Made by a program: the position numbers and the translations under genes | Shown here: positions 1 through 64,000 of the stretch, in pieces | How the letters are laid out: the number at the start of each line of letters is the position of its first letter | Numbering within the stretch: the stretch's first letter is position 1 | Notes under the pieces: generated by a model | Seen by the model: only the letters and a program-made list of their open reading frames with translations | Databases searched by the model: none | What the model was told of the DNA's origin: nothing | From: Candidatus Woesearchaeota archaeon | GTDB taxonomy: Archaea > Nanobdellota > Nanobdellia > Pacearchaeales > GW2011-AR1 | Length of the DNA: 64,000 bases | NCBI GenBank assembly: GCA_964497435.1 | Contig: CAZCCD010000003.1 | Coordinates: 53,683-117,682, forward strand | Direction of reading: 5' to 3'

Positions 1-1439
1 AAATCAATTTTTAATTTCATAAATTCCTTGATTTTAATTAAATTATGTTTTTTCCACCATACATATCTCTGCTTTTTAACATTTAATTCTTTTAAGGAAT
101 ATTTCTCAAAAACATTTTTAATCGGGTCTCCGCATAAAAAATCTTCCTCAAAAATTTGAAGATGATCCATTAAATTTATTTCATTAACTTTATTACCTTC
201 AATTGGAAGAGTCCTTGGAACAGCGATGAATGACCTCCCCTCTTTCAAATCAGTTGGTTTAATCTCGATAAGCCCATCTTCCCCTAAAGAAAAAAGAGAG
301 TGATCTTGAGTTACTTTTATCTTTCTTCCTGTAGATGTTAATACTTCATAAATATCTTTTTTAACTTTGTGTTTAATGTATGAGCTTGGTTTAACAAAAA
401 TAATCTTGCCTTTTTCATCAATTGTCATAACTTCTGCATCTATTTTCTTTTCTACAAATTCTTTAATAGTTACATTTCTAATAATTCCTTTTTCCTTCAC
501 AATTATTTTTGAATCACCTGTAACACTGTCTTCAATACTGACGATTCTTGCTTCTGGAGGTATAAAGAATACTATCGCATTCAACAAAGTCGTTTTTCCC
601 GACGCTGTTCCTCCTGTTATAAGTATATTCATCTTATATTCTATTAAAAGCCACAGATAAGCTATCATTTCAGGGCTTAGAGTGTTCATTGACAATAATT
701 TAGGAGGAGTCCAGGGAGTTTTTGTGAATTTTCTAATTGTGAATGTAGGGCCCTTGCTTGTTATGTCTTTAGTGTAAGTTGCATTTACCCTGCTCCCATC
801 AGGAAGACTTCCATCAAGTATAGGATTAGCATATGAAATATATTTCCCGGCTCTTTGTGCAATCTTTTCTATAAAACTAGTAAGCCTTTCAAGGTCATTA
901 AATATAACACTTGTCCTCATATTCCTAAATATTCTATGGACTATGTATATATGATTATCGACTCCATTACACTCTACGTCCTCAACAAAATAATCTTTTA
1001 TAAGAGGATCAACCTCATTATAGCCTACAAAATCTCTAACAATATAATAATAAATTTTAGAGTAAGTTTCGTAACTCATCATTATCCCAAGCTCAACAGC
1101 TATAAGTTTGAATCTCTTGTCAATGTAATCAAGAAGATTATCAAGGCTTTTTTCAACAACCTCCTCAAAGTTAACTAGATCTCTCATTGCAGAAATTATC
1201 TGGTCTTTATATGTTTCTTCTATTTCATTTAATTGAGGTTCTTCAACATCATAAACTAACTCATAGTTTTTAAAATCCCAATAAATATGAGTAAAACAAA
1301 AAGGAGAAACTAAAGCATATCTTACATCTATCTTTGTTTTATCTCGTATTTTTTTTAAATTTGGAACTCTTGGATTAAAGTCCAGAGCTACTCTCGGATA
1401 ACTTTCTATTCCAGGAACCAGTTTACTTTTATTATCCAT
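1..1439 (-). CDS. Type IV pilus/archaellum-family secretion ATPase (FlaI/TadA/VirB11-GspE superfamily), 3'-truncated by window edge, interrupted by an intein
   Basis: Reverse translation from ATG at 1439 gives MDNKSKLVPG...; the conserved ...PDGSRVNATY...GPTFTIRKF region; Walker A GGTASGKTTLLNAI; then ...RIVSIED followed by intein-like sequence (SVTGDSKIIVKEKG..., block-B-like GRKIKVTQDHSLF). Not in ORF track because it runs off the window. Confidence 0.8.
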   Translation of the reverse strand, partial: MDNKSKLVPGIESYPRVALDFNPRVPNLKKIRDKTKIDVRYALVSPFCFTHIYWDFKNYELVYDVEEPQLNEIEETYKDQIISAMRDLVNFEEVVEKSLDNLLDYIDKRFKLIAVELGIMMSYETYSKIYYYIVRDFVGYNEVDPLIKDYFVEDVECNGVDNHIYIVHRIFRNMRTSVIFNDLERLTSFIEKIAQRAGKYISYANPILDGSLPDGSRVNATYTKDITSKGPTFTIRKFTKTPWTPPKLLSMNTLSPEMIAYLWLLIEYKMNILITGGTASGKTTLLNAIVFFIPPEARIVSIEDSVTGDSKIIVKEKGIIRNVTIKEFVEKKIDAEVMTIDEKGKIIFVKPSSYIKHKVKKDIYEVLTSTGRKIKVTQDHSLFSLGEDGLIEIKPTDLKEGRSFIAVPRTLPIEGNKVNEINLMDHLQIFEEDFLCGDPIKNVFEKYSLKELNVKKQRYVWWKKHNLIKIKEFMKLKID

Positions 1440-1977
1440 TTAACACCTCTGTATTTATTAGTGTTTTTCCAGCAACTGTTCCTTTGTTTGCTATCGAAAG
1501 TTTGTAAGGAACAGGAGCTTTATTAAGTGTTTTTGCCTCTTCTTTATTTTGGTATGATATGTTATATACTCCGCTATAGTTGCTTATTAATGTTACTTTT
1601 TTTATCCTTCCTTGATCCTCTGTCCTTGCAATTATACTTCCTACTTGAACGTCTTTTCCAGGCTGTGTAAACTCATGTTTTCCCTCAAGTTCAAAAACAA
1701 TAAAATCCTTCTGGCTATCAATTATTAATTTTCCATCTTTAATCCCTAGGTCAATTATTCTTTTATTTTCAGGCCCGCCTTCTACGACCGAATTGATTAT
1801 TAAGTTTACATCTTCTAACATATTTATACTTTGTTCAATTGTTGCTTTATCCTGTATTTCTTCAACCTTTGGCCTCGCAAATGTCAAGAAAAGGCCTATG
1901 ATTGTTAAAGCTATCAAAGTGTAAATTACAGTTTCAACCCATACCTGACCTTGCTTTCTCTTATATTTATTCACCAT
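1432..1977 (-). CDS. Archaeal type IV pilin-like protein (class III signal peptide)
   Basis: N-terminus MVNKYKRKQGQ|VWVETVIYTLIALTIIGLFL: basic residues, Gly, then a hydrophobic helix, typical of the prepilin peptidase substrate motif. Its stop overlaps the ATPase start by 8 nt. Confidence 0.6.
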   Translation of the reverse strand: MVNKYKRKQGQVWVETVIYTLIALTIIGLFLTFARPKVEEIQDKATIEQSINMLEDVNLIINSVVEGGPENKRIIDLGIKDGKLIIDSQKDFIVFELEGKHEFTQPGKDVQVGSIIARTEDQGRIKKVTLISNYSGVYNISYQNKEEAKTLNKAPVPYKLSIANKGTVAGKTLINTEVLNG

Positions 1978-2219
1978 CTTTTTTATTAAAATAATAAAGA
2001 ATTTGATTATTTAAAGTTAATCAAATTGTTTGACTCATTTTATATAATATTATTTACTTTAGTTTTTACCTTGATTTTTCAGATACTATTATAATCTTTA
2101 ATATAAATTAACTTTAAGGGATATGTTCATTGTAAGTCTTGTTTATTTTTATCATTAATATAAACATCAATTCTTGTATTAAATAGAATTAAGTTTATTT
2201 CATATAACAAAATAAATCT

Positions 2220-2747
2220 TCATATAAAGAAACAATTGTCAACTTCTGTTAATGTATCTGAAGCATCGCACTGGTTTCTGTTAACTACTGGTGCTATTTT
2301 TATTGAATCAGGCCTTCCCATTCCAGCCGAGGTTAAATTATATATGTATGTTAAGCCAGAATTTTTTGCAGGAAGAGCCACTTGAGTGTATGGTTTATTA
2401 TAAGGCCGTACATCAGTTACTGTTTTGTTTGTATAAGTAATCTTAAAACTTTTTGTCTGCCCCACTGCTGATACTGAAACTAAAAGCTCTTGAATTTCTT
2501 TATCTCCTATGTCAACTGAAAAAAGAAGGTAATTTGATGTTGCATTATAACAAGTATACTGGTCATTTAATGATACTTTTCCGAATATATCAAAACAACT
2601 TTCACTTTGTTCTAGCTTTTTTTCAGTTATATTATTTACAACAACCCAAAGCACGCCGACTAGTGTGACAGCAATAAGAATTAAAAGAAGGGTTGCAACT
2701 ACTGTCGCCATTCCTATTTTTTCTTTGTCTTTATTAATTTTTTTCAT
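2220..2747 (-). CDS. Archaeal type IV pilin-like protein (class III signal peptide)
   Basis: N-terminus ...KEKIG|MATVVATLLLILIAVTLVGVLWVVV; the rest is N-glycosylation-sequon-rich (N-x-S/T). Confidence 0.6.
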   Translation of the reverse strand: MKKINKDKEKIGMATVVATLLLILIAVTLVGVLWVVVNNITEKKLEQSESCFDIFGKVSLNDQYTCYNATSNYLLFSVDIGDKEIQELLVSVSAVGQTKSFKITYTNKTVTDVRPYNKPYTQVALPAKNSGLTYIYNLTSAGMGRPDSIKIAPVVNRNQCDASDTLTEVDNCFFI

Positions 2748-3227
2748 CTAAAAAACCTCAATTTCATAACTATTTTGTTTTTCATCGCAAGTATGTGTTC
2801 TTTCCCCTTTTTCAGATGTGCCAAGAAGGACAGGGGTCAATATAATACTTTCGGCAGAGCCAGTATATGAACTTATATCTTCAGAATAGCTTCCTCCTTG
2901 AGCAAGACCTTTGTCAGGCCATGTAGATATGTCTTCTAAATCCATAGACTCTCTGCTTCCTCCTCCAACTATTTTTATCTTCATTCCAAAAATAGGGATG
3001 TTTCCGTCGTTAACAATAGACAACTCTCCATTGTAGTAATCAGCCGTAAACTCTACTTTTTGGCATGTTAACTCAATATTTTCTCCTCCGAATTTTGTTA
3101 TTGTTTCTCCTCCTATTCTCCTAAACCATAAAAATATAATCAATGCAATTACAACAACCATTGCCACTAAAAGCACTGTAGCAATAACAGGAGAGACACC
3201 TTTTTTTTCACTCCTATTTTTTTTCAT
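2748..3227 (-). CDS. Archaeal type IV pilin-like protein (DUF361-like class III signal peptide)
   Basis: N-terminus ...SEKKG|VSPVIATVLLVAMVVVIALIIF, the canonical archaeal pilin pattern. Confidence 0.7.
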   Translation of the reverse strand: MKKNRSEKKGVSPVIATVLLVAMVVVIALIIFLWFRRIGGETITKFGGENIELTCQKVEFTADYYNGELSIVNDGNIPIFGMKIKIVGGGSRESMDLEDISTWPDKGLAQGGSYSEDISSYTGSAESIILTPVLLGTSEKGERTHTCDEKQNSYEIEVF

Positions 3228-3264
3228 TGTTTTAAAAAGGTATCCTTATTTTTAAATTTTTATA

Positions 3265-3825
3265 TTAACTTGAACAGCTTAATATTTCTTTGATTTTTTT
3301 CTCTGCTCCACAATTTGCAAAATCACGCTTATTTTCTCTTTCCTGCCATCTTGCAGGTGTTATTTCTAATGTTGATATAGGGCCTACATTATTTAAATTG
3401 TAAATATGAGTTATTTCGTTTCCAGGATAAAAAGAGTTGTTGTTTCCTTCAGCAAAAAGCACAGCTTCCCTGAATTTATATACATTTCCAGTATTAACTA
3501 GACTATCTATTAAACTTATTGTTGCCTGTTTTTCAGGATTGTCACTGGCCTTTATTATATATCCAGCAATATCAAACCTTCCATTATTGACTAGAGTTAT
3601 ATTCAGCACGCTGCCTGTGCAGTTGTAAAAATAACTTTTAACTCCTATAGATGTTCCATCAGGACATTCAATCTTTTCTTGAGGAACATAAGATTTCATC
3701 CACATATAGAGTATTCCGCCCATTACAACAGCTATGGCTACTAAAAGCACATATCCTATTAGCTCGCTTACACCGCTTCTACTTTTCCAAAATACCTTAG
3801 TTTGTCGCAACATAAATTTCACCAT
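3265..3825 (-). CDS. Archaeal type IV pilin-like protein
   Basis: N-terminus ...KSRSG|VSELIGYVLLVAIAVVMGGILY. Confidence 0.6.
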   Translation of the reverse strand: MVKFMLRQTKVFWKSRSGVSELIGYVLLVAIAVVMGGILYMWMKSYVPQEKIECPDGTSIGVKSYFYNCTGSVLNITLVNNGRFDIAGYIIKASDNPEKQATISLIDSLVNTGNVYKFREAVLFAEGNNNSFYPGNEITHIYNLNNVGPISTLEITPARWQERENKRDFANCGAEKKIKEILSCSS

Positions 3826-4333
3826 TTATTTCTTGAGATATTATGAAATAAAAATTTTCTCCTTTTCTTATTTCAAAAGTGTAATTTGTATCATATTTCT
3901 GGACATTTATTACATACTTAACAGGGCTCCCATATGAAGTTATACTTGATGGAATTGTTATCTTGTTTCCATTATCATATGTAAATGTATCCATATTAAT
4001 TACATCGGGGCCTATTGGTGGTGTTGTCCTGTTTCCTACTATGTATATTATTTCAACATCTTCTCTGACATAACTCGAGAAATTCCTTGTGAAGCTATTC
4101 CACGAATATACTCCAGTATATGCTCCTTGATTTAATATTTTCCCACTTTCAACACCCAATTCTTCAGCAAGTTTTTCTACTCTTGTATTGATTATTTTTT
4201 TTGAAGTGTTTGTTATTAATATAAGGCCTGCCATGAGAGCTATTATGGCCATTGCAGCAATTAAATAAATCTGACCTCTTTTATTCGACCACGCCTGGAC
4301 AAATTGACCTCCTTTATCCTCTTTTTTAATCAT
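3797..4333 (-). CDS. Archaeal type IV pilin-like protein
   Basis: N-terminus ...SNKRG|QIYLIAAMAIIALMAGLILI (KRGQ motif). First gene of a co-directional pilin-pilin-pilin-pilin-pilin-ATPase array. Confidence 0.65.
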   Translation of the reverse strand: MIKKEDKGGQFVQAWSNKRGQIYLIAAMAIIALMAGLILITNTSKKIINTRVEKLAEELGVESGKILNQGAYTGVYSWNSFTRNFSSYVREDVEIIYIVGNRTTPPIGPDVINMDTFTYDNGNKITIPSSITSYGSPVKYVINVQKYDTNYTFEIRKGENFYFIISQEINGEIYVATN

Positions 4334-4337
4334 TAAT

Positions 4338-4375
4338 AAAATAAGAAAATGTATTATTTAAAGTTAATTAAAAAT
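4338..4375 (-). promoter_or_regulatory. Putative archaeal TATA-box promoter for the pilin operon
   Basis: Minus-strand TTTAAATAAT about 25-30 nt upstream of the ATG at 4333. Confidence 0.3.
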
Positions 4376-4442
4376 AAAATAAATATAGAGACAAGAACAA
4401 TTTGAATTAATTAAAACTAAAAATCATTTAATCTGAGTTTAC

Positions 4443-4702
4443 GTAGACTCAGAGGTTTGCTGCTTAAAACACCAAAAAGTTTTTCTTATTCTTTCTCGGT
4501 TTTGCGACCCGCCAAGCACCTTAACAAATGTTTAGGGCTGCTCCGATCAAGGCCTGACCCATTTTGCATCTGCAAGATCAAGACGGACAAAACGTCAACG
4601 TCCGAATAAGGGCTTACTGATATTCCAATCACGCCCCTCCTTACAGTCTGCCATAAAGCCCATTTGCAAGCAGCGGAGGGCTAACCCGCCAACCTAGTCT
4701 AC
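4443..4702 (-). ncRNA. Signal recognition particle RNA (SRP/7S RNA), archaeal type (boundaries approximate)
   Basis: A GC-rich island in AT-rich DNA. The minus strand has GGGUCAGGCC...GGAGCAGCC, matching the conserved helix-8 motif GUCAGGUCC/GGAAGCAGCC. The 5' GUAGACU pairs with the 3' AGUCUAC to form a terminal helix. A TATA-like TTTTTAAATAAA sits about 30 nt upstream on the minus strand. Confidence 0.65.
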
Positions 4703-4734
4703 ATTTTTACTTTAAGAATGTTTATTTAAAAACC

Positions 4735-4947
4735 TTACTCTTGAGGCGATCTGCCTGTTGAGTTTCCAAATCTATAGGAAACATACCTCTCATAGAGAGA
4801 AGGATCTCGTGGAGGCAAAGGATTTGAATGAATTGTCGTAAACAATCCTGTTGGATTAAGCTCTCCAAGCCTGTCAATTATGCTTTTCCCTATTGTTATG
4901 CTATCTACAGATTCATCTTCCTTTCTGTCGTATTCTTCATTTATCAT
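4735..4947 (-). CDS. Hypothetical small protein (uncertain)
   Basis: 70-aa ORF of non-repetitive composition directly upstream of the SRP RNA promoter; no recognisable motif. Confidence 0.3.
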   Translation of the reverse strand: MINEEYDRKEDESVDSITIGKSIIDRLGELNPTGLFTTIHSNPLPPRDPSLYERYVSYRFGNSTGRSPQE

Positions 4948-5203
4948 CTACAACACCTCTTTTTATATTATATAAACTTTATTGTATTTAAGCTTTACTT
5001 TTTGTTAATAAAATCTAGAGTATAACATAAATAATGAATACACTCGCTTTAACTCGTGCCTCGACTTTAATATTAATATAAAATTAGTAAAGTCAAAACA
5101 CTCGGCTCGTACATTAACTATAAATTAACCTAGTAAAATCTAATAGACAAATTCATAGCTGGGATTAATATTCGATATGATTTTAGAATTAATAATAAAT
5201 CAA

Positions 5204-5971
5204 TTACTTTATTGGAACAACTTTGTTATTAACAATTATCTGTTTTGGAACCTTACCTTTAGATTTTGAAAAATAATTCCATATTAATATAATTGCAAGT
5301 ATTATAATTATTAATCCAAACGACCTTGCTGGTGATTTAATAAAGTTATTTATACCAGAAAGGAAAGCACCTGTTATGCTATCTGTTACACTTGATTCAC
5401 ATTCCTTAAATGTTGCTGGTTTCAATGTTTCTGTCCCGCAGGCATTTTGATCTTCACAAGTTCTTGTCCCGCATTGGCCTTCTACATTACTCCATTTACT
5501 ACATGACCAGCTTTCTACACATGCTGTTGAGATTCCAGGCTCGTTATTTGAAGATATTGTGATGACAGAACCTCCACCGCCATTGCCACCATTTCCATTA
5601 CCTCCACCTCCACCGCCATTACCCCCATTGCCACCATTTCCATTAGGAGGCAATTCTCCACAACTTCTTGTGTTGAATGGTGGATCACAGTTTTTAGGCC
5701 TCAAATTTTCAGTATCGCATAAAGGATTTGTTTGGATGCAGATAAATGTCTTTTGATTATTCTCCTCACATGTCGTTTCATCCCAGAAACTTGAACTCCA
5801 ATCTTCTTGGCATCCTGCAAAAACTCCTCCGCCAGTGCTTACTTTTAAAAATCCATGCTCTGTTTCAGCGATTGAAAATCCAAATCCTCCAATAGCTAAC
5901 GCTAAAATAAACATCACAATTGCAAATTTTTTTTGTTTCATTTCCATCAGAACGTATTTAATTTTACTCAC
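5204..5971 (-). CDS. Cys-rich secreted, membrane-anchored protein with Gly/Asn-rich linker
   Basis: N-terminal signal/TM, many Cys, an NGNGGNGGNGGGGGGNGNGG linker, C-terminal TM helix. Its start overlaps the stop of the giant gene by 8 nt. Confidence 0.6.
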   Translation of the reverse strand: MSKIKYVLMEMKQKKFAIVMFILALAIGGFGFSIAETEHGFLKVSTGGGVFAGCQEDWSSSFWDETTCEENNQKTFICIQTNPLCDTENLRPKNCDPPFNTRSCGELPPNGNGGNGGNGGGGGGNGNGGNGGGGSVITISSNNEPGISTACVESWSCSKWSNVEGQCGTRTCEDQNACGTETLKPATFKECESSVTDSITGAFLSGINNFIKSPARSFGLIIIILAIILIWNYFSKSKGKVPKQIIVNNKVVPIK

Positions 5972-8900
5972 AATCTAAATCTTCAATATCTATATCTCCA
6001 TCACAATCATTATCTATTGAATCATCACAAACTTCAGTTTCAGGTACACACTCTGGCTCAGGCTCTTCACATATGTTTGTCAAAGATTCAATCCAGTATT
6101 CTAGCTCATGAACCCCAGGTCCTATCGCACTCATGTCTTCTGAATCAAGCTCAAGGTGCAATTCAAATTCTGTCCTGCCATTTATCTCACTGCATTGTAA
6201 CTGAAGGAATTCAGCATCTGTTATAAACCAGCATAATCCTGTTTCAGGGTCCCAGAAATCACCAACTTCTCCACATTCTTGTTCTGTTAAGCCAGATTCA
6301 TGCCTTAATCCAACTGTGGCACTCTCTCCTGTTTCAGGATTTGTTATTATAGCATTCATATCCCCAGGAGTCACAAGGCCTTCTATCTTATTTAGCCAGA
6401 ACTTAATGCTGTTGTCTCCCCTCATGCAAATATTGTAAGTAAAGTCACAAATACCGCCTTCTTCAGGGTCAATTCCGCATATTGCAGGGGTTATAAATTC
6501 AACAAAAATACCATCTAAAAGAGTTTCTTCAACTTCTTTACAATTTTCATTTCCATTACCATCTTCTGCACAGACCTTAAGAATATAATCTCCAGCAGGA
6601 AGTTCTTTGTTCATTATACCTTCCCATGTTACTGTCTGTCCATAATGCACAATATTTAAGTCAATTTCTCTAAGTGGTTCGTCTCCTTCATCTACAGGAG
6701 TTGCCCATAATTCAGCCCATGCTCTTATTACGCCTGATTTTTCATCATCTATTGAAGCAACTATTTTCTGGACACACATTTCTATTTCTCTTTCGTTTGA
6801 ATTAGGATTCCTTATTATTATTTCAGGACCTGCAGAGTCAACATTATCCCATTCAATGTTTGCTTCTCCAACATTTCCTAGGGCATCTCTGCAGAACCAT
6901 TCAATATTATGTAGTGAATCTTCCTGGAAGTTAAATCCATAACCATCTTCTTCTGTTAAAGAACAACAGAAAGGAACCCAATCTTGTGATTCTTCACTAT
7001 ACAATTCTTCAATTTCTCCTCCAAATTGTTTGCAATATTGCTCTGTTAAGAATGGAGGAGTTTCTTGATTATCGTCATCCCATGATATTCTATAACAAAG
7101 AGATTCATGGTCAACAGGATGTGGTTCTCCATCTTTACAGCTTAAAGTTATTGGTGTTTCACCTGTGACAAACCATGCAGGCCATTCTCCTTGAGGTCCG
7201 CATAATTCTTCATCACCTACACAAGGATATTTTGGCTCTCCAACTTCTTTATCTGTTAAAGGAGCTGTATTATCAACAAACACACACTGTTTATTCACTC
7301 TTTCTGTTTTTTCAACATTATCAACACTGTAGTATTCAATTAGGTGGCATGATTCCTCGGTTTTATAGAATGGAATGCCATGATAAGTGTTCCATTCACC
7401 TCGTCCAACAGCTTGCTGGCAAACATCTTGATTCAAACAGTTCTCATCATCAACAAGAGTATTTCTCCAGAAAGTTTCACTTATTCCAGAAGGATGAGGT
7501 GCCTGATCTCCACCATCAAGGTAAACAGCTGTTTCAGAGCTTATCCATGCAGGGAACCATTCTTCTTTTTCTTCATCAAACTCACACATTTCTTTTAAGC
7601 ATAATTCAAGTGCTTCACCATCTTCTCCAGCTTCATATCTGCACCAATCCTGACAAGTAAAGTAAGGACCATCAAATGACTTTGTTGTAACTGGTGGTGT
7701 TTTATCAACAATAAATGTTTCTTCATCAACTACTCTATTTCCTAGAGCATCTTCACACTCTATTACTAGATTATGGCTTGATTCTTCTGGGAATTGAACT
7801 ATAAACTCACTTCCAAGTTCATCATCGCCAGGTATAACATTTCCACCATTAACAGTGTAACTCCATTCACAAGTCACATCATTTACAGGATGAGGTTGAG
7901 GATCTTCAACACTAACATGAATTTCAGTAACACCATCAATATAACATACATCTTGGCTACCCGGTTTTGGAGGGCATTGTCCGTAACTAGGGCCCACAAT
8001 TTCTTTAGTTATTTTAGGAGGCACTGAATCAACAATATCAATTTCTCTATGTGGTTCTTCAGCTGTTCCATCTGAATTTCCAAGAGCATCAACACAATAC
8101 CATTCTAAAACATGTCTTGAATCTTCTTCTTTGTAAATTGTAACTTCTCCATCTTCTTCAACCCAATATTCAGGAGGCCGGCTTCCCTCTAAATAATCTC
8201 TCCAGTAAAGAGTCACATCATCTATTGGATGTGGTTCTTGATCAGCACAAGATAGAGTTATTGGAGTTTGTTGAGTTATGAACCAATCACACTGTCCATC
8301 TTGAGGTTCTGGTGGTTGACCGCCAATTCCACATGTACCTTCTTCAATTTCATAAGCTTTTAAATGATTATTCTCGAACATTCTTACCCAGATAGCACTC
8401 ACTGGGAAAGTAGCATCATCACACTCTAAATCTTCAGGCCTGTCTCCTGGTGCAGAAAATTCTCCGAGATTTGTCTTTGAGTCTTTGTCAAATCTAAATA
8501 TTTTATCCCCACCATTATTTGCTAAATATAAATCTTCTCCTCCAACAGCAATACCGCTATTCCCAAAAGGAATTCCTGGGGCAAAGCTATCAACAACTGA
8601 ACCAGTTAAATTTAATTCATAAACAGTTGGTCCAACATCACGACTAAACCATATTCTATCATCGCTGTCAGAATTTGGATCGTTTTCGTCATATGCTAAA
8701 CCATCACAAAAATGGAAATGATCTCCTGGAAGTGTTTCTATTAGTGTTACATCACCATTTAATTCTAATTTATATAACTTATTTGGAACACCATTTGAAC
8801 AAGCCCATATTACATTTCTCTTTGCATCATAACCCATTGCACCTAAATTTATTGCCGGACTTGTAGCCAACTCTCCTATTTCTGAGCCATCGTCTGGATT

Positions 8901-10544
8901 AATTAATTTTATAACTGTTGTTTCATCAGGAACATACAAAACTGTGCCATCAAAAGCTACTCCGACATTACTGAAAGCACCAACATCATCTGACATTGTT
9001 ATATCTCTAAGAAGATCTCCAGGTGAATTATGCTCTTCGTTATTTCCATTTTCTCCGTTAATATTATCTCCTCCATTTCCATTTTCCTCACAAGCAACTT
9101 TTGGCTCTCCAACTTCTTTCTTTGTGATTGGTGGCAAAGCATCAACAATATCTAATTCAAAGTGATGCCTTTCTTCATTAGTACAACCATCACTTGCCCA
9201 GTATTCAATCAAATGGCAGGAATCATCTATTAAATTCAAGTGAACATCTTCATTAGGCAATCCTTGCCCAGAATCTTTAAGAGTCCATACAGGTTCTCTT
9301 ACAGTGCAATCTTCACTAAACCATATTCTCCAATTTATTACAGGATTGTCAGAGATTTCATGGTCAGGAGTGTCGGGGTCTTCGGCAGAAAGCCAGATTT
9401 CTGTTCCAGGCTTAACATAATAGCAACCATCTGTTAAAGCATTGCCATTTGCTGTTGTATAATCACAATTAAAAGAAACCTCGTCTGCAAAATCAATTTT
9501 CTTTTCTGTTACTGGAGGAACAGTATCTTTTATGAAAGAAACAATAGGATTGAATGTGAATTTACCCCAGTTTTCTTGTCCGTCTTTTCCATGTAACTGG
9601 ACATAATGTGTTCCCTCACTTAAATCATCTAAATCAATAGTAGCTTCAACATCTTCACATCTTTCATTGAATGAGCCATCAGAAGCAGTCATTGGAATTC
9701 CCCGCCAATTTATTGGATTATCTTCATCAATAAAATATTCAGCAGCTTGTATTCTTGACTCATCATCACAGACATTTCCAGATACAATAGGATCATCACC
9801 ACAAACTAAAAGTTCTTCTGGGTTACATTCATCATTTAACTTAATTCCATTTTCATGTTGCAAATTATCTCCTTCTTCACATGTTGGGTAAAAAGGAGGC
9901 AGGCAGTCAACATCTATTCTTATTGTTTCACAATCTCCCCAATTTCCAGCAACATCTTGTCCTCTAACATGTACATTAATGCTTCCGTCTTGTGTACCCA
10001 CTCCGCTTTTTGTTACAGCTTCAACCAATGAATTATAAAGCCCGTCTGTTGCATTAAGTGGATTTCCACTCCCTTCTGCTCCGCAAGTTGCTCCTCCAAG
10101 GAAATATTCAGCTTCTGCAATTGCAGAACACTGATCAGTCTCTAAGGCATCTATTTTTATCTTGCAGGCATCAACAACTTTTACAGCAGTTAAATCAGAA
10201 GTAACAGGGCCAGTTTCGTCAGGAAACTCATTAAAAACACAACCCTGTTGAACATCACAAGAAAAATCTCCACACTGATCTCCAGGTTCACAAAGAGAAT
10301 CATCAGGAGTATAAACACATCCTGTTTGTTCGTTACAAGAATCAACTGTACAAGAAACACCATCGTCACAAACTATAGGAGTATTCACACACCCACCACC
10401 CTCAACACATTCATCTATTGTGCAGGCATTTCCGTCGTCACAGTTCTGTGGAGAACAAGCACTCACAGAAGAACCAAAATTAATTATCCCAATTATAAAT
10501 ATCAGCAAAACTAAAGAAATTTTCACGTCTTTTCTTAAACCCAT
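5964..10544 (-). CDS. Giant secreted Cys-rich surface protein (1526 aa) with CxxxNxCTxDxC repeats, beta-propeller-like region and C-terminal MopE-like CxDxDNDCDG motif
   Basis: Signal peptide MGLRKDVKISLVLLIFIIGIINFGSSVSA; repeats CDDGNACTIDEC, CDDGVSCTVDSC; C-terminus CDDSIDNDCDGDIDIED. Confidence 0.75.
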   Translation of the reverse strand: MGLRKDVKISLVLLIFIIGIINFGSSVSACSPQNCDDGNACTIDECVEGGGCVNTPIVCDDGVSCTVDSCNEQTGCVYTPDDSLCEPGDQCGDFSCDVQQGCVFNEFPDETGPVTSDLTAVKVVDACKIKIDALETDQCSAIAEAEYFLGGATCGAEGSGNPLNATDGLYNSLVEAVTKSGVGTQDGSINVHVRGQDVAGNWGDCETIRIDVDCLPPFYPTCEEGDNLQHENGIKLNDECNPEELLVCGDDPIVSGNVCDDESRIQAAEYFIDEDNPINWRGIPMTASDGSFNERCEDVEATIDLDDLSEGTHYVQLHGKDGQENWGKFTFNPIVSFIKDTVPPVTEKKIDFADEVSFNCDYTTANGNALTDGCYYVKPGTEIWLSAEDPDTPDHEISDNPVINWRIWFSEDCTVREPVWTLKDSGQGLPNEDVHLNLIDDSCHLIEYWASDGCTNEERHHFELDIVDALPPITKKEVGEPKVACEENGNGGDNINGENGNNEEHNSPGDLLRDITMSDDVGAFSNVGVAFDGTVLYVPDETTVIKLINPDDGSEIGELATSPAINLGAMGYDAKRNVIWACSNGVPNKLYKLELNGDVTLIETLPGDHFHFCDGLAYDENDPNSDSDDRIWFSRDVGPTVYELNLTGSVVDSFAPGIPFGNSGIAVGGEDLYLANNGGDKIFRFDKDSKTNLGEFSAPGDRPEDLECDDATFPVSAIWVRMFENNHLKAYEIEEGTCGIGGQPPEPQDGQCDWFITQQTPITLSCADQEPHPIDDVTLYWRDYLEGSRPPEYWVEEDGEVTIYKEEDSRHVLEWYCVDALGNSDGTAEEPHREIDIVDSVPPKITKEIVGPSYGQCPPKPGSQDVCYIDGVTEIHVSVEDPQPHPVNDVTCEWSYTVNGGNVIPGDDELGSEFIVQFPEESSHNLVIECEDALGNRVVDEETFIVDKTPPVTTKSFDGPYFTCQDWCRYEAGEDGEALELCLKEMCEFDEEKEEWFPAWISSETAVYLDGGDQAPHPSGISETFWRNTLVDDENCLNQDVCQQAVGRGEWNTYHGIPFYKTEESCHLIEYYSVDNVEKTERVNKQCVFVDNTAPLTDKEVGEPKYPCVGDEELCGPQGEWPAWFVTGETPITLSCKDGEPHPVDHESLCYRISWDDDNQETPPFLTEQYCKQFGGEIEELYSEESQDWVPFCCSLTEEDGYGFNFQEDSLHNIEWFCRDALGNVGEANIEWDNVDSAGPEIIIRNPNSNEREIEMCVQKIVASIDDEKSGVIRAWAELWATPVDEGDEPLREIDLNIVHYGQTVTWEGIMNKELPAGDYILKVCAEDGNGNENCKEVEETLLDGIFVEFITPAICGIDPEEGGICDFTYNICMRGDNSIKFWLNKIEGLVTPGDMNAIITNPETGESATVGLRHESGLTEQECGEVGDFWDPETGLCWFITDAEFLQLQCSEINGRTEFELHLELDSEDMSAIGPGVHELEYWIESLTNICEEPEPECVPETEVCDDSIDNDCDGDIDIEDLDCE

Positions 10545-10767
10545 GTTTAATTTTACATTTTAGTGTATTTAAACATTATTGTGGTGCAGGGAATATTTCG
10601 TAACTTTTAATTTAACAATAGCTAACTTTTCCAACTTGTTAATAGTGATAATATTGGTTTTTGTTTTTTAGATACCACCCAATTCTATCCAAAAGCACCT
10701 CTTACTTTACAGCTCACTATTCAGTAAATTATTTATATTCCTTTCCATTAGGTTTGATAGGAGATAA

Positions 10768-12082
10768 TATGTGGAACGATAGAAAAGACGAAGCATACAA
10801 GTTAGGAGTTAGAGACGGTCAGAGAGGCGGTTTTTTAGATGATTTTACCCATAGTCTTTCGAAAGGTATAAACACTTCTGAGAGTGATAAGGTGTATGAT
10901 GAAGGTTATGTATATGGTGCAAATCATAGGTACGATGTGAGATCTTTTGGAAAATCTGACAATTCTAAATCTGCATGGGGTTCTACAGAATCTGATAATT
11001 CTGATTTTCAGTCTTCTTATAGCGATGGGAATTCTTACGATGGTTGGAGCTCTGATAGTGGTGGGAGTTCTAAGTCAAGTGGTGGAAGTGGATTTTTCTC
11101 TTTTGTTGTTCGGACATGTATCACTATTGCCTTGCTTGGTGCTTTTATGAAAGCTTGTAATGAAAATTTTGGTGGCGATAATCGTGGGAGTATTGTGAAT
11201 ACTTATGGTCGTGGTAATCGTGGAGGTACTGGTAATCCTGTGCCTGGATACACCCCCTCTCATTATCCAGTTCCTGTCGTGCAACACACTCGTAGGAGCA
11301 ATAAAAAGTATAAAGTTAAAGCTATATATGAGGTTCGTCCAGGCGATACGATGTGGGAAATTGCTAAGACGTTTGGTGTACCCATTTCGGCGCTACTAGA
11401 GGTAAATAATATCAGTCGTGGTTCTCGTATTTATGTGGATCAAAAACTTCGTATTCCTTTGATGGCTCATAGTTTGAACGAGCAGAATGAAATCAACAGA
11501 GGCCTAGAGGTTGTGATTGCCTCTACTCCCAATAAGAATATCCAGACTACTTATAAAGTAAGGCGAGGTGACACGCTCTATGATATTGCCCGCCGATTTG
11601 GAACCACGCCTACCAATTTGCTAGAAATTAATGGACTTCATAGAAATAGCCGAATACACATAGGGCAGGAATTAAATGTAACAGGACAGGATGAAGGTGG
11701 TCGTAGAAAGAGTCTTGTGAATAAAGTTACAGAATTCCAGAAATCGGATAGTAACCAAAGCTCGATTCCGGAAATAGTAATACCTGAAAAGGAGTTCCAG
11801 AAGTTACAGAATGACATTCGTGAGATGAAGGAACAAGTTGTACGAGACAAAATTGATGCTCTGAATGAAATAGGGGAGGCATACAAGGCCCATCAAATAT
11901 CAGAAAAAGAAAAAAATGAATATGTTAAGTTAGTCACAAATTATAATCCCATTATCGATAACTTCAGAACCAAAGTAGTCGGTTTTGAAATGTTCCAAAA
12001 ACGGCAAAAAGATAAGTTAATTGAACTGATTTACAGCGATGAGATAAATTCAGATTCTATACGTGTCGCGTCTGACTTCTAG
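10768..12082 (+). CDS. LysM-domain membrane protein (2 LysM repeats, coiled-coil C-terminus)
   Basis: GGAG RBS then ATG at 10768; a central TM (FFSFVVRTCITIALLGAFM); two LysM repeats (YKVKAIYEVRPGDTMWEIAKTFGVPISALLEVNNI..., YKVRRGDTLYDIARRFGTTPTNLLEINGL...). Locally higher GC than surroundings. Confidence 0.75.
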
Positions 12083-12245
12083 GATGTTGCTCCATAAAAT
12101 GTATAAGACTATGACATTTATGTCTGTTGGAAGCACAAAAAACATTTTAACATACCTTTATAAACCTGAAATATCGCTTCTTATTAGACGAATAGAAAGA
12201 AATTTCTAAGTTGTTATATATAAATAGATATGGAGGAATACACAA

Positions 12246-12431
12246 ATGGGATATAATAAGAGTTCAGGATATAGGGGTTTTGGAAATAACTTTAATATTG
12301 GACCAAGAGAAATGCACAAAGCTGTTTGCTCTGAATGCAAAAAAGATTGCGAAGTGCCGTTCAAACCTACAGCAGGCAGGCCGATTTTCTGCAAGGAATG
12401 CTACGCCAAGAAAAATCCAAGAAGATTTTAG
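12246..12431 (+). CDS. Small zinc-ribbon protein with RGG/FG-rich N-terminus
   Basis: MGYNKSSGYRGFGNNF...CSECKKDCEVPFKPTAGRPIFCKECY: a CxxC...CxxC zinc ribbon with the VPFxP...RPIxC pattern. Confidence 0.5.
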   Translation: MGYNKSSGYRGFGNNFNIGPREMHKAVCSECKKDCEVPFKPTAGRPIFCKECYAKKNPRRF

Positions 12432-12548
12432 TTAATCTTTTGGCTTATTTTATTATTTTTTATAATTTATTTTTATATGTATTTGTTTTTAGCCATTTAT
12501 GAATCCTAAAAACCCAGCTTTGTGTAATAAATAGGGAGATGTGGTTTT

Positions 12549-13346
12549 CTATATAGGATTCTCACTCTTTGCAGGTTCTGGGAATTTGCCATTAATAGCC
12601 TTGTTTACAATATCTTTGACTTCAGCAGAAAAATCTGTACTAATCATCCATTGAAAATATGAAGGATCGCTTTTGGATACAAATTCAAGTGTTTTCCCTT
12701 TGTATTTATTTCCAAAATTTATAATAGCCTTTCCTTCAAACCACGCAAATTTCCCATCCTCATCGATCCATAAGGGATTTTTTGGATTACAAAATTCATA
12801 CAAACCAGAAATGTCATGTGGTAAAACATCATGCTGCCCTAATTGAGATTCAAGGACATCTATTGTTGCTCTAACGTCAGAATGTGCCCGGTGAGCGCTT
12901 TCTAAAGGTTTGTCGCAATATTTTAAATGAGCCGCATTTAAATCTCTTGGCTCTAACTTATGATAAATAGTTTGAACATCTACTATTTTTCTTCCCTCTC
13001 TTGAATAATTTATCCCTGCTCTTTTAAATTCAGATTCAAGAAATAATAAATCAAATTTGGTTCCAAATCCACCTAAATCGCAATTATTTATAAAATCAAT
13101 TAATTTTTTGGCAAATTCTTTGAAGGTTGGTTTCCCTTTAACATCAGCATCTTTTATGCCATGAATTTGTGTGGATTCAATAGGGATAAGCATATCAGGA
13201 TTGATAACAGAATTTAAGGTTTCTTCTGTTCCATCCGGATGGATTTTTATTATGCATATCTCTATAATTTTATCTTGCTGGGTATTTAGACCGGTTGTTT
13301 CAATGTCAATAAATGCAATGGGTCTTGTAAGTTGTAGACTTGTCAT
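12549..13346 (-). CDS. DEDDh 3'-5' exonuclease (DnaQ/RNase T-like)
   Basis: Exo I FIDIETTGL; Exo III HRAHSDVRAT. Confidence 0.75.
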   Translation of the reverse strand: MTSLQLTRPIAFIDIETTGLNTQQDKIIEICIIKIHPDGTEETLNSVINPDMLIPIESTQIHGIKDADVKGKPTFKEFAKKLIDFINNCDLGGFGTKFDLLFLESEFKRAGINYSREGRKIVDVQTIYHKLEPRDLNAAHLKYCDKPLESAHRAHSDVRATIDVLESQLGQHDVLPHDISGLYEFCNPKNPLWIDEDGKFAWFEGKAIINFGNKYKGKTLEFVSKSDPSYFQWMISTDFSAEVKDIVNKAINGKFPEPAKSENPI

Positions 13347-13497
13347 AGTGTATCCTAAATCTAAATTTATTTAAATCTTTTTATATGGAATACTTTCTAC
13401 ACAAAATCTTAATTTATACACAAGAGCTACTATTTGCACAGAATCAAAAAAACCAAAACTACTTAAAAAATCTTTACTTTAATGATAATAGAAAAAA

Positions 13498-13710
13498 ATG
13501 AGATTAAAAAAGATACCAAGGACAGATTTAGAGTATGTTGAATTTTATGCTAAAAAACTTAAAGAAAACCCTGAATTTTTCAAACAGCAGAAAGAGTTAA
13601 TAGAAAGCCAGCTAGAAAGCAGCTCTTCTTTGGCTAAAAAAAGGTTTCCAAAAGAAGACTTTAAAATTCAGGCAAGAATTTATCTAAAGAAAATAGGGCT
13701 TCTTTCTTAA
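13498..13710 (+). CDS. Hypothetical small protein
   Basis: 70-aa ORF, charged, plausible coding composition. Confidence 0.3.
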   Translation: MRLKKIPRTDLEYVEFYAKKLKENPEFFKQQKELIESQLESSSSLAKKRFPKEDFKIQARIYLKKIGLLS

Positions 13711-14507
13711 TAACTATACCATAAGACTAATTTTCCTTCATCGTCTCTTAAAAATAGGCTGTCTCCTGTTTCTGTCCAGATATATTCTTCTTCATTCCAG
13801 AATAAAACATTATCTTTATCTTCTTCATATCCAATCTCTATCCTAATTTCTTTATTTAATGTAAAATTAGAAAAAGTGAATATCTTTCTTCCTTCATCTT
13901 TTATTGTCCAGTTGTCTAAATTACAAGAAAATGAACAGCTGTTTTCCAAGATTACACTTTGGTCTTTTACATTTAATTGTTTTAATTCTATACAACTAGA
14001 ACATTCATCTTCTGATTTTTCACATAAATTCAAATTATTTTCAAGGCAGATATTCCAAGCAGCTTTAAAATCATTATAATATTTATCTTTACCTTGAGGG
14101 AAATAAAAGTTTGCAAAGCCATTTTCAACTAATTTAAGATTTACATTTTCTTCATCAACTATAACATATCTTAATTTTCTTTTGTATAAATCTAAATCCT
14201 GTCCAACCCTCTCCATCCTTACAAACCTATTAAGAATTAAATTTTCTAAAAATTTTTTAGATTCATCGTAATACAACTGGCCTTTTTCAGGAGTGTTGAT
14301 TCCAAGAAGCCTTACACTTGTTCCGTTAACTTTTATTGTATCTCCATCAATTACTCTCTCAACTATTCCAACTTCATAATCATTAAGCCAATTAGTCAGC
14401 AGTTTGTTAAGAAAAGGATAGTCTATTATAAAAAGAATTAATATTAACAATGATATTAAGAGTTTCAGCTTTATTTTTTCTTTTTCTTTTTTTTCCAGTT
14501 TAACCAT
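13707..14507 (-). CDS. Membrane-anchored thermonuclease (staphylococcal nuclease/SNase-like) with C-terminal beta-rich domain
   Basis: N-terminal TM; VIDGDTIKV...VRLLGINTPE matches the SNase catalytic core (DGDT...RLxGIDxPE). Confidence 0.75.
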   Translation of the reverse strand: MVKLEKKEKEKIKLKLLISLLILILFIIDYPFLNKLLTNWLNDYEVGIVERVIDGDTIKVNGTSVRLLGINTPEKGQLYYDESKKFLENLILNRFVRMERVGQDLDLYKRKLRYVIVDEENVNLKLVENGFANFYFPQGKDKYYNDFKAAWNICLENNLNLCEKSEDECSSCIELKQLNVKDQSVILENSCSFSCNLDNWTIKDEGRKIFTFSNFTLNKEIRIEIGYEEDKDNVLFWNEEEYIWTETGDSLFLRDDEGKLVLWYSY

Positions 14508-14762
14508 ATATAATGTGAGGAACCAAGGTTCCCCTTCACAACCCCTCCTTTAAAATAGTAAGAGTATTTTATATTAATTATGGTAGAGGAAAACATTGGT
14601 TTTATGAACTTCATTCCACCGCCACGATATTTAGTCTCACTTCGTTCGATATTGATAAATTGTTAATATATAAAAGCTTAATTATTCTTTGCTTAACTAT
14701 ACTTCTGCTTTACACAGAGAATGCGACTATTCTTGGCTTTATTCTGTAACCTTTTTAATAAG

Positions 14763-14784
14763 TGAGCGAGTTTACGAGTTAGCT
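14763..14784 (+). promoter_or_regulatory. GC-rich motif TGAGCGAGTTTACGAGTTAGCT immediately upstream of the TATA-like box of cutA
   Basis: 22/24 identical to the reverse complement of 40876-40897, which sits upstream of the cyclophilin gene. AAATTATATATA follows at about 14812, ATG at 14844. Confidence 0.4.
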
Positions 14785-14843
14785 TTTGAGCAAAACGAAG
14801 TGGTGTGAGTAAATTATATATACCTCTTCCTCTTTACAAAATT

Positions 14844-15161
14844 ATGAAATCCAAAAACTTAATCTTTATATACATAACAAACCCCTCAAAAGAAGAAGCT
14901 GAAAAAATAGCTAAATATTTATTAGAACAGAAGCTGATTGCTTGCGCAAATATATTTCCTATTCATAGCATGTATTGGTGGAAAGGAAAGATAGTTGAAG
15001 AAGGCGAGTTTGTGTTAATTGCAAAAACTCTGGAAACTAATTATAAAAAAGTTAAAGACGAAGTTGAAAAAATCCACTCCTACACTATTCCATGTATAAT
15101 AAAAATTCCTGTAAATCCCAACGAAAAATATGGTGATTGGCTAGAAGGAGAGTTAAAATGA
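14844..15161 (+). CDS. cutA: Divalent-cation tolerance protein CutA
   Basis: ACANIFPIHSMYWWKGKIVEEGEFVLIAKT matches the CutA1 core (ACxNI...S.YxWKG.I.E..E). Confidence 0.75.
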   Translation: MKSKNLIFIYITNPSKEEAEKIAKYLLEQKLIACANIFPIHSMYWWKGKIVEEGEFVLIAKTLETNYKKVKDEVEKIHSYTIPCIIKIPVNPNEKYGDWLEGELK

Positions 15162-15451
15162 ATTTCAACGAACGATGTTATTCTGTATTAAGGAAAGTCC
15201 CTCGTGGCAAAGTTACAACCTATGGTGAAATAGCTAAAGCATTAAATTCTAAAGCATATAGGGCTGTTGGAAATGCAATGAACAAGAATCCATATGCGCC
15301 TAAAGTCGCATGCCATAGAGTAATAAATAGCGACGGAACTCTCGGCGGGTTTGCATCTGGAATAAAGAATAAAGTTAAAATGCTAAAAGCAGAAGGTGTT
15401 GAAGTTGTTAATAATAGGGTGGATTTGGATAGATTTCTTTATAAATTTTAG
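15158..15451 (+). CDS. MGMT-family protein (methylated-DNA-protein-cysteine methyltransferase DNA-binding/active-site domain only)
   Basis: YGEIAKAL...VACHRVINSDGTLGGFASG carries the PCHRV active-site motif; ATGA start/stop overlap with cutA. Confidence 0.7.
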   Translation: MNFNERCYSVLRKVPRGKVTTYGEIAKALNSKAYRAVGNAMNKNPYAPKVACHRVINSDGTLGGFASGIKNKVKMLKAEGVEVVNNRVDLDRFLYKF

Positions 15452-15527
15452 ATTTCTATAATTCTTCTAATTAATTAACAGCTACAAACAATAACCTTTT
15501 TAAGTAGACTTCTGTAAAAGTTATATC

Positions 15528-15633
15528 GCGAGGGTGTCGGAGCGGTCAAACGAGCAGCCCTTAAGTTAATAATCGATATTAGAAGAAAGGCTGTGGCTTA
15601 GTGCCTGCGCAGGTTCGAATCCTGTCCCTCGCA
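15528..15633 (+). tRNA. tRNA-Leu(UAA) with 22-nt intron at 37/38
   Basis: Acceptor GCGAGGG pairs perfectly with CCCTCGC; T-arm GCAGG-TTCGAAT-CCTGT; discriminator A73; anticodon stem CAGCC/GGCTG; loop CUUAAG, then intron 15566-15587 (ttaataatcgatattagaagaa), then A38; long variable arm. Confidence 0.75.
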
Positions 15634-15663
15634 TGAATATGTGTGGAAATTAGAGCTTGAAAT

Positions 15664-16077
15664 ATGGCAAGAATAGTACTTTTATCGTGTGTAAGTAGAA
15701 AATTAGGACATAAAGCCAAGGCTAAAGAATTGTATATTAGTACTCTTTTTAAAATGAATTTGAAGTATGCAGAATCGTTTAGCCCCGATAAAATATTCAT
15801 TCTTTCTGCAAAACATGGTTTAGTTGGTTTGGAGGAGGAAATTGAACCCTACAATAAAACACTAAATAATATGCTTTCTAAAGATATTAAAGAGTGGGCA
15901 AATAATGTTATTAGTGAATTAAGAAAAGTTGCAGACTTGGCAAACGACGAATTTATTTTTTTAGCAGGGAACAAATATAGAAAATTTTTGATTCCTCACA
16001 CCACAAAGTACAAAATCCCACTCGAAGGGCTAGGCATAGGAAAACAATTGTGGTTTTTAAAGGAGAAAATAGCATGA
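15664..16077 (+). CDS. Conserved hypothetical protein (unassigned family), first gene of a two-gene module
   Basis: 137 aa, MARIVLLSC...ELYISTLF...IFILSAKHGL...EPY...W; starts 30 nt after tRNA-Leu; stop overlaps the next gene by ATGA. Confidence 0.6.
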   Translation: MARIVLLSCVSRKLGHKAKAKELYISTLFKMNLKYAESFSPDKIFILSAKHGLVGLEEEIEPYNKTLNNMLSKDIKEWANNVISELRKVADLANDEFIFLAGNKYRKFLIPHTTKYKIPLEGLGIGKQLWFLKEKIA

Positions 16078-16709
16078 ACAAATTTTGCAACAAAGTCCAT
16101 CAGCTTATTAACAGCATGAAAAGATTCAATTTTCCTTTTGATGAAAGCAAAATTCCAAATGATGGAATCTATGTTTTGTTTGAAAAAGGCGAGAAAGGAC
16201 ATGGTTTTGACAGAATTGTAAGAATAGGAACGCACACTGGTAGTAATCAATTAAGATCAAGATTATTCCAACATTTCTTAAACGAAAACAAAGACAGAAG
16301 CATCTTTAGGAAAAATATTGGAAGAGCCTTGCTTAATAAAGCAAGAGACCCATTTCTTAATCTATGGGAATTAGATTTAACGACGAAAAAAGCCAGAGCA
16401 GAGCTTGCTGGAAAAATCAATTTATCAAGACAAAAAGAAATTGAAAAAGAAGTCACAAAATATATCCAGGATAACTTCAGTTTTGTTGTCTTTGAAGTTC
16501 CACAAAAAAATAAGCGCCTCAATTTCGAAGCAAAATTAATATCAACAGTTTCCCTCTGCGAAGAATGTGAACCCTCACAAAATTGGCTTGGATTGTTATC
16601 TCCAAAAAATAAAATAAGAGAGAGCGGACTTTGGCAAGTTAATGAGCTTTACAAAGAACCATTAAATGAGAATGATTTTGATGAATTGCGAAAAATTATT
16701 AAAAAATAA
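16074..16709 (+). CDS. GIY-YIG family nuclease
   Basis: GIYVLFEKGEKGHGFDRIVRIGTHTGSNQLRSRLFQH reads as GIY...(R/Y)IG...R...H, the GIY-YIG catalytic core. Confidence 0.65.
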   Translation: MNKFCNKVHQLINSMKRFNFPFDESKIPNDGIYVLFEKGEKGHGFDRIVRIGTHTGSNQLRSRLFQHFLNENKDRSIFRKNIGRALLNKARDPFLNLWELDLTTKKARAELAGKINLSRQKEIEKEVTKYIQDNFSFVVFEVPQKNKRLNFEAKLISTVSLCEECEPSQNWLGLLSPKNKIRESGLWQVNELYKEPLNENDFDELRKIIKK

Positions 16710-16760
16710 TTTTTTACTAACTGATTCAAATATCTTACACAATCTTATATTGATTAAATA

Positions 16761-16961
16761 CTACTTCTTCCCTTGCTGAATTTTCACTCCAAGCTCTTCA
16801 AGTCTCTTTATATGGCCATGAATGAGAGCATCAACAACATGAACCAATCTTACAAATTCTGTTCTTTCGTTGACTAATGTGTTTAATGCGCCTTTATGAT
16901 AGCCAATTTCTTCTTCCCGAGACATTCTTGGAGTTTTTTCCTGTGTTACCATGAAAATCAA
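16761..16961 (-). CDS. Hypothetical small protein
   Basis: 66-aa ORF with coding-like composition. Confidence 0.35.
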   Translation of the reverse strand: MIFMVTQEKTPRMSREEEIGYHKGALNTLVNERTEFVRLVHVVDALIHGHIKRLEELGVKIQQGKK

Positions 16962-17140
16962 TATTCAGTATATTTATAAAGGTAATCTTTAATATCAGTC
17001 CCGCCCCAATCCCCAACCACCCACCCTAAGATTTTAAGTAATTAGGTAATATCTACAATCAATTTTTCATAAAGTATATTGCTAAACAGATTAATCCAAT
17101 TTTCAAAACCTTTATAACTTCTTTCTTCTTATCCTGTTTT

Positions 17141-17758
17141 ATGAAAGATAAACCCCTATTATTTGTATTAACAGACAAGAAATTTTCCTTCCTTGATAAA
17201 AGTCTTTTTATTTTGTATTCGCTAGGATTAATATTCTGCTTTTACCTCCTTGCAAGGACGTTTTGGATAGACCTAAAAATAAATTACCTCGGCCTGATTA
17301 TCGCTTTAATTTTATTATTTTTACTTCCTAAAATCCAGCAAAAATACAAAGACAAATCTCGCACAGTTAAACAACGTAGATTTGCTAAGGCAAGTGATTA
17401 TGCTGCGGAAGCTGTTTCAAAACTACCGGGTGCTTATGTAAAAACACAACTTTCAATTTATATGTTGGGAATTTTATTTCTTGTGACCATTATTTTTACC
17501 ATTATTATACTTGCCATTTTAAAGCTAATGTATGTTACTGTCTTTGGAGTTTACTTGTCTTTAATAGTATTCATTTTAGAGGGTGTTGTTTTTTCTTTAT
17601 TTGTTATAAAAATAGTTATTAGAGAATATCGTTATTATAATCAAGTTGCAGCCAAAATTAATATTAAATATATTCCTTTAAAGTATAAGATAATTGCTTG
17701 GACAATTTTTACTCTAATCTGTATACTCGTTATTTATAGAGTATTATTTGTTAAGTAG
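17141..17758 (+). CDS. Hypothetical integral membrane protein
   Basis: Multiple hydrophobic helices. Confidence 0.5.
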   Translation: MKDKPLLFVLTDKKFSFLDKSLFILYSLGLIFCFYLLARTFWIDLKINYLGLIIALILLFLLPKIQQKYKDKSRTVKQRRFAKASDYAAEAVSKLPGAYVKTQLSIYMLGILFLVTIIFTIIILAILKLMYVTVFGVYLSLIVFILEGVVFSLFVIKIVIREYRYYNQVAAKINIKYIPLKYKIIAWTIFTLICILVIYRVLFVK

Positions 17759-17828
17759 TTTTGGTAAGTTTTATAATCTCTATTATCTTTATTTCGTCAT
17801 ATCCTTTTTTAGGAGGTAAAAAAGTCAA

Positions 17829-19514
17829 ATGAAAAAAGTGGTGGTCGATGTTTTAGAGAAAGCGTTAAAAGAGCTTAAAGTAGAAATCACTAGAGAGGAA
17901 ATAGAAAAACTTATAGAAATTCCTCCTTCACTCGAATTTGGAGATTATGCTTTTCCTTGCTTTTTTTTGGCTGATAAATTAAAAACCTCTCCTCATTATG
18001 CTGCCCTTGAATTAAGAAAAGTAATCCAAACTCCCTCATTCACAGATTTTGATGATATCCAGACTCAAGGACCGTATCTCAATTTTTTTATTGATAGAAA
18101 AAACCTAGCTAGACAAGTTGTTTGGGAAATAATTAATCAAAAGAAAAATTATGGGAGAGTTAATTTAGGAAAAAGAAAGAAAGTTATTGTAGAAATGTCC
18201 TCACCAAATATTGCAAAGCCATTTGGAATAGGCCATTTGAGGTCAACAATAATAGGAAACTCTCTCTCAAAAATACACGAGTTTTTAGGATATAAAACAA
18301 TAACAATGAATTACCTTGGAGATTGGGGGGCCCAGTTTGGAAGAATCCTTTTTGGTTATACAAAATTCGGCAGAGAAGATTTCCTATTAAAAAATCCTAT
18401 TCACCATCTATTAAATGTCTATGTTAAGGCGAGTAAAAAAAGATATGACAAAGACGCAAAAGAATGGTTTAAAAAACTCGAAGAAAAAGACAAAAAAGCC
18501 TTACTCCTCTGGAAATTATTTAAAACACTTGGGACAAAGGATTTTGAAAAAATTTACAAATTAATGGGAATTAAATTTAATGTTTATTCTTCGGAATCAG
18601 AGTCTATCAAGTACACTAAAAAAGTCCTCGCAGAGATGCAATTAAAAGGGCTTGTAAAAAAAAGCCAAGGAGCATTGATTGTTGATTTGAAGAAATATGG
18701 CTTAGATGTCTCTATTCTTATAAAAAGCGACGGCACAACAACATATGCTTTAAGAGATCTTACTGCAGCAATAAGAAGATACAAAAAATACAAATTCAGT
18801 TCTATGATTTATGAAGTAGGTCAAGAACAAACCCTCTACTTTAAACAATTATTCAAGATGTTAGAGTTAATGGGTTATGAATGGTCAAAAAATTGTATCC
18901 ATGTTTCTCATGGTTTGTATCTAGATCAAAGAGGCAAGAGAATGGCAACAAGAAAAGGAAAAATAATTTTCATGAATGATATTATTGATGAAACAATATC
19001 TCTTGCAAAAAAAGAAATCTCAAAGAGGTCTAAGGTAAGTAAAGAAGAGTTGGAAAGAAGGGCAAAGAAAGTAGCAACCGCAGCAATTTTCTACGGCGAT
19101 TTAAAAAACAACAGAAACAACAACATGATTTTTGATATTAAGAAATTCGTGTCTTTCGAGGGAGATACGGGTCCTTATCTTCTCTACAGCTACGCAAGGG
19201 CAACATCAATTTTAACAAAGGCAGGAAGCGACGAGAAATTCAAGGTTTATGATTTAGAAAATAAAGAGTTAGAGCTTGTACAAAAATTATCCATCTTTCA
19301 AGATGTTGTAATAAAATCTTATAAAACATTAAACCCATCGATAATAGCTAATTATTCTTATCAGCTCTCAAAAATCTTCAATGAATTTTATCATACATGC
19401 CCTGTAATAGGTTCTCAGCAAGAAGAATTCAGGCTTGCATTAGTCGAAGCCTTCAGAGTTGTTTTAAAACACTCTCTGAATCTTTTGGGAATTGAAACTC
19501 TCGAGGAGATGTGA
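17829..19514 (+). CDS. argS: Arginyl-tRNA synthetase
   Basis: Class I HIGH region SSPNIAKPFGIGHLRSTIIGN; overall ArgRS architecture at 561 aa. Confidence 0.85.
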   Translation: MKKVVVDVLEKALKELKVEITREEIEKLIEIPPSLEFGDYAFPCFFLADKLKTSPHYAALELRKVIQTPSFTDFDDIQTQGPYLNFFIDRKNLARQVVWEIINQKKNYGRVNLGKRKKVIVEMSSPNIAKPFGIGHLRSTIIGNSLSKIHEFLGYKTITMNYLGDWGAQFGRILFGYTKFGREDFLLKNPIHHLLNVYVKASKKRYDKDAKEWFKKLEEKDKKALLLWKLFKTLGTKDFEKIYKLMGIKFNVYSSESESIKYTKKVLAEMQLKGLVKKSQGALIVDLKKYGLDVSILIKSDGTTTYALRDLTAAIRRYKKYKFSSMIYEVGQEQTLYFKQLFKMLELMGYEWSKNCIHVSHGLYLDQRGKRMATRKGKIIFMNDIIDETISLAKKEISKRSKVSKEELERRAKKVATAAIFYGDLKNNRNNNMIFDIKKFVSFEGDTGPYLLYSYARATSILTKAGSDEKFKVYDLENKELELVQKLSIFQDVVIKSYKTLNPSIIANYSYQLSKIFNEFYHTCPVIGSQQEEFRLALVEAFRVVLKHSLNLLGIETLEEM

Positions 19515-19718
19515 ATTATTTTATACACCAAAAAATTACATTCGCTTCGCTCGCAGATTATCTTTGCTATGAAATAGGCTCTGCCATATTTCTTCGCATG
19601 AAATATTATTAAGGCAAAAAGTTATAATTAAAATAAAAATATGAATTATCATTAACTTTAATCAAATAACTAGCACGTTTTACGAGATAGCAATCTCGAA
19701 CGAACATAATGAGCGAAT

Positions 19719-20069
19719 CTATATTTTTGTTGCTTCTTCTAACCTTGACTTTAAATTTTTTCCAGCGACCCTGTTTTTTCTTTTGATTGTGTTCCTTAAA
19801 ATAAAAGTAACTTCATCATTTCTAGGGCCAAGAGAATCTTTTCTACTTAGTTCAGGTATTGATATAAAATACCACTCGGTTTTTCCTCTCTTATCTTTTA
19901 ACTCACCGATAATTAATCTAGTATATTCTTTGCTATTAGGACTATAATAAGTGCTAAAATAAACGCCAAGATGTTTCCCATCAATTGTATCTGCACCAAA
20001 ATCAGGTTTATTTTTAAATCCATACTTCCTAATTGCTTCTTCATCTAAATATCTAGTTAAATTCACCAT
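19719..20069 (-). CDS. Hypothetical protein
   Basis: 116-aa ORF, no recognisable motif. Confidence 0.4.
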   Translation of the reverse strand: MVNLTRYLDEEAIRKYGFKNKPDFGADTIDGKHLGVYFSTYYSPNSKEYTRLIIGELKDKRGKTEWYFISIPELSRKDSLGPRNDEVTFILRNTIKRKNRVAGKNLKSRLEEATKI

Positions 20070-20195
20070 TGAAAAAAATTGTAGACCATCTATTTAATAA
20101 TTTCTATTTTCAAAAACATCTGTTAGTTGTAAAATCAAAACATATTTAAACAAAAAAATCCTGATTTTAATAATTAAATTAAAAAAGAGGACGAA

Positions 20196-20624
20196 ATGGT
20201 TCAAGAAAAAAAGATGAATGAGGAGTTTTTCTCCAGACTTCATAAAGAGCTTACAACTGCAGGCGAGTTAATAAGGGCTAGGCAGGAAGAAAAGCAAGGG
20301 CTTCTTGATGAATTTGATGCAGAATGTAAGAGATTCTTCTTTGGAAAAATCTCAGAGAAATCTTTGGCTGCTTCTGTCAAGAAAACAAACAATGAACTTA
20401 GAAGACTTGACAATGAGATAAGGGCAAATATAAGAAGGGTTAGAAGTGTTGCCAATAGAGCAACGAGTCTGACATCTGCGCAATCTCCAATTGCATTCAG
20501 GGCAACAATGTCTGGAATAGCTGGAGGAAGAGCAAAGAAAGTTAAAAAGAGAAAAGCCAGAAGAAAGAAAAGACATTCCAAAAGAAGGAAAGTTGTGAGG
20601 AGAAAAGCCAAGAAAAAAAGATAA
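20196..20624 (+). CDS. Hypothetical protein with poly-basic C-terminal tail
   Basis: C-terminus KKVKKRKARRKKRHSKRRKVVRRKAKKKR; a coiled-coil-like N-terminal half. Confidence 0.45.
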   Translation: MVQEKKMNEEFFSRLHKELTTAGELIRARQEEKQGLLDEFDAECKRFFFGKISEKSLAASVKKTNNELRRLDNEIRANIRRVRSVANRATSLTSAQSPIAFRATMSGIAGGRAKKVKKRKARRKKRHSKRRKVVRRKAKKKR

Positions 20625-20703
20625 TTTTTTATTTTAACTTTTTAATATATTTTATGTTCTTGAGAACAATTAAATTTTTATATTCTTAAACAGATTTTAT
20701 TTT

Positions 20704-21876
20704 ATGAAAAGTTTAAATCCGGTTTTGAAAAACATTAAAATTCCAGATATAGTTGAGATGAGAAACTTTTTAATGCAGATTCATGATTCTATGAGATTAG
20801 AATCTGGAGAGCCAGATTTTCCGACTCATGATGTTGTGAAAGAAGGAAATAAAAAAGCCTTGGACGAGAACAAAACTTCTTACCCACACTCTTCTGGAGT
20901 TTATGAGTTACGAAATGCTTTATTAAAAAAATGCCGGGAAGAGAACGGAATCCCTCTTGGATCTCCAAATGATATAATTATAACTAATGGAGGAGTTGGA
21001 GCAATATGCTGTTCTTTAGCAGCAGTCGTAGATCCATTTTCAGGAGATGAGATAATAATTCCTGATCCTAATTGGGGTACTACTGAAATCTTAATGAAAT
21101 TTTGTAGCGGGATTCCAGTTAAAGTTGAACTCGAAAGAGACAATGGTTTTAGATTAAATCCTTCAGATCTTGAAAGAAAAATAAGTCCAAGAACAAAAGC
21201 CGTGGTTATCAATTCTCCACACAATCCAACAGGGGCTGTTTATTCAAGGCAAGATTTACAGGAAATTATCAGCATTGCTGAGAAACATGGGATATATCTT
21301 TTAAGTGATGAAGCCTACGAACACATTGTCTATGATGCAGAACATATCAGTCCAGCCTCATTGTCAGACTATAAGGGAATTATTTCTCTTTTTACTTTTT
21401 CTAAAAGCTTTGCAATTCCAGGATTAAGAGTAGGTTATACAGCTACTAAAAATAAAGATGTTATGGAGAATTTACAAAAAACTGTTTTTTGCACAGCTAA
21501 TGGAGTTAATTCAATAGCCCAGTACGGGAGTTTAGAAGGTCTTGAACATGAATTAGAGACCAAACCCTGGATTCAAAGTATGGTTTTAGAATATAGAAAA
21601 AGGAGAGACATTTTAGCCGAAGGAATTGCCTCTTCAAGACACTTAGAGTTGACTCACTTACCTCAAGGAGCTTTTTATGTTTTTCCAAGGATTAAAAACT
21701 TTGATGGCAGTGATAAAGATTTTGGAGATAGATTACTTAAACTAAATCCTCCAATAGGAAGTGTTCCAGGCTCTTCTTTTGGAGAAGCTGGAAAAGGTTA
21801 TATAAGATTTGCTTATTCAACATCAACAGAAAAAGTCAGACAAGCAGCAGAAATTTTAAGTGAGTTAAAGTTTTAA
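20704..21876 (+). CDS. PLP-dependent aminotransferase, class I/II (aspartate aminotransferase family)
   Basis: SKSFAIPGLRVGY PLP-lysine motif; NSPHNPTG. Confidence 0.8.
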   Translation: MKSLNPVLKNIKIPDIVEMRNFLMQIHDSMRLESGEPDFPTHDVVKEGNKKALDENKTSYPHSSGVYELRNALLKKCREENGIPLGSPNDIIITNGGVGAICCSLAAVVDPFSGDEIIIPDPNWGTTEILMKFCSGIPVKVELERDNGFRLNPSDLERKISPRTKAVVINSPHNPTGAVYSRQDLQEIISIAEKHGIYLLSDEAYEHIVYDAEHISPASLSDYKGIISLFTFSKSFAIPGLRVGYTATKNKDVMENLQKTVFCTANGVNSIAQYGSLEGLEHELETKPWIQSMVLEYRKRRDILAEGIASSRHLELTHLPQGAFYVFPRIKNFDGSDKDFGDRLLKLNPPIGSVPGSSFGEAGKGYIRFAYSTSTEKVRQAAEILSELKF

Positions 21877-21880
21877 TTTT

Positions 21881-22167
21881 TTATCCGTAGTTGATAGCTA
21901 TTTGATACATTATAAATAAAATTACAATTACTGAAATTAATATAGCTAAATATTTTGTAATGTTATTCCATTCATTTTTCCTTGAGAGTTTAGCTATTAG
22001 TAAACCAACTAACCATAATGGAATAATCGAGAGTAATGCGGCGAAAGTAAGAACTATAAAAGCAATAGCAGCTAATTCATGAGAAAAATCAAAATTTAAG
22101 AATATTATAAACCAGCCAACAATTCCAAGAATTACTGTAATAAAACCAGTTTTTTTAGATGATTCAT
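21881..22167 (-). pseudogene. Small membrane protein paralog of 22170..22376 with apparent -1 frameshift at an A7 homopolymer
   Basis: ATG at 22167 reads MNHLKK then stops. The downstream frame encodes TGFITVILGIVGWFIIF...SIIPLWLVGLLIAK, homologous to the neighbour's IITTLIGIIGWIVFI...SIIPLWLIGLLIGW. One extra A would restore a 95-aa ORF. Confidence 0.5.
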
Positions 22168-22169
22168 TT

Positions 22170-22376
22170 TCACCTTTTTTTACTAATTAACCATCCTATT
22201 AACAAACCAATAAGCCATAAAGGTATTATTGAAATTATTGCTATTACAATATAAATGAATCTACCAATTTCTCCCTCTCCTCCGCCGAATTGAGATGTGC
22301 TTATAAATACAATCCATCCAATAATTCCAATCAAAGTAGTTATTATCGCACTTTTTAACGGATAGCTAAGTTTCAT
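22170..22376 (-). CDS. Small membrane protein (two TM helices)
   Basis: MKLSYPLKSAIITTLIGIIGWIVFI...IIPLWLIGLLIGWLISKKR. Confidence 0.5.
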   Translation of the reverse strand: MKLSYPLKSAIITTLIGIIGWIVFISTSQFGGGEGEIGRFIYIVIAIISIIPLWLIGLLIGWLISKKR

Positions 22377-22394
22377 CTTTCATCTACTTCCATC

Positions 22395-23201
22395 TCACTT
22401 CACAGGCTTCATTTCTCCCCAAGATAATTCAAACATTTGCTCCATAGCCTGAGAAAAGAATTCTGTATTTATCCACACTCCAATGTCATAATTAGGATGG
22501 AATTTCTCATCATCAAGGAGCATGAACATTAGCTGTTTTGAATCAATAATTGCGAATCTTGCCTTTGATTTATCCATATGCCTTACTTCTGCAACTTTTT
22601 TCAATTCTTTTGCAACCTTTAAATTATTATTGTTTATTGGAGCAGCGATTCTTATTTTTACTCCTTTTTTCTTGCATTTCTCAAAAGTTGGCATTAATGC
22701 TTCCATTTTTCTATTTAAGCCTTCAGATGTAGTCACCAAAGTCACTGATTTTTCAGCCTCTCTGAGCATCATGTCTAAATGATTGTATATATTTTGTCTT
22801 CCTTTTATGCTTCCAGAAAGGTCAGAAGGTTCAATAAACTTTACACCTTTTGTAAATAATCCAGTAAGCTCTTCAAGAACCTCATCTCCTTTCAAAGAAT
22901 CAAGTCTCTTGGTTCTTTCCTGTGCATATTTAACAAGATTTTTTTTAACTCTCTCAACAACCTCTTCTGGCTTCAAGGCTACAAACTTAATTGGCTTTCC
23001 AAGCTTCATTACAATAAATCCTTTCTTTTCAAGACTTTCAAGAATATCATATGTTCTTGATCTTGGAACATCTGAAATATTAGATAACTCTCCAGCTGTT
23101 GATGTCCCACGAGATAAAAGTGCTGTCCAAACCTTTACTTCATAAAGATTAAGGTCAAATATTTTTCTTAATCTGCTCAAAAATTCATCTTTTACTATCA
23201 T
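22395..23201 (-). CDS. TrmB-family transcriptional regulator
   Basis: N-terminal wHTH (LNLYEVKVWTALLSRGTSTAGELSNISDVPRSRTYDILESLEKKGFI) plus a C-terminal TrmB-like domain. Confidence 0.7.
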   Translation of the reverse strand: MIVKDEFLSRLRKIFDLNLYEVKVWTALLSRGTSTAGELSNISDVPRSRTYDILESLEKKGFIVMKLGKPIKFVALKPEEVVERVKKNLVKYAQERTKRLDSLKGDEVLEELTGLFTKGVKFIEPSDLSGSIKGRQNIYNHLDMMLREAEKSVTLVTTSEGLNRKMEALMPTFEKCKKKGVKIRIAAPINNNNLKVAKELKKVAEVRHMDKSKARFAIIDSKQLMFMLLDDEKFHPNYDIGVWINTEFFSQAMEQMFELSWGEMKPVK

Positions 23202-23289
23202 TTTGATATGTTTACTCCACCTTTCTTATTTTTAAACATTGTTGTCTTGTAAAAGGGTAAATCGCGTCACTCACTAATTAGTAGTCAAT

Positions 23290-26115
23290 TTAGCGAATAA
23301 TAACAATCTCACCCTTTTTATCTTTTATTTGAAAGTTTGTTTTGTTTTTAAATGTTTCCTTTAAAGTTGTGACAATTTCCAAACTCTTTGAATTTGTCCT
23401 TCTCTCGACGAGATTTTTTTGACTTTCAATTATTTTTTTAAATTTATCGTCGGTAATTATAATGACTTTAACTCTCTCTTTTTTCTGCAATCCAATTTTT
23501 TTCCTAAAATCTTGTATCTGCCTTGACAATTCTCTGGCATAACCCTCTGCCTCAAGCTCTGGAGTTAAATTAGGATTCAATTTCACACTTGGAACATCTA
23601 ATTTATTAATCCTATTAAAATGAATTTCTTTTACATTTAATTGATTTTTTATTATTTCCATAAGCTCTTTATTTATATCAAAATTTGAACTTATATCTGC
23701 AGCTTTTAGAGGCCATTTTAACCCTATCCCTATTTTATCTCTTTCAGATAAACCAATTTCAATTATCTTTAATGTAACATCAAACTTTAGTTCAAGTTTT
23801 TGATCAATCTTCTTCTTATCAGCTTTGGGCCAAGAAGATAAATGAACACTTTCGTCTTTTATAATTCCTTTTTTTATCAACTCCTGCCATGTTTTTTCTG
23901 TGACGAAAGGGCAGAAAGGAGCAAGGAGTTTTGTAAGAGTTATATAAGTTTCTTGAACAACAAATTTCGCTTCTTCGTCTTCAGTAGATAATCTACCCCT
24001 AACTATTTGTATATATCCTCTTGAAAAATCATTTAACCAAAAATCTTGTAATGCTCTTATGGCTGAGTGTGGATGAAGATTTTCTATTTCATCTGTAACT
24101 TTTTTTATTAAAGAGTTTAGTTTAGAAATTATCCACAAATCTTCTACCCTTTTTATCTGAATACTTTTTGAGTTTTCTACCAAATTGCTAAGATTATAAA
24201 AAATATTTAAATTATTTCTCGGTTCTTTTGCAACATGAAATCCAAATCTCATTTCTTGACTTGGATCTTGGATGCAATATAAAAGCCTCATTACATCTGC
24301 ACCAATTTTTTTTGCAGCATCATCAAAAAGGATGGAATTTCCCTTACTTTTATGCATTTCTTCACCTTTTTCATCTTTTAATGTTTCATATCCATAAAGA
24401 GATTTAAAAGGAGCTTTTCCTGTTATAGTGACGCTAGCCCACATTAAAGCATTAAACCAACCCCTTGCTTGTCCAGGCATACTTTCAGATATTAGCTCTG
24501 CAGGAAACCATTTTTTCCAATATTTTCTGTCATTTAAATAATTAAGGGTTGAAAAAGGAACAATACCTGCATCAAGCCAGGCATCTCCAACATCTAAAAT
24601 TCTTGAAACTTCTTTATGGCATTTTTTACATTTTATTTTTATTTCATCTATCCATGGGCGATGAGTATCTTCAAGATTATCAACCTTTTTTTTATCAGTA
24701 GCATGTTCTCTTAATTCCTTTAAACTTCCAGCAACAAATATTTCTCCACATTCACATTCCCAGATAGGTAGAGGAAGACCCCAATATCTTTTTCTTGAAA
24801 TGAGCCAATCTCCCATATTTTTGAACCATTCTTCTTGCCTTACTTTTCCATATTCAGGGTACCACCTAATTTTTCTATTTTCACTGATAAGTTTTTTTCT
24901 TATTTCTTCACATTTTATGTACCATTCATCCACTAATCTGAAAACAAGTTCTTCTCCACATCTCCAACAATGAGGATACCTGTGTTTGTAAGGAACAACC
25001 TTGTAAGAGAAACCATTTTTTTCCATATCCTCTAAAACAAGTTTATTAACTTCTGAGTATTTCTTTTCAGAAAAATTTCCAAAACCCTTAGAATAAATCC
25101 CTGATTCGTCTAAAGGAGAAATCTCATTTAATTTTAATTTTTTTCCTAATTGATGATCTTCTGCTCCACATCCAGGAGCAATATGAACAATCCCTGTTCC
25201 TTCTTCTTCAGAAGCCAATTCCCATAAAACAACTTTATGCTGTGATTTTTTTTGACAGTTAAAATTTTTATAAGGCATTTCATAATTAATTCCTTCCAAC
25301 ATCTTTCCTTTCTTCTTCTCTAATATTTTATAATGCCCTTTCAATTCACAAACTCTTTTTTCAGCAAGCCAGTAGAAATTTCCTTCTTGTTCTACTTTTA
25401 CATAAGTTATATCTTTATTTACAGCTATTGCAACATTTGCAGGAACTGTCCAAGGAGTAGTTGTAAATATCAGAAAATATTCTTTCTTTCTCCCCTTTAT
25501 AGGAAATTTCATAAATAAAGCAGGATGAACAACCTCCTTGTAGCCTTCTGTGACAATGTCGTGCTTAGAGCTTGCTGTACCGCACCTCCAGCACCAAGGA
25601 ACAGAATCATTTCCTTTGTATAGCCAACCTTTTTTATGGTATTTTTTTATCAGATACCAATTATGAAGATTATTATCATCAGTCATTGTGTAATAAGAAC
25701 TACCCCAATCCATCCACTGACCAAGTCTTATTGATTGTTCTGTTTGAATTTTAGAAAATCTTTCAACCCTTTTTCTACATGAATTTACAAAATTCAATAT
25801 CCCAAATTTTTCTATATCTTTTTTATCTTTTAATCCTAAATCTTTTTCTTCCTCTCTTTCAATCCACAAACCTTGACAATCAAACCCATTCTGAAATCTT
25901 TGTTCAAATCCTTGCATTGCTTTAAATCTCTGAAACATATCTTTATATGTTCTTCCCCATGCATGATGAACTCCCATAGGATTATTTGCAGTTATTGGAC
26001 CATCAATAAAACTAAATCTCTTTTTACCTTTGTTCCTCTTCTTTAGTTTTTCAAATATCTTTTTTTCATTCCAGAACTTTAAAATTTCTTTTTCTATCTC
26101 CTGTGCATTGTACAT
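23290..26115 (-). CDS. ileS: Isoleucyl-tRNA synthetase
   Basis: GFDCQGLWIE (GWDCHGLPIE-like), WCWRCGTASS, VHIAPGCGAEDH, RYPHCWRCGEELVFR, DWLISRKRYWGLPLPIW, KSKGN (KMSKS-like). Confidence 0.8.
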   Translation of the reverse strand: MYNAQEIEKEILKFWNEKKIFEKLKKRNKGKKRFSFIDGPITANNPMGVHHAWGRTYKDMFQRFKAMQGFEQRFQNGFDCQGLWIEREEEKDLGLKDKKDIEKFGILNFVNSCRKRVERFSKIQTEQSIRLGQWMDWGSSYYTMTDDNNLHNWYLIKKYHKKGWLYKGNDSVPWCWRCGTASSKHDIVTEGYKEVVHPALFMKFPIKGRKKEYFLIFTTTPWTVPANVAIAVNKDITYVKVEQEGNFYWLAEKRVCELKGHYKILEKKKGKMLEGINYEMPYKNFNCQKKSQHKVVLWELASEEEGTGIVHIAPGCGAEDHQLGKKLKLNEISPLDESGIYSKGFGNFSEKKYSEVNKLVLEDMEKNGFSYKVVPYKHRYPHCWRCGEELVFRLVDEWYIKCEEIRKKLISENRKIRWYPEYGKVRQEEWFKNMGDWLISRKRYWGLPLPIWECECGEIFVAGSLKELREHATDKKKVDNLEDTHRPWIDEIKIKCKKCHKEVSRILDVGDAWLDAGIVPFSTLNYLNDRKYWKKWFPAELISESMPGQARGWFNALMWASVTITGKAPFKSLYGYETLKDEKGEEMHKSKGNSILFDDAAKKIGADVMRLLYCIQDPSQEMRFGFHVAKEPRNNLNIFYNLSNLVENSKSIQIKRVEDLWIISKLNSLIKKVTDEIENLHPHSAIRALQDFWLNDFSRGYIQIVRGRLSTEDEEAKFVVQETYITLTKLLAPFCPFVTEKTWQELIKKGIIKDESVHLSSWPKADKKKIDQKLELKFDVTLKIIEIGLSERDKIGIGLKWPLKAADISSNFDINKELMEIIKNQLNVKEIHFNRINKLDVPSVKLNPNLTPELEAEGYARELSRQIQDFRKKIGLQKKERVKVIIITDDKFKKIIESQKNLVERRTNSKSLEIVTTLKETFKNKTNFQIKDKKGEIVIIR

Positions 26116-26214
26116 AAATTAATTAAGAAAATAGAGATTTTTAAACTTCTCTAAATGTCATTAAAATCTCCTCTTCGCTGTATAACAATCACTGTCATGA
26201 ATTTTAATATAAAA

Positions 26215-27297
26215 TTATTGTAAATATTTTAATTCAATCTTAATTATCTTATCATCTCCTTCATTGATACTCCCTCTTCCGTCTCTATTGCTTGTCGAGA
26301 CATACAAAAAGTTATTGTGAATAGTTACTGCTCTTAGTCTTCCAAATTGATTTTCAAAATGTTTTTTTAGTGTTTTTTCTTTTATATTATACTGATAAAG
26401 AGATTCTCCTCTTAAACCAGAAAAGAAAATATTGCCTTGAAAAAATACGGCTGATGATGGCGCCCAAGTTTCAGAGCTACCAGAATGCACAATCGGAGTT
26501 TTCATTGATTCTTTTGATTCATCTCCTTGAATTTCTGGCCAGCCATAATTTTCTCCTTTTTCAATAAAATTTAATTCATCAAAGTCAGATCTTCCGTGCT
26601 CTGTTGCCCATAAATTACCTTTTTCATCCCATGCGAGTCCTTGCGAATTTCTATGGCCGTAAGAATAAATCTCATTATTAAAAGGATTGTCTTCTGGAAT
26701 ATTTCCGTTTTCATCAATTCTCAAGATTTTTCCAGCCAAAGAATTTATATCTTGTGCATTTTCAGGGTTTCCTGCATCTCCAGTTGTCGCATATAAATAT
26801 CTATTAGGACCAAATTTAATCCTTCCGCCGTCATGATAAGAAGCCCCAGGAATCCTGCTTAAAATAATTTCTTTATTTTCAAGGGAATTTTTTTCTAAAT
26901 TTAATCTGTATCTTTCAATTCTGTTTTCAATTTTTCCGTCGATATTTGAAGTAAGGTATAAATAGATAAGTTTGTTTTGTTCAAAATTAGGGTGCAATGC
27001 TAAACCAAGTAACCCCCCTTCACCTATATGATTAACTCCCTCGACTTTTATTATTTTCTTGTCCTGTCCTATCCTAACTAAATTTCCAGGACGTTCTGTT
27101 ACTAACATTTCTTCATTAGGAAGAAACTCTATTTCCCAAGGAATGTCTAATCCTTCTGCAACAATTTCAAAATTAGAAAAATTTTCTTCGTTATTTTTTT
27201 CATCAGGAAACATTGCTAAATAAATTAATAATGCGGCTGACAAGATTACCAATAAGAATAATATAATTGCTATATTTTTGCTAGTTCTATACTTCAT
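26215..27297 (-). CDS. PQQ-dependent soluble sugar (glucose/sorbosone) dehydrogenase family protein, membrane-anchored
   Basis: GLLGLALHP, HDGGRIKFGPN..LY.TTGD, YSYGHRNSQGLAWD..GNLWATEHG; N-terminal TM. Confidence 0.75.
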   Translation of the reverse strand: MKYRTSKNIAIILFLLVILSAALLIYLAMFPDEKNNEENFSNFEIVAEGLDIPWEIEFLPNEEMLVTERPGNLVRIGQDKKIIKVEGVNHIGEGGLLGLALHPNFEQNKLIYLYLTSNIDGKIENRIERYRLNLEKNSLENKEIILSRIPGASYHDGGRIKFGPNRYLYATTGDAGNPENAQDINSLAGKILRIDENGNIPEDNPFNNEIYSYGHRNSQGLAWDEKGNLWATEHGRSDFDELNFIEKGENYGWPEIQGDESKESMKTPIVHSGSSETWAPSSAVFFQGNIFFSGLRGESLYQYNIKEKTLKKHFENQFGRLRAVTIHNNFLYVSTSNRDGRGSINEGDDKIIKIELKYLQ

Positions 27298-27373
27298 AAA
27301 TATTCATATTTACAATACTTAAATAATTTTGCTGATTTTAAAAATTCTTCAAAATCTCCTCTTCTGTGTCGGC

Positions 27374-28087
27374 TTATAGATGATTCAGTGAGAGATGTTC
27401 TAATACATCCCGCTCCACAAAATGCAGCTTTCCAGGAATAATAATACAAAATGGCTTTTTCATTTTTTTATCCTTTAAATTTTCAATTTTATCATATAAA
27501 ACCTTGCTTTCGTCAGTTCCTAATCTTGAACAAATAATTATTTTATCAATTTTTAATTTATATTTTTCTAAAGCTTTTTTCAGTTTACTTAAGGTCTCAT
27601 TCAGTTCTAAGCCAATATCAACAAGAATCAAAGAGTGAGCATTAATCTTTAAATTATCTTTAACAACTTCAATAAAACTATCTGCCTCATGTTTTGGAAT
27701 GCTTGTTGTTTTTCCGAATTTATAGATTTGCAAGCCTGTTTCTCCAATAGCATCTAGAATAGAAGCTGAATGAATAACTTTAATTTCCACTTTTTGTTTT
27801 TTTGCTTCTTCAATTAAAGTTATATGTGTTGTCGCCATCAAAGGATTTCCATAAACAAGCAATGCAATGTCTTGTTTTTTAGCTTCTCCAATCAAAGAAA
27901 GGTTTTCAACTTTTTCTCTGTCAGATATTTCTATTTTAATTTCAAGATGTTTTTCTAATTCTTCTTTAGTATAAGGAAGCTCAACAGTGTAACTCTCTAA
28001 GTAAACCTTTTTGCTAGATTTTATTGCATGATAGGCTTCTCTAGAATATCCTTTCATGTTTAAACCAAGACCTATGAGGTATAACAT
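27374..28087 (-). CDS. dph5: Diphthine synthase (Dph5)
   Basis: MLYLIGLGL...YLESYT N-terminus and overall tetrapyrrole-methylase-like fold of diphthine synthase. Confidence 0.75.
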   Translation of the reverse strand: MLYLIGLGLNMKGYSREAYHAIKSSKKVYLESYTVELPYTKEELEKHLEIKIEISDREKVENLSLIGEAKKQDIALLVYGNPLMATTHITLIEEAKKQKVEIKVIHSASILDAIGETGLQIYKFGKTTSIPKHEADSFIEVVKDNLKINAHSLILVDIGLELNETLSKLKKALEKYKLKIDKIIICSRLGTDESKVLYDKIENLKDKKMKKPFCIIIPGKLHFVERDVLEHLSLNHL

Positions 28088-28185
28088 ATCAAAAGAAAAA
28101 GTTAAGGGGTTTTAAAGGTTTTGAAGAATAAAAGTGGAATAAAAATGCAAAAATCTTTATATAGGGGTGTTTTATTGGTTAGGAT

Positions 28186-28416
28186 ATGGCAAAGAAAATG
28201 TCTAAAAGTCTTCCACCTTTGTACACCCTGTCTTGCAAGGCTATTGGATCAGGGGATTGTGGTTTTTCTGTGACAACCCATAGCCATGATGAAGCTAAGA
28301 AAGCTATGTGGGCGCACGCAAGATTTTCGCATCCTGAAAAACTCGAGGCAATGTCAGAAGAGCAAAAGCAAGGAATGGCAAAGATGATGAATGACTTATT
28401 GTCTAAGAAGAAGTAA
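28186..28416 (+). CDS. DUF1059-family small metal-binding protein
   Basis: CKAIGSGDCGFSVTTHSHDE...HARFSHPE pattern. Confidence 0.6.
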   Translation: MAKKMSKSLPPLYTLSCKAIGSGDCGFSVTTHSHDEAKKAMWAHARFSHPEKLEAMSEEQKQGMAKMMNDLLSKKK

Positions 28417-28564
28417 TTGTAGAAAAGATTCATTAGAAATTAATAAGAAAACATCAAGGAATAAATTGCTGTCTTTATGAATTGGCTATTTTTGATTTAG
28501 AATTAGGAAAGATGAGTGGTTGGAGTTGATGGATAATTTTTTATATGTGGTTTTTATTGTATTT

Positions 28565-28900
28565 ATAACATGGCGAAAAAGGATTATGCTAATTGGAGTA
28601 AAACCGAATTAGTTAAGGAACTTGATAAATTAAGCAAAAGAAAAAAGTATGGTATAGTTTGGGAAGAAGCTTTTATGTGATGAAATCTTTGGTGAAGACA
28701 ATTTTATAGAGAATATAATCTGGCGTAAAAAAGAAGGTAGTGGACAACAAGATGAGTACTTAGTTACTGAACATGAATATATCCTAGTTTATGCAAAAAA
28801 TAATAATGACTCTCAAAGAGAGCTTCCAGTGAACGAGGGGAAAAGCTTTATGAATATCTCAAAGAATATTTAAAGAAGACAAGAGATTCTCTAAAGTAAG
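28565..28900 (+). pseudogene. Remnants of an N6-adenine DNA methyltransferase (type III Mod/type II beta-class) gene
   Basis: Fragments in different frames: AKKDYANWSKTELVKELDKLSKRKKYGIVWEE (MTase N-terminus) and LFCDEIFGEDNFIENIIWRKKEGSGQQDEYLVTEHEYILVYAK (post-DPPY region). Interrupted by stops; no intact ORF. Confidence 0.6.
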
Positions 28901-28989
28901 TGGCTTGCTTTTTGTCTGAAGAGGATGGATTGGATAGGCGGGGAGAGATTTTTCTAAAGATTTATTAAATGTAAAAAGTTTATAATTTA

Positions 28990-29322
28990 ATGAATGGGAA
29001 TTTAGAGTATTTTGTGCAAAAGATTAATAGGTATTCTTCTAGTAATATAGAAATAACTGATTATTGCAGGGAAAAAATGAGCCAAAGAAATATTGAAGAG
29101 AGTTTGATTATCTCTACATTGTTCTCAAAAAATCTTCATTATGCTGAAGAACAATTAAAAAAACATAAAGGAACTGCTGAAAAGAGATATAAATTAATAT
29201 TCCCTATAAGTTCTAAGTATAATCTAATTATTATAGTCGCATTTTATCAAAAGGTTTTAAAAGTTGTGAATGTTATTAAAACTAGTAAGAAGTTGGAGAA
29301 ATTATGGAAAAAGCAGAAATAA
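28990..29322 (+). CDS. DUF4258-family protein (putative toxin of DUF4258/DUF2283 pair)
   Basis: 110 aa; overlaps the downstream DUF2283 gene by 19 nt, the typical pair arrangement. Confidence 0.5.
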   Translation: MNGNLEYFVQKINRYSSSNIEITDYCREKMSQRNIEESLIISTLFSKNLHYAEEQLKKHKGTAEKRYKLIFPISSKYNLIIIVAFYQKVLKVVNVIKTSKKLEKLWKKQK

Positions 29323-29657
29323 AGGTAATGTATGACAAAGACGAGGATATTTTGTCTTTGTTCAAGGAAAATAGGAAGGCCAAACTGAGCCAGGAGATTA
29401 ATCTACCGGATGGTGACCTAGTTGTTGATTTTTCCTCTGACGGATTAGTCGCAGGATTAGAGTTCTTCAACGCATCAAATTATTTTCCGTTTCTAAAAAA
29501 TGTGAAAGTTAATAATATTAGAGCTAAAATGAGCATAAAATATGGAGAGAATGCAATTAACATCTTTTATAATGTAATGGCTTCAGGAGAGAAAGATCTA
29601 CCTCTCAAACAGATTATAATTTCCCCATATAGTAAGAAGTTGGTGTTGGAGCATTGA
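29304..29657 (+). CDS. DUF2283-family protein (putative antitoxin partner)
   Basis: MEKAEIKVMYDKDEDILSL...DGDLVVDFSSDGLVAGLEFFNAS matches the DUF2283 pattern (MKIxYDxEADxLYI...GxIVGIEIxxAS). Confidence 0.6.
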   Translation: MEKAEIKVMYDKDEDILSLFKENRKAKLSQEINLPDGDLVVDFSSDGLVAGLEFFNASNYFPFLKNVKVNNIRAKMSIKYGENAINIFYNVMASGEKDLPLKQIIISPYSKKLVLEH

Positions 29658-29702
29658 TTAGCAAGATTTCTGGTTTGAAGAGGAGGATTGGTGGTGATGG
29701 GT

Positions 29703-30470
29703 TTAAATTAAACTATAATTTCCTTTTCCACTAAATTTTAACAATCCTTTGTCTCTTAATATTTGCAGTTGCTGTCTAATTTTTGCTTTAACATGGCTAT
29801 TCTTTGGATGAAGTTTTGACAATTCAACCTCATGTTTGTAAACATCTTGTAGATTAAATCGTCTCTTGTTTAATGAATGGATAGTATTTAGGATGTCACA
29901 TGTCCAACCCCTATCGTTTAAAGGTAATTTCCTCATAAAATTAATTTGCTTCCATTGCGACAATATTTTTTCTTTTTTAATTATATCTCCCTCTTCTATC
30001 ATGATTATCTTCCCTTCTGGTGGAATTTTGTTAATCAAAATGTTACATCCTACCCATCCAGCTCTTTTAGCGTTTTCTGAAAGAGGCTTCCTTTTCTCAA
30101 TAATTGATTCAGTAAAGAAGAAAAAAGGAATTAAATATAAATTTTTAACTAAATAATCTAAAGTGTACTGTAATAAAAAGAAGTTTGGTCTAAAATTATT
30201 TTTTATAGACTCAATCATTACTTTGTGAGCCCCATCATTTATTTTCTTTCCAAAATTATTTTTTTGGCTTTTTAATTGAAACTTTTCTTCACATCTTGGA
30301 CAGAAAAAATCATCGATAGGGTTGTTATTTGGAAAAGCTAAAATTTTCCTATTTGAACAATTTGGACAAAATATGTTTTTTCCCACCCACTTTTCTGTTA
30401 TAACCCTAACCCTCTGACTATTACTCTTGTACTTTTGAAACACTTCATTTTCAAAAATAGATAAATTCAT
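29703..30470 (-). CDS. DpnI-family methyl-directed (G-m6A-TC) type IIM restriction endonuclease
   Basis: YKSNSQRVRVITEKW, CPNCSN...FFCPRCEEKFQLKSQKNNF, INDGAH, RPNFFLLQYT, RKPLSENAKRAGWVGCNI, RGWTCDILNTI, and C-terminal wH KIRQQLQILRDKGLLKFSGKGNY. These closely parallel S. pneumoniae DpnI as recalled from memory. Confidence 0.7.
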   Translation of the reverse strand: MNLSIFENEVFQKYKSNSQRVRVITEKWVGKNIFCPNCSNRKILAFPNNNPIDDFFCPRCEEKFQLKSQKNNFGKKINDGAHKVMIESIKNNFRPNFFLLQYTLDYLVKNLYLIPFFFFTESIIEKRKPLSENAKRAGWVGCNILINKIPPEGKIIMIEEGDIIKKEKILSQWKQINFMRKLPLNDRGWTCDILNTIHSLNKRRFNLQDVYKHEVELSKLHPKNSHVKAKIRQQLQILRDKGLLKFSGKGNYSLI

Positions 30471-30547
30471 AGGACATATAGATTATTATTATTCATAAAT
30501 CTTTTGTTGATGATCATCTTTAAATATACTTATCGATTAATAAAAAT

Positions 30548-30865
30548 ATGAAAATAACTCAATTTACTATCCAGAGAACATTTTTTGTGCAACATAATGG
30601 AAAAATTTATTACGTGGATTATCTTAATTCAGATGGTCATATTCTTGGTTTATTAAATAGAAATAATTGGGAAATCTACAACGAAGATTCTAATGAGCTA
30701 AATATTTATTCCTTTAAGGGCGACTCTAAGAAGAAAGAGAAGGAGACAAATGACAATAGAAAACTCTTTATTAGATTAGTCAATTTTTGCATAAAACATT
30801 TTGATAATTATCAACCCTTAAAAGAAAAGACAAAAAAAGGGGAGATAAAATTGAAGAGAGCTTGA
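30548..30865 (+). CDS. Hypothetical protein (first of a tight uncharacterised pair)
   Basis: 105 aa, no motif; stop is 1 nt from the next start. Confidence 0.45.
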   Translation: MKITQFTIQRTFFVQHNGKIYYVDYLNSDGHILGLLNRNNWEIYNEDSNELNIYSFKGDSKKKEKETNDNRKLFIRLVNFCIKHFDNYQPLKEKTKKGEIKLKRA

Positions 30866-30866
30866 A

Positions 30867-31094
30867 ATGACAACTAACATAGATACAGGGGAACAAATAC
30901 CTCCATGTAAAAATCATCTTTGGCTTTATATGAAAACATTAAAACATGAAGACGGACGAGAAGGTTATATGTTGTATTGTCCTTTTTGTTGGCAAAAGAC
31001 AATTCACATCCCTGATTTTTCAGAAGAAGAATTTGTGAAAATGGTTTTTGAAAAGTATGATAAATCAAAGATTGGGAGAAGAACAATAAAATGA
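30867..31094 (+). CDS. Hypothetical small Cys/His zinc-binding-like protein
   Basis: 75 aa; CKNH...CPFC arrangement. Confidence 0.45.
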   Translation: MTTNIDTGEQIPPCKNHLWLYMKTLKHEDGREGYMLYCPFCWQKTIHIPDFSEEEFVKMVFEKYDKSKIGRRTIK

Positions 31095-31226
31095 CCCCCA
31101 TTTAACCTTTCCCCTCTTCCCCCTCAACTCCGCCGTCTACATCCTCTACTCCCTAACTTCTGATGAGATAAAAATAGTTGAGGAGAGTCTGAAATGATGG
31201 CAAAATCCTGAATTTCCTTAACCTAT

Positions 31227-31739
31227 ATGTCTACAGAAAGTTTTATAAATAATGTAGACATATATAATCTTATGGTTTATACAGAGATTCAGGAAAGAAA
31301 TAATAAGAAGTATTTTTATAGAGTTATTTCTATCAGAAAAAGAAATAGAGTTTCAAAAAAAAGAAAATACTTAGGTGTTAACTTATCTGTAAAAGAATTA
31401 ACTAAAAAAGAAAAAAGAGCAGATGAGGAGTTTAGAGTAAAAAATGAGGATGCAAATAAAAGAGCCATAGAAAAAATAAAGCCAAGAATAATTAAAATTT
31501 TAAAGAAAAATAAGATAAAGAAGGCAGGCATATTCGGAAGTTTTGTAAAAGGAAAACTGAAAAAAAATAGTGATATTGATATTTTAATAGAACCAGCAAA
31601 GGGGATGGGTTTAGAATTTGTCGGGGTTAAATTAGAGTTAGAGGATGAACTTGGAAGAAAGGTTGATTTAGTCACTTACAAAGGGATCCATCCTTTAATT
31701 AAAAGAAAGATTTTAGAAGAAGAGATAAGAATATTATGA
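31227..31739 (+). CDS. Nucleotidyltransferase (MNT/MntA-like, Pol-beta superfamily) with basic N-terminal extension
   Basis: GIFGSFVKGKLKKNSDIDILIE reads as GxxGSxxxG...DxDxL. The 5' end lies in an 11-bp inverted repeat (atatgtctaca...tgtagacatat). Confidence 0.65.
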   Translation: MSTESFINNVDIYNLMVYTEIQERNNKKYFYRVISIRKRNRVSKKRKYLGVNLSVKELTKKEKRADEEFRVKNEDANKRAIEKIKPRIIKILKKNKIKKAGIFGSFVKGKLKKNSDIDILIEPAKGMGLEFVGVKLELEDELGRKVDLVTYKGIHPLIKRKILEEEIRIL

Positions 31740-32098
31740 AACGAGGATTAAGATTATTTATAGAAGATATATTAGAATCAATTAGATTAATAGAAAGATA
31801 CGTTAGGAATGTCTCTAAGGAGAATCTCGGCAATGACCAGAAATTAAAAGATTCTGTTGTAAGAAGATTAGAAATAATTGGAGAGGCAGTTAAAAATATT
31901 CCAGATAATTTTAGAGAAAAATATCCAAAAGTTCCTTGGAAAAAAATTGTGGGGTTAAGAGATATTATAATTCATACATATTTTAACATAGACTTCGATA
32001 TTACATGGAATATTATTAAAAAAGACCTTCCAGACCTAAAAGAAAAAATGTTGAAAATAAAAACTGAAGTAGAAGCCGAAGAAAAAAGAGGGCAGTAA
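31736..32098 (+). CDS. HEPN-domain protein (DUF86/HepT-like RNase toxin)
   Basis: RLEIIGEAVKNIP...YPKVPWKKIVGLRDIIIH Rx4-6H motif; ATGA overlap with the MNT gene. Confidence 0.7.
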   Translation: MKRGLRLFIEDILESIRLIERYVRNVSKENLGNDQKLKDSVVRRLEIIGEAVKNIPDNFREKYPKVPWKKIVGLRDIIIHTYFNIDFDITWNIIKKDLPDLKEKMLKIKTEVEAEEKRGQ

Positions 32099-32161
32099 AG
32101 AGGATTAATTCCTTTAAACCTTCCCCCAAATCCTTATAAACCATTATTTCTTCAATATTTC

Positions 32162-32575
32162 ATGGCATTAGATTTCAACGTTAATCTTCTTGCAGTCCTT
32201 ATTGCAGGAATAGCTGGCATGGTTGTTGGATGGTTATGGTATGGCCCTTTATTTGGAAAAGTCTGGATGAAACTTTCTAACATGTCTAAAAAAGACATGG
32301 ATGTTGCAAAGAAAAAAGGCATGGGAAAATTATATCTCGCTGCCTTAATAGCAACTTTAATCAGCTCTTATGTTCTTGCCTTGTTCATAGGCACTGTTGG
32401 AACAGGATTAAACTCAGCCCTATTAGTCGCTTTTTTTGTCTGGCTCGGTTTCATAGCAACAATACAATTAAGCCCTGTCTTGTGGCAGAATCAGCCTGTT
32501 TCATTGTTTATACTTAATGCTGCTTATTACCTTGTTTCTTATGAAGTAATGGCAATAATTTTGAGTTTGTGGTAA
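32162..32575 (+). CDS. DUF1761-family membrane protein
   Basis: LIAGIAGMVVGWLWYGPLFGKVW signature; 4 TM helices. Confidence 0.55.
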   Translation: MALDFNVNLLAVLIAGIAGMVVGWLWYGPLFGKVWMKLSNMSKKDMDVAKKKGMGKLYLAALIATLISSYVLALFIGTVGTGLNSALLVAFFVWLGFIATIQLSPVLWQNQPVSLFILNAAYYLVSYEVMAIILSLW

Positions 32576-32663
32576 ATCATTTAATAATCCGGCATTTGTC
32601 TTTCTATAAATTCTATTATTTTAGTTTAGTGATTAGAACTCTTCCAGCATTAATCCAGATTTC

Positions 32664-33056
32664 TTAAGCAGGAATCTTCTTTTTTTCTAAAATATAAGAT
32701 TTAGTAAGTATCCAATCAAGTTTTATAAGATTCTGAACAAAAGCATTTTCAAGATTAAGTTTATAATAATCAGACTTTCCAATTCTCCTTGTTTTTACAA
32801 CGAAACCAGATTCTATAAATTTATCGATGAATTTTTTAAGGCTGTTATAACTAACATTACTCTCCCTTGCTATTTCAGTAAGTGGAAAATCAAAAAAATG
32901 ATTCTCTATCATAAAATCAATTACTCTAAGCTGAGGAGTATCTCCAAACTGCTCCAAAAACAAAGACTTTTCTTTTTTAGTTCTCATACTATTTTTTAGA
33001 TTAACTAGTTTATAAATATTTCTATTGAAGCAAAGATATTTCTTTTTTAGAAACAT
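32664..33056 (-). CDS. Winged-helix DNA-binding protein (start possibly the internal MRTKKEK)
   Basis: QLRVIDFMIENHFFDFPLTEIARESNVSYNSLKKFIDKFIESGFVVKTRRIG is wHTH-like. Confidence 0.5.
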   Translation of the reverse strand: MFLKKKYLCFNRNIYKLVNLKNSMRTKKEKSLFLEQFGDTPQLRVIDFMIENHFFDFPLTEIARESNVSYNSLKKFIDKFIESGFVVKTRRIGKSDYYKLNLENAFVQNLIKLDWILTKSYILEKKKIPA

Positions 33057-33084
33057 TTAAAAATTATAGAAACAATACTTAGAA

Positions 33085-33348
33085 ATGTTATTAGAAGTGG
33101 AAAAGGCACAAATTCTATCCAAGCTCGCAAGAGGAAAAGGAAACTGGGGCGCAAAATATGACAGGTTGGAGCATTTCAAAAGATTTCCAAATCTCGATAG
33201 AATAATAAAGGAGTTAGCGAATAAAGGATGGATAATTATTTGCAAAAAACCAGATTATATAGGAATATCATTAAACCCAAGATACAAGAGAGAAATTATT
33301 GGATTTGTAGAGGAAAAACTACCTTATCTAAAAGGAATGATTAAATAA
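33085..33348 (+). CDS. Hypothetical small protein
   Basis: 87-aa ORF divergent from the wHTH gene. Confidence 0.35.
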   Translation: MLLEVEKAQILSKLARGKGNWGAKYDRLEHFKRFPNLDRIIKELANKGWIIICKKPDYIGISLNPRYKREIIGFVEEKLPYLKGMIK

Positions 33349-33372
33349 ATATTGATGACCTTAACTAGACAT

Positions 33373-33621
33373 TTATCTTTTCTTTTTCCTAATCAAACTC
33401 CTGCTTGTAACTACAGCAATAAAGAAAAAAGTAAATAATAAAGCATCATTTCCAGCTATTAATCCATAAAGCCCAATTGCTAAACTAATAATTATGATTA
33501 ACTTAAACCATTTTTGTCCTTGTTTAAGCTCTTCTTTTGTAACCCTAGCTAACCAATTTCCAATAGGAATTCCTAGAGTTAGGACAATCAAAGCAATTAA
33601 AAGTTTCAACACCTCATTCAT
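33373..33621 (-). CDS. Small membrane protein
   Basis: Two hydrophobic helices. Confidence 0.4.
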   Translation of the reverse strand: MNEVLKLLIALIVLTLGIPIGNWLARVTKEELKQGQKWFKLIIIISLAIGLYGLIAGNDALLFTFFFIAVVTSRSLIRKKKR

Positions 33622-33656
33622 GAATAGTTTAAGTTAGATAAGTTTTTAAATTTGTT

Positions 33657-33989
33657 CTAAGCAGATTTTAATATCTCAGAAACAGTGGATAGATACCTTT
33701 CTACATCTTTTTCATCATTATAAACCGTTAAATTAAAGTGATTAACTTTTTCTTCTCCACTAGCATGAATGTTTGAGTCTACATATGGCATAAGCCATCC
33801 TCCAACCCTAATTCGCGTATGAGTGAATCTTCTGTTGGATCTGACAGAGCCAAGTTTATAATCTGTTTCATAACAATCTCTAATATGTTGAACTCTCCAG
33901 CCAACTCTTTTCGCAGCTTCACTTAAAGCATTTTTCAAAGCCTCAGCGCTAACCTCTGTTTCCAAACTAACTTTACCCATTATAATCAC
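33657..33989 (-). CDS. Hypothetical protein
   Basis: 110-aa ORF. Confidence 0.4.
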   Translation of the reverse strand: MIIMGKVSLETEVSAEALKNALSEAAKRVGWRVQHIRDCYETDYKLGSVRSNRRFTHTRIRVGGWLMPYVDSNIHASGEEKVNHFNLTVYNDEKDVERYLSTVSEILKSA

Positions 33990-34104
33990 AGCATTCTAAA
34001 GTTTATATCTTTTTCTATTATTTCTTGCAACTATCAAGCTCCCCTCTTATAAGTATTTCTGTTAAATAAGTTAATAGGATTATATAAATTTAATTATAAT
34101 CTAA

Positions 34105-35832
34105 TCAATCTCTAAACTTTTTTATCTCTGCAATTTCCTGCAAAACTCTTAGCTCAGAACTTGATAGAAGGTCTTTGTTTTTCTTGAAATTTTTAAACTG
34201 GCTTTGGCTTATGTCAGTATAAAGGAAATTTATGTCTTTTATTTTTCTTTCAAAGTTTGTTCCTGGAATTGAAACAGCTAATTCTTGTCCCTCAATAGCT
34301 TCTTCAACTGATTTATTTTCAGACTGAAGGTTTTTAATTTTTCCAATTTTTTCTCCTGTTTCATCAATTAAATTCAGTCCTTGTTTTAATTTTCCAGCCT
34401 CAACTCTTATTCCAAAAATTGCAGGATTTGTATTCCTGAAAACATACTGATGGAGAATTCTTGCTTTTCCTATTGTTGTCAATTCCATTAATCTTTTTTT
34501 CTCAATTTCTCTCGCCTTTTCTTCTCTCCAAATTTTTAAATTATCTATTAGTTTGTAAATGACATCATCCATTATTATTTTTACATTTCCTTGCAATTCT
34601 TTTGCATCTTCATTCATTCTTACATTAAATCCTACAATCACAGAGTCTAGTTCATTAATATCTAAATTAGCTTTAGCATTAATAATATCATTTTTGTTTA
34701 TATCTCCAATTCCTGCCCTTACCACTAGAATGTTTGCCTGCCTTAAAAGAACAAGTAAAGCCTCTAAACTTCCAAGGGAATCAGCTTTTGCAATAATTCC
34801 TTGTTTGTTAATTTTGAGGGTTTCCGAAATTTCTTTTTTGAACTCTTTTTTTATTTCTTCAATATTGTCTTTAAATAATACAAAAGGCATGCCAGGTAAA
34901 ATATCTGTCTTTTCAGTTAACTGCATTCTAATTCCTGTCGCTGCCCTGACATTTTTCACAGGTCTGAATTTATCATGTAAAGGTTCTATTTCTTCCAAGA
35001 CTCTTATTTTATTTATTACTGGCTCTCCTTCGAGATTCGATATCGCAATTTTATTGTCTTTTGACAAAACACCGTCGTATAATATTGCCTCGGCATAATT
35101 ATTTGTCTTTTCTTTTTTAACTTCAAGAATTACCCCCTTTGGTTCTTTGCCTAGTTTTAATTTATCAACAAGATATTTCTGACTCAAACCACACAACATC
35201 ATTATTAATTCTGGAAGTCCTTCTTTTGTTTTTGCAGAGCAGGGAATCATGGCAACTTTTTGTGTGAAGTCTTTTATGTCCCAGAATAAATCAGCTTCAA
35301 ATCCATGACTATGCAAAGCTCCCACTAAAGTGTAGAATCTTTCATCAAAAACTTGTTTCACATTTATTGATTGTGATTCAATATTTGTTTTTAAATCATC
35401 ATTGAGTTTTCTCCATCCAGAGATATTATCTATTTTATTTAAGGCGATTAAAAAAGGAACTTTATTTATTTTTAGGATTTGTATGACTTCTGCTGTTTGA
35501 GGTTTTATTCCTTCATTAATGTCTATTACTAAAATCACCAGGTCAGCCAAGCTTCCCCCTCTTTTCCTTAAATTTGAAAAAGCCGCATGTCCTGGAGTGT
35601 CGATTAATAAGAAACCAGGAATGTTCAATTTTATTTTTTTCTTGTCTATCAAAGGACAGGCTTTTTTCAACTGGCTTATTGGATAAGATGTAAATGAAAT
35701 TTTTTGTGTTATGCCTCCAGCCTCTCCTTCTGCAATGTAAGTTCCTCGTAAAGCATCGGCTATGCTTGTCTTTCCATGATCAACATGACCTACTACAGTT
35801 ATTATTGGCTGGCGAATTTTTGTTTTTTCCAT
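34105..35832 (-). CDS. infB: Translation initiation factor aIF5B (archaeal IF2-like GTPase)
   Basis: G-domain at the extreme N-terminus RQPIITVVGHVDHGKTSIADALRG, AGGITQKI, LIDTPGH, NKID; 575 aa with no bacterial-type N-terminal extension. Confidence 0.85.
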   Translation of the reverse strand: MEKTKIRQPIITVVGHVDHGKTSIADALRGTYIAEGEAGGITQKISFTSYPISQLKKACPLIDKKKIKLNIPGFLLIDTPGHAAFSNLRKRGGSLADLVILVIDINEGIKPQTAEVIQILKINKVPFLIALNKIDNISGWRKLNDDLKTNIESQSINVKQVFDERFYTLVGALHSHGFEADLFWDIKDFTQKVAMIPCSAKTKEGLPELIMMLCGLSQKYLVDKLKLGKEPKGVILEVKKEKTNNYAEAILYDGVLSKDNKIAISNLEGEPVINKIRVLEEIEPLHDKFRPVKNVRAATGIRMQLTEKTDILPGMPFVLFKDNIEEIKKEFKKEISETLKINKQGIIAKADSLGSLEALLVLLRQANILVVRAGIGDINKNDIINAKANLDINELDSVIVGFNVRMNEDAKELQGNVKIIMDDVIYKLIDNLKIWREEKAREIEKKRLMELTTIGKARILHQYVFRNTNPAIFGIRVEAGKLKQGLNLIDETGEKIGKIKNLQSENKSVEEAIEGQELAVSIPGTNFERKIKDINFLYTDISQSQFKNFKKNKDLLSSSELRVLQEIAEIKKFRD

Positions 35833-36124
35833 AGAATTAGATGGAAAATGAAGGATTAAAAGGTTTTGGGTTCGAAGAAAATAAAATTTGTTAAGGAAGG
35901 GTGACCGAAGCCAGCAAAGTGAAATCCTAAGATATACTTATGCTGATTGCCCCACCCAATCCTCAACAATATATTAAGGTGCTTAAAATATTTATATTTT
36001 TTGAATCTTTAGTCCATATATTAATTATTCAAATTCAAAGTCATCATGATTCTTTAATTAGAAGAGTTTATTATTAAGTTTATAAATTTGAAAGATTTAA
36101 AAACATACTTTTTCTTCAAATTTT

Positions 36125-36421
36125 ATGAAACAATATTCACTCAAAGATCTCGACAAAATATATAATCTTGAAATTGAAAGAGTAGTGAAAATAATAAATG
36201 AAGCAAAAGCTAAGCTTGTTCTCCTTCAATTTGCAGATGGTTTGAAGGCTTATGCTGTCTCTATTGTTGATGAATTAAGAGAAAAAACAAATGCCGAATT
36301 TGTAATCTGGATGGGCAGTTGTTTTGGAGCCTGCGATTTTCCTGTTGGTGTTGAGCATTTAAAGCCAGAGATAGATTTGATGATTCAGTTCGGTCACAAC
36401 GAGCTGATGCCGTCATATTAG
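36125..36421 (+). pseudogene. dph2: N-terminal fragment (98 aa) of diphthamide synthesis protein Dph2
   Basis: AKLVLLQFADGLKAYA...GSCFGACDFPVGVEHLKPEIDLMIQFGHNEL matches the Dph2 N-terminus (RVxIQxPEGL...YGACD...GHS), but the ORF stops after about 98 of an expected ~340 aa. No in-frame continuation is evident. Confidence 0.5.
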
Positions 36422-36715
36422 GAATAGAGCAAATAATAAAAAATAACTGAATCACAATAATGTTTAAATAGATTTTACCCTAGTTTAAATTATGTCCTTA
36501 TCAGAAATAATACAGACAGCAGTGGTAAGTGCTGATAAACCAGTATTTTTAGCGTTGGAGTTAGATAAAATTATTAGAGAAAGGAATATAACTCCTGAAA
36601 AATTCGTCCAAGCTTCACACTCCGCAGCTAAATATTTAGATTCTAGTGGAAGAGAAAAAGAATTTTATAGTTGTGTTTTGATTTATAGACTTTAAATCCA
36701 CTACTGATTTTTTGT

Positions 36716-36994
36716 TTATTTGTTGGTATAATCTGCAAAACTATAAGTAAAAAATATATCACTGCCTTTCATCCTGAATGCCTCTCCAGAACCATAATTA
36801 TAAATAACATAATCAATTCCTTCATCTAAATCCCCCTCTGGATTTACTCTTGGACTAGAAATGCTTGGGTCATTAGTTATTGTAATTCCTACCTCTAAAT
36901 CAAATTTTCTAGCTAATGTAAAAAATTCTCCAAGTGTTCTTTCAGTCATTAAACTGCTTACCAACCTATTCTTAAGATCTACTCCTCTTCCCAT
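36716..36994 (-). CDS. Hypothetical protein
   Basis: 92-aa ORF. Confidence 0.3.
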   Translation of the reverse strand: MGRGVDLKNRLVSSLMTERTLGEFFTLARKFDLEVGITITNDPSISSPRVNPEGDLDEGIDYVIYNYGSGEAFRMKGSDIFFTYSFADYTNK

Positions 36995-37026
36995 ATAAAA
37001 AATAAATTTTGATGGTTAATAAATAT

Positions 37027-37722
37027 TTATATCCATTTCATTAGAATTGCCAAGCCGACCAAAAACAATAGTATACCTGAAATCAAATGCAGCATTCTTA
37101 CATGACTGTCTTTCCAGCCTGTGACTTCATCAACTTTTGCAAAGCCGAAGTAAATTATCAAGGTTATTATCATCATTGGTAAAACAAAAATAATATTATA
37201 ATAAACAAGCCATGGCAATGCTTTTAAGATTCCTAATTCAAATAACAAACCAGAGGCAATTATATAAGGACCCATTGTGCAAGGAAGGAGAAATAATGTT
37301 AGAACAAAACCCAAAACAAAAGCCCCCCATGGTGATGCAATTCTTTCAGTCATTTTTTTTGCCCGCGGTCTTAAAAATAAAGGCATCTCTGTCGCAAAGC
37401 TTCCTTTTTTATAATTAATAGAATCTTTTATATTCAAGGCTCCGAGAATCATCGATATTATCGCCAATCCATTATAGATTATTTTTGAATTCTCTCTTAA
37501 AAATTCTGCGAATATCTTAAAGAACTGCACAATTATAAGGCCATAAAACATGTATCCTAAAAAAACAGCGAGAATGAATGCAGCTCCTGCGTAAAGGACT
37601 TTTTTCCTTTTTCCAGGATTTTTAATTAAGACAGTCATTAAAACCATCGCGAGTATAGCTATCTCGCATGGATTCACAGAGTCAGCAAGTGCTAACGATG
37701 TAATCTTAATGAAGTCTGTCAT
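37027..37722 (-). CDS. ccdA: Cytochrome c-type biogenesis/thiol:disulfide interchange membrane protein CcdA/DsbD family
   Basis: Multi-TM; conserved Cys in TM1 (ADSVNPCEIAIL) and TM4 (LLPCTMGPYI), the two-Cys CcdA signature. Confidence 0.7.
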   Translation of the reverse strand: MTDFIKITSLALADSVNPCEIAILAMVLMTVLIKNPGKRKKVLYAGAAFILAVFLGYMFYGLIIVQFFKIFAEFLRENSKIIYNGLAIISMILGALNIKDSINYKKGSFATEMPLFLRPRAKKMTERIASPWGAFVLGFVLTLFLLPCTMGPYIIASGLLFELGILKALPWLVYYNIIFVLPMMIITLIIYFGFAKVDEVTGWKDSHVRMLHLISGILLFLVGLAILMKWI

Positions 37723-37877
37723 ATTTTACAGAATGAATTATTATTTTTAAATTTAAGTTATTTTTTGTCTCGCTTCGCTCAATTATTTTTTATTGTTAAT
37801 ACAAAAAATCTCTGTTTTATTACTATCTTGTTTTCTCTTTTTAGCATTAACTTATTTTAAGCGAGCTTCCAAATGTG

Positions 37878-37952
37878 GAAGAACCAAGGTTCTTCTAAAC
37901 TCGCAACCTTGTTCGTTGTGAGTTCAGCAATTTGTCTCACAAAATTGCTCGC
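37878..37952 (+). repeat. Structured repeat element copy A (perfect 7/8-bp hairpin plus two imperfect hairpins)
   Basis: GAAGAACCAAGGTTCTTC hairpin, then AAACTCGCAACC..CGTTGTGAGTT and AGCAATTTgtctcacAAAATTGCT. The 56-nt core is about 86% identical to 56447-56515. Confidence 0.6.
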
Positions 37953-38006
37953 ACTACCATTCCTTTTAAATGCAATAGGAAGCAAGCCGGATAACTATAT
38001 TTTATC

Positions 38007-38351
38007 TCAACATCCTGTCAAAGTCTTTAATCTATCAATGCTTTGCACTCCAACATACTGCTGTCCATTAATAACCCATGTCGGAGTTCCTTTAATATCC
38101 TGACATTTATCTCTCTCATAGAAACAATCTACTTTATCTAGGTATTTGTAATAGCCTCCAAACATATCTTTTTGAGTTTCACAGTGAGGGCATCCTAATT
38201 GAACATACAAAGTTGATTTTTTACCTATGCATTCAGCAACTTCTTGCGTTGTTTGAGCTTTAGGACCTTTTACAAGAATAAATATAGCAATTACAACAAC
38301 ACCAATAATTACCAACCAGTTTATCCAACCACTCTTTTTTTTCATTAACAT
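38007..38351 (-). CDS. Membrane-anchored thioredoxin-like thiol-disulfide oxidoreductase
   Basis: N-terminal TM; LGCPHCETQ CxxC active site. Confidence 0.65.
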   Translation of the reverse strand: MLMKKKSGWINWLVIIGVVVIAIFILVKGPKAQTTQEVAECIGKKSTLYVQLGCPHCETQKDMFGGYYKYLDKVDCFYERDKCQDIKGTPTWVINGQQYVGVQSIDRLKTLTGC

Positions 38352-38610
38352 AATAATGGGCTTTTACTTTTAAATGTTTGGATAAAATTAATTCAGATAT
38401 GGTTTGATGTAAATAATATAACTTCATTTATTTATTAATTGTAAATTAGGGTTATTTTATAAACTAATTATAAGCATAGAAACTTTCTCACTTCTCATTG
38501 ATATTAATTTACTTATTACGAATCAAATTTAAGTTAAGGGTTTATTTTACATTGAAATAAGTTTTGGTTCAAACTCTGTACAAAGCCGAAACATTAATAA
38601 AACCAAATCT

Positions 38611-39540
38611 TTGATTCTAATCATGGATCTTATTATTGGTGCTACAAGCAAGGTTGCGAGAGAATATGTTAATCATTTAGTTGAAATAGGGGTTGATAGT
38701 TATTTAGTTTCAAGGTCAGGAAATCAGAATATTTTTCCTCGCACTAAGAATATAAGAGGCCATCTTGTCCAGGATTTAGCTTCTAGTGAATGGGAGATAA
38801 GTGACTTTTTGAAAAACGGAGATTTTTCACGAGTCATATATTTTGCTGCAGTAAATACCTGTAAGCCAGAATTTATGCAAGAGTCTTTTGAAGTTAATTA
38901 TAATGCTGTTTCCAGAATTATAGACTCAATCTTGCCAAGAGATTTACAATTTAGTTATATCTCTACTGACATGGTTTTTACAGATAATGATTTTTGTGAT
39001 GAAAATAAAATCCCTTTATCACCTTTTGGAGAATATGGAAGATTAAAGAGAAAAGGAGAAATAGCTACTTTAAGTTATGGTAATGGTTTAGTTGTGAGAC
39101 TCGGGAATGTTATAGGGACAAGAAAAGATTTTTTGACAAATATTGCTTGCGAGTTAAATAAAGGACAAAAAATACCTGTCTGGACCAATGTTTATAATGT
39201 TTTTACTGGAATTAACGATGTCTTTTTAGTATTAGACAAATTAAGAGAATATCTAGGAAGTCAAAGAGTTTTTCATGCTATTTCTAGAGGAGAGCCTCTT
39301 TCTAGGCACGAGCTTGCAAGGGATTTTGTTTATTTTTGTGTTAAAAGAGGAATTTTGCCTAAAGATTCTCTTGATAGAATTAATCCTGTTAAAGCAAATT
39401 TAAGAGATGGAAGACCGAGTTTTTTAGGATTAACCAACGAGATAACTGAAAGAGAGCTTGGAATTAGCTCTGGTTCTTTATTTGAATCTATAGAAAGTAG
39501 TATGAGTAGAGGATATCCTTACTTAATAAAAATTCAATAG
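38611..39540 (+). CDS. NAD(P)-dependent epimerase/reductase (dTDP-4-dehydrorhamnose reductase RmlD-like SDR)
   Basis: ISTDMVF, YGRLKRKGE (YxxxK); Rossmann N-terminus. Confidence 0.55.
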   Translation: MILIMDLIIGATSKVAREYVNHLVEIGVDSYLVSRSGNQNIFPRTKNIRGHLVQDLASSEWEISDFLKNGDFSRVIYFAAVNTCKPEFMQESFEVNYNAVSRIIDSILPRDLQFSYISTDMVFTDNDFCDENKIPLSPFGEYGRLKRKGEIATLSYGNGLVVRLGNVIGTRKDFLTNIACELNKGQKIPVWTNVYNVFTGINDVFLVLDKLREYLGSQRVFHAISRGEPLSRHELARDFVYFCVKRGILPKDSLDRINPVKANLRDGRPSFLGLTNEITERELGISSGSLFESIESSMSRGYPYLIKIQ

Positions 39541-39818
39541 TCTGGCAACTCTTCTGGGTTTTCGACTCGTATTTCTTCATCAAGAGTTTTCTGGCTGCCT
39601 TCTTCCTTTAGGCTTTCTTCACTTATTGAATTTACCATTTCCTTGAATTTTTCCAGATGCTCTGCAGGAATTTTGACTCCTGCTTTTGTAAACCCAGTAT
39701 ATCTTTCACTCGTGACAAATTCCCTAATAGTCAAACCTTTTCTTCCAGCAAAATCATCTAATCTTACAATTATGTCAGTTGTGTTGTTTTTCGGTATTTT
39801 TCCTATGTCTTTTTCCAT
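39534..39818 (-). CDS. PC4-like ssDNA-binding transcriptional coactivator domain protein
   Basis: IIVRLDDFAGRKGLTIREFV...TGFTKAGVKIPAEHLEKFKEMV resembles the PC4 core (V.V.EFKG...IREYY...PGKKGISL..EQW). Confidence 0.45.
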   Translation of the reverse strand: MEKDIGKIPKNNTTDIIVRLDDFAGRKGLTIREFVTSERYTGFTKAGVKIPAEHLEKFKEMVNSISEESLKEEGSQKTLDEEIRVENPEELPDY

Positions 39819-39865
39819 GAGGATTAAAGATTTAATATGTATTTAAGTTTTATTATATTGTATTT

Positions 39866-40225
39866 TTAAGGAAAAGGGATATCCCGATGATTATCTTGTC
39901 TGCCTTTCCAACAAGGTCCAAAATTTATCCATTCTAATTTAACTCCTGTTTTGTAATCTTCATAAATTAAACCTACATTATCTCCGTCTATTGCCTCTGT
40001 AAAAACTTCTAACCTTCCGATTTCTTTTTCATCTTCCAATTGAAATAGAGAATATGTTGTTTTTTCTGGCTCTCCGTTGACACTAACTCCCACAAAAGAG
40101 GGTAGTCTACCTTCTAACAACCTTATGCCTATATTTTTTCCAGGATGGTTTTTTACTATATAGTTGAATAAATTAGGCCTTTCTTTTTGTAGCAATTGAT
40201 CTTTTTCCACCCTTTGTATTTCCAT
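39866..40225 (-). CDS. Hypothetical protein
   Basis: 119-aa ORF. Confidence 0.4.
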   Translation of the reverse strand: MEIQRVEKDQLLQKERPNLFNYIVKNHPGKNIGIRLLEGRLPSFVGVSVNGEPEKTTYSLFQLEDEKEIGRLEVFTEAIDGDNVGLIYEDYKTGVKLEWINFGPCWKGRQDNHRDIPFP

Positions 40226-40282
40226 ATTTTATTCTTATTTTAAGGGTATTTAAGGTTTATTAAGATTTACTTCGTATTTGCC

Positions 40283-40843
40283 TTATTCAATAATAGAAGT
40301 CTTAATTATCCTAACTTCTTCCAACGGCTTGTCTTGAAAATCTGTTGAAGCTTTCGCAATTTCATCAACAACATCCATTCCCTCAACAACTATGCCGAAA
40401 GCAGGATGTTTTGAATCAAGAAAGTTATTATCAACTAAATTAATGAAAAACTGGCTTCCGCCCGTGTTTGAGCCAGCGTTTGCCATTGAAATTGTTCCAC
40501 GATTATTTTTATTTCCTCCAGAATGCGTGAATTCATCTTTTATTGTGTAGCCAGGGCCTCCTGTTCCAGTTCCTGTTGGATCTCCTCCCTGTATCATGAA
40601 ACCATTAATTACTCTGTGGAAAATAACTCCATAATAAAACCCCTCTCTAACTAACTTCTCGAAGTTTCCAGTTGTTATAGGCATGTCATCATATAACTCA
40701 ATAACTATATTTCCTTTATTTGTCTCAAGCAAAACTTTTTTCCCCATATTTTCAGTTGTTTTTCCGGTTAAAGATCCTTTTCCAAAGAGGAAAAAAGTAA
40801 TAATTAGCACTGCAATTATTATTAAGACAGCACTTATTTTCAT
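40283..40843 (-). CDS. Secreted cyclophilin-type peptidyl-prolyl cis-trans isomerase
   Basis: N-terminal TM/signal; FHRVINGFMIQGGDP, GSQFFI. Confidence 0.85.
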   Translation of the reverse strand: MKISAVLIIIAVLIITFFLFGKGSLTGKTTENMGKKVLLETNKGNIVIELYDDMPITTGNFEKLVREGFYYGVIFHRVINGFMIQGGDPTGTGTGGPGYTIKDEFTHSGGNKNNRGTISMANAGSNTGGSQFFINLVDNNFLDSKHPAFGIVVEGMDVVDEIAKASTDFQDKPLEEVRIIKTSIIE

Positions 40844-40875
40844 GAAAAGAAGAAAATTTAAGAGTTTTTAAATTT

Positions 40876-40897
40876 TAGCTAGCTCGTGAAACTCGCT
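40876..40897 (-). promoter_or_regulatory. GC-rich motif (reverse complement TAGCGAGTTTCACGAGCTAGCT) immediately upstream of the TATA-like box of the cyclophilin gene
   Basis: 22/24 match to 14763-14784 upstream of cutA; followed on the minus strand by TAAAATTTAAAAA and the ATG at 40843. Confidence 0.4.
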
Positions 40898-41184
40898 AGA
40901 TATTTATTATATGTAAATTAATGATAAGTAAGGTTAAACAACATGAGTTTATGTTATCACTTAAACGAGTAGTAATTAAAATTATCAATGGGCGAGCAAG
41001 TATATCTTTTTTACTTAATAGGTTTTATGTCTTTGTTATTTCTATTAGAATCCTCTTAATCCAACCAAAATATCATTCTTAAATAAGGAAGTATTGCTCT
41101 TAAAATTGTTTGGAATATCATTTTGAATATAGTAGAATTGAGTATTTAAATACAAGTTATCACTATTAAGATTAGTTTTTATAT

Positions 41185-41493
41185 CTAATCTTTCATCTCT
41201 ATTTTTATATTCACGCTTTTTGGAATTTTCATCCTCATTATATGATGCAGGACTTTTTCATTTGAAGGCATATCAATTAATCTTTTATGAATCCTCATCT
41301 CAAATCTGTCAAAAGTCGCTGTTCCGTTTCCACAAGGTGATTTTCTTGTCGTAATCTTAAGTTTTTTAGTTGGCAGAGGAACTGGCCCAGAAATCACAAT
41401 TCCAGATTTTTGAGCCACATCTTTAATAGAATTACAAATATCATTTAACATCCCTATGTCTACGCTGTTTAGTTTTATTCTTACCTTGCTCAT
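41185..41493 (-). CDS. rps10: 30S ribosomal protein S10 (uS10)
   Basis: KVRIKLNSVD...ISGPVPLPT...RFEMRIHKRLIDM. Confidence 0.85.
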   Translation of the reverse strand: MSKVRIKLNSVDIGMLNDICNSIKDVAQKSGIVISGPVPLPTKKLKITTRKSPCGNGTATFDRFEMRIHKRLIDMPSNEKVLHHIMRMKIPKSVNIKIEMKD

Positions 41494-41755
41494 AGAATTA
41501 AATCTGAAGATTAGTTTAAAAAGGTTTTTATATAGTAATTACTTTGACTAAATATGAAAATTAAGGCTGGAAAAATTCCAAATTCATTAAGATTAGAAGA
41601 GAGTGTGGAATTTTGTGAAGAAGAAAATATTATAAGAAGATTTGTAAATGGTGATATTAATATCTATGGGTTTATGTATGAAATGGATGTAATATATGGA
41701 CAGACCCAATCAAAAGATACGTATTCAATTTAATAACTAACCAATTACCATCTTT

Positions 41756-44401
41756 TTAGTTATCGTGATTCTCCTCACTCCAGAAATGTTTTTTATTATT
41801 TACATTTTTCAAAACATCAAAAATTATTAAAAGCAAAAAGGCAGAGCCTATGCTTATCATCCATTCAGTAAGGCTTAAGGGAGAGGTTTCAAATACTTTA
41901 TTTAAAGGAGTGTATATAATAGCAAGAGTCGCCATTATTGATATTAGGCTTGCGTAAAAAAGATATTTATTTATAAGAGGAGATCTATTCAAGACTCCTT
42001 TCCTGAAAGATCTAAAATTAAATGCCCCTGCTATTTCTAAGGCTATTAAGACTACAAGTGCAACAGTTCTTGAATGAGTGACATCTCCTCCAAGTATATT
42101 GAAGTCTATGTAAAATGCTGTTAAAACTATCAAGGCCATTAGAGTTCCTGCAAAAAATAATAATAAAAATAGTTTTTTATTTAACAATTCTGAATTTTTT
42201 CTTGGCCTTTCTTCCATGATGTCTGTCGATGAAGGATTTAAGCCAAGGGTTATTGCAGGCAGATCATCAGTTACAAGATTCATAAACAAGATTTGCAACG
42301 CCAAGAGAATTGGTATAGGCCATCCTAACACAGGAACTAACAATGCCCCAAAAAATAATATAGACAGCTCTGCAAAATTACAAGATAATTGGTAACTAAT
42401 AAACTTTCTTGAGTTGTTGAATATTGTCCTTCCTTCTTTTATTGCATCAACTATTGTAGCGAAATTGTCGTCTTTTAAAACCATATCAGCCACTGACCTT
42501 GAGACATCTGTCCCGTTTTTTCCCATGGCAACTCCTATATGTGCTTCTTTCAATGCAGGAGCATCATTAACACCATCTCCTGTCATTGTGATTATTTCCC
42601 CATTCGCCTTCAGGGCTTTCACGATTCTAAGTTTATGTTCTGGCCTTACCCTCGAGAATATTATAATTTTATTTATCCTTTTTTCTAATTCCTTATCACT
42701 CATATTATCAATTTCCTCACCCTCGACAATTTCACCCTCACCTAATCTTATTTCTCTTGCAATAGACAAGGCAGTTTCTTTATTGTCTCCTGTTATCATT
42801 TTTACTTTTATTCCAGCTTGCTTGCAGAGTTTTAAAGCATCCTTGACCTCTTCTCTCGGAGGATCTTCCATTCCAACCATCCCTAAGAAAATCATTTCTT
42901 TTTCAATATCTTCTTTAAGTTTTTTTCTTTTGTATGAAAAAGCAACAACCCTTAATGAATTAGAAGTCATTTGATTATGTATTTCATGAAGTTTCTTTCT
43001 TTCTTTTTCAGTAAGCCTAAATACTCCGTTATTTCTTTTTATATGACTGCATTTCTTTATAATAACCTCAAATGCTCCTTTTGAGTAAACTGTTTTTTCG
43101 TTTTTTTCTTTAACTACAACAGACATCATTTTTCTTTCTGAGCTGAAAGGAAGCTCTTCTTCGATATTCAATTTTAAGTCTTCTTTGAAATATCCTGATT
43201 TTGCAGCCATGACTAATAAAGCGCCTTCTGTAGGAGTTCCGTTAATATGAAATATTTTATCTTCTCCTGTCCTTTCAATAAAAGAATCATTACAAGCTAC
43301 AGAATTTTTTATTAAGAGATTTAATGTTTCTTCTTTTTTTACATTAACTACTCTCCCATCTCTTAAGAAATTCCCTTCAGCAACATATCCAACACCCTCT
43401 ACTTCAAATTTTTTATTGTCAGCGTAAATTTCCCTCACTGTCATCTCGCCTTTTGTTATTGTCCCTGTCTTATCAGAGCAGATTATTGTCGTCTCCCCTA
43501 AAGTTTCTATTATCGACATTCTATTGACTATTGCATTTTTTTTAGCCATTCTATATGCTCCTAAAGACAGAGTTGTTATTAATACAACAGGAAATCCTTC
43601 AGGAAACGAGGCGACAGTTATTGCAATGATTAAAATTAGGACTTCTATTACATGTTCTCTAGAGAAAGACGTATCTTGTGTGAATACAATAATTCCTGTT
43701 AGTAAAGCTGTTACAAAACCAATTATCGAGATATATTTTGAAATTTTATTCACCTTTTTCTGGAGAGGAAGTTCTTTTTCACTTATAGAAATCATTCCTG
43801 CTATTTTTCCGAACTTTGTGTTCATCCCTGTTTTAATTGCTTGGGCAACACATTTTCCACTTATTACAAATGAACCCATAAACAAAGTATTTTCTTCGCC
43901 ATATTTTTTTACGTCTTTAACTACTTTTTTCGTTATTTCTTTTGACTCTCCTGTTAAAATAGATTCATCAACTAAGATGTCTTTTTGTTCTAATATAATA
44001 CAATCTGCAGGCACTTTTTCTCCACTTCTTAAAACAATTATGTCTCCTGGAACAATGTTTTTTGAAGGAATCTCTTTTTCTTTTCCATCTCTTATGACTA
44101 TAGATATAGGCATTAACATGTTTTTTAGGGCACTGATTGCTTTTTCTGCCTTATATTCCTGAACAAATCCAGTTGAAATTACAATAAAAATAACAACAAA
44201 AATTGTATAGGCTGTTATTTTTTCTCCGACAAAAAAAGAAATAATCATTGCTGTGAAAAGAAGATAAACAATAAAATTGCCTTTTAACTGCCTTAATAAA
44301 ATATTTAAAGATGATACTTCGTTTACGTCTTTAATTTCATTATAACCTTCTTTCAGGAGTTTTTCTTCAACCTCTTTTTCAGACAACCCTTTTTTTTCCA
44401 T
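41756..44401 (-). CDS. Cation-transporting P-type ATPase (type II, Ca2+/Mg2+-like)
   Basis: ICSDKTGTIT, MITGDN, TGDGVNDAPALK; 10 TM helices. Confidence 0.85.
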   Translation of the reverse strand: MEKKGLSEKEVEEKLLKEGYNEIKDVNEVSSLNILLRQLKGNFIVYLLFTAMIISFFVGEKITAYTIFVVIFIVISTGFVQEYKAEKAISALKNMLMPISIVIRDGKEKEIPSKNIVPGDIIVLRSGEKVPADCIILEQKDILVDESILTGESKEITKKVVKDVKKYGEENTLFMGSFVISGKCVAQAIKTGMNTKFGKIAGMISISEKELPLQKKVNKISKYISIIGFVTALLTGIIVFTQDTSFSREHVIEVLILIIAITVASFPEGFPVVLITTLSLGAYRMAKKNAIVNRMSIIETLGETTIICSDKTGTITKGEMTVREIYADNKKFEVEGVGYVAEGNFLRDGRVVNVKKEETLNLLIKNSVACNDSFIERTGEDKIFHINGTPTEGALLVMAAKSGYFKEDLKLNIEEELPFSSERKMMSVVVKEKNEKTVYSKGAFEVIIKKCSHIKRNNGVFRLTEKERKKLHEIHNQMTSNSLRVVAFSYKRKKLKEDIEKEMIFLGMVGMEDPPREEVKDALKLCKQAGIKVKMITGDNKETALSIAREIRLGEGEIVEGEEIDNMSDKELEKRINKIIIFSRVRPEHKLRIVKALKANGEIITMTGDGVNDAPALKEAHIGVAMGKNGTDVSRSVADMVLKDDNFATIVDAIKEGRTIFNNSRKFISYQLSCNFAELSILFFGALLVPVLGWPIPILLALQILFMNLVTDDLPAITLGLNPSSTDIMEERPRKNSELLNKKLFLLLFFAGTLMALIVLTAFYIDFNILGGDVTHSRTVALVVLIALEIAGAFNFRSFRKGVLNRSPLINKYLFYASLISIMATLAIIYTPLNKVFETSPLSLTEWMISIGSAFLLLIIFDVLKNVNNKKHFWSEENHDN

Positions 44402-44498
44402 TTTTTACAGCAGAATTAGTTATTTTTTATTTAAGAGGTTTGCGGTTTTGGTGTTTTATTAAATTACTATCATCCTTAAAAGGTAATTGGTTTTTAAT

Positions 44499-46451
44499 CT
44501 ACCTTCTTCTAAATACGACAATCAGAATCAATAACAAAACAATTCCTATTCCAAAAACAGGCAAGAGTATTAACCAAATGTTGCTAACTTCACCTAGACT
44601 GAAATTGTTTTTTGGACTTTCTGTTTTTTTATCTTGGTCAGTAACTTTTATCGCTGGTTCTTCTAATTTAATAGTTGGAGTGAAAGCGCCCGTCTTTTCT
44701 TTACCAGAATTATCGACTAATAAATTTGAATCAAGAGTGTTTCTTATTACATCATTATCCTTTTTATCATCTTTCTTTTTATCAATATCAAAATCTCTTG
44801 TTTCTGAAATTCCTTTATTTCCATGAATATCAACACATTCTATTCTCCAATTGTAACCCTCATCGCTGTCTAACTCTTGCCTGAATATATTTTCTACATC
44901 TTTTTCAATAACATTATCTAAATCCTCAAGATCTCCGTCGATAATTAAACTACAACTTGCTATATTTGACTCATCAGAAACTTTATACCTGAAAGTTATA
45001 GTCTTATCGCTTTTTGATGTTTCAAAATCTTCATTGTCGTCTGGATCGAGTAAAGTAATTGTTGGAGGAGTTGTGTCTTTGGATAATTCTTCTTCAATCG
45101 CGTTTTCAAATACTTCATATGGTTGTGCTCCGCTAATTAATCTTCCGTTAACAAAAAATGCTGGCACACCTGCAACACCTTTACTAATACCCTCATTAAT
45201 ATCATCTTCTACTCTTGACCCAATATTACTGTTATAAAAACAACTACTAAATTTATTCATATCAAGCCCTATTTCCTCGGCATAATTTTTTAAATCTGTG
45301 TCTGATAAGGCATTTTGATTTTTGTACAGAAAATCTATGTACTCAAAAAACTTATTTTGATATGAGGCACATTCTGCAGCTATTGCTGAGTTTTTGGCGT
45401 GAGGATGAATGCTCTTTAAAGGAAAATGCTTAAGAACTAATTTTACTTTTCCTGTATCTATATAATTTTTCTTTATCAACGGGAAAGTGTTGTTGTACCA
45501 TCTTGCATCAAAAGGACCTTCAAAGTCAGTGAACATTTCTAAAGTAACCGGCGCAGTTTTTTGTCCTAATGTTCTTTGAAGGTCAGTTCTAGGAGGATGT
45601 TCCACTTCAAAAGGCAAATCACTAGGATATTTCTCTAAATATGCTTCTACTAATGGTGATGGAAATACCAACTCTTCTGCTGAATCTTGGATTGCTAGAA
45701 CGAAAATTATTAAATTTTCATGAGGCCAGATTATAGCTATAATACCCTCATCTTTAAAAGTGTAAACGAAATTCTCATTAATCTTTTCTAATGTTAATTC
45801 TTCTTCACCTTCTTTAAGAAATTCTTTTAAGGACAAGCTGTCTTCAAACTCAATAACATTCACCCCATAAAGATTACCATCACCTTTGTCATAGTATGAA
45901 AAATACATTTTAAGAATTCCTTCATCAGATTCTGGAATTTCAATCATTGCAGATTTATCATATTTGTAATCGTCTATATCTTCTATTATCATGACCTCTC
46001 TAATTTCTGTTAGATCTACGTAAAAATCAGCTTTTGCATTTCCAGAATTTTCAAATTCATCTTCACATGTTACGCTTATTATGTAATTTTCTCCTTCTTG
46101 TGTTTCTTTAAGATTTTTAATTTGTTGCATATGGAGTTTTCCTCCAGTTATTTCCATTTCAACTGGGGGCATTCCCCCTCCATAGTATGGACCACGAAAG
46201 CCAAGGCTATACAAACAAATAGCATTTTCATCTGTTTCAACAACTAAAGATGTAAAATCTCCTTTTACTGTTGAGCCGTTTTCTGGCAAGATTATTTCTA
46301 TTATTGGAGAAACCTCTTCTGGAGGTGATGTTTCAAAATCTTCATACGTATAATTAAAAGTTTTATAAAGATCTCTATCCAAAGCACTTACAACCCCAGC
46401 TAGAATTATCACCCCTAAAATTGCAAGGAACAAGATACTATTTTTTGCCAT
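44499..46451 (-). CDS. Secreted, C-terminally membrane-anchored protein with DsbA-like thioredoxin-fold domain lacking the CxxC active site
   Basis: Signal peptide; the DsbA-like region has DFEGPFDARWY where DsbA carries the CPxC motif (recalled here as DFQCPFC); C-terminal TM WLILLPVFGIGIVLLLILIVVF. Confidence 0.55.
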   Translation of the reverse strand: MAKNSILFLAILGVIILAGVVSALDRDLYKTFNYTYEDFETSPPEEVSPIIEIILPENGSTVKGDFTSLVVETDENAICLYSLGFRGPYYGGGMPPVEMEITGGKLHMQQIKNLKETQEGENYIISVTCEDEFENSGNAKADFYVDLTEIREVMIIEDIDDYKYDKSAMIEIPESDEGILKMYFSYYDKGDGNLYGVNVIEFEDSLSLKEFLKEGEEELTLEKINENFVYTFKDEGIIAIIWPHENLIIFVLAIQDSAEELVFPSPLVEAYLEKYPSDLPFEVEHPPRTDLQRTLGQKTAPVTLEMFTDFEGPFDARWYNNTFPLIKKNYIDTGKVKLVLKHFPLKSIHPHAKNSAIAAECASYQNKFFEYIDFLYKNQNALSDTDLKNYAEEIGLDMNKFSSCFYNSNIGSRVEDDINEGISKGVAGVPAFFVNGRLISGAQPYEVFENAIEEELSKDTTPPTITLLDPDDNEDFETSKSDKTITFRYKVSDESNIASCSLIIDGDLEDLDNVIEKDVENIFRQELDSDEGYNWRIECVDIHGNKGISETRDFDIDKKKDDKKDNDVIRNTLDSNLLVDNSGKEKTGAFTPTIKLEEPAIKVTDQDKKTESPKNNFSLGEVSNIWLILLPVFGIGIVLLLILIVVFRRR

Positions 46452-46518
46452 TCTAGGTTAAAATTCCAACCTATTAAAGGTATTTAAACTTTTTTATACT
46501 TTAAAAATCCTGCGAAAA

Positions 46519-48234
46519 TTACACTCTATCCTTCTCTGTCTTTGGATGCTCCTGACCTTCCTTGATTCTTTCTTTCAGCTCTTTGATATGCCTCTGCTTT
46601 TCTATTTCATATTCTATCTTGCTGTCTTTATTTTTTTCAATTATTTGAGCAGTATATTGACCTCCGAGGAAATGTGGGAGAATTACGTAGTCTGCTCCTT
46701 CATCATAGAGTTTAAATGCTTCTGAAATATGTCTTGCAGTCACTATGATAACAATATTTTTATTCATCTTTTTCAACAATCTCAGTATCATTAAATTAGT
46801 GTCTATTTCAGGAATCGTCGAGACAACTACTTTAGATTTTTTGATATTGATATTTTCTAGAAATTCTGTGTTTGAGACATCTCCATAGATGCAGTTAACA
46901 CCTCTTGCCTTCAATTTCTTTACCCTTTCTGGATTAAAGTCAACTACAAGATAGCTTTTTTTCATTCCCATAAATAACTTCATTATCGAGAAACCTATTC
47001 TATTTTCTCCAAATAAAATGTAATCATAATGTTTTTTCCCCATTGATACATCTTCCTTTGTTTTTTCTCTTTCGAAAATATTTAGATAATTTGACAGTCT
47101 TGGATAAATTTTTTCAGAATATTTTATTAAGTAAGTTGAGCCAGCTATAGTCACTAGTCCTATTAATGTTACAAAAGAAAGAATCTCGCCTTGTATATGG
47201 CCTACCTTAACCCCTAGTGCGATTAATATTAAAGAGAACTCGCTTATTTGCGCGACTGTAAGTCCTGCCATGAAACTTGTGTTTTTGCTATAGCCGAAAT
47301 AACCCATTAAAACCATTACAATAAGAGGGTTTCCTATGAGGATAAAAAGAGAAAATATTGCAGCTGGCAAGATTACAGAAGATACATTAATGAAAATCAT
47401 CTGCGAGCCGAGGAGTATGAAGAATGAAATTATGAAGAAGTCCCTTAAAGGTCTTAGTTTTGAACTTACTTCATAACTGTAAGGCGAGATAGAAAGAATT
47501 ACTCCTGCAATCAATGCTCCAACTTCAATAGAAAAGCCTGCATAGAAAAACAAAGAAGCCAGACCAAGCCCCCAGGCAATGGAAAAGACAAATAAAAGTT
47601 CTTGAGATTTTGCGAAAAATGAGCTTAGTTTTGGCAGGACAAATCTGCTTAAGGCAATTAAAACTCCGAATATAACAACTCCTTTAATTAATGTATAAGC
47701 AATCACTGTTTCTGCACTTGAGCTGCTTGAGAGAGATGAGACTATCATTAGAATTATAATTGCTATAAAGTCCTGAACAAGAAGGAAACCTATTGAAATC
47801 CTTCCATAGAGTTTGTCTAGGGCATCTTTATCAGAAAGTAATTTCATTATTATAATCGTAGAAGAAAAAGTAAGCGCAACAGCAATGTATAAAGAAGTTA
47901 TTTTATCAAAGCCAAGAGCTATTCCTATTAGATAACCTATGATTGATGTGAATATAACCTGTCCAACTCCGGTTATTAAAGATATTTTCCCAACTTCTTT
48001 GACAACCTTTGGACTTAAACTCAAACCAACTATAAAGAGAAGAAAAGCAATTCCTATTTCAGAGAAAGTATTTAATGTATCTCCTTGAGGAAGAAAATTG
48101 AAAAACAAAGGGCCCAATATAATTCCAGAAATAATATATCCAATAATCAGCGGCTGTTTAAGAATTCTCATTATGAAAGAAACACCTAAGACAACTAAAA
48201 TCAATAGGCTTAACTGAATAAAAACATGACTCAT
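46519..48234 (-). CDS. Cation:proton antiporter (CPA2/KefB-like) with C-terminal RCK/TrkA-N domain
   Basis: 12 TM N-terminal half; C-terminal Rossmann ILFGENRIGFSIMKLF...VVDFNPERVKKLKARGVNCIYGD. Confidence 0.75.
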   Translation of the reverse strand: MSHVFIQLSLLILVVLGVSFIMRILKQPLIIGYIISGIILGPLFFNFLPQGDTLNTFSEIGIAFLLFIVGLSLSPKVVKEVGKISLITGVGQVIFTSIIGYLIGIALGFDKITSLYIAVALTFSSTIIIMKLLSDKDALDKLYGRISIGFLLVQDFIAIIILMIVSSLSSSSSAETVIAYTLIKGVVIFGVLIALSRFVLPKLSSFFAKSQELLFVFSIAWGLGLASLFFYAGFSIEVGALIAGVILSISPYSYEVSSKLRPLRDFFIISFFILLGSQMIFINVSSVILPAAIFSLFILIGNPLIVMVLMGYFGYSKNTSFMAGLTVAQISEFSLILIALGVKVGHIQGEILSFVTLIGLVTIAGSTYLIKYSEKIYPRLSNYLNIFEREKTKEDVSMGKKHYDYILFGENRIGFSIMKLFMGMKKSYLVVDFNPERVKKLKARGVNCIYGDVSNTEFLENINIKKSKVVVSTIPEIDTNLMILRLLKKMNKNIVIIVTARHISEAFKLYDEGADYVILPHFLGGQYTAQIIEKNKDSKIEYEIEKQRHIKELKERIKEGQEHPKTEKDRV

Positions 48235-48355
48235 TTTTCCCTCTTTTAATAAATTATAAATTAAAGTTAAAATTCCTTTTTATATTTTTTTAATGCTCTT
48301 TATCTGGTTTTTCCATCACAATAATTAATTTAAACCAAAAACAAATCTTTAATTT

Positions 48356-48685
48356 ATGCCAGGTAGTAGATTAATAGAGATTGCAAAAGGAGGAAATTAT
48401 AGGGTTGTTGAAACAAACGAAATAATTCCTGGCCATAGAATAACTCCTTATGGGATTCCTCATTCTCCCTTAGAACTTTCTGCTATAGAAGAGATTAACT
48501 CCTCGAGTAGTCTTGATTTTGAGCAAGCCCGCACTAAAAATGAAAGGCAAATTAAATCATTGGCCAATAATTATGCTAATGAGTGGGGTTCAAGCTTTCA
48601 TTATCTTGAGTTTACTCACGAATCCACACCAATAAAAGACGGCTCTAGAGTCTCTTCTTTCGCAAAAATCCAATTGTATGTTTAA
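48356..48685 (+). CDS. Hypothetical protein
   Basis: 109-aa ORF. Confidence 0.4.
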   Translation: MPGSRLIEIAKGGNYRVVETNEIIPGHRITPYGIPHSPLELSAIEEINSSSSLDFEQARTKNERQIKSLANNYANEWGSSFHYLEFTHESTPIKDGSRVSSFAKIQLYV

Positions 48686-48702
48686 AGAACTAGCTATTAT
48701 TT

Positions 48703-49359
48703 TCAATCATCATCATCTTTATCTAGTGCTCCTACAGCTTTGAAGAATCCATATGTTATCCTTAAAATTGTTTCCAAGAAAACAATAAATAACAGATATA
48801 TTATTATTTGGTTGAATAAAGACGGGATCTGCGATATGTAACCAAGAACTCTTCCAAAATCGAAGAACAAATTTGGTTGAGATATGAAAACTATTAAAAT
48901 TGTTAGTGGGAATAATATAGAGATATTTTGAGCAAGCTCTTTTCCATATTTTGGAGTGTATGCAACCATTCTTATCGCACCTATTAATATTACAGAAACT
49001 ACCATTATATTTGTTATTCCATTACCATCGTCTATTAAAATAAGGAATATTGTGAAAACAGAAAACCATAAGAATACAATAATTGGTAAGATTAAAATAT
49101 ATTCTATTAAGTAAAGGATTCCTGCTAGAAATTTTGAGAAAAAAGGATGCCTTGATGTATTGTACTTGCTTAGGTTTAAATTAAGTAAGTTTTTATTCGA
49201 GATAAATTTGTGGAATTTCCAGAAAAATATGCAATAGAGAAAGACTATGAGAACAAGTATGAATAAGTTTATACTCTGCTGAGTCCATGCAGGAAATCCA
49301 GATATAAATGATGTATATCTTTCCTGAATTGACAAGCCGAGATTTTCTATCACCCCCAT
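48703..49359 (-). CDS. Hypothetical integral membrane protein
   Basis: Multi-TM. Confidence 0.5.
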   Translation of the reverse strand: MGVIENLGLSIQERYTSFISGFPAWTQQSINLFILVLIVFLYCIFFWKFHKFISNKNLLNLNLSKYNTSRHPFFSKFLAGILYLIEYILILPIIVFLWFSVFTIFLILIDDGNGITNIMVVSVILIGAIRMVAYTPKYGKELAQNISILFPLTILIVFISQPNLFFDFGRVLGYISQIPSLFNQIIIYLLFIVFLETILRITYGFFKAVGALDKDDDD

Positions 49360-49465
49360 GAATTAAAATGGAGAGGATTGTTTATAAAATTTCCCATAAT
49401 ATATCTTGCAGTAATATCCAATGAACGAAACATTTATAAATAAGACTATTCTTACTAGTCTTACA

Positions 49466-49741
49466 ATGGAAATAGAAATAACAAAGATGACTTCCAAAGG
49501 CCAGGTAGTTATCCCTCAAGATATAAGGGAAAAGGCAGAGATAGAAGAAGGAGAAAAGTTTTTTGTTTACGTAAGCGGAGACTCTATAATTCTTAAAAGA
49601 ACTAAGGATTTTAAATCTGCAAAAAGCATGGAAGAATTTGAAAGAGTTTTTAAGAGTGCATGGAAAATAGCAAAATCTAAGGGGATAACAAAGGAAGACG
49701 TAGAGAAAGAGATAAAAGCTGTAAGAACTAATAAAGAATAA
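49466..49741 (+). CDS. AbrB/MazE/SpoVT-family antitoxin
   Basis: MTSKGQVVIPQDIREKAEIEEGEKF looped-hinge-helix motif; start likely the internal Met (MEIEITKM). Confidence 0.6.
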   Translation: MEIEITKMTSKGQVVIPQDIREKAEIEEGEKFFVYVSGDSIILKRTKDFKSAKSMEEFERVFKSAWKIAKSKGITKEDVEKEIKAVRTNKE

Positions 49742-50145
49742 TGTTAAAAGTTGTCCCAGATACAAATGTATTAGTTTCTGCTTTTATAGCTGAAGGAAAT
49801 GAATACAAGGTTTTAAAGTTAGCAAGATTAGGTAAAATTCAGTTAATTCTTTCTCCAGAAATCTTAGAAGAATTTAATGACGTAATAAGCAGGGAAAGAT
49901 TTGGTTTTTCCAAAGAACAAATATCTGATTTCAACACACAAATACTAACTACAACTTCTAATTTTGTTCAAATCAAGGAAAAACTGGATGTTGTAAAAGA
50001 TGATCCAGATGATAATAAAATTGTGGAGACTGCTGTTTCAGGAAAAGTAGATTATATCATTAGCGGGGATAATCATTTGTTAAAGCTAAAGAAGTTCAGG
50101 AAGATTAAGATAGTTAGTGCAGGAGAGTTTTTGAAGAGTGTTTAA
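49741..50145 (+). CDS. PIN-domain toxin (TIGR00305-like PIN family)
   Basis: VVPDTNVLVSAFI...SGDNHLL; TAATG stop/start overlap with the AbrB gene. Confidence 0.65.
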   Translation: MLKVVPDTNVLVSAFIAEGNEYKVLKLARLGKIQLILSPEILEEFNDVISRERFGFSKEQISDFNTQILTTTSNFVQIKEKLDVVKDDPDDNKIVETAVSGKVDYIISGDNHLLKLKKFRKIKIVSAGEFLKSV

Positions 50146-50160
50146 TATTTTATTTAAGAG

Positions 50161-50715
50161 CTACCATGTTGGTAATAATCCAAATATTCCAGCGAGACTA
50201 ACCACAAAAGCCCAATATTGCAACAGTATAAGTATGAATGCTATAACTTTAGGTTTACCTTTAATGTTTTTCACCACCCACGATGCTAACAAAAATCCTA
50301 AAGCAATGGGAATTAATCCAATTCCCAATGTAGAAATAACAAAAATAAATAATGTAAAAAAACCCATGATTAGAAAAACAATAGGGGTTGGTATTGCAAA
50401 AGCAAGAATTATGTACTCTAAAAAATATCCATAGCCAAATGCAACAATCCATCCTTCTGCAAAATTAAATGTATTAATTACTACTGTTATCAGATAGGTC
50501 GCTAAAAATATAAAAAGAGTTTTATTATGGCCATGTTTTTTAAGATAACCTAAAAAACCTCCTATAAAAACAAAATTTCCAATAAATAAAAGAATGAACA
50601 AAACAGACATAAATGTGATGGTTGAAGGTGTGTTTATGGTAAGATACGAGACGATCAAGATTAATGTGAATATAAAGCCAATAACCCCTCCAACCCAAAT
50701 TGCTTTATTTTTCAT
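50161..50715 (-). CDS. Hypothetical integral membrane protein
   Basis: 5-6 TM helices. Confidence 0.5.
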   Translation of the reverse strand: MKNKAIWVGGVIGFIFTLILIVSYLTINTPSTITFMSVLFILLFIGNFVFIGGFLGYLKKHGHNKTLFIFLATYLITVVINTFNFAEGWIVAFGYGYFLEYIILAFAIPTPIVFLIMGFFTLFIFVISTLGIGLIPIALGFLLASWVVKNIKGKPKVIAFILILLQYWAFVVSLAGIFGLLPTW

Positions 50716-50717
50716 TT

Positions 50718-51827
50718 TTAATAAGTAAAAGTAATATTACAATTGTCTTTGATCCATGTATGGTATGGTTCAACACAATACCACATTATTTCGGGAATAA
50801 TTCCTGGCGAACAATCAATTCCATCATAGTTTGGGCAGGTATATTGTCCTTCAACGACCAGACAACTTTCTCCTTTTAATTCTCTTGAACGCCACCAACC
50901 ACTTTCACTTTCAGTGCAAGCAATCTCCTTAAAACTTTCATTTATTAAAATGCCTTCGTTATTTATTATGAAGTTATTTTCAATAGTTTTTGTACCGCAT
51001 GATGTACAAACGGTTGCACAAGCCTGGCCAGGTCCACAACTACTACAACATCCAAAGCCATAATTTGCAGTAAGATTAACGTACCACTTATTATCTAAAA
51101 AACTAATTTCTTCATCAATGATATTCCAAATATCATTAAGAGGCACCCCCTCCATGTTTGCAGATGTAGAATTCTTTGCTATCTCTAAGATTTCTGCTTT
51201 AGAAAATACCTTAACTAATTCACATTGATTGTTAACACATTTTGGCAGGAAAAACTTATTACATAAACTCCCAGTACAACCAATATTAGTGCAATCAAAC
51301 TGAGATTCCCAATATTCTGAATAATTTTTATTAACCGAAGTGTAAAGGCAGTTAGAACCGGCACAACAATTATTCATAACTTGCACACAATCACTATCTT
51401 GTTCACAATACTTCATTTCTTCTATTGTAAAATTCTTAGGAATGGTTTCTTCTTTATCAGGAAATCTGCCAAAATTTTCTAGGCATTCAACCTCAAATAT
51501 TCCTGCTTGAGAGCAAAATTCCACATTATATGACTCTAAAGCTACTCTCAAAAAACAATATTCTTTTGTACCATCGCGCCAAGGAGAAGTCCATCTAACT
51601 TTTGGATCTATCGTATCCGTAGAACCTAACCTGTTACATATGTTTGGAGCATTTTCTTTTACTGCATAATTGCTAATACACATTTTTCCACCATCAAAAA
51701 GATTATTTGGAAAAGAGTAACACAAATCAGCGTTATTTATAATGTAAGGAAGATTTTTTAGAAGAATAAGTAGAATAATTAAGGAAAATAAGACTATGAC
51801 TGATATGAGTAATGTTCTTTTTTTCAT
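50718..51827 (-). CDS. Secreted Cys-rich hypothetical protein
   Basis: N-terminal signal/TM; more than 30 Cys. Confidence 0.5.
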   Translation of the reverse strand: MKKRTLLISVIVLFSLIILLILLKNLPYIINNADLCYSFPNNLFDGGKMCISNYAVKENAPNICNRLGSTDTIDPKVRWTSPWRDGTKEYCFLRVALESYNVEFCSQAGIFEVECLENFGRFPDKEETIPKNFTIEEMKYCEQDSDCVQVMNNCCAGSNCLYTSVNKNYSEYWESQFDCTNIGCTGSLCNKFFLPKCVNNQCELVKVFSKAEILEIAKNSTSANMEGVPLNDIWNIIDEEISFLDNKWYVNLTANYGFGCCSSCGPGQACATVCTSCGTKTIENNFIINNEGILINESFKEIACTESESGWWRSRELKGESCLVVEGQYTCPNYDGIDCSPGIIPEIMWYCVEPYHTWIKDNCNITFTY

Positions 51828-51943
51828 AAATACTCCAAGAACCTAATACCTTTAAACTTTACTAAATTAATTACAGCTTCCTCCCACACTCCGCGTAATC
51901 TTCTCTTCAATAAATTTAAATAACAATCTTTCTTATTTTAATT

Positions 51944-53221
51944 ATGATAGACATAAAACTCATTCGTGAAAATCCAGAGCTTGTAAAAGAGAATATAAAA
52001 AAAAGATTTAAGGATCACTTAGTTCCTGTTGTCGATAGAATTAAGGTTTTTGATGAGGAATGGCGTGGATTTAAGTACGAAGAAGATAAATTGAGGTCTG
52101 ACAGAAATAAAATATCAGAAAAAATAAATCAGGCTAAGAAAAACAAAAAACCGGTTAATATTCTTTTAAAACAAGCTAAACAAATTCCTGTTAAAATAGA
52201 AAAGCTTGAGGGGAAAAGAAAAAATCTTGAAAACGAAATTAAAAAACTTCTAATGCAGATTCCAAATTTTCTCGACAAAACTTCTCCTATTGGAAAAGAT
52301 GAGAAAGACAATGTCGAATTGAGAAAGTGGGGGAAAACTAAGAAAAATCCTAAATTAGTTAATCATGCTGAATTAACAGAGAAAATGGGTTTTGCTGATT
52401 TTGAGGCTGGCAGAAATAACTCTGGGCAGGGATTTAATTATTTGCTTGGAGAGATTGCAAAGCTAGATTATGCTCTTCAAAGATATGGTCTTGACTTTTT
52501 ATCTAAGAAAGGATTTACTTTTGTTGTTCCTCCAATGCTTCTTAATCATGAGGCTTTACTTGGGGCTTTAAATGGCTTGCAGGATTTTGAAAATGTTGTT
52601 TATAAAATTGAAAATGAAAATTTATATTTGATTGGGACAGCAGAACATTCTCTAGTTTCGCTCTTTAAAGACAAGACAATTCAAAAAAAAGAACTGCCAA
52701 TAAAACTTTGTGCTCTCACCCCTTGTTTTAGAAAAGAAATAGGTGGTCATGGTGTTGACACAAAAGGACTTTTTAGAATGCACCAATTTAACAAAGTTGA
52801 ACAAGTTGTTTTCTGTGAACCAAATAGGTCTTCTGAAATCCTAGAAGAAATGCAGAAAATAACAGAAGAATTTTTTAAAACCTTGGAGATTCCTTTTAGA
52901 GTAATTGCTATTTGTTCTGGTGATCTTGGAAATAAGTTTTCAAAGCAGTATGATATTGAAGCATGGTTTCCAAGGCAGGGGGAATATAGGGAAGTAACAA
53001 GTGCAGGAAACTGCACTGATTTTCAGGCAAGGGCTTTAAATATAAAATCCGATGATAAAGGGAAGAGAGAGTATGTCCATATCTTGAATAATACAATGGT
53101 TGCAACATCAAGGGCAATGGTTGCAATACTTGAAAACTTCCAGCAAAAAGACGGAAGCATAAAAGTTCCTAAGGTTTTGTGGAAATATGTTGGGAAGAAA
53201 GTGATAAAGAGGAAAGAGTAA
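51944..53221 (+). CDS. serS: Seryl-tRNA synthetase
   Basis: N-terminal coiled-coil arm; class II motifs FRKEIGGHGVDTKGLFRMHQFNKVEQ, TSAGNCTDFQARAL. Confidence 0.85.
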   Translation: MIDIKLIRENPELVKENIKKRFKDHLVPVVDRIKVFDEEWRGFKYEEDKLRSDRNKISEKINQAKKNKKPVNILLKQAKQIPVKIEKLEGKRKNLENEIKKLLMQIPNFLDKTSPIGKDEKDNVELRKWGKTKKNPKLVNHAELTEKMGFADFEAGRNNSGQGFNYLLGEIAKLDYALQRYGLDFLSKKGFTFVVPPMLLNHEALLGALNGLQDFENVVYKIENENLYLIGTAEHSLVSLFKDKTIQKKELPIKLCALTPCFRKEIGGHGVDTKGLFRMHQFNKVEQVVFCEPNRSSEILEEMQKITEEFFKTLEIPFRVIAICSGDLGNKFSKQYDIEAWFPRQGEYREVTSAGNCTDFQARALNIKSDDKGKREYVHILNNTMVATSRAMVAILENFQQKDGSIKVPKVLWKYVGKKVIKRKE

Positions 53222-53259
53222 TTTTTCTTGCTAACTAGGAGATTATTCACTCTAAAGGT

Positions 53260-53403
53260 TCTCATTAAATTTCTTAATGAATATCTTGGCTACAATAGGA
53301 TAATGATCTGAGATTTTAGTTTTAATGCATTTAATATCGGACATATCAAATTTATTTTTATGGGCAATAAGATAATCTAAAGTAATAGGGATTTTGGTTT
53401 ATA
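53260..53403 (-). pseudogene. C-terminal remnant of an endonuclease/exonuclease/phosphatase (EEP) family nuclease
   Basis: Minus-strand frame ...YLIAHKNKFDMSDIKCIKTKISDHYPIVAKIFIKKFNENL* with the EEP C-terminal SDHxP(V/I) motif; no upstream ORF body. Confidence 0.45.
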
Positions 53404-53456
53404 TGTGCTGCTAATTTTATTTTAAATTTTAATAAAGAGGTTAGTTATATATAAAA

Positions 53457-55742
53457 TTAAGAAATATTAATTATAATATTATTACTCATGCTAACGAGCA
53501 AATCTGCTTCTTCATTTTTTATTTTGTTTTCTCTTTGTGCGTCAACTTCTTTTATAAATGACTGAAGCTTATTAATCGCATCTTGTCTCTGATTAGAATT
53601 TAATGCGGTCAATGCATCTTTCGCGGCCTGAAGTTTAGTATCTAAACTACTTTCAATACCTTGCTGTAAATTTAATGTTTTAACTTGATTTATTAATTCC
53701 TCTATAGTATCCTTGCAACCATTTGAATTTGCATCAAAGCCGCTCGAATCTTCTAGAGGGCACTGATCGAATTCATCACGAATGCCATCGCCATCTCTGT
53801 CGAGTTGGAGGATTAAGTTTACGGGCCGAATAGGGTCAATTGGTTGGCCTAGAGAGGCAAAACCACTAGCAATAACCTCATCAACAATAATTTCTCCATC
53901 CGAACTAGACATTTGAAATGTTATATTATAAGGACCATCTCCTATACCTATGCCAGTAATATTATAAAATCCCGAGATAATTTCGCCAAGAAGAATTTCT
54001 TGGGGTTCTGTTCCTGGTCCAGAGTAACCTACACTATCGCCTATTTCATTAACACTCGAATTTAAAGTAGGATCAAAGCCTATTCTTCTCCCTAAAGGAT
54101 CTGTAAAAAGAATATTAATTGGGGAGTTACCCTTACCTGTACCTGCCTTACAATCCTCATCTCCTATGAGAGCATAATGTACAGCATCTCTTGTACCATA
54201 AGGTCTGTGTAATCCTGCTTTTTCAGCTAAAGTGTCTATATCTTCACCTGATATACTTTTTTTATTTTTATTACTTGAATTTATGCATGAAGTTACACCA
54301 TTAATAACTTCACAAATTACTATATCCACTGCTTTTCCTACTTCATGTAGAGATGTATTCTCCTTGCACACACCATCTCTAATTCCATGTTTAGCAATTT
54401 CTTCATCTACCTTTTTCTTAAGTTCTTTACATTTTGAATTATTAAAATCAGCATTAAGTAATGAAGTATTCCTTTGTTTTATTTCATAAAAATGCGCTTG
54501 ATAAGCTGTTGGTCTAAACCCGGATGTAACCTGAAAAGTCTGAATACCGGGTAAATTCAATATAAGATTTTCAAAATTATCAACAGAATTGTTAAGAGTC
54601 TGGTTCATATGAGCACGATCCACTATCTTACCATTTGCAGCTTCAAATTGTTGCGCCATGTTAGGAACAGGAGGAGTATAATTAACTTCTAGCTCGCTAA
54701 TTGGGGTAAGATCTTTAATAATATTACCTGACTTATCAACGCATTCAGGTTTGGAGGGGCATGAAAACGTACATCCTATTTTACCATCATCATTCCATCC
54801 ATCAGTGGTATCACAGGTATTATCCTTTCCTGAACCCGATGAGTTTACTATTATAAAATCACCACGTGCATTAAAACATGCCTTATTGTTATTTACTGTA
54901 TTATTATGTGAGTTTCTAAAACCAATACCATGAAGAGTACTATTTTCTACTATATTATTAGTAATAGTATTGAAATTGGAAGAAAAAATAGTGATAAATC
55001 TATTCCCAGCAGGACCTTTCAAAATATTTGATGATAGTATGTTAAAGCTAGAATCAAAAAATATAATAAAATTAAGAGTGTTTGATGAGACAGTGTTAAA
55101 ATATGAATTTCTAAGAGTAATTAATCCTGAACCGAATCCAGTTTGTGTATTAGAAGTTATCACATTGAAGTTGGAGTTAAACAGATGAACATCATTAGAA
55201 TTCGAGGTAATCGTGTTGGTATTAGAAGATATAAGTGAAATTGCACCTATATTTGAAGCTAGTAGGTTAGAGTCTGAATCGACAATACGAATAGAACCAA
55301 GATTATAGAGAAGAGTGTTAGCATTAGCATTAGTTAATTCTATTAGTCCGTATATTGCCCTGCAATTTTTTATTGTGACTCCAAACTTAGAATCCAAAAA
55401 TATACTATTAAGGTCAGCATCATTGCAATCAAAAGTGACGGAGTTTGAGCAGATATCTGCGATAAATCTAATTGGAGAATCAGTTGGGCCATTAAGTACA
55501 TATGAATAAGTAACATCACAACCAGTACCCCTTGCATTTATGCATTCAGGGTCAGTCCACGGGCATTCATCACAGGTATTAGGAATTCCATCAGGACCAT
55601 CACCTGGACCATGATTTGGTGGGCACCCTCCTTGCATGCAACCACGATGAATACAACCTGGATGAGATAGAACTAAATTATCACCAGTAAAAATGATTAT
55701 AAATGTAAAAATTATTATTAGATTTATTTTTTTATTTTTCAA
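53457..55742 (-). CDS. Secreted right-handed parallel beta-helix repeat protein with C-terminal Ca-binding-like Asp-rich motif
   Basis: Signal peptide; tandem ~22-aa repeats (NTITSNSNDVHLFNSNFNVITSN...); DRDGDGIRDEFDQC. Confidence 0.6.
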   Translation of the reverse strand: MKNKKINLIIIFTFIIIFTGDNLVLSHPGCIHRGCMQGGCPPNHGPGDGPDGIPNTCDECPWTDPECINARGTGCDVTYSYVLNGPTDSPIRFIADICSNSVTFDCNDADLNSIFLDSKFGVTIKNCRAIYGLIELTNANANTLLYNLGSIRIVDSDSNLLASNIGAISLISSNTNTITSNSNDVHLFNSNFNVITSNTQTGFGSGLITLRNSYFNTVSSNTLNFIIFFDSSFNILSSNILKGPAGNRFITIFSSNFNTITNNIVENSTLHGIGFRNSHNNTVNNNKACFNARGDFIIVNSSGSGKDNTCDTTDGWNDDGKIGCTFSCPSKPECVDKSGNIIKDLTPISELEVNYTPPVPNMAQQFEAANGKIVDRAHMNQTLNNSVDNFENLILNLPGIQTFQVTSGFRPTAYQAHFYEIKQRNTSLLNADFNNSKCKELKKKVDEEIAKHGIRDGVCKENTSLHEVGKAVDIVICEVINGVTSCINSSNKNKKSISGEDIDTLAEKAGLHRPYGTRDAVHYALIGDEDCKAGTGKGNSPINILFTDPLGRRIGFDPTLNSSVNEIGDSVGYSGPGTEPQEILLGEIISGFYNITGIGIGDGPYNITFQMSSSDGEIIVDEVIASGFASLGQPIDPIRPVNLILQLDRDGDGIRDEFDQCPLEDSSGFDANSNGCKDTIEELINQVKTLNLQQGIESSLDTKLQAAKDALTALNSNQRQDAINKLQSFIKEVDAQRENKIKNEEADLLVSMSNNIIINIS

Positions 55743-55858
55743 TTTTGCCTCTAAATCCCATCAATTAGATAAAATAATACACTAAATTATTTAAATTTTG
55801 TTATATTGTAAAATAAACTTTGAAACTTAACATTTTTAATATTGATAATAATAAAAAA

Positions 55859-56278
55859 TTATCTGAATATAGCTTTAAAAGGATTTTTCCCTCTTCGTAG
55901 CATTCTTGCTCCTATTTTCCAACGCCTCCACTCCCTTTCTACATAATGTCTTACAGAATAAGATTTAAGCCTTTCTTTCAACTCGCTTAAATTATGTTTG
56001 TCTAGATATTCTCTTAACATTGTTCTTGCACACATAGCTGAACGATTATATTTATCTAGTAAAGATTCAGATATTCCTTCATTCTGAACTTCTTGATGAA
56101 GGTTTCTTTCTTGATTCAACATATTAGCTATATGGTAAACCCCAAATGCAGCAACACCTCCATAGATTGGAATTTTTATGAGGAGAGAGTGATCTGATTC
56201 AGCAATTGCGAGAGAGCCTGAGAGAGCGCATAAAGTCCCAAAAGGGTCTGTTTTAGCAATTCCTATTGTGCCCCCCAA
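55859..56278 (-). CDS. Hypothetical protein
   Basis: 139-aa ORF. Confidence 0.4.
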   Translation of the reverse strand: MGGTIGIAKTDPFGTLCALSGSLAIAESDHSLLIKIPIYGGVAAFGVYHIANMLNQERNLHQEVQNEGISESLLDKYNRSAMCARTMLREYLDKHNLSELKERLKSYSVRHYVEREWRRWKIGARMLRRGKNPFKAIFR

Positions 56279-56382
56279 TTAATTTGTCAAGCACCATAGA
56301 TTTTAGGAGATTTTTCAGTTTAAAAACTATTATGTGATTTGAACCAATAGTTTTTTAAACAAATTTTCTATTTTCATTATAT

Positions 56383-56629
56383 GCCCATATGGTCTAACGG
56401 CTATGACGCTAGCCTGTCGCATGGCGAGGACACCTAACGGTTTCCTTTAACTCGCAACCTCACTCGTTGTGAGTTTAGAAATTTGTCTCGTGAAATTGCT
56501 CGGCTTAACCTTCCCTAAAGGGTTCAACGCGGAATTCATAATGACACTTTTTTCGCTTGACTTCCCTTAAGAAATTATGGGGAGAAATGCAGAACGCTGG
56601 AAACCCGGGTCCGACTCCCGGTGTGGGCG
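56383..56629 (+). tRNA. tRNA-Asp(GUC) interrupted by a ~175-nt intron at 37/38 (exons about 56383-56419 and 56595-56629)
   Basis: Acceptor GCCCATA pairs with TGTGGGC (one G-U); G73; D-arm GUC(U)/(U)GAC with G10; anticodon stem CUAGC/GCUGG (C-G, U-G, A-U, G-C, C-G); loop C-U-GUC-G then intron then C38; T-arm CCGGG-TCCGACT-CCCGG. Asp identity elements G73, G34U35C36, C38 and G10 are all present. A 4-bp GCAU/AUGC helix bridges the two splice junctions (BHB-like). Confidence 0.6.
56447..56515 (+). repeat. Structured repeat element copy B, inside the tRNA-Asp intron
   Basis: TAACTCGCAACCtcactCGTTGTGAGTTtAGAAATTTgtctcgtgAAATTGCTCGG; about 86% identical to 37897-37952. Confidence 0.6.
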
Positions 56630-56664
56630 TAGAATTTATATAATAAGATTTCTAGGAAGGTAGA

Positions 56665-57840
56665 ATGGGGATATTTGATTTTTTTAGAAAAATAACTAAG
56701 ACAAACAATTTTGAAGAGATTGTTATAGAAAAGCTAACTTTTTTTGAGATTGAAAATTGGATTGAAAGGAGAATAAGAGAAAATGAACTTAAGGAGAAAG
56801 AGATTCTCTTTGTGGCCGGATGGAAGATTAAGGATTTTATTAAGGAACTTAGAGAGAAAATAGTAATTTTAAAGGGTGTTGATGTTGATGCAAGAAAGGA
56901 GAAAGATGAGATTAAAAACATTGTAATTGATAGTAGAAAAAAATATATAGAACTTGTGGAAGACTTAATTGAAAGATTAAATAACCTAGAAGAACCAAAA
57001 TTAGAGAGATTTATTGAGAGGATAAATAAGATTTTCTTTGATTTTAATAAAAGCTCATTTAAGAATTATGAAAGGGCTACAATTTTAATTGGAAAAGAAA
57101 TGGCAAGTATAAAATTCGGTGTAAGAGCTTTTTCTAAGGACCTATTAAAAACATACGAAAAAGGTAAAAGTGTTGTGGATTTTTTTAAAAGGATCTCTTT
57201 AGTTAAGTCGAAATTAGATATGATTCCTTCCATTGATAGAACCTTTGGAAAAATTAGTGAAACGATACTATCTCTTAATGGAAAGATAATGGATAAAGAA
57301 GAAGAAAATAAAAAAATCTTGGAAGAAATAGAAAAAATTAAGAAGAGTTCTAATTATTTGGGGTATTTGAGAAATCAAAAAAAGATCGAATCCCTAAAAG
57401 AAGAGTTAAAAAATGATATTTTTAGATTAAAACAACTTCTTGATTTTAAGGCCTTAGCTAATTTTTTCCACATAAACGAAGAACAAATGAATATCTTAAA
57501 AAATTATAAAGAAGATTTTTATACACACTTTATAGAAGACGATGGAAAATCAATTATAAGTTTGTTAGATGAAGCTAAATTAAACAATGAGAAAATATTA
57601 GATAAAATAGAAAAAATATATTCTAAATTAGAAGAAACAAAAAAACATGAACAAGAAATAAAAGAAGACGAAACCCAAGAATTATATCCTAAAATAAAAG
57701 AAATTGTATTAGAAATTGACAATCTAAAAATAGAAAAGGCTAAAGAAGAAAAAAGACATGAGAAACTAAAAACAAATAAGGAAGAGTTAATTAGTATATT
57801 AAAACAAGAGCTTGGTAAGATGAATGTGGAAGTAATTTGA
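56665..57840 (+). CDS. Coiled-coil (Lys/Glu-rich) hypothetical protein
   Basis: 391 aa of heptad-like K/E-rich sequence. Confidence 0.5.
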   Translation: MGIFDFFRKITKTNNFEEIVIEKLTFFEIENWIERRIRENELKEKEILFVAGWKIKDFIKELREKIVILKGVDVDARKEKDEIKNIVIDSRKKYIELVEDLIERLNNLEEPKLERFIERINKIFFDFNKSSFKNYERATILIGKEMASIKFGVRAFSKDLLKTYEKGKSVVDFFKRISLVKSKLDMIPSIDRTFGKISETILSLNGKIMDKEEENKKILEEIEKIKKSSNYLGYLRNQKKIESLKEELKNDIFRLKQLLDFKALANFFHINEEQMNILKNYKEDFYTHFIEDDGKSIISLLDEAKLNNEKILDKIEKIYSKLEETKKHEQEIKEDETQELYPKIKEIVLEIDNLKIEKAKEEKRHEKLKTNKEELISILKQELGKMNVEVI

Positions 57841-57855
57841 GTTCTTTGGACTGTC

Positions 57856-58779
57856 TCAAACAATTACTTTATCTTTAAACTTAACTCTTTCCTCTTTATA
57901 AGTAAATGTTTCAACAATTCCACCGTAATTTCTTTCCAAATGAGAAACTGTTTCTTCAGCTAAATGTTCAGGAGTAGAAGCTCCAGAAGTAACTCCCAGA
58001 TTTCTAACTGCTTCTAACCAAACTGGTTTAATATCTCTAAATGTTGAGATTAAATATGCATCGACATTATTTATTGCTGCTGTTTCAACTAACCTTTGTG
58101 AATTAGAGCTGTTCTTACTTCCTATAATTAAAAACAAGTCCACCATTTTCGCCATTGCCATTACAGCTTCCTGCCTGTTTGTCGTGGCATAACAGATATC
58201 ATCTTGAGGCATTACAAAATTAGGAAAATCTGTTTTTAGTGCTTTGACTATTGGTTCAACATCATAAGAAGATAAGGTTGTTTGAGTTATTCCAGCGACT
58301 TTAGCCTCCCTAGGTATTGAAAGCCTCTCGACATCTAGAGGAGTCTGAACTAAATGAATTCCCTGAACCTGCCCCATTGTACCCCTTACTTCTTGATGTC
58401 CCCCATGGCCTATCAAAACTACTTCATACCCTAATCCAAAGTATTTTCTTGCTTTTGTGTGCACTTTACTAACTAAATCGCAAGTAGCATCGTTCACTCT
58501 CATGTTTCTTTTTCTAGCTTCTAGATATACTGATTCAGGGCTCCCATGCGCTGAAAGAACTACTCTAGCTCCATCAGGAACTTTAGAGATATCTTCAACA
58601 AATATGGCATTATAATTTTCTGTTAAATCTCTCACAACGTGTTCATTGTGAACAATTTCATGAATCATGTAAATGGGTTCACCTGGAAAAGCTTCCGCAA
58701 CTCTTTTTACAGTATCTACAGCTACTTCAACTCCAGCACAATAACCTCTGGGCTTTGCAAGAATAATTCTTTCAAGCAT
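57856..58779 (-). CDS. ispH: 4-hydroxy-3-methylbut-2-enyl diphosphate reductase (IspH/LytB)
   Basis: PRGYCAGVEVAV, IYMIHEIVHNEHVV, SAHG, DATC, ITQTTLS, DICYATTNRQEAV, GSKNSSNS, GASTPE; collinear with E. coli IspH. Confidence 0.85.
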   Translation of the reverse strand: MLERIILAKPRGYCAGVEVAVDTVKRVAEAFPGEPIYMIHEIVHNEHVVRDLTENYNAIFVEDISKVPDGARVVLSAHGSPESVYLEARKRNMRVNDATCDLVSKVHTKARKYFGLGYEVVLIGHGGHQEVRGTMGQVQGIHLVQTPLDVERLSIPREAKVAGITQTTLSSYDVEPIVKALKTDFPNFVMPQDDICYATTNRQEAVMAMAKMVDLFLIIGSKNSSNSQRLVETAAINNVDAYLISTFRDIKPVWLEAVRNLGVTSGASTPEHLAEETVSHLERNYGGIVETFTYKEERVKFKDKVIV

Positions 58780-58854
58780 TCAATTTAATCTAATGAGCAA
58801 TTAATAAACTTAATGAAAAATATAAAAACCCCAATTTCTTTATAATAAGGTCAA

Positions 58855-59193
58855 ATGAAACAGGTAATTTTAGACACGAGCTTTATCTTGACATGTTTGA
58901 AGCAGAAGATAGATTTCTTTGAAGAACTTGAACTTGAAGGATACCAAATAATAATTCCAAAACAAGTCTTAAATGAGTTAAAAGGATTAAAATCAAAACT
59001 TGCCTTAGATCTTTTAAGTTATCATAAATACAAGACCATAGATTTGGATTCTAAGAATGTTGATGATGGGATAATCAGGTATGCAGAAGAAAATCCAGAG
59101 GTGATTGTAGGGACTCTAGACAAAGGAATACAGGATGAAATTAAAAATAAGAAGATTATAATTAGGGGAATGAAGAAGCTAGAGGTTGTTTGA
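58855..59193 (+). CDS. PIN-domain protein
   Basis: QVILDTSFIL N-terminal acidic motif; about 110 aa. Confidence 0.5.
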   Translation: MKQVILDTSFILTCLKQKIDFFEELELEGYQIIIPKQVLNELKGLKSKLALDLLSYHKYKTIDLDSKNVDDGIIRYAEENPEVIVGTLDKGIQDEIKNKKIIIRGMKKLEVV

Positions 59194-59209
59194 AATATTA
59201 ATAAATTTT

Positions 59210-59500
59210 TTAGAAAATTGTTTTTCTATTGACAGCTCTCACAACAATCCAATGCAAAATTGCAAATATAAAAATAAATCCTGCAAGAAAAAAGAGAGCA
59301 TAACTATTGGTTTTATCTATATAAAATACAATAATTCCTAATGCCAAACTAACAAAAGCTAAAACAAAAGGTATTACTGGGTGGGGTTTTCTTGAGACAA
59401 TTCCTCTTCTTTCTAAGCTCTTTATGTATCTTAAAAGATTCATTTTAATTATCTTTGTTTCTTTTCTTTTTAACTCTTTATCTAGAATAAACTCCATCAC
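59210..59500 (-). CDS. Small membrane protein
   Basis: Two TM helices. Confidence 0.4.
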   Translation of the reverse strand: MMEFILDKELKRKETKIIKMNLLRYIKSLERRGIVSRKPHPVIPFVLAFVSLALGIIVFYIDKTNSYALFFLAGFIFIFAILHWIVVRAVNRKTIF

Positions 59501-59585
59501 ACAAAAATATATAAACTTCCCATACCCTTCAGTTTTATGGGATTTAATCTCTTTTATAAATTAAATTATGGGAGGTTAATATAAA

Positions 59586-59798
59586 TTGAATAAACTTTTA
59601 GCTTTAGGAATTCTGGCTTTGGTTTTAGGAACAGCTTTTGTTATTGTTTCTACACCGAGTGTGAGTGCGACACCCTATCCAACATCAATTTTACCAGGAC
59701 ATTGTATGGATGATGAATTATATGGATGGGATGCTAATTATGTTGGTGGTCCTAGAATAGGCCAAGAACCTGCACCTTCATGTCCAGGCATTGATTAA
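59586..59798 (+). CDS. Small secreted protein
   Basis: Signal peptide MNKLLALGILALVLGTAFVIVSTPSVSA. Confidence 0.4.
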   Translation: MNKLLALGILALVLGTAFVIVSTPSVSATPYPTSILPGHCMDDELYGWDANYVGGPRIGQEPAPSCPGID

Positions 59799-59815
59799 GA
59801 ATTATTTTAATTTTT

Positions 59816-61414
59816 TTATTTTATTTCTGCCTCTCCCACTGCCCAACTAGTTGGTTGTGAACCCAGATCTCTTTCTCTTTTAGTAAATGCAATTATGTAA
59901 TATTCTCCGGCTTTTAAGGTGTCAGGAATTTCTACGTTTAAAGCAAGAAGAGCATTAGGGTTTTCCATATTAAGACTTTTTGTGAATATTGATGGAGGAA
60001 GTCCTTCGTTAGATTTTGTTGTCATCCTTTCTTTTGTTTCGCTTGTGCTGCCAATATCAAAATACCATCTGGGAGGCAAATCCACTATCACTTCAGCTTT
60101 TCTTTCTTTTTTAGGAGTTAATGAAAGATACAATTCACTATTGCTGCCCGCATCTAAAACAGGGATTAACAAGTTTTCTTCTCTTCCTCTAGTTAATATT
60201 ATGTCTGGATATAGTTCAGGAAATCCTCCTGGACCAAGTTGTTTTATTTCCCATGGTTGTAATCCATATTTTGGAAATGTATAAACAAATCCCTTTTCTG
60301 TTGCTTTATCCCCACTTCTAACTCTAACTCCTATATGAATATCTTTAGTTTCATTATTTTTTCCAACTATATGAAACGGCTTAGTATGAATTTTTTTAGA
60401 AATTCTTGTATCATCACCCATGACAAAAGATACGGCAACTCTAGAAGAATCTCCATCTATAATTTTTCCTTCTGGAGTCATTATTGAATAAATAACTGAA
60501 AATTCTCCTCTTGAGCTATCTCCATTTCTAGCTTTTCTCCCAGCAATTTCTCTAGTTGAGAGATAAACATTTATCAATGCACTTGCCCTATCCCATTTCT
60601 TGCTAGGATCTCTTGATCCATTTGAATCTATCGGAAATAACATACTGCCGATCCCATCAACCTTTAATCCTCTAAAAGGAGTTGTTGAATAAGCAACATC
60701 TTTTGCATTTTCAAAAAATCTCCTGTCAGCATCTGTTGTTCTTGGGTCTCTATATTTATCAACAATGCCACAAGAATTCTCAGAAGGATCGATTGTAACA
60801 AGTCTTTTTATATCGTCGCTGGTTGAGAGGATTTCAAACTCTCCTTTTTTATCTCTTTCAATTCTGGCTTTAAAACCATTTGGAAAAGTGTAAACATTTG
60901 CAGCACGATTCTCAATTTCTCTATCAGGCACTCCCAATCTTGTGATAAGTTGGAATAAAATGTCTCCTGGTCTGGCCCCCCATCCTAATGCTGTCTTAAC
61001 TCTTTCTTCTAATTCTCCTTCAGCTTCTAAAAATTCATTAACAACAGAGGTTTTTATAGGATCTAAAACATACAGAATAGTTTGAGCATTTTTCATCACT
61101 TTATTAGAATCTTCAGGTAATCTTAATTCTAAAATTCCTCTATAAAGAGTTGCTTCTCTTGACATTTCTCCTTTATAAGATGCAGCCAACATTGATAAGT
61201 CTGCAACAGCATAAAAATAAGCCCAATTATCTAAAGTAAGGTTTTTAAGGCTGGAATAAAATTCACTATTCTTAAACTGTGAGGATTCAATCACATAACT
61301 TCCGGTTTGAGCATTTACATTTATCGGGGTAGAAAAAGCAATGGCTGTTGCTGCAACAAAACTTCTTCCACTTTGAGATCTAAAAGTTTTGTTTAATTTA
61401 TCTATTAATCCCAT
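59816..61414 (-). CDS. Secreted hypothetical protein
   Basis: N-terminal signal-like segment; 532 aa. Confidence 0.5.
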   Translation of the reverse strand: MGLIDKLNKTFRSQSGRSFVAATAIAFSTPINVNAQTGSYVIESSQFKNSEFYSSLKNLTLDNWAYFYAVADLSMLAASYKGEMSREATLYRGILELRLPEDSNKVMKNAQTILYVLDPIKTSVVNEFLEAEGELEERVKTALGWGARPGDILFQLITRLGVPDREIENRAANVYTFPNGFKARIERDKKGEFEILSTSDDIKRLVTIDPSENSCGIVDKYRDPRTTDADRRFFENAKDVAYSTTPFRGLKVDGIGSMLFPIDSNGSRDPSKKWDRASALINVYLSTREIAGRKARNGDSSRGEFSVIYSIMTPEGKIIDGDSSRVAVSFVMGDDTRISKKIHTKPFHIVGKNNETKDIHIGVRVRSGDKATEKGFVYTFPKYGLQPWEIKQLGPGGFPELYPDIILTRGREENLLIPVLDAGSNSELYLSLTPKKERKAEVIVDLPPRWYFDIGSTSETKERMTTKSNEGLPPSIFTKSLNMENPNALLALNVEIPDTLKAGEYYIIAFTKRERDLGSQPTSWAVGEAEIK

Positions 61415-61471
61415 ACTCTACATAGGCATAACTTCTATATATAAATTTTGCTTTTTGGGAACAAATATTTA

Positions 61472-62149
61472 TCATCTATTAATAACATGAAATCCAGATA
61501 TTATTTCCTTAAAAAAATCCTCAAGATTTGCTCTTTTACTTTCAGGCAATTTGTTCGTATTATCTAATACTTGAATGATATATCCTCTCTGATTTTTAAT
61601 TAACGTAGCTATTAAATGTTTTACTTCACTAGTTGTGCCTTTATAATTAACTGATGAAATTGTTTGATGAATCAATGCTGGGCAGTTGTCAATTACAATG
61701 TTCTCGTCATTTCCCCTATATTCTTTATTTTCAATAAATCTCCTTGGCACAATTCTGGCAATTGCCATTCCTATATAATATCCTTCTTTTGAAACATTAT
61801 GAAGAGTGTCCAAAGATGTGACACTATCGACCCACATCACACTTAAAATTGCTTTATCACTAAAAAATCTGTCAATTCCTTCACTGCTCGTGTTTTGAGT
61901 TTGTCCAGTGCTGTCTGGGTTAAGTGTGTCTACTTTAAACCCCTCATTTAACGGATTAACACTTAAGCCATACCTTCCAAGATTGCTAGTGTAAACTAAT
62001 TTTGTTACCTTTTCATTAACTTCATCTTCTATTAAAACATTTTCAAGTCTTGATGTATCTTTAGATAATGGATTTGCTGTTAAAGAAGAAAAACCGTTCA
62101 GGCTTGGCCAGGTTAAAGAAGCAACCATTAAATATGGTAAAATTTTCAT
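61472..62149 (-). CDS. Secreted hypothetical protein
   Basis: Signal peptide MKILPYLMVASLTWPSLNG. Confidence 0.5.
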   Translation of the reverse strand: MKILPYLMVASLTWPSLNGFSSLTANPLSKDTSRLENVLIEDEVNEKVTKLVYTSNLGRYGLSVNPLNEGFKVDTLNPDSTGQTQNTSSEGIDRFFSDKAILSVMWVDSVTSLDTLHNVSKEGYYIGMAIARIVPRRFIENKEYRGNDENIVIDNCPALIHQTISSVNYKGTTSEVKHLIATLIKNQRGYIIQVLDNTNKLPESKRANLEDFFKEIISGFHVINR

Positions 62150-62253
62150 TAAATGCTCTAATTTTTATTATTTTTAAATTTTTTGTATGCAGAAACTTTA
62201 AAAACCAACTTTTACTATTTTTTACAACTATCTAAAGATAAAATTAAAATAAA

Positions 62254-62871
62254 ATGTTCTATTTAAGTGAAGTTGAAGATTATGTAAGAGTCGCGCCAAA
62301 GCTTTTTGGTCTGCCTACTATGGAGGCTATTGAAGAACAACTTAAAGAAATTTATTCTAATTATTACGATGAAGAGCTTGGAAAAGTCATAACTGTCGTA
62401 GAAATCCTTAATGTTGGAGAAGGAGTCATGATACCCGGAGATGGCGCTGCATATTATAAATCAGCATTCAAACTCTTGACATGGAAGCCTGAATTACAAG
62501 AGCTTTTATTTGGTGAGATAGCAGAAATAACTAATTTTGGAGCTTTCATTAACATGGGAGTAATGAGGGGGATGATTCATATAGGTCAGACAATGGATGA
62601 TTATGTTTCATTTTCAAAATCAAATGTTCTAACTGGAAAGGCTTCAAAGAGATCATTGAAGGCAGGAGATTTATGCCTTGCTAGAATAGTTGCAATAAGC
62701 CATAAAGGTGAAGAGCCAAAAATTGGATTGACAATGAGACAGCCGGGTCTCGGTAAATTAGATTGGATTAAAGAAGATCAAATTAAGAGAGAAAAAGCAG
62801 AGAAACTTGCTTTGAAAGTAGAAGAGAAAACACCAAAAAAAAGCAAGAAGGAGAAGAAAGACAAAAAATGA
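62254..62871 (+). CDS. rpoE: DNA-directed RNA polymerase subunit E' (Rpo7/RpoE)
   Basis: N-terminal RNP-like domain plus S1 domain (GDGAAYYKSAFKLLTWKPELQELLFGEIAEITNFGAFINMGVMRGMIHIGQ...IGLTMRQPGLG). Confidence 0.85.
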   Translation: MFYLSEVEDYVRVAPKLFGLPTMEAIEEQLKEIYSNYYDEELGKVITVVEILNVGEGVMIPGDGAAYYKSAFKLLTWKPELQELLFGEIAEITNFGAFINMGVMRGMIHIGQTMDDYVSFSKSNVLTGKASKRSLKAGDLCLARIVAISHKGEEPKIGLTMRQPGLGKLDWIKEDQIKREKAEKLALKVEEKTPKKSKKEKKDKK

Positions 62872-62920
62872 AACAAAAAATAAATTATAAATTTCCATTT
62901 TATTTCCTTTGGAGGATCAA

Positions 62921-63109
62921 ATGAAACAAAAAGCATGCAAGATTTGTAACGCAATTTATGAGACAGGAGATAAATGCCCAAAATGCGGGGCTAGAGAATT
63001 CACAGATAATTTCAAAGGAAGAATTGTTGTTGTAAATCCTGAAAAATCAGAAATGGCTAAAAAATTAAAAATTAAAGGTAAGGGAAATTATGCAATTAAA
63101 ACTAGATAA
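62921..63109 (+). CDS. spt4: Transcription elongation factor Spt4 (RpoE'')
   Basis: KACKICNAIYETGDKCPKCGAREFTDNFKGRIVVVNPEKSEMAKKLKI; zinc ribbon plus NGN-binding region. Confidence 0.8.
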   Translation: MKQKACKICNAIYETGDKCPKCGAREFTDNFKGRIVVVNPEKSEMAKKLKIKGKGNYAIKTR

Positions 63110-63110
63110 C

Positions 63111-63452
63111 ATGGAATTACATAAAGTTTCTAAAGAATTTGAGAACAAATTATTTAAGAGGAAAGAAATAGAATTTGTTATAGTTTCTAATTCTGTTCCA
63201 AGCAGAAAAGATGTTGAAGAAATTATTTCAAAAAAATATTCAACTAACCCTGAAAATATAAAAATAAAGAAGATTCACGGGAAATTTGGAACCAAAGAAT
63301 TTAATATTATTGCTAATGTTTATGATTCTGAAAAGGAAAGAGATTCTACAGAGTTTCACAAGAAGAAAGATGTAGAAAGAAGGAAGAAACCTGAAACTCC
63401 CAAAGAAAATCCTAAAGAAGAAAATAAACCCGAAGAACAAAAATCTGAATAA
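63111..63452 (+). CDS. rps24e: 30S ribosomal protein S24e
   Basis: FKRKEIEFVIVSNSVPSRKDVEEIISKKYS...IKKIHGKFGTKEFNIIANVYDS. Confidence 0.8.
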   Translation: MELHKVSKEFENKLFKRKEIEFVIVSNSVPSRKDVEEIISKKYSTNPENIKIKKIHGKFGTKEFNIIANVYDSEKERDSTEFHKKKDVERRKKPETPKENPKEENKPEEQKSE

Positions 63453-63454
63453 CA

Positions 63455-63661
63455 ATGGCTGATAAAGGAAAAAAAGGAAAGAAGCCCCATAAAAATAAAC
63501 CGACTAGCAAGAAATATTCTAAGTATAAAATAGATGGCGGAAAAATAACAAGGGAAAAGTTCTGTCCAAGATGTGGGCCAGGAATATTTTTAATGAATGC
63601 AAATGACAGAGTTTATTGTGGCAAATGCCATTATAGCGAGTTCTTGACTAAAAGTAAATAA
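63455..63661 (+). CDS. rps27ae: 30S ribosomal protein S27ae
   Basis: YKIDGGKITREKFCPRCGPGIFLMNANDRVYCGKCHY zinc ribbon. Confidence 0.85.
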   Translation: MADKGKKGKKPHKNKPTSKKYSKYKIDGGKITREKFCPRCGPGIFLMNANDRVYCGKCHYSEFLTKSK

Positions 63662-63785
63662 TATCAATAATTAGTCAAGGACGAGCAGAGTTTATAAGTA
63701 AAGCAAAATAAAATATTAATAGTTACTTATGAACGAGTAGAATTCTTGACCAAAAGTAAATAATATCAATGAATATTAACTTATT
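63627..63785 (+). repeat. Three imperfect ~50-bp tandem repeats spanning the 3' end of rps27ae and downstream
   Basis: ttcttgactaaaagtaaataatatcaat (63640) is repeated as ttcttgaccaaaagtaaataatatcaat (63741), with a more diverged middle unit (gacgagcagagtttataagtaaagcaaaataaaatatt). Confidence 0.55.
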
Positions 63786-64000
63786 CCACAACTTTTTTAA
63801 TTTTAATATAAAATTGGGCAAATTAATTCCAATAACAAAGTTATCTTCACAGAATTAATTTATTAAGCCCGCAAATTAATTTACTCTTTTGAGTTAATTT
63901 GAATATGATATTTTAATTTAAACCCTGGTCAGCGATATTCTTCGTTTTAAGCCTTTCTAATTTCTTCGAAATTATAAACCCTGGGATAGATGTATTGAGT

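Follow-up and report, generated by a model that had tools for sequence, protein, structure and literature searches.

A probable class 1 intein in the Asp box of a type IV pilus-like assembly ATPase from a DPANN archaeon

The left end of the window (the whole stretch of DNA that was analysed, 64 kb in length) holds a gene for a pilus assembly ATPase, which is read on the minus strand and runs out of the window at base 1, and a group of small genes that precede it on the same strand. The features that concern us here are the following:

1439..1437 (ATG) to base 1, minus strand: pilus ATPase gene, open to base 1, 479 codons visible.
528..1439, minus strand: N-extein, aa 1-304, FlaI/GspE-like (COG0630, Pfam T2SSE), from profile matches and collinearity.
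588..614, minus strand: Walker A motif GGTASGKTT, aa 276-284, read directly.
528..548, minus strand: Asp box RIVSIED, aa 298-304, with the predicted N-terminal splice junction right after Asp304.
1..527, minus strand: predicted N-terminal 175 residues of an intein, with blocks A and B and then the beginning of the linker/DNA-recognition region; the window edge cuts the element.
525..527, minus strand: codon AGT, Ser1 of the intein (aa 305), predicted nucleophile of the first splicing step, from the register of TIGR01445.
527..489, minus strand: intein block A, SVTGDSKIIVKEK.
291..329, minus strand: intein block B, GRKIKVTQDHSLF, with Thr73 (B:7) and His76 (B:10) of the intein.
1432-1977, 2220-2747, 2748-3227, 3265-3825 and 3797-4333, minus strand: five small prepilin-like genes, from ORF translations.

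The visible part of the host protein belongs to the T2SSE superfamily, since the Pfam profile T2SSE (PF00437) scores 46.3 bits on the N-extein against a cut-off of 24.9 (E 3e-12) and both a Walker A motif and an Asp box are found in it. In a profile search the NCBIfam FlaI model covered aa 19-305 and ended at the junction (E 1.6e-67), and the N-extein is collinear with the intein-free orthologue P0013 over aa 10-304, with 78% identity. On the FlaI equivalog NF058587, which has a cut-off of 550 bits, the N-extein alone scores 228.5 bits, and P0013 and P0022, two complete orthologues with no intein, reach 376 and 375 bits, also short of the cut-off. Because of this low score and of the five prepilin-like genes that lie before the ATPase gene, the label FlaI/GspE-like type IV pilus-like assembly ATPase suits the host better than archaellum motor, and no archaellum accessory genes were seen in its operon context. 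A preliminary description of this DNA had named it a pilus/archaellum ATPase, of which the FlaI/TadA-type part stands and the archaellum part is the less suitable label on the same two grounds.

Regarding the relatives of known structure, intein-free orthologues align end to end with A. fulgidus GspE (PDB 2oap, E 1e-104) and with S. acidocaldarius FlaI (PDB 4ii7, E 2e-78). Unlike the ATPase of the window, both are without an intein, and the insertion point is contiguous in them, reading VVSIEDTREI and IVTIEDTPEL respectively, with the motif IEDT(R/P)E. The DPANN operon also differs from these GspE and FlaI relatives in having pilin-like genes and not archaellum accessory genes.

The products of the five small genes upstream of the ATPase, all on its strand, have a short charged leader followed by a hydrophobic helix, as for example in KKG/VSPVIATVLLVAMVV. 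The Pilin_N profile gave one weak match among the five (E 7e-4), which is below its cut-off. The ATPase gene and the small gene before it share 8 nt, the start of the one lying over the stop of the other (ATGGATAA), and in the relative L002 two genes for T2SSF membrane proteins (FlaJ/TadC-type) follow the ATPase gene.

Directly upstream of the pilin-like genes there are two more ORFs, at 5204-10544 on the minus strand. The one of 1526 aa is Cys-rich, apparently secreted and matches the Dicty_CTDC repeat, and the one of 255 aa has a Gly/Asn-rich low-complexity stretch and hydrophobic segments at its termini; they may be surface or adhesin proteins tied to the pilus locus. The large ORFs of the window include ArgRS, a class I aaRS, aIF5B/IF-2, a P-type ATPase and a Na/H exchanger, all of them intein-free. 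In the 64-kb window we found no inteins beyond the element in the ATPase, no tRNA genes and no Rfam families at gathering score.

The intein fragment that follows Asp304 was recognised by two intein profiles, in the kind of search that the preliminary description had proposed, and both matches lie above the curated cut-offs: Pfam Intein_splicing (PF14890) scores 50.1 bits against 35.8 (E 3.5e-13) and TIGR01445 (intein_Nterm) scores 46.3 bits against 24.5 (E 6.3e-12). These matches are far beyond chance. The match to TIGR01445 begins at aa 306, which is placed on position 2 of the profile, and therefore Ser305 would be the nucleophile of position 1; the Cys or Ser that class 1 inteins have at this position is thus a Ser here, directly after IED. 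Block B contains VTQDH, with the Thr73 and His76 of class 1 inteins at window positions 311..300. The motifs and coordinates of the preliminary description are exact: the intein region, which had been given as about 1..527, is confirmed, and of the motifs it had named, the Ser after IED has its codon at 527-525, and blocks A and B lie at 527..489 and 329..291.

Compared with the corresponding part of the full-length inteins in the related loci L001-L046, their first 175 aa, the fragment shows 60-77% identity, and from the closest alleles a full length of about 480-486 aa is expected. The best match in the protein database is 72% identical. An exact 62-mer from the window edge had no matches in metagenome contigs, and protein-guided scans of genome and metagenome contigs gave no near-identical contig, the best relatives being around 77% identical. 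The GC content of the intein-coding part is 27.5%, compared with 32.3% for the N-extein part and 32.1% for the whole window. The structure predicted for the intein part (P0001) from an alignment of 6 sequences had a mean pLDDT of 44 and a pTM of 0.30 and was too poor for a fold search. A split intein was also considered and rejected, because the 175 aa contain no stop and are collinear with contiguous full-length alleles.

The boundary of the insert can be read from relatives with and without it. Many intein-free orthologues of around 514-521 aa match the N-extein with 75-78% identity and have the sequence RIVSIED/TRELNLPQENW, where the slash marks the insertion point, and about a dozen intein-bearing relatives obtained by protein search all read IED/SVTGDS. 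The two junctions share no residue, so the boundary is unambiguous, and this comparison predicts that the N-extein ends at Asp304, that the intein starts with Ser and that Thr is to be expected at +1. In the related loci the break falls at xED/S or QQD/S in all 78 cases, and excision of the intein reproduces the intein-free ATPase sequence exactly. The ATPase had been described as normal up to RIVSIED, and actually it is collinear with the intein-free orthologues as far as aa 304; the alignment of exteins to intein-free homologues, suggested at the same time, puts the insertion between Asp304 and the Thr of IED/TRELNLP. Insertion in a conserved ATPase motif is typical of inteins.

The part of the element that the window edge cuts off was studied in relatives carrying an insert at the same site. 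One genome per GTDB species was scanned, 130 stretches were found to encode an intein relative, and 80 loci were kept. The N-terminal junction was accessible to analysis in 78 of these, and the C-terminal one is visible in 76. The kept loci are labelled as DPANN (Nano-, Woese-, Pace-, Aenigmat-, Iain- and Nanohaloarchaeota) with one exception, L007 (JAFCCB010000011.1). This locus is labelled Candidatus Dojkabacteria (CPR), its N-extein is 63% and its intein 68% identical, and mis-binning of a DPANN contig is the probable explanation.

Residue 1 is Ser in every one of the 78 loci. In the 76 loci with a visible C-terminal junction the intein measures 466-524 aa and is followed by Thr as the +1 residue in all cases (76/76), and it ends with His-Asn in 75 alleles and with Lys-Asn in the remaining one. 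This single Lys-Asn belongs to the IED/T allele of L038 (SNIILKN/T), which departs from the others in block A as well (SVTSNN). In the approximately 50 loci that could be aligned to the intein-free P0013, the ATPase sequence is taken up again, in frame, from the first C-extein residue on. In the relative L002 (999 aa) Pfam finds T2SSE on both sides, Intein_splicing at aa 312-782 and LAGLIDADG_3 inside it, and the LAGLIDADG endonuclease profiles PF14528 and PF05204 match in the relatives.

Among the 76 inteins, the positions conserved in at least 90% are S1, V2, G4 and D5 and the motif KVTxDHSLF on the N-terminal side, GLWxxDGxYD and GxFSxDG, which are the two LAGLIDADG motifs, and VxDxSxPxxExFxCxN..HN, which represents blocks F and G and includes the block F Asp. 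These residues are exactly the predicted catalytic ones. The C-terminal end of the orthologous alleles reads VFDLSxPxxEKFxCNNxxVHN. Thus blocks F and G, a terminal Asn, a +1 residue and the resumption of the ATPase, which the preliminary description had hoped to find beyond base 1, are present in the 76 orthologous alleles as IED/S..HN/T, and the insertion without blocks F and G or without any return of ATPase sequence, which it had named as the opposite outcome, is not what these alleles show. Judged by its sequence, this same-site family is a textbook case of class 1 inteins that contain a LAGLIDADG homing endonuclease.

We therefore regard it as very probable that positions 1-527 of the window encode the N-terminal third of an intein of the canonical class 1 type (Ser1/Thr+1), equipped with a LAGLIDADG endonuclease and lodged in the Asp box of a pilus ATPase of a DPANN archaeon. 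On this reading the copy would continue intact past the window edge, would splice and would have an active endonuclease. The preliminary description had considered a Ser nucleophile unusual at this position, and this has to be corrected, since class 1 inteins have either Cys1 or Ser1 as a standard, with Thr+1 as an accepted nucleophile (PMC4031507), and Ser occurs in 78 of the 78 alleles.

Regarding inteins of known structure, the closest sequence to the 175-aa fragment is PI-PkoII, the Pol intein of T. kodakarensis (2cw7, E 7.7e-8), followed by the TFIIB inteins of Methanocaldococcus (5o9i/5o9j, E 2e-7 for the window fragment). Like the window element these are class 1 archaeal inteins, although their hosts and insertion sites are unrelated and the similarity is limited to the conserved intein blocks. 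PI-PkoII has a LAGLIDADG endonuclease of its own, and its splicing and endonuclease parts each align with the full-length relative L002.

The host family has also been met before. The text of Novikova et al. 2016 (PMC4760082) counts 21 inteins in archaeal VirB11 (COG0630) and 5 in CpaF, so that COG0630 ATPases are, on that account, a known intein carrier. Those inteins share the host family and the domain of life with the window element. The window allele was seen here in DPANN lineages only, as against the archaeal VirB11/CpaF inteins of that survey, whose text gives no insertion sites for these ATPases. In the literature on inteins combined with FlaI, DPANN, type IV pili and secretion systems we found the IED/T allele undescribed, which is weak evidence of novelty.

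A different reading of the window copy would be that it is a decayed or truncated intein, or a pseudogene, with an unseen remainder that lacks the endonuclease, the C-terminal junction or both, and that no functional ATPase results. Everything that should follow in this gene, from the endonuclease through blocks F and G and the +1 residue to the C-extein, falls past base 1, where no near-identical contig takes over, and the decay of an intein and its endonuclease is part of the established homing cycle. However, the 175 visible codons are open and collinear with the full-length alleles, and they keep all the conserved positions at the identities given above. Furthermore, the 64-kb window has no second T2SSE ATPase that could serve as a replacement, the ATPase gene is translationally coupled to the upstream pilin genes, and the junction is complete in every related locus with a long enough contig. 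With these observations on the other side, a decayed copy appears unlikely to us.

Less probable still is an insert that does not splice, in the form of a HINT-type or lineage-specific domain similar to a bacterial intein-like domain, which stays in the ATPase or merely cleaves it. Although the window itself shows just the N-terminal half of a HINT domain, bacterial intein-like domains are without a +1 nucleophile (PMC4031507), and here Thr+1 is found in 76/76 and His-Asn in 75/76 of the alleles. Besides, the insert interrupts a catalytic motif that is invariant and runs unbroken in 2oap and 4ii7, and its removal gives back the intein-free sequence to the residue.

Finally, the KlbA intein of M. 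jannaschii (MJ0781; PDB 2jmz/2jnq) had been mentioned as a precedent, and this is correct for the host superfamily, since KlbA is likewise an archaeal ATPase of the type II/IV secretion family and its intein has the HINT fold and the block B Thr/His. It is not correct for the element. The KlbA intein belongs to class 2 (PMC4031507): its residue 1 is Ala, G:6 is Ser and the +1 residue is Cys. It is a mini-intein of 168 aa with a Ser-Asn end, and it sits at GHDG/C, close to the His box. In the window element, which sits at IED/T, residue 1 is Ser, and its alleles point to a His-Asn end, Thr+1, about 480 aa and a LAGLIDADG endonuclease. The extein residues in the PDB chain of 2jmz give the native N-extein as MNTGHDG/ALAYDEP, which places the KlbA site around 65 extein residues downstream of IED/T, and no match to 2jmz was obtained, either with the window fragment or with a full-length allele. 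Locus L050 even has both elements side by side in one gene. Thus, an orthologue of the KlbA intein, in which the +1 residue would attack the N-terminal amide directly, was rejected: apart from the shared host superfamily, none of Ala1, Ser at G:6, Cys+1 and the GHDG/C site is found, and the probability left to this idea is negligible.

For the class 1 intein that we favour, the events on the protein can be sketched from established intein chemistry (PMC4031507). The precursor would have about 1000 aa, in which an intein of about 480 aa separates Walker A from Walker B in the ATPase core, and therefore the precursor should be inactive. In the first step Ser1 would perform an N-O acyl shift, aided by Thr73 and His76 of block B and by the block F Asp. 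The resulting ester would be attacked by Thr+1 to give a branched intermediate, then the C-terminal Asn would cyclise with the assistance of the penultimate His, and finally an O-N shift would restore the IED-TRELNLP peptide and with it an active ATPase. Pilus assembly would thus presumably depend on splicing, as had been proposed before. Such a dependence holds for every intein lodged in an essential motif.

The element also appears to be mobile. There are around 12 intein carriers among the 120 best ATPase matches, and the identity of the intein is weakly coupled to that of the exteins (Spearman 0.30, Mantel r 0.41 for 35 single-intein orthologues; 16 of 2000 Mantel permutations reached r 0.41). 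In L017, from Aenigmatarchaeota, the exteins are 42-44% identical to the others and the intein is 67-69% identical. The endonuclease domain would make the element spread through cuts at the same codon of alleles that lack it, and such homing would explain the patchy presence among close orthologues. The conserved acidic motifs of the LAGLIDADG domain, the patchiness, the weak coupling and the case of L017 would fit ongoing homing over pure vertical descent.

Apart from the site of the window, the ATPase family carries further inteins. We found multi-intein relatives at L038 (7547-13570), L040 (1669-7743), L041 (2410-8529), L043, L036, L042, L050, L071, L072 and L077, with ATPase ORFs of 1500-2046 aa that contain two or three inteins each, and Pfam finds three Intein_splicing stretches in L038 as well as in L040. 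Altogether six insertion sites are used across the family, the first being IED/S..HN/T and the others as follows:

LPDG/S..HN/S
GPTF/C..FD/T
GK/C..SN/T, in Walker A
GMA/S..HN/S
GHDG/A..SN/C

In the ORF 8918-13483 of L050 the second insert (aa ~946-1383) is of the KlbA type, a class 2 intein with Ala1 and Ser-Asn/Cys and an E of 1e-35 to 2jmz, and with 438 aa it keeps the LAGLIDADG and HTH domains, in contrast to the 168-aa mini-intein of M. jannaschii KlbA. In L036 (aa ~246-785) and L043 (aa ~235-773) the GPTF/C intein apparently ends with NMFD or NIFD before T(L/V)RKFTK, so that a C-terminal Asp and a penultimate Phe replace His-Asn, this junction being placed by alignment to the intein-free reference alone.

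The modest surprises of the family, namely up to three inteins per gene, six sites, an endonuclease in a class 2 intein and, in another intein, an apparent Asp end, all lie outside the window. The same element is present at the same site in well over 100 public DPANN genomes, which makes it a routine find, and the window element is a further copy of a widespread, standard DPANN intein.

One could also imagine that the Ser1/Thr+1 intein is not just a parasite, that DPANN archaea use it as a post-translational gate on the ATPase and the pilus, and that the piling up of inteins in this gene reflects selection and not homing opportunity alone. We consider this improbable. If it were true, a pilus for surface or host contact would become active only after an intein with all-oxygen nucleophiles had spliced.

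For the annotation processes, the gene should be described as an intein-containing FlaI/GspE-like pilus assembly ATPase. The public records of relatives are named just 'TadA' or 'secretion system ATPase', and precursors of 1000-2000 aa could easily be taken for novel giant proteins. For intein specialists, this ATPase family may serve as a natural test bed for multi-intein genes.

Follow-up and report, generated by a model that had tools for sequence, protein, structure and literature searches.

The window, a 64,000-nt stretch of DNA from a Candidatus Woesearchaeota archaeon, opens with a minus-strand locus in which five pilin-like genes (P1 to P5) precede the gene for an assembly ATPase. The five ORFs lie between positions 4333 and 1432, as an earlier note on this DNA had placed them, and the N-termini quoted there are exact. 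P1 (3797..4333) overlaps P2 (3265..3825) by 29 nt, P2 is spaced 37 nt from P3 (2748..3227), the start of P4 (2220..2747) abuts the P3 stop, and a gap of 242 nt separates P4 from P5 (1432..1977). The five genes are consecutive, as had been described, but unevenly spaced. The 3' end of P5 at 1432 and the ATPase start at 1439 do overlap by the 8 nt reported before (ATGGATAA), and this overlap couples P5 translationally to the ATPase. The 242-nt gap, an intein in the Asp box of the ATPase and an SRP RNA gene upstream of P1 had gone unmentioned.

We compared the locus with those of 80 Pacearchaeota, Woesearchaeota and Nanoarchaeota genomes. The genes of these relatives are colinear in the order P1-P2-P3-P4-P5-ATPase-D1 (TadB-like)-D2 (TadC-like)-D3-D4, which comprises seven pilin-like genes, one ATPase and two platform halves. 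The full ten-gene order is present in 31 loci, all partial loci are compatible with a contig end, and the close-packed gene pairs are kept; no eleventh gene recurs among the 80 loci. The window ends inside the ATPase gene, and hence the completeness of the operon here rests on synteny. The platform genes, D3, D4 and the C-terminus of the ATPase all lie outside the window and are placed by synteny with the relatives. We consider it very probable that these genes truly encode a type IV filament of archaeal kind and make up the promoter-proximal half of a ten-gene DPANN pilus operon.

An archaeal SRP (7S) RNA gene lies on the same strand 107 nt upstream of P1 (4441..4704, minus strand; Rfam RF01857, 83.4 bits, E 6e-19), an arrangement also seen in relatives. 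The match spans the full-length model and scores below the gathering score of 96.5, so that it is missed at the gathering threshold. Its place next to the operon is conserved; the SRP RNA gene itself does not form part of the pilus. Between it and P1, the 15-mer TTAACTTTAAATAAT with the TATA-like TTTAAATA (4353..4367, minus strand) lies 20-34 nt upstream of the P1 ATG, and a second copy (2006..2020, minus strand) lies in the P4-P5 gap, 29-43 nt upstream of the P5 ATG. Exactly 2 copies occur in the 64 kb versus 0.15 expected by chance, and a strict TATA motif upstream is not conserved among relatives. The two copies are possible promoters, the second an internal one, an assignment we make with low confidence.

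Leader peptides and pilin families

The subunits of type IV filaments carry class III signal peptides, in which a short basic leader with G, A or S at −1 is followed by a hydrophobic helix from +1. Each of P1 to P5 has a short basic leader, a glycine and then a hydrophobic helix of ∼20 residues. We formulated a rule for such leaders (K or R at −2 or −3, G, A or S at −1, 22 uncharged hydrophobic residues and nothing hydrophobic before them), and it flagged 8 of the 92 ORFs in the window with 80 aa or more; the five pilin-like ORFs are all among them. Given this background rate, five adjacent positives are far beyond chance, but the rule alone is not specific: the other three flagged ORFs resemble Sec signals or membrane anchors. 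These three, together with the lack of curated family matches for P1, P4 and P5, could be taken to mean that the N-termini at the locus are likewise ordinary Sec signals or anchors, on unrelated surface proteins that happen to be encoded beside an ATPase. Against this stands the motif N-K-[KR]-G at −4 to −1, which is common to all seven pilin-like families and nearly invariant, and is kept directly before the hydrophobic segment in the orthologs of some 50-75 species for each family, with leaders of varying length. Its positions were left unconstrained by the anchoring pattern used. Invariant polar or charged residues also lie within the hydrophobic helix (Glu at +5 in P5 and at +6 in D4), as in type IV pilins, and the synteny with ATPase and T2SSF platform genes is fixed. 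With the Pilin_N matches and the pilin fold of P3 described below, these features make the Sec interpretation extremely improbable. The pattern of a glycine at −1 and a hydrophobic segment is present, and the register shared across families speaks against ordinary Sec signals, the finding that the earlier note had named as refuting its proposal.

To judge by the NK[KR]G motif, the seven families appear to share a single cleavage site for a class III signal peptidase. Because the register is common to all seven, the predicted cut in P1 and P5 falls between Gly and Gln and not after the Gln, where it had been drawn before; in P5 this cut places the invariant Glu at +5. The +1 residues differ among the families (Q, V/I/L, S/T and W), which suggests a broad-specificity peptidase.

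P3 is a canonical archaeal type IV pilin of 159 aa (leader MKKNRSEKKG, then VSPVIATVLLVAMVVV). It scores 37.6 bits against TIGR02537, the archaeal pilin N-terminal domain (cutoff 20). Pfam Pilin_N (PF07790) is matched by 69 of 70 members of the P3 family; the window P3 itself reaches 13.1 bits, under the Pfam cutoff. The family profile matches the pilins 8FK7 (E 1.8e-6) and Iho670, and two cysteines are invariant in the family. Structure prediction of the globular domains, a check proposed earlier, placed the P3 model (AF2, pLDDT 88.3) closest to solved archaeal pilus subunits: the top PDB fold matches are 8FJ5, the Haloferax volcanii type IV pilus (best, E 2e-4), and 8FK7, two solved archaeal type IV pili. 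By the Pilin_N matches of its family and the match to 8FJ5, P3 is a PilA-like Pilin_N pilin with an Ig-like globular domain and, by analogy, most likely the major subunit of the filament.

P2 (186 aa, 4 Cys; leader ...KSRSG, then VSELIGYVLLVAIAVV) and P4 (175 aa, 4 Cys and 4 N-X-S/T sequons; leader ...KDKEKIG, then MATVVATLLLILIAV) are archaeal pilin-like proteins that, judged by profile comparison, are paralogous to P3 (hhalign probabilities of 98.2% for P2-P3 and 98.5% for P3-P4). P2 scores just below the cutoffs of Pilin_N (20.8 versus 25.2 bits) and TIGR02537 (19.2 versus 20), and P4 has orthologs at 68 of the 80 loci. In relatives, variants of P2, P4 and D4 bear DUF4215, LVIVD or beta-helix modules.

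The families of P1 and P5 are unannotated, and P1, P4 and P5 gave no significant match to curated families. The prepilin-like P1 (178 aa; leader ...SNKRG, then QIYLIAAMAII), without a match in Pfam and NCBIfam, has orthologs at 56 of the 80 loci; 96% of these have G at −1, all (100%) have Q at +1, and the consensus reads QFYLIAA. P5 (181 aa; leader MVNKYKRKQG, then QVWVETVIYTLIAL) has invariant Q+1, W+3, E+5 and Y+9, and its model has the shape of a lollipop, with a beta domain on a single long helix of 60 residues; matches to bacterial T4 pilins are weak. Neither P1 nor P5 matched the Pfam class III signal family DUF361/UPF0333, and none of the 80 members of the P5 family did so at E ≤ 1. One JGI record gives a homolog the label UPF0333. 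Overall, the NK[KR]G motif in orthologs, the scores of the P3 family, the fold match of P3 and the lollipop model of P5 bear out the pilin-like identity given to the five genes in the earlier note.

ATPase, intein and platform

The ORF from 1439 to 1 on the minus strand encodes, as proposed, the assembly ATPase, of T2SSE/FlaI type by Pfam and NCBIfam. Its N-extein (residues 1-305; 525..1439, minus strand) matches Pfam T2SSE and, with 228 bits over the 305 aa, the NCBIfam FlaI model; Walker A is present as GGTASGKTT, and the Asp box IVSIED forms its end. It is 65-77% identical to its counterparts in the 80 relatives. An intein-free ortholog, that of locus L004, scores 121.7 bits against T2SSE and, among solved structures, lies closest to A. 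fulgidus GspE 2OAP (356 bits, E 2.7e-105; FlaI 269 bits). The locus therefore encodes a hexameric secretion ATPase of the PilB/GspE/FlaI family, a mark of the type IV filament superfamily.

At residue 306, directly after IVSIED, the ATPase is interrupted by an intein whose first 174 residues (SVTGDSKIIV...; 1..524, minus strand) lie in the window, the edge of which cuts it. What identifies it is the N-terminal splicing block (Intein_splicing 45 bits, TIGR01445 42 bits), which begins where the conserved motif of the host protein ends. Six of the 80 relatives carry the same allele at the same site, with 485 aa and the end ...VHN before TRELNL. In these six the intein includes a LAGLIDADG_3 domain (69 bits) and the C-terminal HN followed by T, the part that here lies outside the window.

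Our scan agrees with the earlier note that the window encodes neither a platform protein nor a prepilin peptidase (A24). The suggestion that the platform lies beyond position 1 is supported by the synteny of relatives, in which the ATPase is followed by two genes with T2SSF domains and two more pilin-like genes. D1 and D2 have one T2SSF domain each and align to the N- and C-terminal halves of FlaJ; on this alignment, the platform of the relatives is split into a TadB-like and a TadC-like half. For the peptidase the same suggestion found no support: no multi-TM GxGD protein was found inside the operon or recurrently beside it in the 80 loci, and no prepilin peptidase recurs within 10 kb among these relatives. 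Within 10 kb, the sole candidate of this kind is a protein of L056 with 8 TM segments, which looks unrelated. Prepilin peptidases usually have their genes apart from the filament operon. The gene flaK has been reported in Woesearchaeota MAGs (PMC5994134, PMC11606122).

KEGG-style annotation of Woesearchaeota genomes as flaB/flaI/flaJ would make the locus a divergent archaellum, the rotary organelle for swimming. FlaI is indeed the top NCBIfam model for the ATPase, FlaJ models are matched by D1 and D2, orthologs of P3 carry the JGI name 'flagellin-like protein', and fla genes are listed for Woesearchaeota (PMC5994134, PMC11606122). However, the intein-free L004 ortholog stays under the cutoff of the FlaI equivalog NF058587 (374.8 versus 550 bits), the nearest solved ATPase is the non-archaellar GspE, and FlaJ is split over two genes. 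An archaellum is recognised by an operon with FlaH (KaiC-like), FlaF/FlaG and FlaX or FlaC/D/E, and the ten operon genes here encode pilin-like, ATPase and platform proteins only; there was no FlaH/KaiC-like, FlaX or FlaC/D/E match in the five window proteins and five to eight operon proteins of L004. Arch_flagellin (PF01917) is weakly matched by 4 of 70 P3-family members (best E 0.003) and 2 of 80 P5-family members (0.005) but not by P1 to P5 of the window, and the best fold matches are pili. We therefore regard an archaellum as highly unlikely.

Proposed function and known systems

By analogy with characterised machineries, the prepilins would enter the membrane, where a class III signal peptidase of the PibD/FlaK type, its gene located elsewhere, would cleave them behind the invariably placed Gly of the conserved NK[KR]G motif. 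The intein would splice out and the ATPase become active; through the split platform, the ATPase would then pull mature subunits from the membrane and stack their N-terminal helices into a filament. P3 would be the major subunit and P2 and P4 alternative or minor subunits, which in relatives can bear extra surface modules. P1, P5, D3 and D4 may be subunits present in few copies and serve to prime, cap or anchor the filament, with P5 produced in step with the ATPase. By the same analogy, the filament would most likely attach the cell to surfaces or to host cells; such a role in adhesion or host contact is plausible. Indirect support for an adhesive role comes from the modular pilin variants of relatives and from expression data, 'archaellin type IV' genes being among the most expressed genes of Woesearchaeota MAGs (PMC11606122).

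Alternatively, the same machinery could build a short pseudopilus or surface scaffold, a defined heteromer of the seven conserved subunits that would work in secretion, in DNA uptake or, like a bindosome, in substrate capture. Across at least 80 species, the seven single-copy pilin-like families keep one fixed order. Fixed pseudopilin sets are a trait of bacterial T2SS and Com systems, adhesive pilin arrays evolve fast, and the order seen here is closer to the former. The ATPase is unusually conserved (65-77% identity), and DPANN archaea rely on imported building blocks. Substrate-scavenging roles have been proposed for archaeal type IV filament machineries (bioRxiv 10.64898/2026.04.22.720090). 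On the other hand, no substrate-binding-protein domain was found in the five window pilin-like proteins or in the two downstream L004 proteins tested, and the bindosome model BasE, second best for the ATPase, scores 197 against a cutoff of 1000. P3 resembles subunits of real, extended archaeal pili, and beta-propeller or beta-helix modules on the pilins of relatives fit adhesion. On balance, we consider such a pseudopilus or scaffold unlikely and favour a type IV pilus.

Among bacterial systems, this pilus resembles the minor-pilin sets (GspH-K of T2SS, ComGD-GG of Com and FimU/PilVWX of T4aP) in that a number of conserved pilin-like proteins of low copy number share a locus with the motor gene, and P5 has the N-terminal helix of ∼60 residues and the invariant Glu5 of bacterial pilins. 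In contrast to these sets, neither sequence nor significant fold homology to them was found, and the analogy is one of function only.

The P1 and P5 leaders resemble the DUF361 family: Q+1 in both and Glu+5 in P5 fit QxSxE, the motif of this class III signal family. The two-gene platform (of relatives) and the many pilins are shared with the Epd pilus of Methanococcus maripaludis (System 1) and the derived bacterial Tad pilus; System 1 has two platform genes and many pilins and is reported in DPANN (bioRxiv 10.64898/2026.04.22.720090). Unlike Epd, the P5 family (80 members) has no Pfam DUF361 match at E ≤ 1, the locus has no EppA-type peptidase, the window encodes no small pilin (about 70 aa) without a globular domain, and the +1 residue ranges over Q, V/I/L, S/T and W across the seven families.

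The Pilin_N-type pilins, and a P3 model nearest to 8FJ5, liken the system to euryarchaeal PilA-type pili (Haloferax volcanii PilA/PilB3C3, clade 2), and among solved structures the ATPase comes closest to A. fulgidus GspE 2OAP, a proxy for a place in clade 2/System 2. Clade 2 takes in some nanoarchaea, and many of its loci have two tadC-like genes (PMC4858521, Makarova et al. 2016). Different from PilA-type pili, the operon encodes every pilin in cis; its seven pilin genes form a fixed set, with four families lacking detectable relatives in curated libraries. System 2 platforms are single genes (bioRxiv 10.64898/2026.04.22.720090), whereas relatives of the present locus have two.

The operon also resembles the DPANN type IV pilus 'dark matter' islands, by their text description, in its FlaI-type ATPase, TadB, TadC and unannotated neighbours (PMC6393860). 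In that paper (Makarova, Wolf & Koonin 2019, Fig. 2A), DPANN loci have FlaI, TadB, TadC and unrecognisable pilins, and unannotated signal-peptide proteins beside them are predicted to be pilins. The operon is typical of Pacearchaeota/Woesearchaeota-type DPANN archaea and is kept in hundreds of DPANN genomes; the system is therefore well supported but largely expected in kind. To the description of the 'dark matter' islands the present analysis adds the conserved ten-gene order, the common cleavage motif, the structure models, the intein and the linkage to the SRP RNA gene.

Pilin-like genes and their predicted leader peptides

Read from 4333 to 1, the minus strand carries five small ORFs (159-186 aa) and then a larger one that crosses the edge of the window. 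The small ORFs, named P1 (3797-4333, 178 aa), P2 (3265-3825, 186 aa), P3 (2748-3227, 159 aa), P4 (2220-2747, 175 aa), and P5 (1432-1977, 181 aa), precede the gene of the assembly ATPase (1-1439), and all six lie on the minus strand. The N-termini of P1-P5 quoted in an earlier note agree exactly with our translations, and the 8-nt overlap it described between P5 and the ATPase start is present (ATGGATAA). Spacing is uneven: P1 and P2 overlap by 29 nt, P2 and P3 are 37 nt apart, P3 and P4 abut, and 242 nt separate P4 from P5. This last gap (1978-2219) is unusually long (related genomes have a median of 67 nt here, with just 8 of 68 gaps above 200 nt), and it contains no minus-strand ORF of at least 40 aa. 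The window has a G+C content of 31% and contains archaeal housekeeping genes; ARAGORN found no tRNA genes in the whole 64 kb. Only three short Logan contigs came back from a look-up of the exact proteins, and these end at or before the end point of the window itself.

The earlier note had read the five ORFs as pilin-like proteins with class III signal peptides. We applied a simple rule of our own, with K or R at position -2 or -3, G, A, or S at -1, 22 uncharged hydrophobic residues next, and nothing hydrophobic ahead of the site. Of the window's 92 ORFs that reach 80 aa, the rule flagged 8, among them all of P1-P5; the other three resemble Sec signals or anchors. Five neighboring positive ORFs far exceed chance, though the rule alone is not specific. 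We regard the comparison across relatives as the decisive evidence for the predicted signal-peptide pattern. Orthologs of each of P1-P5 are present in 56-75 of 80 related loci, and every family has N-K-[KR]-G at positions -4 to -1, the G being present in 74-96% of the sequences and replaced almost always by A or S in the rest. These positions lay outside the anchoring pattern, the alignments being anchored on family-specific motifs, and the leaders ahead of them differ in length. D3 and D4, two further pilin-like genes downstream of the ATPase in relatives, carry the same motif, so that it marks the boundary in seven families whose globular parts are otherwise unrelated by hhalign. N-K-[KR]-G looks like what one would expect of a common class III signal-peptidase site, and the pilin-like reading of the five ORFs is supported by the rule and the orthologs. 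The cut itself had been placed after Q in P1 and P5; the register shared across families predicts G|Q instead, which would put an invariant Glu of P5 at +5. Small stand-alone pilin genes were also sought in the rest of the window, with no result.

Upstream of P1 and P5 lies the 15-mer TTAACTTTAAATAAT, which contains the TATA-like TTTAAATA and occurs exactly twice in the 64 kb, at 4353-4367 and 2006-2020 on the minus strand, 20 nt ahead of the P1 start codon and 29 nt ahead of that of P5. The two copies may be twin promoters. A TTTAWATA box is not conserved at these places in relatives (2 of 52 loci for P1 and 4 of 69 for P5), so the two-promoter idea comes solely from the duplicated 15-mer of this window.

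A conserved operon with a split platform and an SRP RNA gene

A single colinear pilus operon, ordered P1-P2-P3-P4-P5-ATPase-D1-D2-D3-D4, is present in at least 80 species-level genomes (243 tblastn-positive). The order is complete in 31 loci, and a contig end accounts for every incomplete one. The close-set pairs P1-P2, P3-P4, P5-ATPase, D1-D2, and D3-D4 are kept. D1 and D2 have one T2SSF domain each and align to the N- and C-terminal halves of FlaJ, respectively, so that the pair is a split platform like TadB/TadC. Synteny therefore gives good support to the suggestion of a platform gene beyond position 1. A prepilin peptidase had been reported absent from the window and possibly encoded nearby; the first part holds and the second is not supported. 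Neither a screen for GxGD plus multiple TM segments nor Pfam analysis of the window's membrane proteins revealed such a peptidase in the window, and the screen found none recurring within 10 kb across the 80 loci. Its sole exception, an 8-TM protein in one relative (L056), looks unrelated. The peptidase is probably encoded elsewhere, because flaK has been reported in Woesearchaeota MAGs (PMC5994134, PMC11606122).

The identity of the assembly ATPase was confirmed by matches of residues 1-305 to T2SSE and the FlaI model, and the protein shares 65-77% identity with genes from MAGs assigned by name to Pacearchaeota, Woesearchaeota, or Nanoarchaeota, which places the organism among the DPANN archaea of that group. 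An intein (IVSIED|SVTGDS..., 1-524, minus strand) interrupts the ATPase just past the Asp box, and the window stops 174 residues into this element. Six of the 80 relatives (L023, L024, L030, L036, L048, and L050) have the same intein allele at the identical site. In them the element is 485 aa long, ends ...VHN|TRELNL, with Ser as its residue 1 and Thr as residue +1, and includes a LAGLIDADG endonuclease domain. In the remaining relatives the ATPase is uninterrupted and ∼520 aa long, and its nearest solved relative is Archaeoglobus fulgidus GspE (2OAP, 356 bits), followed by FlaI (269) and CpaF (167).

A G+C-rich stretch at 4441-4704 on the minus strand, 107 nt upstream of P1 and on the same strand, is an archaeal SRP (7S) RNA (83.4 bits, E = 6e-19). 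It scores just under the Rfam gathering threshold, at which nothing was found in the whole 64-kb window, so the default scan missed it and only the E-value search detected it. The gene is also seen in relatives (for example at L013 5814-6077, L016 1835-2097, L017 6934-7197, and L024 5455-5719, all plus strand). With five such RNAs as nhmmer query, it was placed within 1.5 kb upstream of P1 and on the operon strand in 33 of the 46 loci with enough upstream sequence; anywhere within 10 kb it occurs in 46 of 80 loci, and 45 of the 46 hits are on the operon strand. Relatives differ in the protein-coding genes that precede P1. Just ahead of the SRP RNA the window encodes a 255-aa Gly/Asn-rich membrane protein (5204-5971) and a 1526-aa Cys-rich secreted protein with Dictyostelium-type repeats and Ig-like hints (5964-10544), both on the minus strand; as the neighbors differ among relatives, these two are probably not members of the locus and we treated them as unrelated to the pilus. 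ORFs of 48-51 aa that overlap or abut the SRP RNA (4486-4632 and 4722-4877, minus strand; 4457-4609, plus strand) are almost certainly not genes, and a 70-aa ORF just upstream of it (4735-4947, minus strand) had no family match.

Subunit families

P3 matched the NCBIfam archaellin/type IV pilin N-terminal model with 37.6 bits (cutoff 20). Against Pfam Pilin_N the window's P3 scores weakly, and 69 of 70 members of its family match. Among solved structures, the family profile matches the pilus subunit of Pyrobaculum calidifontis (E = 1.8e-6) and Iho670. The AlphaFold model of P3 (pLDDT 88.3) has an N-terminal helix and an Ig-like sandwich, and in the PDB it is matched best by 8FJ5, a subunit of the Haloferax volcanii type IV pilus (E = 2e-4, probability 1.00), and by 8FK7. 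P3 is a canonical pilin with the best structural match and a family annotated 'flagellin-like', which makes it the strongest candidate for major subunit; 'archaellin type IV' genes of Woesearchaeota have been reported among the most expressed (PMC11606122), in line with this role.

P2 and P4 are paralogs of P3 (hhalign probability 97-98.5% over ∼140 columns). P2 and P4 have four Cys residues each and P3 has two, both invariant. Elsewhere on the minus strand, three genes (44499-46451, 38007-38351, and 37027-37722) encode two DsbA/thioredoxin-like exported proteins and a polytopic membrane protein, the latter with a DsbD/CcdA-like N-terminal Cys motif by eye and SfLAP, at cutoff, as its sole Pfam match. 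This set fits the formation of disulfides outside the cytoplasm, and that would in turn go well with the paired cysteines of P2-P4. In relatives some P2-, P4-, and D4-type genes are two to four times longer (L011 5903-7267, L023 11774-13510, L035 7545-8621, and others). The long versions carry Cys-rich DUF4215 repeats, LVIVD repeats, or a right-handed beta-helix, and look like modular adhesive pilins.

P1 and P5 matched no curated family, and Pfam analysis of 80 P5-family members gave no match to Class III signal (DUF361), so P5 is not filed there. P5 is the best conserved of the five across the 80 loci (in 75, with 36-61% identity), has invariant Q+1, W+3, E+5, and Y+9, and belongs to a large family (979 clusters at 50% identity, E ≤ 1e-3). 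Its model (pLDDT 88.6) is a single helix of ∼60 residues followed by a beta domain, for which Foldseek found nothing significant in the PDB. Structure prediction of the globular domains accordingly upheld a pilin fold for P3 and gave P5 no significant PDB match; with no curated match either, P5 is pilin-like by architecture, motif, and context rather than by demonstrated homology.

Proposed working and comparison with known systems

Taking components, order, motifs, and predicted folds as observed, we infer their working from characterised type IV filament systems. Prepilins would insert into the membrane and be cleaved after the conserved Gly by a PibD/FlaK-type peptidase; the spliced ATPase and the split platform would then polymerise the subunits via their N-terminal helices, and P1, P5, D3, and D4 would be subunits of low copy number with a part in priming, capping, or anchoring the filament. 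Any function beyond that of a type IV filament we likewise infer. Attachment is most likely, because the P2, P4, and D4 versions in relatives have the look of modular adhesive pilins; the machinery may alternatively build a short pseudopilus for uptake or secretion. Other studies file such genes as flagella (PMC5994134, PMC11606122). An archaellum is unlikely, however, as the FlaI score is under the equivalog cutoff, the operon is without a FlaH, FlaX, or FlaCDE gene, FlaJ is split, and the Arch_flagellin model barely matches.

A more far-reaching reading of the ten-gene block with its seven fixed pilin-like families appears doubtful as a whole. It would make the block a distinct Pacearchaeota/Woesearchaeota-specific type IV filament subtype, in which a Pilin_N-type major subunit stands on a defined priming/tip complex of four novel subunits (P1, P5, D3, and D4), with P5 as a Glu5 pilin of bacterial style whose synthesis keeps pace with that of the motor. 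As a whole it would serve these episymbionts as their organelle for host attachment, and its place beside the SRP RNA gene would have been kept because of some function, for instance co-expression with membrane-targeting machinery.

The tiny archaea of the Pacearchaeota and Woesearchaeota are abundant and uncultured, and are believed to live attached to other cells. The colinear operon, whose seven subunits can be recognised and whose motor is highly conserved, offers a concrete annotation template for them. It also defines experimental targets: P3, which probably forms the filament; the large and unannotated P5 family; and the cleavage site at NK[KR]G. According to a groundwater study, DPANN genomes lack components of type IV pili (bioRxiv 10.1101/2020.05.14.094862).

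Overall, the observation of a pilus-like locus is confirmed and its interpretation as a pilus supported; the system is real, well conserved, and of a kind already known. We add strict ten-gene colinearity over many species, the shared NK[KR]G site, structure models, the recognition that P5 represents a family that is large, unannotated, and marked by a Glu5 of bacterial style, the intein, and the SRP RNA linkage. One account (PMC6393860) described, for DPANN genomes, archaeal type IV pilus loci in which an ATPase and TadB/TadC-like genes accompany pilins that cannot be recognised as such. A 2026 preprint places systems with two platform genes in System 1 or subsystem 4A and notes DPANN members (bioRxiv 10.64898/2026.04.22.720090). 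In clade 2 of Makarova et al. 2016 (PMC4858521), many loci have two tadC genes and some members are nanoarchaeal; the Pilin_N-type subunits and GspE-like ATPase found here fit this clade. Whether it belongs to System 1, System 2/clade 2, or subsystem 4A, the kind of system is known already, and our result therefore refines the existing understanding rather than overturning it.

Follow-up and report, generated by a model that had tools for sequence, protein, structure and literature searches.

The DNA analysed here (hereafter the window) comprises 64,000 nucleotides from a tiny-genome DPANN archaeon of the Pace-/Woesearchaeota type (GTDB Nanoarchaeota). The initial annotation had described in it a 1526-aa ORF and, overlapping its stop codon, a 255-aa ORF starting with GTG (5204..5971, minus strand); both ORFs were present and both are real, although the start of the second one had to be revised as described below. 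The features identified are listed in Table 1. The larger product, referred to as the giant, contains 70 Cys residues and is extremely acidic, with 322 D+E against 81 K+R and a net charge of about -240.

Table 1. Features of the locus encoding the giant protein and its small partner
Feature	Position	Strand	Basis or remark
T2SSE (FlaI/PilB-type) pilus ATPase gene, 5' part, with intein	1..1439	-	extends past window end
Five pilin-like genes, class-III signal peptides	1432..4333	-	K/R-G followed by hydrophobic stretch in 5/5 ORFs
Small partner gene, 247 aa, most likely from ATG 5947	5204..5947	-	database product P0121 is the 247-aa form
Spacer, TAA of giant gene to ATG of small gene	5948..5963	-	16 nt
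Giant surface protein gene	5964..10544	-	1526-aa ORF; identical product P0001 in NCBI set
Acidic Cys-rich MopE-like tail, aa 1499-1526	5967..6050	-	PF11617, sub-threshold
Conserved C-terminal domain (CTD), aa 1346-1498, ending '..IGPGVHELEYWIESLTNIC'	6051..6509	-	unannotated
Putative Ig-like domain, aa 1239-1345	6510..6830	-	weak Y_Y_Y/FlgD_ig-type matches only
Rest of OmpL47-like domain 2 and domains 3-5, aa 753-1238	6831..8288	-	five-repeat alignment
Five-bladed beta-propeller, aa 486-752, inserted in OmpL47-like domain 2	8289..9089	-	AF2 model and Foldseek
OmpL47-like/Ig-like domain 1 (aa 338-470) and first strand region of domain 2 (aa 470-485)	9090..9533	-	five-repeat alignment
Two putative, related Ig-like domains, aa 106-337	9534..10229	-	direct sequence reading
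Three Cys-rich Dicty_CTDC-type repeats, aa 30-105	10230..10457	-	PF00526, 3 stretches
Sec-type signal peptide of giant, aa 1-29 (...GSSVSA/C)	10458..10544	-	hydropathy; homologue N-termini aligned by eye

Domain organisation of the giant protein

The signal peptide claimed for the giant was recovered as an N-terminal hydrophobic segment by hydropathy analysis, which revealed no TM-like segment in the rest of the protein. Lipoprotein anchoring through the lipobox-like 'VSAC' string was considered and rejected, as this string is not conserved and many relatives show 'VSAW' or similar. When the giant was compared by phmmer with every chain sequence in the PDB, no match at E ≤ 1 was obtained, and no adhesive domain was recognised in a Pfam scan. 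Its features support the description of the giant as a secreted multi-domain protein, rich in disulfides and built like an adhesin, of a DPANN-type archaeon.

The N-terminal CxxxNxCTxDxC repeats, originally taken to be of the myxococcal type, were indeed detected at aa 30-105 and matched PF00526 (Dicty_CTDC) with 60 bits on aa 1-105 and 48.1 bits on the full giant (gathering cutoff 27), whereas TIGR02232 (myxo_disulf_rpt) gave no match at E ≤ 1 in an NCBIfam scan of the full giant (cutoff 20.8 bits). The next segment (aa 106-337) probably consists of two Ig-like domains, identified by a recurring '..AEYF..DG.....G.H.....D..GNWG' pattern and by just weak Big_7/Big_13 matches. It is followed by five internally related OmpL47-like copies, which became visible only after motif-guided alignment, as self-BLAST of the giant for internal repeats revealed none at 1e-3. 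The first strand region of domain 2 reads 'LPPITKKEVGEPKVAC', and domains 2-5 each end with the pattern '..ES.H.IE(Y/W)...D.(L)GN..'. The NCBIfam model NF047446 (OmpL47-type beta-barrel domain) reached 33.8 bits (E 3.5e-8) on aa 1045-1083, below its cutoff of 40, and the name OmpL47-like thus denotes resemblance and not curated membership. From the matches given in Table 1, we infer an additional Ig-like domain at aa 1239-1345.

The propeller segment was modelled by AF2 (pLDDT 83.5, pTM 0.83) as an all-beta fold with 19 strands arranged in about five blades. When this model was compared with the PDB by Foldseek, 1736 matches reached E ≤ 0.001, each of the 50 listed being a propeller; among the matches listed, the best TM values (0.63-0.72) corresponded to the five-bladed glutaminyl cyclases 3mbr/3nol, and the NHL propeller of TRIM2 reached only 0.56. 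At the sequence level no NHL/YVTN match was found in this segment, the only ones being to Phytase-like and Vgb_lyase models at E 0.05-0.1. The central beta-propeller-like region of the initial annotation was therefore borne out as a fold, but not as an NHL/YVTN propeller. Most homologues of the giant align contiguously over q1-485 and q753-1495, i.e., without the propeller insert, and standalone homologues of the propeller also exist (P0125-P0131).

The CTD gave only noise in profile searches against Pfam and the PDB, such as C1q-like matches at E~1, and is the part of the giant whose presence goes together with that of the small partner gene. Beyond it, the 'CDDSIDNDCDGDID' tail resembles half of the PF11617 (Cu-binding_MopE) motif: the isolated last 47 aa gave 19.3 bits (E=0.0014) over profile positions 14-29 of 30, below the cutoff of 27, and the full-length giant gave no PF11617 match in the Pfam scan. 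What remains of the MopE-like motif proposed for this end of the protein is hence a half motif that does not reach the family cutoff. This tail varies among relatives, which may carry a lamin-tail domain (LTD) instead or end directly after the CTD, and both endings are found in partner-bearing relatives. The tail was therefore discarded as the partner-binding, or coupling, element, as it is the CTD that co-occurs with the partner.

The small partner protein and the gene junction

The small protein is composed, in this order, of a signal peptide (aa 1-27), a 6-Cys module (aa 46-96), a Gly/Asn linker (aa ~100-133), a second 6-Cys module (aa 143-183), a 'SITGAF' juxtamembrane helix (aa 191-202), a TM segment (aa 206-229) and a basic tail, in agreement with the Asn/Gly linker and C-terminal TM segment originally described for it. 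As its Cys count is even (6+6), a covalent disulfide bond to the giant is not implied. A Foldseek search with its model against the PDB detected nothing below E=4. The Cys module, of ~45 aa, was found in 2319 database representatives, many of them unrelated archaeal surface proteins; being such a common building block, its presence alone is non-specific. When six tails of the ITG type were scanned with models of known C-terminal sorting signals (PGF-/PEF-/LPXTG-type, NCBIfam CTERM), none scored above cutoff, whereas a control tail (P0125) did match generic anchor models in the same scan.

An alignment of 39 full-length family members, obtained from a 50%-identity representative search, revealed invariant Cys and Trp positions and a shared ITG-TM tail, by which the small family is judged to be real and conserved. 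All 39 members start 6-10 residues ahead of the hydrophobic core, and the 247-aa database form starts likewise at the ATG. For these two reasons the GTG start at 5971 was dropped: ATG 5947 is the most likely start of the small gene, and the GTG overlap is an ORF-finder artefact. The overlap-type translational coupling previously proposed exists solely for the longest (GTG) ORF, and the two genes are likely separated by a gap of 16 nt. As this spacer has no T-run and a promoter would not fit in it, both genes are probably co-transcribed. In eight relatives with called genes the corresponding spacers ranged from -23 to +41 nt, and in two others, for which a crude ORF call was used, they measured 24 and 94 nt.

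Conservation of the pair and fused relatives

Related loci were searched for the small family with a 6-sequence alignment, and pairing was scored wherever the sequence could be read through a family member with the CTD and on into its downstream flank. In 13 of 13 such independent loci (the window, L005, L006, L007, L009, L032, L035, L038, L065, L101, L110, L111 and L112), the CTD-bearing giant was followed immediately, on the same strand, by a gene of the small family. Nine of the partners could be aligned to the small protein of the window, with identities of 27-51%. The pair recurs across lineages and is widespread in Nanoarchaeota-type genomes, the small gene being a conserved partner. Several sequences that appeared full-length-like by tblastn (L014, L022, L042, L054, L074, L097, L050 and others) proved to be other, longer proteins in which Cys modules are repeated in tandem; as these are not orthologues of the small family, they were left out of the count.

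Two fused arrangements were also detected. P0037, a member of the giant family, ends with a Gly linker, two Cys modules, an ITG motif, a TM segment and a basic tail, and its C-terminus aligns with aa 39-220 of the small protein (E=3e-12). The second case involves P0028, which lacks the CTD and is followed by the gene of a 233-aa variant anchor, made of a signal peptide, an fn3 domain, a Gly/Ser linker, the sequence 'AGITGNAIANFSKSKAG', a TM segment and KKK; the fn3-linker-ITG-TM string of this partner constitutes the C-terminus of the self-anchored P0011 (E=1e-9). P0011 was the only self-anchored relative checked downstream, and no partner gene was found there. Self-anchored DPANN relatives (among them P0037, P0011, P0054 and P0062) resemble the giant in having its OmpL47-like repeats and, N-terminally, its Ig-like domains, but lack the CTD and bear at their own C-termini what the window encodes separately, namely the Gly linker, Cys modules or fn3, ITG, TM segment and basic tail, the window containing the split form.

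Among 69 members of the giant family, the CTD was present in 19, none of them with a C-terminal TM segment, and a C-terminal TM segment in seven, none of them with the CTD; this exclusivity is not strong statistically, as chance alone would produce ~1.9 overlaps and neither feature occurs in 43 of the 69 members. Close relatives also differ in their modules, which include the propeller insert, LTD, ice-binding-like and disintegrin-like domains. The partner had been proposed to be either a membrane anchor or a receptor for the giant; the presence of its architecture, fused, at the C-terminus of self-anchored relatives favours a putative anchor over a receptor.

Genomic neighbourhood

The five collinear pilin-like genes and the T2SSE ATPase gene lie within ~6 kb downstream of the pair in the window, and the same arrangement was found in L007, L009 and L035, with collinear orthologues of the pilin-like genes beside the ATPase gene in L007 and L009; L011/L034 and L037 contain three or more pilin-like genes up to the contig ends. 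In all, this neighbourhood was seen in six loci with different giants, on seven contigs. The Pilin_N model gave 20.8 bits on one of the pilin-like ORFs, below its cutoff of 25.2. According to one preprint, DPANN genomes lack type IV pili systems. The 870-nt gap between the pair and the pilin-like genes holds an SRP RNA gene in the window, and tblastn of a 150-aa gene and the S8 protease of L007 against this gap found no remnants of them. In L007 and L009 this protease, of 1.4 kaa, separates the two gene groups, whereas in L005, L006, L111 and L112 the pair is present and the pilin cluster is absent from the flank read. Four loci (L005, L011, L035 and L112) continue with additional small TM proteins that contain TSP_3 repeats.

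Discussion

We interpret the pair described here as a large archaeal surface protein, of the adhesin or S-layer-like kind, whose anchor is probably split off into a gene of its own, and this split form is new. We favour, with moderate confidence and on sequence grounds, a two-gene cassette in which the small protein would tether the anchorless giant through the CTD, leaving its variable modules outward in an adhesin-like arrangement. The giant has a Sec export signal and is a disulfide-stabilised, extremely acidic rod of Ig-like and OmpL47-like domains without an anchor of its own, with the N-terminal Cys repeats and the inserted five-bladed propeller as putative binding modules. The small protein is a type-I membrane protein whose two 6-Cys modules and flexible Gly/Asn stalk stand on an amphipathic 'ITG' juxtamembrane helix, followed by a single TM helix and, on the cytoplasmic side, a basic tail; it may act as a detachable membrane anchor and stalk gripping the conserved CTD at the cell surface. 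The N-terminal and propeller modules of the giant would then face a partner cell or surface and bind to it. Such a cassette would be a fibrillar adhesin in its build, with the division of labour of SlaA (canopy) and SlaB (anchor). As to the partner bound, a role of the pair as a host-attachment device is plausible.

To our knowledge, none of the surface proteins made by the ultra-small cells of Pace-/Woesearchaeota-type DPANN archaea has yet been characterised, and a literature search found no paper describing the giant family or its pairing with the small protein. The locus represents a conserved, testable candidate, with an anchorless giant whose outer modules are swappable, a putative small anchor cognate to it and a neighbouring archaeal pilus gene set; should the anchor model be wrong, the finding would shrink to another hypothetical giant surface protein. 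In addition, three unannotated elements, the CTD, the ~45-aa Cys module and the ITG-TM tail, could serve as profiles for the annotation of DPANN genomes.

Bacterial fibrillar adhesins consist of repeated Ig-like stalk domains, a distal binding domain and a C-terminal anchor (PMC8286594, PMC9210967). The giant shares with them its long tandem Ig-like/OmpL47-like stalk array, the location of variable putative binding modules distal to the anchor and a rapid turnover of domains among relatives. It differs in its archaeal host, in the anchor, which is a separate gene and not an LPXTG signal or TM tail, and in being disulfide-rich, whereas fibrillar adhesins are stabilised by isopeptide bonds or Ca2+. 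With respect to the Monzon/Bateman definition, it has the stalk repeats, an anchor presumably supplied in trans and only candidate adhesive modules (the propeller and the Cys repeats). As for the Dictyostelium/myxobacterial repeats and the MopE motif, the matching modules account for <10% of the giant and show no conservation among the partner-bearing members of the family.

The SlaA/SlaB two-component S-layer of Sulfolobales has been described in a paper according to which the S-layer proteins of DPANN archaea are still undetermined (10.1101/2023.10.27.564410). As in slaA-slaB, at all 13 loci the gene of a large anchorless secreted Ig-like protein is followed by that of a small signal-peptide protein with one C-terminal TM segment; the wide distribution of the pair and the existence of family members anchored by their own C-termini, like single-component archaeal S-layer proteins, would also fit a whole-cell cover with the giant as an SlaA-like lattice canopy and the small protein as its SlaB-like stalk. 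We nevertheless regard such an S-layer as unlikely. The giant is Cys-rich and modular, and its architecture varies greatly between close relatives, a kind of variation seen more typically in adhesins; instead of the coiled coil of the SlaA/SlaB stalk, the small protein has a disordered Gly/Asn linker with two disulfide modules. N-x-S/T sequons number two in the 1526 aa of the giant and none in the small protein, whereas archaeal S-layer proteins have many (10.1101/2023.10.27.564410). No similarity to SlaA/SlaB was detected either, the giant matching the sequence of no solved structure by phmmer and the small protein giving nothing by Foldseek. The PDB searched presumably includes entries for SlaA and SlaB.

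Mere co-expression, with the giant released or held electrostatically or by Ca2+ and the small protein acting as an independent short surface receptor, appears improbable to us. It would suit the generic nature of the Cys module, present in thousands of surface proteins, the hypothetical nature of a giant-small interface, an adjacency that could reflect co-regulation alone and the small TSP_3 proteins of four loci, which suggest a general 'surface island'. However, the two genes are immediate neighbours in 13 of 13 loci, with 27-51% identity for the nine partners aligned to that of the window, and this, together with two independent fused architectures, is hard to account for without a functional and physical relationship. 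We are similarly doubtful about the most elaborate version of the anchor model, a Pace-/Woesearchaeota-type host-attachment device in which the CTD would dock non-covalently on a dedicated stalk, hypervariable heads (propeller, LTD, ice-binding-like or disintegrin-like) would be swappable on an unchanging anchor, a new surface-sorting or processing signal, common to the anchors and the self-anchored relatives, would reside in the conserved 'ITG-helix + TM + K/R' tail and the five-pilin machine would cooperate.

Finally, the pilin-like genes and ATPase on the same strand downstream, the beta-propeller of the giant and an analogy with the PilY1/minor-pilin operon could suggest a pilus-associated adhesin shown by the neighbouring type-IV-pilus-like machine, with the small protein as an assembly or docking factor, but this is very unlikely, as the propeller, a lineage-specific insert, is not found in most partner-bearing family members, four loci have the pair without a pilin cluster in the flank read, the SRP RNA gene or the S8 protease separates the pair from the pilin genes and the signal peptide of the giant is of the Sec type, not class-III. 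Bacterial PilY1 bears a propeller and is presented by minor pilins encoded in the same operon. The giant resembles it as a large Sec-exported propeller protein encoded beside about five minor-pilin-like genes, but is non-homologous to it, its five-bladed propeller is optional, and its linkage to pilin genes is not universal and is interrupted in the window by the SRP RNA gene.

The giant protein is modular and carries no membrane anchor

The window is AT-rich (GC ~31%) and its gene content is of archaeal type, including aminoacyl-tRNA synthetases, aIF2-type factors, a FlaI/PilB-type ATPase, five ORFs with pilin-type signals and an archaeal SRP RNA. The nearest relatives of the genes studied came from MAGs labelled Nanoarchaeota, Pacearchaeota, Woesearchaeota or Aenigmatarchaeota. 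From these gene types and labels, therefore, the organism is a DPANN archaeon, most probably of the GTDB phylum Nanoarchaeota.

The ORF of the giant Cys-rich surface protein was confirmed as initially annotated (Table), and its product falls into a large unnamed family (405 database matches) of hypothetical proteins encoded by DPANN MAGs. It contains 70 cysteines (4.6%), 322 Asp+Glu vs. 81 Lys+Arg and two N-x-S/T sequons only. Its sole hydrophobic segment is the signal peptide already proposed at the N-terminus, and the protein has no membrane anchor. A TATA-like box ('TTTAAATA', window 10565-10575, minus strand), read by eye only, lies ~26-33 nt upstream of the ATG, a position compatible with an archaeal transcript that has a short leader or none.

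Regarding the Cys-rich repeats claimed for the N-terminus, three PF00526 (Dicty_CTDC) copies were recognized, whereas TIGR02232, also sought in the giant, gave no match; PF00526 is the sole curated-threshold membership of the protein and covers <6% of its length. Five OmpL47-like copies of ~100-150 aa each were recognized by alignment, with the common motif 'PP.T.K..G.P...C ... T.I.L...D..PHP ... ES.H.IEY...D.LGN', their resemblance to OmpL47-type domains being sub-threshold (33.8 bits vs. a curated cutoff of 40). The conserved C-terminal domain (CTD) matched nothing in Pfam or the PDB. Its cysteine count was odd in 15 of 16 sequences (alignment A8), with an even core plus a lone Cys located 5-12 residues past the final 'YWI' motif (Cys1492 in the giant), which may serve for an intermolecular disulfide or for oligomerisation. 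The MopE-like motif claimed for the C-terminus is sub-threshold, the acidic tail staying below the PF11617 cutoff.

The second OmpL47-like copy is split, between 'EPKVAC' and 'DWFITQQ', by residues 486-752, for which AF2 confidently predicted an all-beta model of 19 strands (pLDDT 83.5, pTM 0.83). A Foldseek search of the PDB with this model returned 1736 significant matches, the best 50 of which were all beta-propellers; among the matches listed, the best TM-scores (0.60-0.72) corresponded to 5-bladed glutaminyl cyclases and the lowest E-values to NHL/WD40 propellers. Model and matches thus agree with the propeller-like region suggested by the initial annotation. The propeller is an insert, because most family members align contiguously to residues 1-485 and 753-1495 of the giant; among those aligned, only P0002, P0003, P0014 and the protein of locus L009 carry it. 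The same domain is also found on its own, in secreted proteins of 316-424 aa (P0125-P0131, alignment A5), of which two end in PEF-CTERM-like tails ('IPEFTVIGGG..RRRK'). This separate occurrence suggests that the giant acquired the domain by insertion.

Table. Features of the giant, the small protein and the adjacent genes
Feature	Location	Strand	Remarks
Giant ORF	5964..10544	-	1526 aa, ORF listing
Dicty_CTDC repeats, three	giant aa 30-105	-	Pfam, 60 bits vs. cutoff 27
Two related Ig-like domains	giant aa 106-337	-	weak Big_7/Big_13 signals only
One further Ig-like domain	between OmpL47-like repeats and CTD of giant		
CTD	giant aa 1346-1498; window 6051-6509	-	conserved
Acidic Cys tail, 28 residues	giant C-terminus after CTD	-	PF11617, 19.3 bits vs. 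cutoff 27
Signal peptide	small protein aa 1-27	-	
6-Cys module 1	small protein aa 46-96; window 5660-5812	-	
Gly/Asn linker	small protein aa ~100-133	-	
6-Cys module 2	small protein aa 143-183; window 5399-5521	-	
ITG tail	small protein aa 190-230; window 5258-5380	-	
'SITGAF..' helix	small protein aa 191-202	-	helix in AF2 model
TM helix + Lys-rich tail	TM, small protein aa 206-229	-	
Archaeal SRP RNA (RF01857)	4441-4704	-	full-length match
Five pilin-like genes	4333..1432	-	class-III signal peptides; downstream of the pair
Pilus ATPase, FlaI/PilB-type (T2SSE)	1-1439	-	runs off window start

A small gene follows every readable CTD-bearing giant

The longest ORF downstream of the giant starts at a GTG (255 aa, 5204..5971, minus strand), and the stop/start overlap on which translational coupling had been proposed exists for this form only. 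The sequence across the junction reads ...GAT TGT GAG TAA aattaaatacgttctg ATG GAA ATG AAA... We place the start at the ATG at 5947, 16 nt past the stop of the giant, because the public-database product (P0121) is the 247-aa ATG form and the aligned members of the small family (39/39) begin a few residues ahead of the hydrophobic core; the GTG start with its overlap is rejected on these same grounds. The two genes therefore lie close together but are not coupled by overlap; with neither a T-run nor room for a promoter between them, co-transcription is probable.

Loci were collected from GTDB genomes and metagenomes via the small protein, and the contigs encoding giants via the giant family. 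A small-family gene was found directly 3', on the same strand, of the CTD-bearing giant in all 13 independent loci with readable downstream DNA (the window, L005, L006, L007, L009, L032, L035, L038, L065, L101, L110, L111 and L112; the duplicates L008/L010/L033 of L007 and L030 of L009 were not counted again), so that the pair is conserved. L007 and L009 stem from groundwater of the Hainich H41 wells. As the 'giants' of L035 and L038 have just 930-970 aa and yet are partnered, the small gene tracks the CTD and not protein size. The short contigs L003 and L004 have an upstream gene that ends like a lamin-tail domain, consistent with P0002 and P0004, in which such a domain follows the CTD; these ends indicate that the extreme C-terminal extension is variable and that conservation does not extend to the MopE-like tail.

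The two Cys modules of the small protein (6+6, an even count) are copies of a ~45-aa unit, C.E.W.C..WS.C..G.Q.R.C.D.N.CGT..LKP....C, whose W/S/C/R pattern presumably recalls thrombospondin type-1 repeats. When 1.84 billion representatives were searched with a profile, 2319 proteins showed this unit at E<=1e-3, often with 3-12 copies in tandem in archaeal surface proteins, next to CARDB, archaeal S-layer, FG-GAP, fn3 or PG-binding domains. The search also supplied the 39 full-length small-family proteins (210-270 aa, with a common overall build) that were aligned. In the AF2 model obtained with this alignment, both modules reached pLDDT 85-93, the linker was disordered, and the 'SITGAF..' and TM segments were helices; neither the model against PDB folds nor the sequence against Pfam gave any match.

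The small protein as probable membrane anchor

Among 69 family members with an OmpL47-like core, 19 had the CTD, none of them with a C-terminal TM, and seven had a C-terminal TM with a basic tail, none of them with the CTD. This exclusivity is not statistically strong, though it fits an anchor supplied by the partner. More telling are two fusion/fission relationships. The C-terminus of P0037 (1746 aa) consists of a Gly linker, two Cys modules, 'ITG', a TM and a basic tail, and aligns to residues 39-220 of the small protein (E=3e-12). P0028 has no CTD, and the gene after it encodes a variant of 233 aa (signal peptide, fn3, Gly/Ser linker, 'AGITGNAIANFSKSKAG', TM and KKK). That fn3-linker-ITG-TM string also forms the C-terminus of the self-anchored P0011 (E=1e-9); no partner gene was found downstream of P0011. 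The same anchor module thus occurs in two forms, as the C-terminal part of the large protein or as the product of the gene immediately downstream, which is classic evidence of a link that is functional and usually physical.

The small protein is, then, probably the membrane anchor of the giant, one of the two roles (anchor or receptor) initially suggested for it, as favoured by the anchorless giant and the fused equivalents in P0037 and P0011; binding between them is presumed, with the CTD as the putative docking site in what would be a non-covalent complex. On balance, we lean towards a split surface adhesin, in which a dedicated small stalk/anchor protein would tether to the cell a rod that is built from Ig-like domains and bears variable outer modules. 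The main rival, a two-component S-layer, shares the gene logic of SlaA/SlaB and gains from the fact that S-layer proteins of DPANN archaea have so far not been determined, but the near absence of glycosylation sequons in the giant, the modular variability of its family and the fact that its sequence matches no solved structure make it rather unlikely. Mere co-expression of two proteins without contact is improbable, being hard to square with adjacency at 13/13 loci plus two fused architectures.

We class the giant among the large archaeal surface proteins, as one whose anchor is probably provided in trans. In the open-access literature we found no description of its family, the CTD, the Cys module, the ITG tail or the pairing. 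That a DPANN archaeon encodes a Cys-rich surface protein of this size is unsurprising; the conserved split-anchor arrangement offers a concrete, testable handle on how uncultured DPANN cells build their attachment surface.

The ITG tail itself, 'ITG[AG]V[IV]G..(F.KSK.G)' followed by a TM and a K/R cluster, is common to the small anchor family and to the C-termini of P0011, P0037, P0062 and the product of L113 8034-8735. None of the NCBIfam CTERM sorting models matched it, and it may be a new sorting/processing signal or merely a conserved juxtamembrane helix.

Neighbouring genes

The five pilin-like genes keep their order across Nanoarchaeota-type genomes, being collinear with orthologues in L007 (21215-23818), L009 (16075-18732) and L035 (16242-19355), each followed by the ATPase; at least three are present in L011/L034 and L037, and the cluster was absent from the flanks read of L005, L006, L111 and L112. 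The genes interposed between pair and cluster vary: an S8 protease with FG-GAP and dockerin domains in L007 and L009, plus an S51 peptidase in L009, and a small TSP_3 membrane protein in L005, L011, L035 and L112. In the window, the apparent non-coding gap of 870 nt that separates the small gene from the pilin cluster is filled by the SRP RNA (83.4 bits, E 6e-19), which a default Rfam scan missed because its score lies below the gathering threshold of 96.5. Given this non-universal linkage, the variable interposed genes and the SRP RNA, we regard the pilus genes as a surface module that adjoins the pair and not as members of its operon. A PilY1-type pilus-tip adhesin is a highly doubtful alternative, with the propeller optional and the linkage to pilin genes incomplete. 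According to one preprint (10.1101/2020.05.14.094862), DPANN genomes lack type IV pili systems.

Just after 'ARIVSIEDS', the ATPase gene carries an intein (45 bits with Pfam Intein_splicing, against a cutoff of 35.8). The L007 and L009 orthologues matched residues 3-305 only (76% identity), and the L009 ATPase is uninterrupted (521 aa).

A secreted protein with staphylococcal-nuclease and lamin-tail domains is encoded 3 kb upstream of the giant gene (13707-14507, minus strand). As its counterparts lie just upstream of the giant in L005 (2905-3717), L009 (4716-5495) and L035 (5330-6127), it is a conserved neighbour.

A 650-aa surface protein (44499-46451, minus strand) has a signal peptide, a DsbA/Thioredoxin_4 domain, an Ig-like domain and a C-terminal TM with RRR. 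What we take, from the family motif, to be its CxxC site reads 'FTDFEGPFDARW', so that it may represent an inactive DsbA-like module in a genome rich in Cys-rich exported proteins. Divergently beside the giant, the product of 10661-12082 (plus strand) has two LysM (peptidoglycan/chitin-binding) domains. At 53457-55742 (minus strand), a secreted, Cys-rich protein of 761 aa with no match in Pfam shows Asn-rich repeats of beta-helix-like type, together with a stretch, 'H..GKAVD', that we assume to resemble LAS/M15 cell-wall peptidases. The LysM protein and the 761-aa protein are hints that the organism may interact with the cell walls of bacteria.

Follow-up and report, generated by a model that had tools for sequence, protein, structure and literature searches.

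A DUF6884 and GIY-YIG gene pair next to an archaeal tRNA-Leu gene, a member of the candidate defence cassette PDC-M57

A tRNA-Leu gene and two overlapping genes

The stretch of archaeal DNA that was analysed, 64 kb long and called the window below, contains a tRNA-Leu(UAA) gene with an intron, and, starting 30 nt beyond its end, two overlapping open reading frames, here named A and B (Table 1). ARAGORN in bacterial mode missed the tRNA because of the intron, and the Rfam gathering scan of the whole window missed it too, probably owing to its fast filters. The resulting verdict, that there is no tRNA here, was a false negative; a focused Rfam scan recovered the gene as a match to RF00005 at 44.3 bits (gathering threshold 29, E = 2e-8). 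In the RF00005 alignment the anticodon loop carries 25 inserted nt, and reading by hand gives a 22-nt intron at position 37/38, which is the canonical site. The acceptor, anticodon and T arms are retained in the minimum free energy fold of this region, in which the canonical bulge-helix-bulge motif was not seen. A preliminary description of the locus had spoken of an intron-containing tRNA-Leu(UAA) with an open reading frame 30 nt further on, and RF00005 and the hand reading agree on this.

Table 1. Features of the locus in window coordinates
Feature	Position	Strand	Basis or remark
Putative archaeal promoter element CTTTTTAAGTAGA, TATA-like	15496..15508	+	about 20 nt upstream of the tRNA
tRNA-Leu(UAA) gene, 22-nt intron, CCA not encoded	15528..15633	+	Rfam RF00005
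tRNA-Leu exon 1	15528..15565	+	hand reading
tRNA-Leu intron	15566..15587	+	hand reading
tRNA-Leu exon 2	15588..15633	+	hand reading
ORF A, 137 aa, DUF6884 / PDC-M57A, predicted YaaA-fold DNA-binding base-inspecting subunit	15664..16077	+	
Shine-Dalgarno-like AAGGAG within the 3' end of A	16060..16065	+	sequence; 8 nt upstream of the start of B
ORF B, 211 aa, GIY_YIG_3 (PF26468) / PDC-M57B nuclease	16074..16709	+	
T6 tract directly 3' of the B stop, possible archaeal terminator	16710..16715	+	read from sequence

An orthologous tRNA-Leu gene, this one without an intron, is found in a metagenome contig, L060, where the 13-mer CTTTTTAAGTAGA recurs, identical and at equal distance upstream; it is a putative promoter element of tRNA-Leu. 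Immediately 3' of the tRNA in L060 there is an oligo-T, unlike in the window, where none occurs between tRNA-Leu and ORF A. Together with the T6 tract beyond B, this oligo-T pattern suggests that the tRNA, A and B may form one transcript. The start codon of B (ATG, 16074-16076) overlaps the stop codon of A (TGA, 16075-16077) in a 4-nt ATGA, which, with the AAGGAG upstream of it, supports translational coupling of the two genes. The overlap and all the motifs quoted in the preliminary description are present in the sequence, and its view of a coupled pair is strengthened by fusions and conserved adjacency elsewhere, which argue for a functional pair. Both are real genes: A has 1078 homologues and B has 4952, and exact copies of the proteins are encoded on other contigs.

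Families of the two proteins

Protein A, thought at first to be of no recognisable family, is in fact a full-length member of Pfam DUF6884 (PF21818; 155.2 bits, cutoff 30), its residues 4-134 aligning with profile positions 1-135 of 135. It has both motifs regarded as hallmarks of that family (PMC11701544), CxxxK (C9-V-S-R-K13) and LSAxxG (L47-S-A-K-H-G52); among 30 homologues C9, K13, L47, S48 and A49 never vary, and at least 90% keep G52. The model of A is predicted to have the YaaA-like α/β 'cantaloupe' fold, and Foldseek comparison of this model with PDB gave no significant match. Sequence searches of PDB chains with A, B and their profiles produced only noise, neither protein is covered by an NCBIfam model (the one for group I intron endonucleases reaches 12 bits, cutoff 56), and the PHROGs matches are solely to families of unknown function.

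The likeness of A to the YaaA/DUF328 family stays below threshold (PF03883, 16.6 bits, cutoff 29.6; PADLOC DpdC models, E 1e-3 to 1e-2 only). Proteins of that family, including DpdC, are about 260-310 aa long compared with the 137 aa of A, which is further set apart by its Cys-x3-Lys motif and its nuclease partner; dpdA and dpdB are not nearby, and no TGT or ParB gene adjoins the cassette in the window. DpdC converts preQ0 to ADG within DNA. With the catalytic insert of archaeosine synthase, ArcS, A has a short motif in common and, to a moderate degree, its structure; A has no PUA or TGT-like domain, and a link to a preQ0 substrate is hypothetical. Another DUF6884 protein, YfjM of B. subtilis, flips a base in the AlphaFold3 model of the Pfam authors, and was enriched in a pull-down on DNA baits with abasic sites and ribonucleotides (RNA bases); the Pfam curators suggest a role of DUF6884 in repair.

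The earlier identification of B as a GIY-YIG nuclease is supported by family matches, fold and conserved residues. Precomputed PF26468 (GIY_YIG_3) matches exist for the identical protein P0001 and for all 120 homologues among the matches listed, and the α/β fold is that of GIY-YIG domains, with UvrC-N among the top structural matches; the classical Pfam model PF01541 gives no match at E 0.01. The proposed catalytic residues, which were equated with those of other GIY-YIG enzymes by motif order and secondary structure rather than by residue-level superposition, are Y33, R63, H67 and E152, invariant in 38/38 sequences, and N190, present in 36/38. The spacing of R63 and H67 is I-TevI-like (R-x3-H). 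In the GIY-YIG signature an invariant Arg (R50-I-G) takes the place of the second Tyr. B also carries a conserved K73DRSIFRKN81 motif and a possible Zn site made of C5, H9, C162 and C165, and its identity across the two domains, Archaea and Bacteria, is 50-78%. From the GIY-YIG restriction endonucleases with which we compared it (R.Eco29kI, T4 EndoII and the 5hmC-specific PD-T4-3, PDB 9u75), B differs by its RIG, which substitutes for the second YIG, by a helical insert of about 65 residues with the invariant KDRSIFRKN, and by a C-terminal CxxC/GLWxVNE region; recognition appears to be delegated to the separate DUF6884 subunit.

Both proteins match, over practically their whole length, the PADLOC models of one candidate system: A matches PDLC04712 (PDC-M57A, E = 5.1e-60, profile positions 1-135 of 138), and B matches PDLC04713 (PDC-M57B, E = 8.2e-100, positions 1-210 of 211). 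The genes are adjacent and in the same order, A then B, and judging by these profile matches the cassette is an already catalogued phage-defence candidate, known but uncharacterised in kind. PDC-M57 is cassette CAS_00183, whose derivation through 'guilt by embedding' relied on BREX, DISARM and type I R-M loci; such PDCs are single- and multi-gene defence candidates (Payne et al., 2024, bioRxiv 10.1101/2024.01.29.577857), so that the M evidently stands for multi-gene. PDC-M57 is a candidate by gene context alone, without a proposed mechanism, and a literature search found no paper naming it. The copy in the window differs in being a solo cassette by a tRNA gene, with housekeeping neighbours, in a small AT-rich archaeal genome.

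Distribution, neighbourhoods and adjacency to tRNA genes

Of 38 genome loci in Archaea and Bacteria, about 34 have a DUF6884 partner that is adjacent to B, order-swapped or fused with it. Known fusions have the architectures DUF6884-GIY3(-DUF7662) and Pif1-DUF6884-GIY3, and fusion partners in the family also include helicases, TPR and DUF7662 domains; the order of the A and B genes is reversed in some lineages. B has no DUF6884 partner at L012, L017, L021 and L041, and at L073 it has another small partner. Archaeal and bacterial sequences are interleaved in the B tree at 50-65% identity, and the neighbourhood differs in each DPANN genome examined; the cassette is an accessory, horizontally spread module. 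The preliminary description had allowed for a defence-type module, unless the pair turned out to be syntenic with core genes across relatives; no such synteny was found, and the site is empty in one relative. This distribution and the PDC-M57 listing agree with that suggestion.

The homologues in Methanosarcina lie inside a type I R-M/BREX region, which is the setting that the approach behind PDC-M57 demands: in M. siciliae the pair is situated between fragments of a type I R-M S subunit and HSDR_N, and genes for BrxL, for a UvrD-like helicase and for an SMC-like ATPase with a metallophosphoesterase are close by. Paenibacillaceae variants adjoin hsdM, and bacterial neighbours also include serine recombinases and rve integrases. 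Neither the window nor most of the loci have a methyltransferase gene next to the pair; by its architecture, a predicted base-reader module coupled to a nuclease without a cognate methyltransferase, the cassette would be assigned to type IV.

The neighbours in DPANN genomes are housekeeping genes, often of DNA repair, and not defence islands. Genes for EndoIII-type HhH-GPD glycosylases occur near the cassette at L003, L004, L072, L074 and L075, and RPA/SSB genes at L011, L072 and L073; other archaeal neighbours are a Toprim gene directly 3' of the cassette, NucS with AP_endonuc_2 (L054), Pyr_excise (L053), Nre (L073) and Lhr (L075). The window itself has CutA, SNase and RNase_T genes, and an MGMT-like gene just upstream. 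The repair-gene signal is partly due to shared ancestry, since L003, L004 and L074 represent one clade, and gene neighbourhood is weak evidence in genomes as compact as those of DPANN.

A phage origin of B was considered and rejected: the B family has 0 matches among 50,697 phage records, the matches in IMG/VR (11 loci) are weak or divergent, and those on haloarchaeal megaplasmids are only about 30% identical. An unexpected observation concerns viral homologues of A, which adjoin DpdA, an enzyme of 7-deazaguanine DNA modification; DUF6884 genes abut dpdA in three virus lineages, represented by phiFN37, HRTV-29 and Rosebush. This link is absent in Caulobacter, Bradyrhizobium and Microbacterium phages and in ChaoS9, and probably in cluster G/K mycobacteriophages.

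In the window A and B alone separate tRNA-Leu from a conserved orf66-ArgRS block. In L060 the order is tRNA-Leu, 110 nt, an orf66 homologue and ArgRS, with A and B missing; as this relative is distant (ArgRS 63% identical), the difference is not a strain-level indel. The pair was found in 0 of 14 contigs sharing the 3' end of tRNA-Leu.

Unexpectedly, archaeal cassettes recur next to tRNA genes, and these tRNAs represent five identities or more (Leu-UAA, Lys-CUU, Thr-UGU, Ser-CGA and Gly-CCC). A tRNA gene is located within 600 nt of the cassette at 7 of 14 other archaeal loci, as it is in the window; 8 of the 10 tRNAs of these loci fall within that distance, compared with about 10% expected (P about 5e-7). 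Close relatives in the B tree adjoin different tRNAs, and bacterial cassette loci show no tRNA adjacency.

Signs of conventional integration were sought at these sites. The 22-mer at the 3' end of tRNA-Leu, with up to 3 mismatches, occurs once in the 64-kb window, and exact tRNA 3' repeats of at least 11 nt were absent from 20 kb downstream in the window, L003 and L017. A 14-nt repeat at L051 is placed between tRNA and cassette and so does not bound the insert; the sole match at L004 is an 11-nt AT-rich trailer string about 0.9 kb beyond the cassette, of a length also reached in 6 of 200 shuffled controls and not clearly above chance. There are no meaningful flanking repeats around the cassette, and no integrase or recombinase gene between tRNA-Leu and orf66-ArgRS. 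A composition-based island was rejected, as the GC content of the cassette (0.32-0.34) falls in the range of its flanks (0.27-0.36), and so was att-site integration: the window has no repeat of the tRNA 3' end, and at four further loci with an adjacent tRNA no repeat bounds the cassette, apart from the L004 string. With neither att repeat nor integrase nor composition shift, a classical tRNA-integrated element is not supported. The preliminary proposal of a tRNA-linked mobile module is thus upheld as to the tRNA adjacency, which recurs in archaea, and the empty site, and is unsupported as to a classical integrated element, the repeat of the tRNA 3' end that it suggested looking for being absent downstream in the window. 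Its mention of homing endonucleases finds little support: the phage collection gave no match, neither an intron or intein nor a DNA-targeting domain was detected, and the highly conserved B occupies differing sites. The archaeal cassette may repeatedly land at tRNA genes, without recognisable integration machinery, and be transcribed from them.

The T4 Seg homing endonucleases are similar in that their GIY-YIG genes are patchily distributed, inserted between conserved genes and found by tRNA genes; SegB belongs to the T4 tRNA gene region. The PDC-M57 family, in contrast, is cellular and not phage-borne, shows no DNA-targeting domains, and has a highly conserved B that is mostly paired or fused with DUF6884.

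Possible functions of the cassette

We favour, at a probability of roughly 0.45, the reading that this member of PDC-M57 is a mobile module in which a base sensor and a nuclease restrict DNA with unusual bases. Protein A would bind DNA and inspect a flipped-out base in a pocket formed by the Cys-x3-Lys and LSAxxG motifs, and B would be an active GIY-YIG endonuclease, which A licenses to cleave DNA containing a non-canonical base. Translational coupling would supply the two in fixed proportion, to work as a single complex. Since the pair comes with neither a methyltransferase gene nor an immunity gene, the logic would be that of modification-dependent (type IV-like) restriction, with foreign DNA as the target. 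Here the cassette would have been acquired horizontally, inserted directly 3' of tRNA-Leu, and expressed, probably, by read-through from the tRNA promoter. In favour of this reading are the matches to both PDC-M57 models, the linkage and fusion of the two genes, the defence-type surroundings in Methanosarcina and Paenibacillaceae, and the accessory, horizontally spread character of the cassette; the idea of a base reader draws on DpdC, on the base-flipping model of YfjM and on the viral DUF6884 genes beside dpdA. Counting against this reading are the loci where B has no DUF6884 partner or a different small one, the housekeeping context in DPANN, the YfjM pull-down on lesions, the Arg in place of the second Tyr and the missing match to the classical Pfam model; B is also unusually conserved for a defence protein.

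A serious rival, which we judge less likely, is lesion-specific repair, in which A recognises damage to cellular DNA (for example abasic sites, ribonucleotides, and deaminated or oxidised bases), possibly with Lys/Cys chemistry at the lesion, and B nicks next to it in the manner of alternative-excision nucleases, among them the N-terminal domain of UvrC. The baits that enriched YfjM and the opinion of the Pfam curators point this way, as do the archaeal neighbours rich in repair and replication genes (the MGMT-like gene included), the very high sequence conservation, and UvrC-N among the top structural matches. A repair function fits poorly with a cassette that is patchy, missing from relatives with the same tRNA-Leu 3' end and from most genomes, and, in Methanosarcina and Paenibacillaceae, placed inside loci of type I R-M and BREX.

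The recurrence near tRNAs of various identities, the presence/absence polymorphism at an exact tRNA flank and the want of an integrase to account for the insertions would also suit a selfish mobile cassette, whose nuclease, targeted by A, cuts by the tRNA genes of cassette-free genomes and is copied in by repair. We consider this improbable: Pfam reveals no NUMOD, IENR1 or like sequence-specific DNA-binding module, HTH included, no member of the family turned up in the phage records and few did in IMG/VR, bacterial loci are not tRNA-adjacent, and strong purifying selection with stable helicase, TPR and DUF7662 fusions suggests a cellular function. Still more improbable is a toxin-antitoxin or abortive-infection pair, with A restraining a toxic B until infection. 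An accessory operon of two overlapping genes, nuclease second, has the expected layout; A and B are, however, frequently fused, their order is swapped in some lineages, B stands alone in some genomes, and A, with its DNA-binding, enzyme-like fold and conserved pocket residues, is unlike a typical antitoxin.

Restriction directed specifically against viral DNA with 7-deazaguanine (preQ0-type) modification is a speculative proposal, of lower probability than repair and higher than the selfish cassette. A would capture the modified base, perhaps via a Cys-nitrile adduct, and then direct the cut by B. The proposal may draw on the YaaA/DpdC fold, the Cys-x3-Lys motif shared with ArcS, and the viral homologues by dpdA. 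If it holds, the cassette would be a host answer to phages whose DNA has preQ0-type bases instead of G, and, to our knowledge, the first host nuclease targeting this widespread anti-restriction modification.

The tiny-genome symbionts of DPANN mostly lack CRISPR and R-M (PMC12988326). Were the defence reading true, the cassette would be one of the few immune modules in these archaea, and the YaaA fold a new kind of base reader for modification-dependent restriction; were repair its function, it would represent a new lesion-incision pathway common to Bacteria and Archaea. The pair is compact, with 348 aa in A and B together, and highly conserved, which makes it an easy biochemical target.

A DUF6884–GIY_YIG_3 pair behind an intron-bearing tRNA gene

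The two overlapping genes downstream of tRNA-Leu, ORF A and ORF B, are on sequence grounds a new member of the catalogued DUF6884 plus GIY_YIG_3 family PDC-M57; the instance itself is ordinary, and the family is uncharacterised and experimentally untouched. In the preliminary description all coordinates were right, since the tRNA, the 30-nt gap, A, the ATGA overlap and B were all recovered, and the call of ORF B as a GIY-YIG nuclease is confirmed, but the first protein, said there to be of no recognisable family, belongs like the second to a described one. Across 38 diverse ORF B sequences Y33, R50, H54, R63, H67 and E152 are invariant, N190 is nearly so, and the second signature Tyr is replaced by an invariant Arg; in its R63-x3-H67 spacing and in where the Glu falls, ORF B resembles I-TevI. 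About 90% of the sequences keep C5, H9, C162 and C165, a possible Zn site. A T6 run directly follows the ORF B stop codon.

The anticodon UAA and the long variable arm identify the tRNA as tRNA-Leu(UAA). The gene was undetected by ARAGORN and by a whole-window Rfam scan. Its MFE fold retains the cloverleaf arms and lacks a textbook bulge-helix-bulge motif, and the sequence between the tRNA and ORF A contains no oligo-T.

Features of the window and tRNA genes near cassettes at seven archaeal comparison loci
Feature	Position	Strand	Remarks
RNase T/ExoX-like exonuclease	12549-13346	-	
Staphylococcal-nuclease (SNase) homologue	13707-14507	-	fused to lamin-tail domain; predicted membrane-anchored or secreted
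MGMT-like protein	15158-15451		
TATA-like element, 13 nt	15496-15508		upstream of tRNA-Leu; same sequence and spacing in L060
tRNA-Leu	15528-15633	+	Rfam tRNA model, 44.3 bits, E 2e-8; 25-nt insertion in anticodon loop
Exon 1	15528-15565	+	by comparison with intron-less L060 orthologue
Intron, 22 nt	15566-15587	+	canonical 37/38 position; same comparison
Exon 2	15588-15633	+	same comparison
ORF A, 137 aa	15664-16077	+	starts 30 nt past tRNA
AAGGAG	16060-16065	+	precedes ORF B start
ORF B, 211 aa	16074-16709	+	ATGA overlap with ORF A
orf66, 66 aa	16761-16961	-	no family match
tRNA-Lys(CUU), intron-bearing	L003:1210-1347		55 nt or less upstream of cassette
tRNA-Lys(CUU)	L004:5043-5137		about 450 nt upstream
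tRNA-Lys(CUU)	L074:3967-4083		about 510 nt upstream, one intervening gene
tRNA-Lys(CUU)	L072:5805-5879		166 nt downstream, opposite strand
tRNA-Thr(UGU)	L051:7373-7444		145 nt upstream; Thr-CGU farther upstream
tRNA-Ser(CGA)	L017:5777-5860		about 110 nt upstream
tRNA-Gly(CCC)	L073:4501-4586		1 nt before partner gene's ATG

Linkage of the two genes and their horizontal spread

Of the 38 genomic loci whose B is complete or nearly so, about 34 have a DUF6884-type partner. A lies immediately upstream of B in 22 loci and is fused to it in a single ORF in four (L003, L004, L005, L016); a divergent A is found upstream, with both motifs present, in three (L008, L009, L019) and downstream in four (L013, L014, L040, L042), and an A fragment upstream in one (L020), with no partner detected in the remaining four. 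Other loci too retain a start/stop overlap, of 4 or 8 nt. The B family comprises 1738 clusters at 50% clustering, many of them with fusions, including DUF6884-GIY3-DUF7662 (about 460 aa), Pif1 helicase-DUF6884-GIY3 and TPR-DUF6884-GIY3. A and B evidently make up a functional unit; the fusions and the swapped gene order argue against a toxin-antitoxin relationship.

DUF7662, a C-terminal domain of about 70 aa, gives a common three-domain form, and rarer forms (representative proteins of the various architectures: P0263, P0276, P0299, P0261; viral contigs L079-L084) carry a Pif1 helicase, a Top1-type Zn ribbon or TPR arrays. At L073:4588-5004, on a 692-kb JGI contig, a close relative of the window's B is ATGA-coupled to an upstream 138-aa protein that is not DUF6884 and has no Pfam match, and whose GSG...DxD pattern is reminiscent of small nucleotidyltransferases.

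Homologues of B with 50-65% identity occur in Pace-/Woesearchaeota, Methanosarcina, Methanoperedenaceae, Promethearchaeota and marine group III, and among bacteria in Planctomycetes, Nitrospira, Bacteroidota, Bacillota and Haemophilus parainfluenzae. In a neighbour-joining tree the archaeal sequences are interleaved with the bacterial ones, and the window's B sits in a mostly DPANN/euryarchaeal clade. Judging by the closest homologues, the AT-rich archaeon that carries the window is probably a member of the DPANN. The pair is accessory and horizontally spread, and not the lineage-conserved housekeeping pair allowed for in the preliminary description: its neighbourhood is different in each DPANN genome examined, and neither gene is present on any of the 14 metagenome contigs returned by a scan with the 27-nt 3' end of the window's tRNA-Leu. 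The related contig L060 has tRNA-Leu, 110 nt, an orf66 homologue and ArgRS (63% identical), so that the window's cassette fills exactly the gap between tRNA and orf66. Neither an att repeat around the window cassette, nor an integrase gene with it, nor a GC shift across it was found; a classical integrated element or att-bounded island is unsupported, as is the earlier homing-endonuclease reading.

The orf66 product, 52% identical to its L060 homologue, which likewise lies between tRNA-Leu and ArgRS, is probably a real small protein. In the related contigs L063, L068 and L071, ArgRS(-), tRNA-Leu(+) and an SNase-like gene(+) are directly contiguous; in the window (13707-19514) the tRNA, whose orientation is inverted with respect to its flanks, separates CutA and the MGMT-like gene from A, B, orf66 and a membrane protein. 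The surroundings of tRNA-Leu are a rearrangement hot spot. The SNase homologue, the RNase T/ExoX-like gene and the MGMT-like protein form a nuclease- and repair-rich stretch upstream of the cassette.

Recurrent tRNA genes beside archaeal cassettes

Besides the window, seven loci have a tRNA no more than about 520 nt away from the cassette. Eight of the ten tRNAs detected at 14 archaeal loci lie less than 600 nt from it, against about 10% expected (P about 5e-7); half of these loci (7/14) have a nearby tRNA, some of them sharing ancestry. Neighbours in the B tree adjoin different tRNAs, and the pattern is not seen at bacterial loci. No att repeats or integrases accounting for it were found in archaea; possible causes are the use of tRNA genes as recombination anchors, leftovers of decayed integrative elements, reliance on tRNA promoters, and targeting driven by the nuclease.

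At L051:7527-7540, 83 nt past tRNA-Thr(UGU) and about 50 nt short of the cassette, lies a 14-nt copy of this tRNA's 3' end, perhaps a relic att site left by another element; the cassette is not bracketed by the repeat. In a Pace/Woesearchaeota clade a small Toprim gene overlaps or abuts the cassette and is followed by an EndoIII-type HhH-GPD glycosylase gene (L003:2433-3991, L004:6620-7625, L074:5636-6647), with one additional ORF between the two in L003.

Defence, repair and modified bases

From genes lying inside BREX, DISARM and type I R-M loci, Payne et al. (10.1101/2024.01.29.577857) derived 145 phage defence candidates, among them PDC-M57, which is their cassette CAS_00183 with 46 occurrences; these candidates are explicitly unvalidated as defence systems, and none of the papers searched treats PDC-M57 or DUF7662. 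In Methanosarcina siciliae the pair is flanked by type I S-subunit fragments and HSDR_N, near a UvrD-like helicase, an SMC-like ATPase with a metallophosphoesterase, and BrxL; Paenibacillaceae variants adjoin hsdM, and serine recombinases and rve integrases are among the bacterial neighbours. These contexts are consistent with a defence role, and we regard the cassette as a candidate defence module, with a probability of roughly 0.45. The "mobile or defence-type module" first proposed is partly supported. A base- or lesion-inspecting A would license the B nuclease, a mechanism that would serve DNA repair equally. Archaeal neighbours are housekeeping genes, many for repair or replication: EndoIII-type glycosylase genes occur at five loci, the L003/L004/L074 clade has the order tRNA-Lys, A-B, Toprim, EndoIII, genes for NucS, Pyr_excise, Nre, Lhr, RPA/SSB, GINS and RecJ/Cdc45 also occur, and in the window itself an MGMT-like gene is close by. 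Together with the published enrichment of YfjM, a DUF6884 protein, on abasic and ribonucleotide baits, these neighbours keep a repair module a serious rival, which we rate somewhat below defence.

In three or four virus lineages, DUF6884 genes adjoin or overlap dpdA, the gene for the 7-deazaguanine DNA transglycosylase, and genes of ParB/DndB type. Fusobacterium phage phiFN37 (L089:5197-7024) has, in this order, ParB-like, DpdA, DUF6884 (45% identical to A) and queuosine-precursor transporter genes; in Halorubrum virus HRTV-29 (genus Dpdavirus; L088:6001-7126) the homologue overlaps dpdA; in Mycobacterium phage Rosebush (L087, gp1-gp8), whose DNA has dPreQ0 in place of 28% of G, the homologue gp8 adjoins a ParB/DpdA/QueC/D/E/FolE block; and in Myxococcus phage Mx4 (L092:5870-7474) DUF6884 is fused to a DndB domain, of the same family as DpdB. 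Several phages carry DUF6884 but no dpdA, so the link is not a general one. It nonetheless suggests preQ0-type bases in invading DNA as a specific, testable trigger of the cellular cassette, a reading that we hold improbable; the deazaguanine connection, like the tRNA-flanking habit, is a lead deserving experiment. DpdC belongs to the YaaA family and hydrates preQ0 in DNA; ArcS, whose preQ0 substrate is in tRNA, bears a PC-x3-KPY motif.
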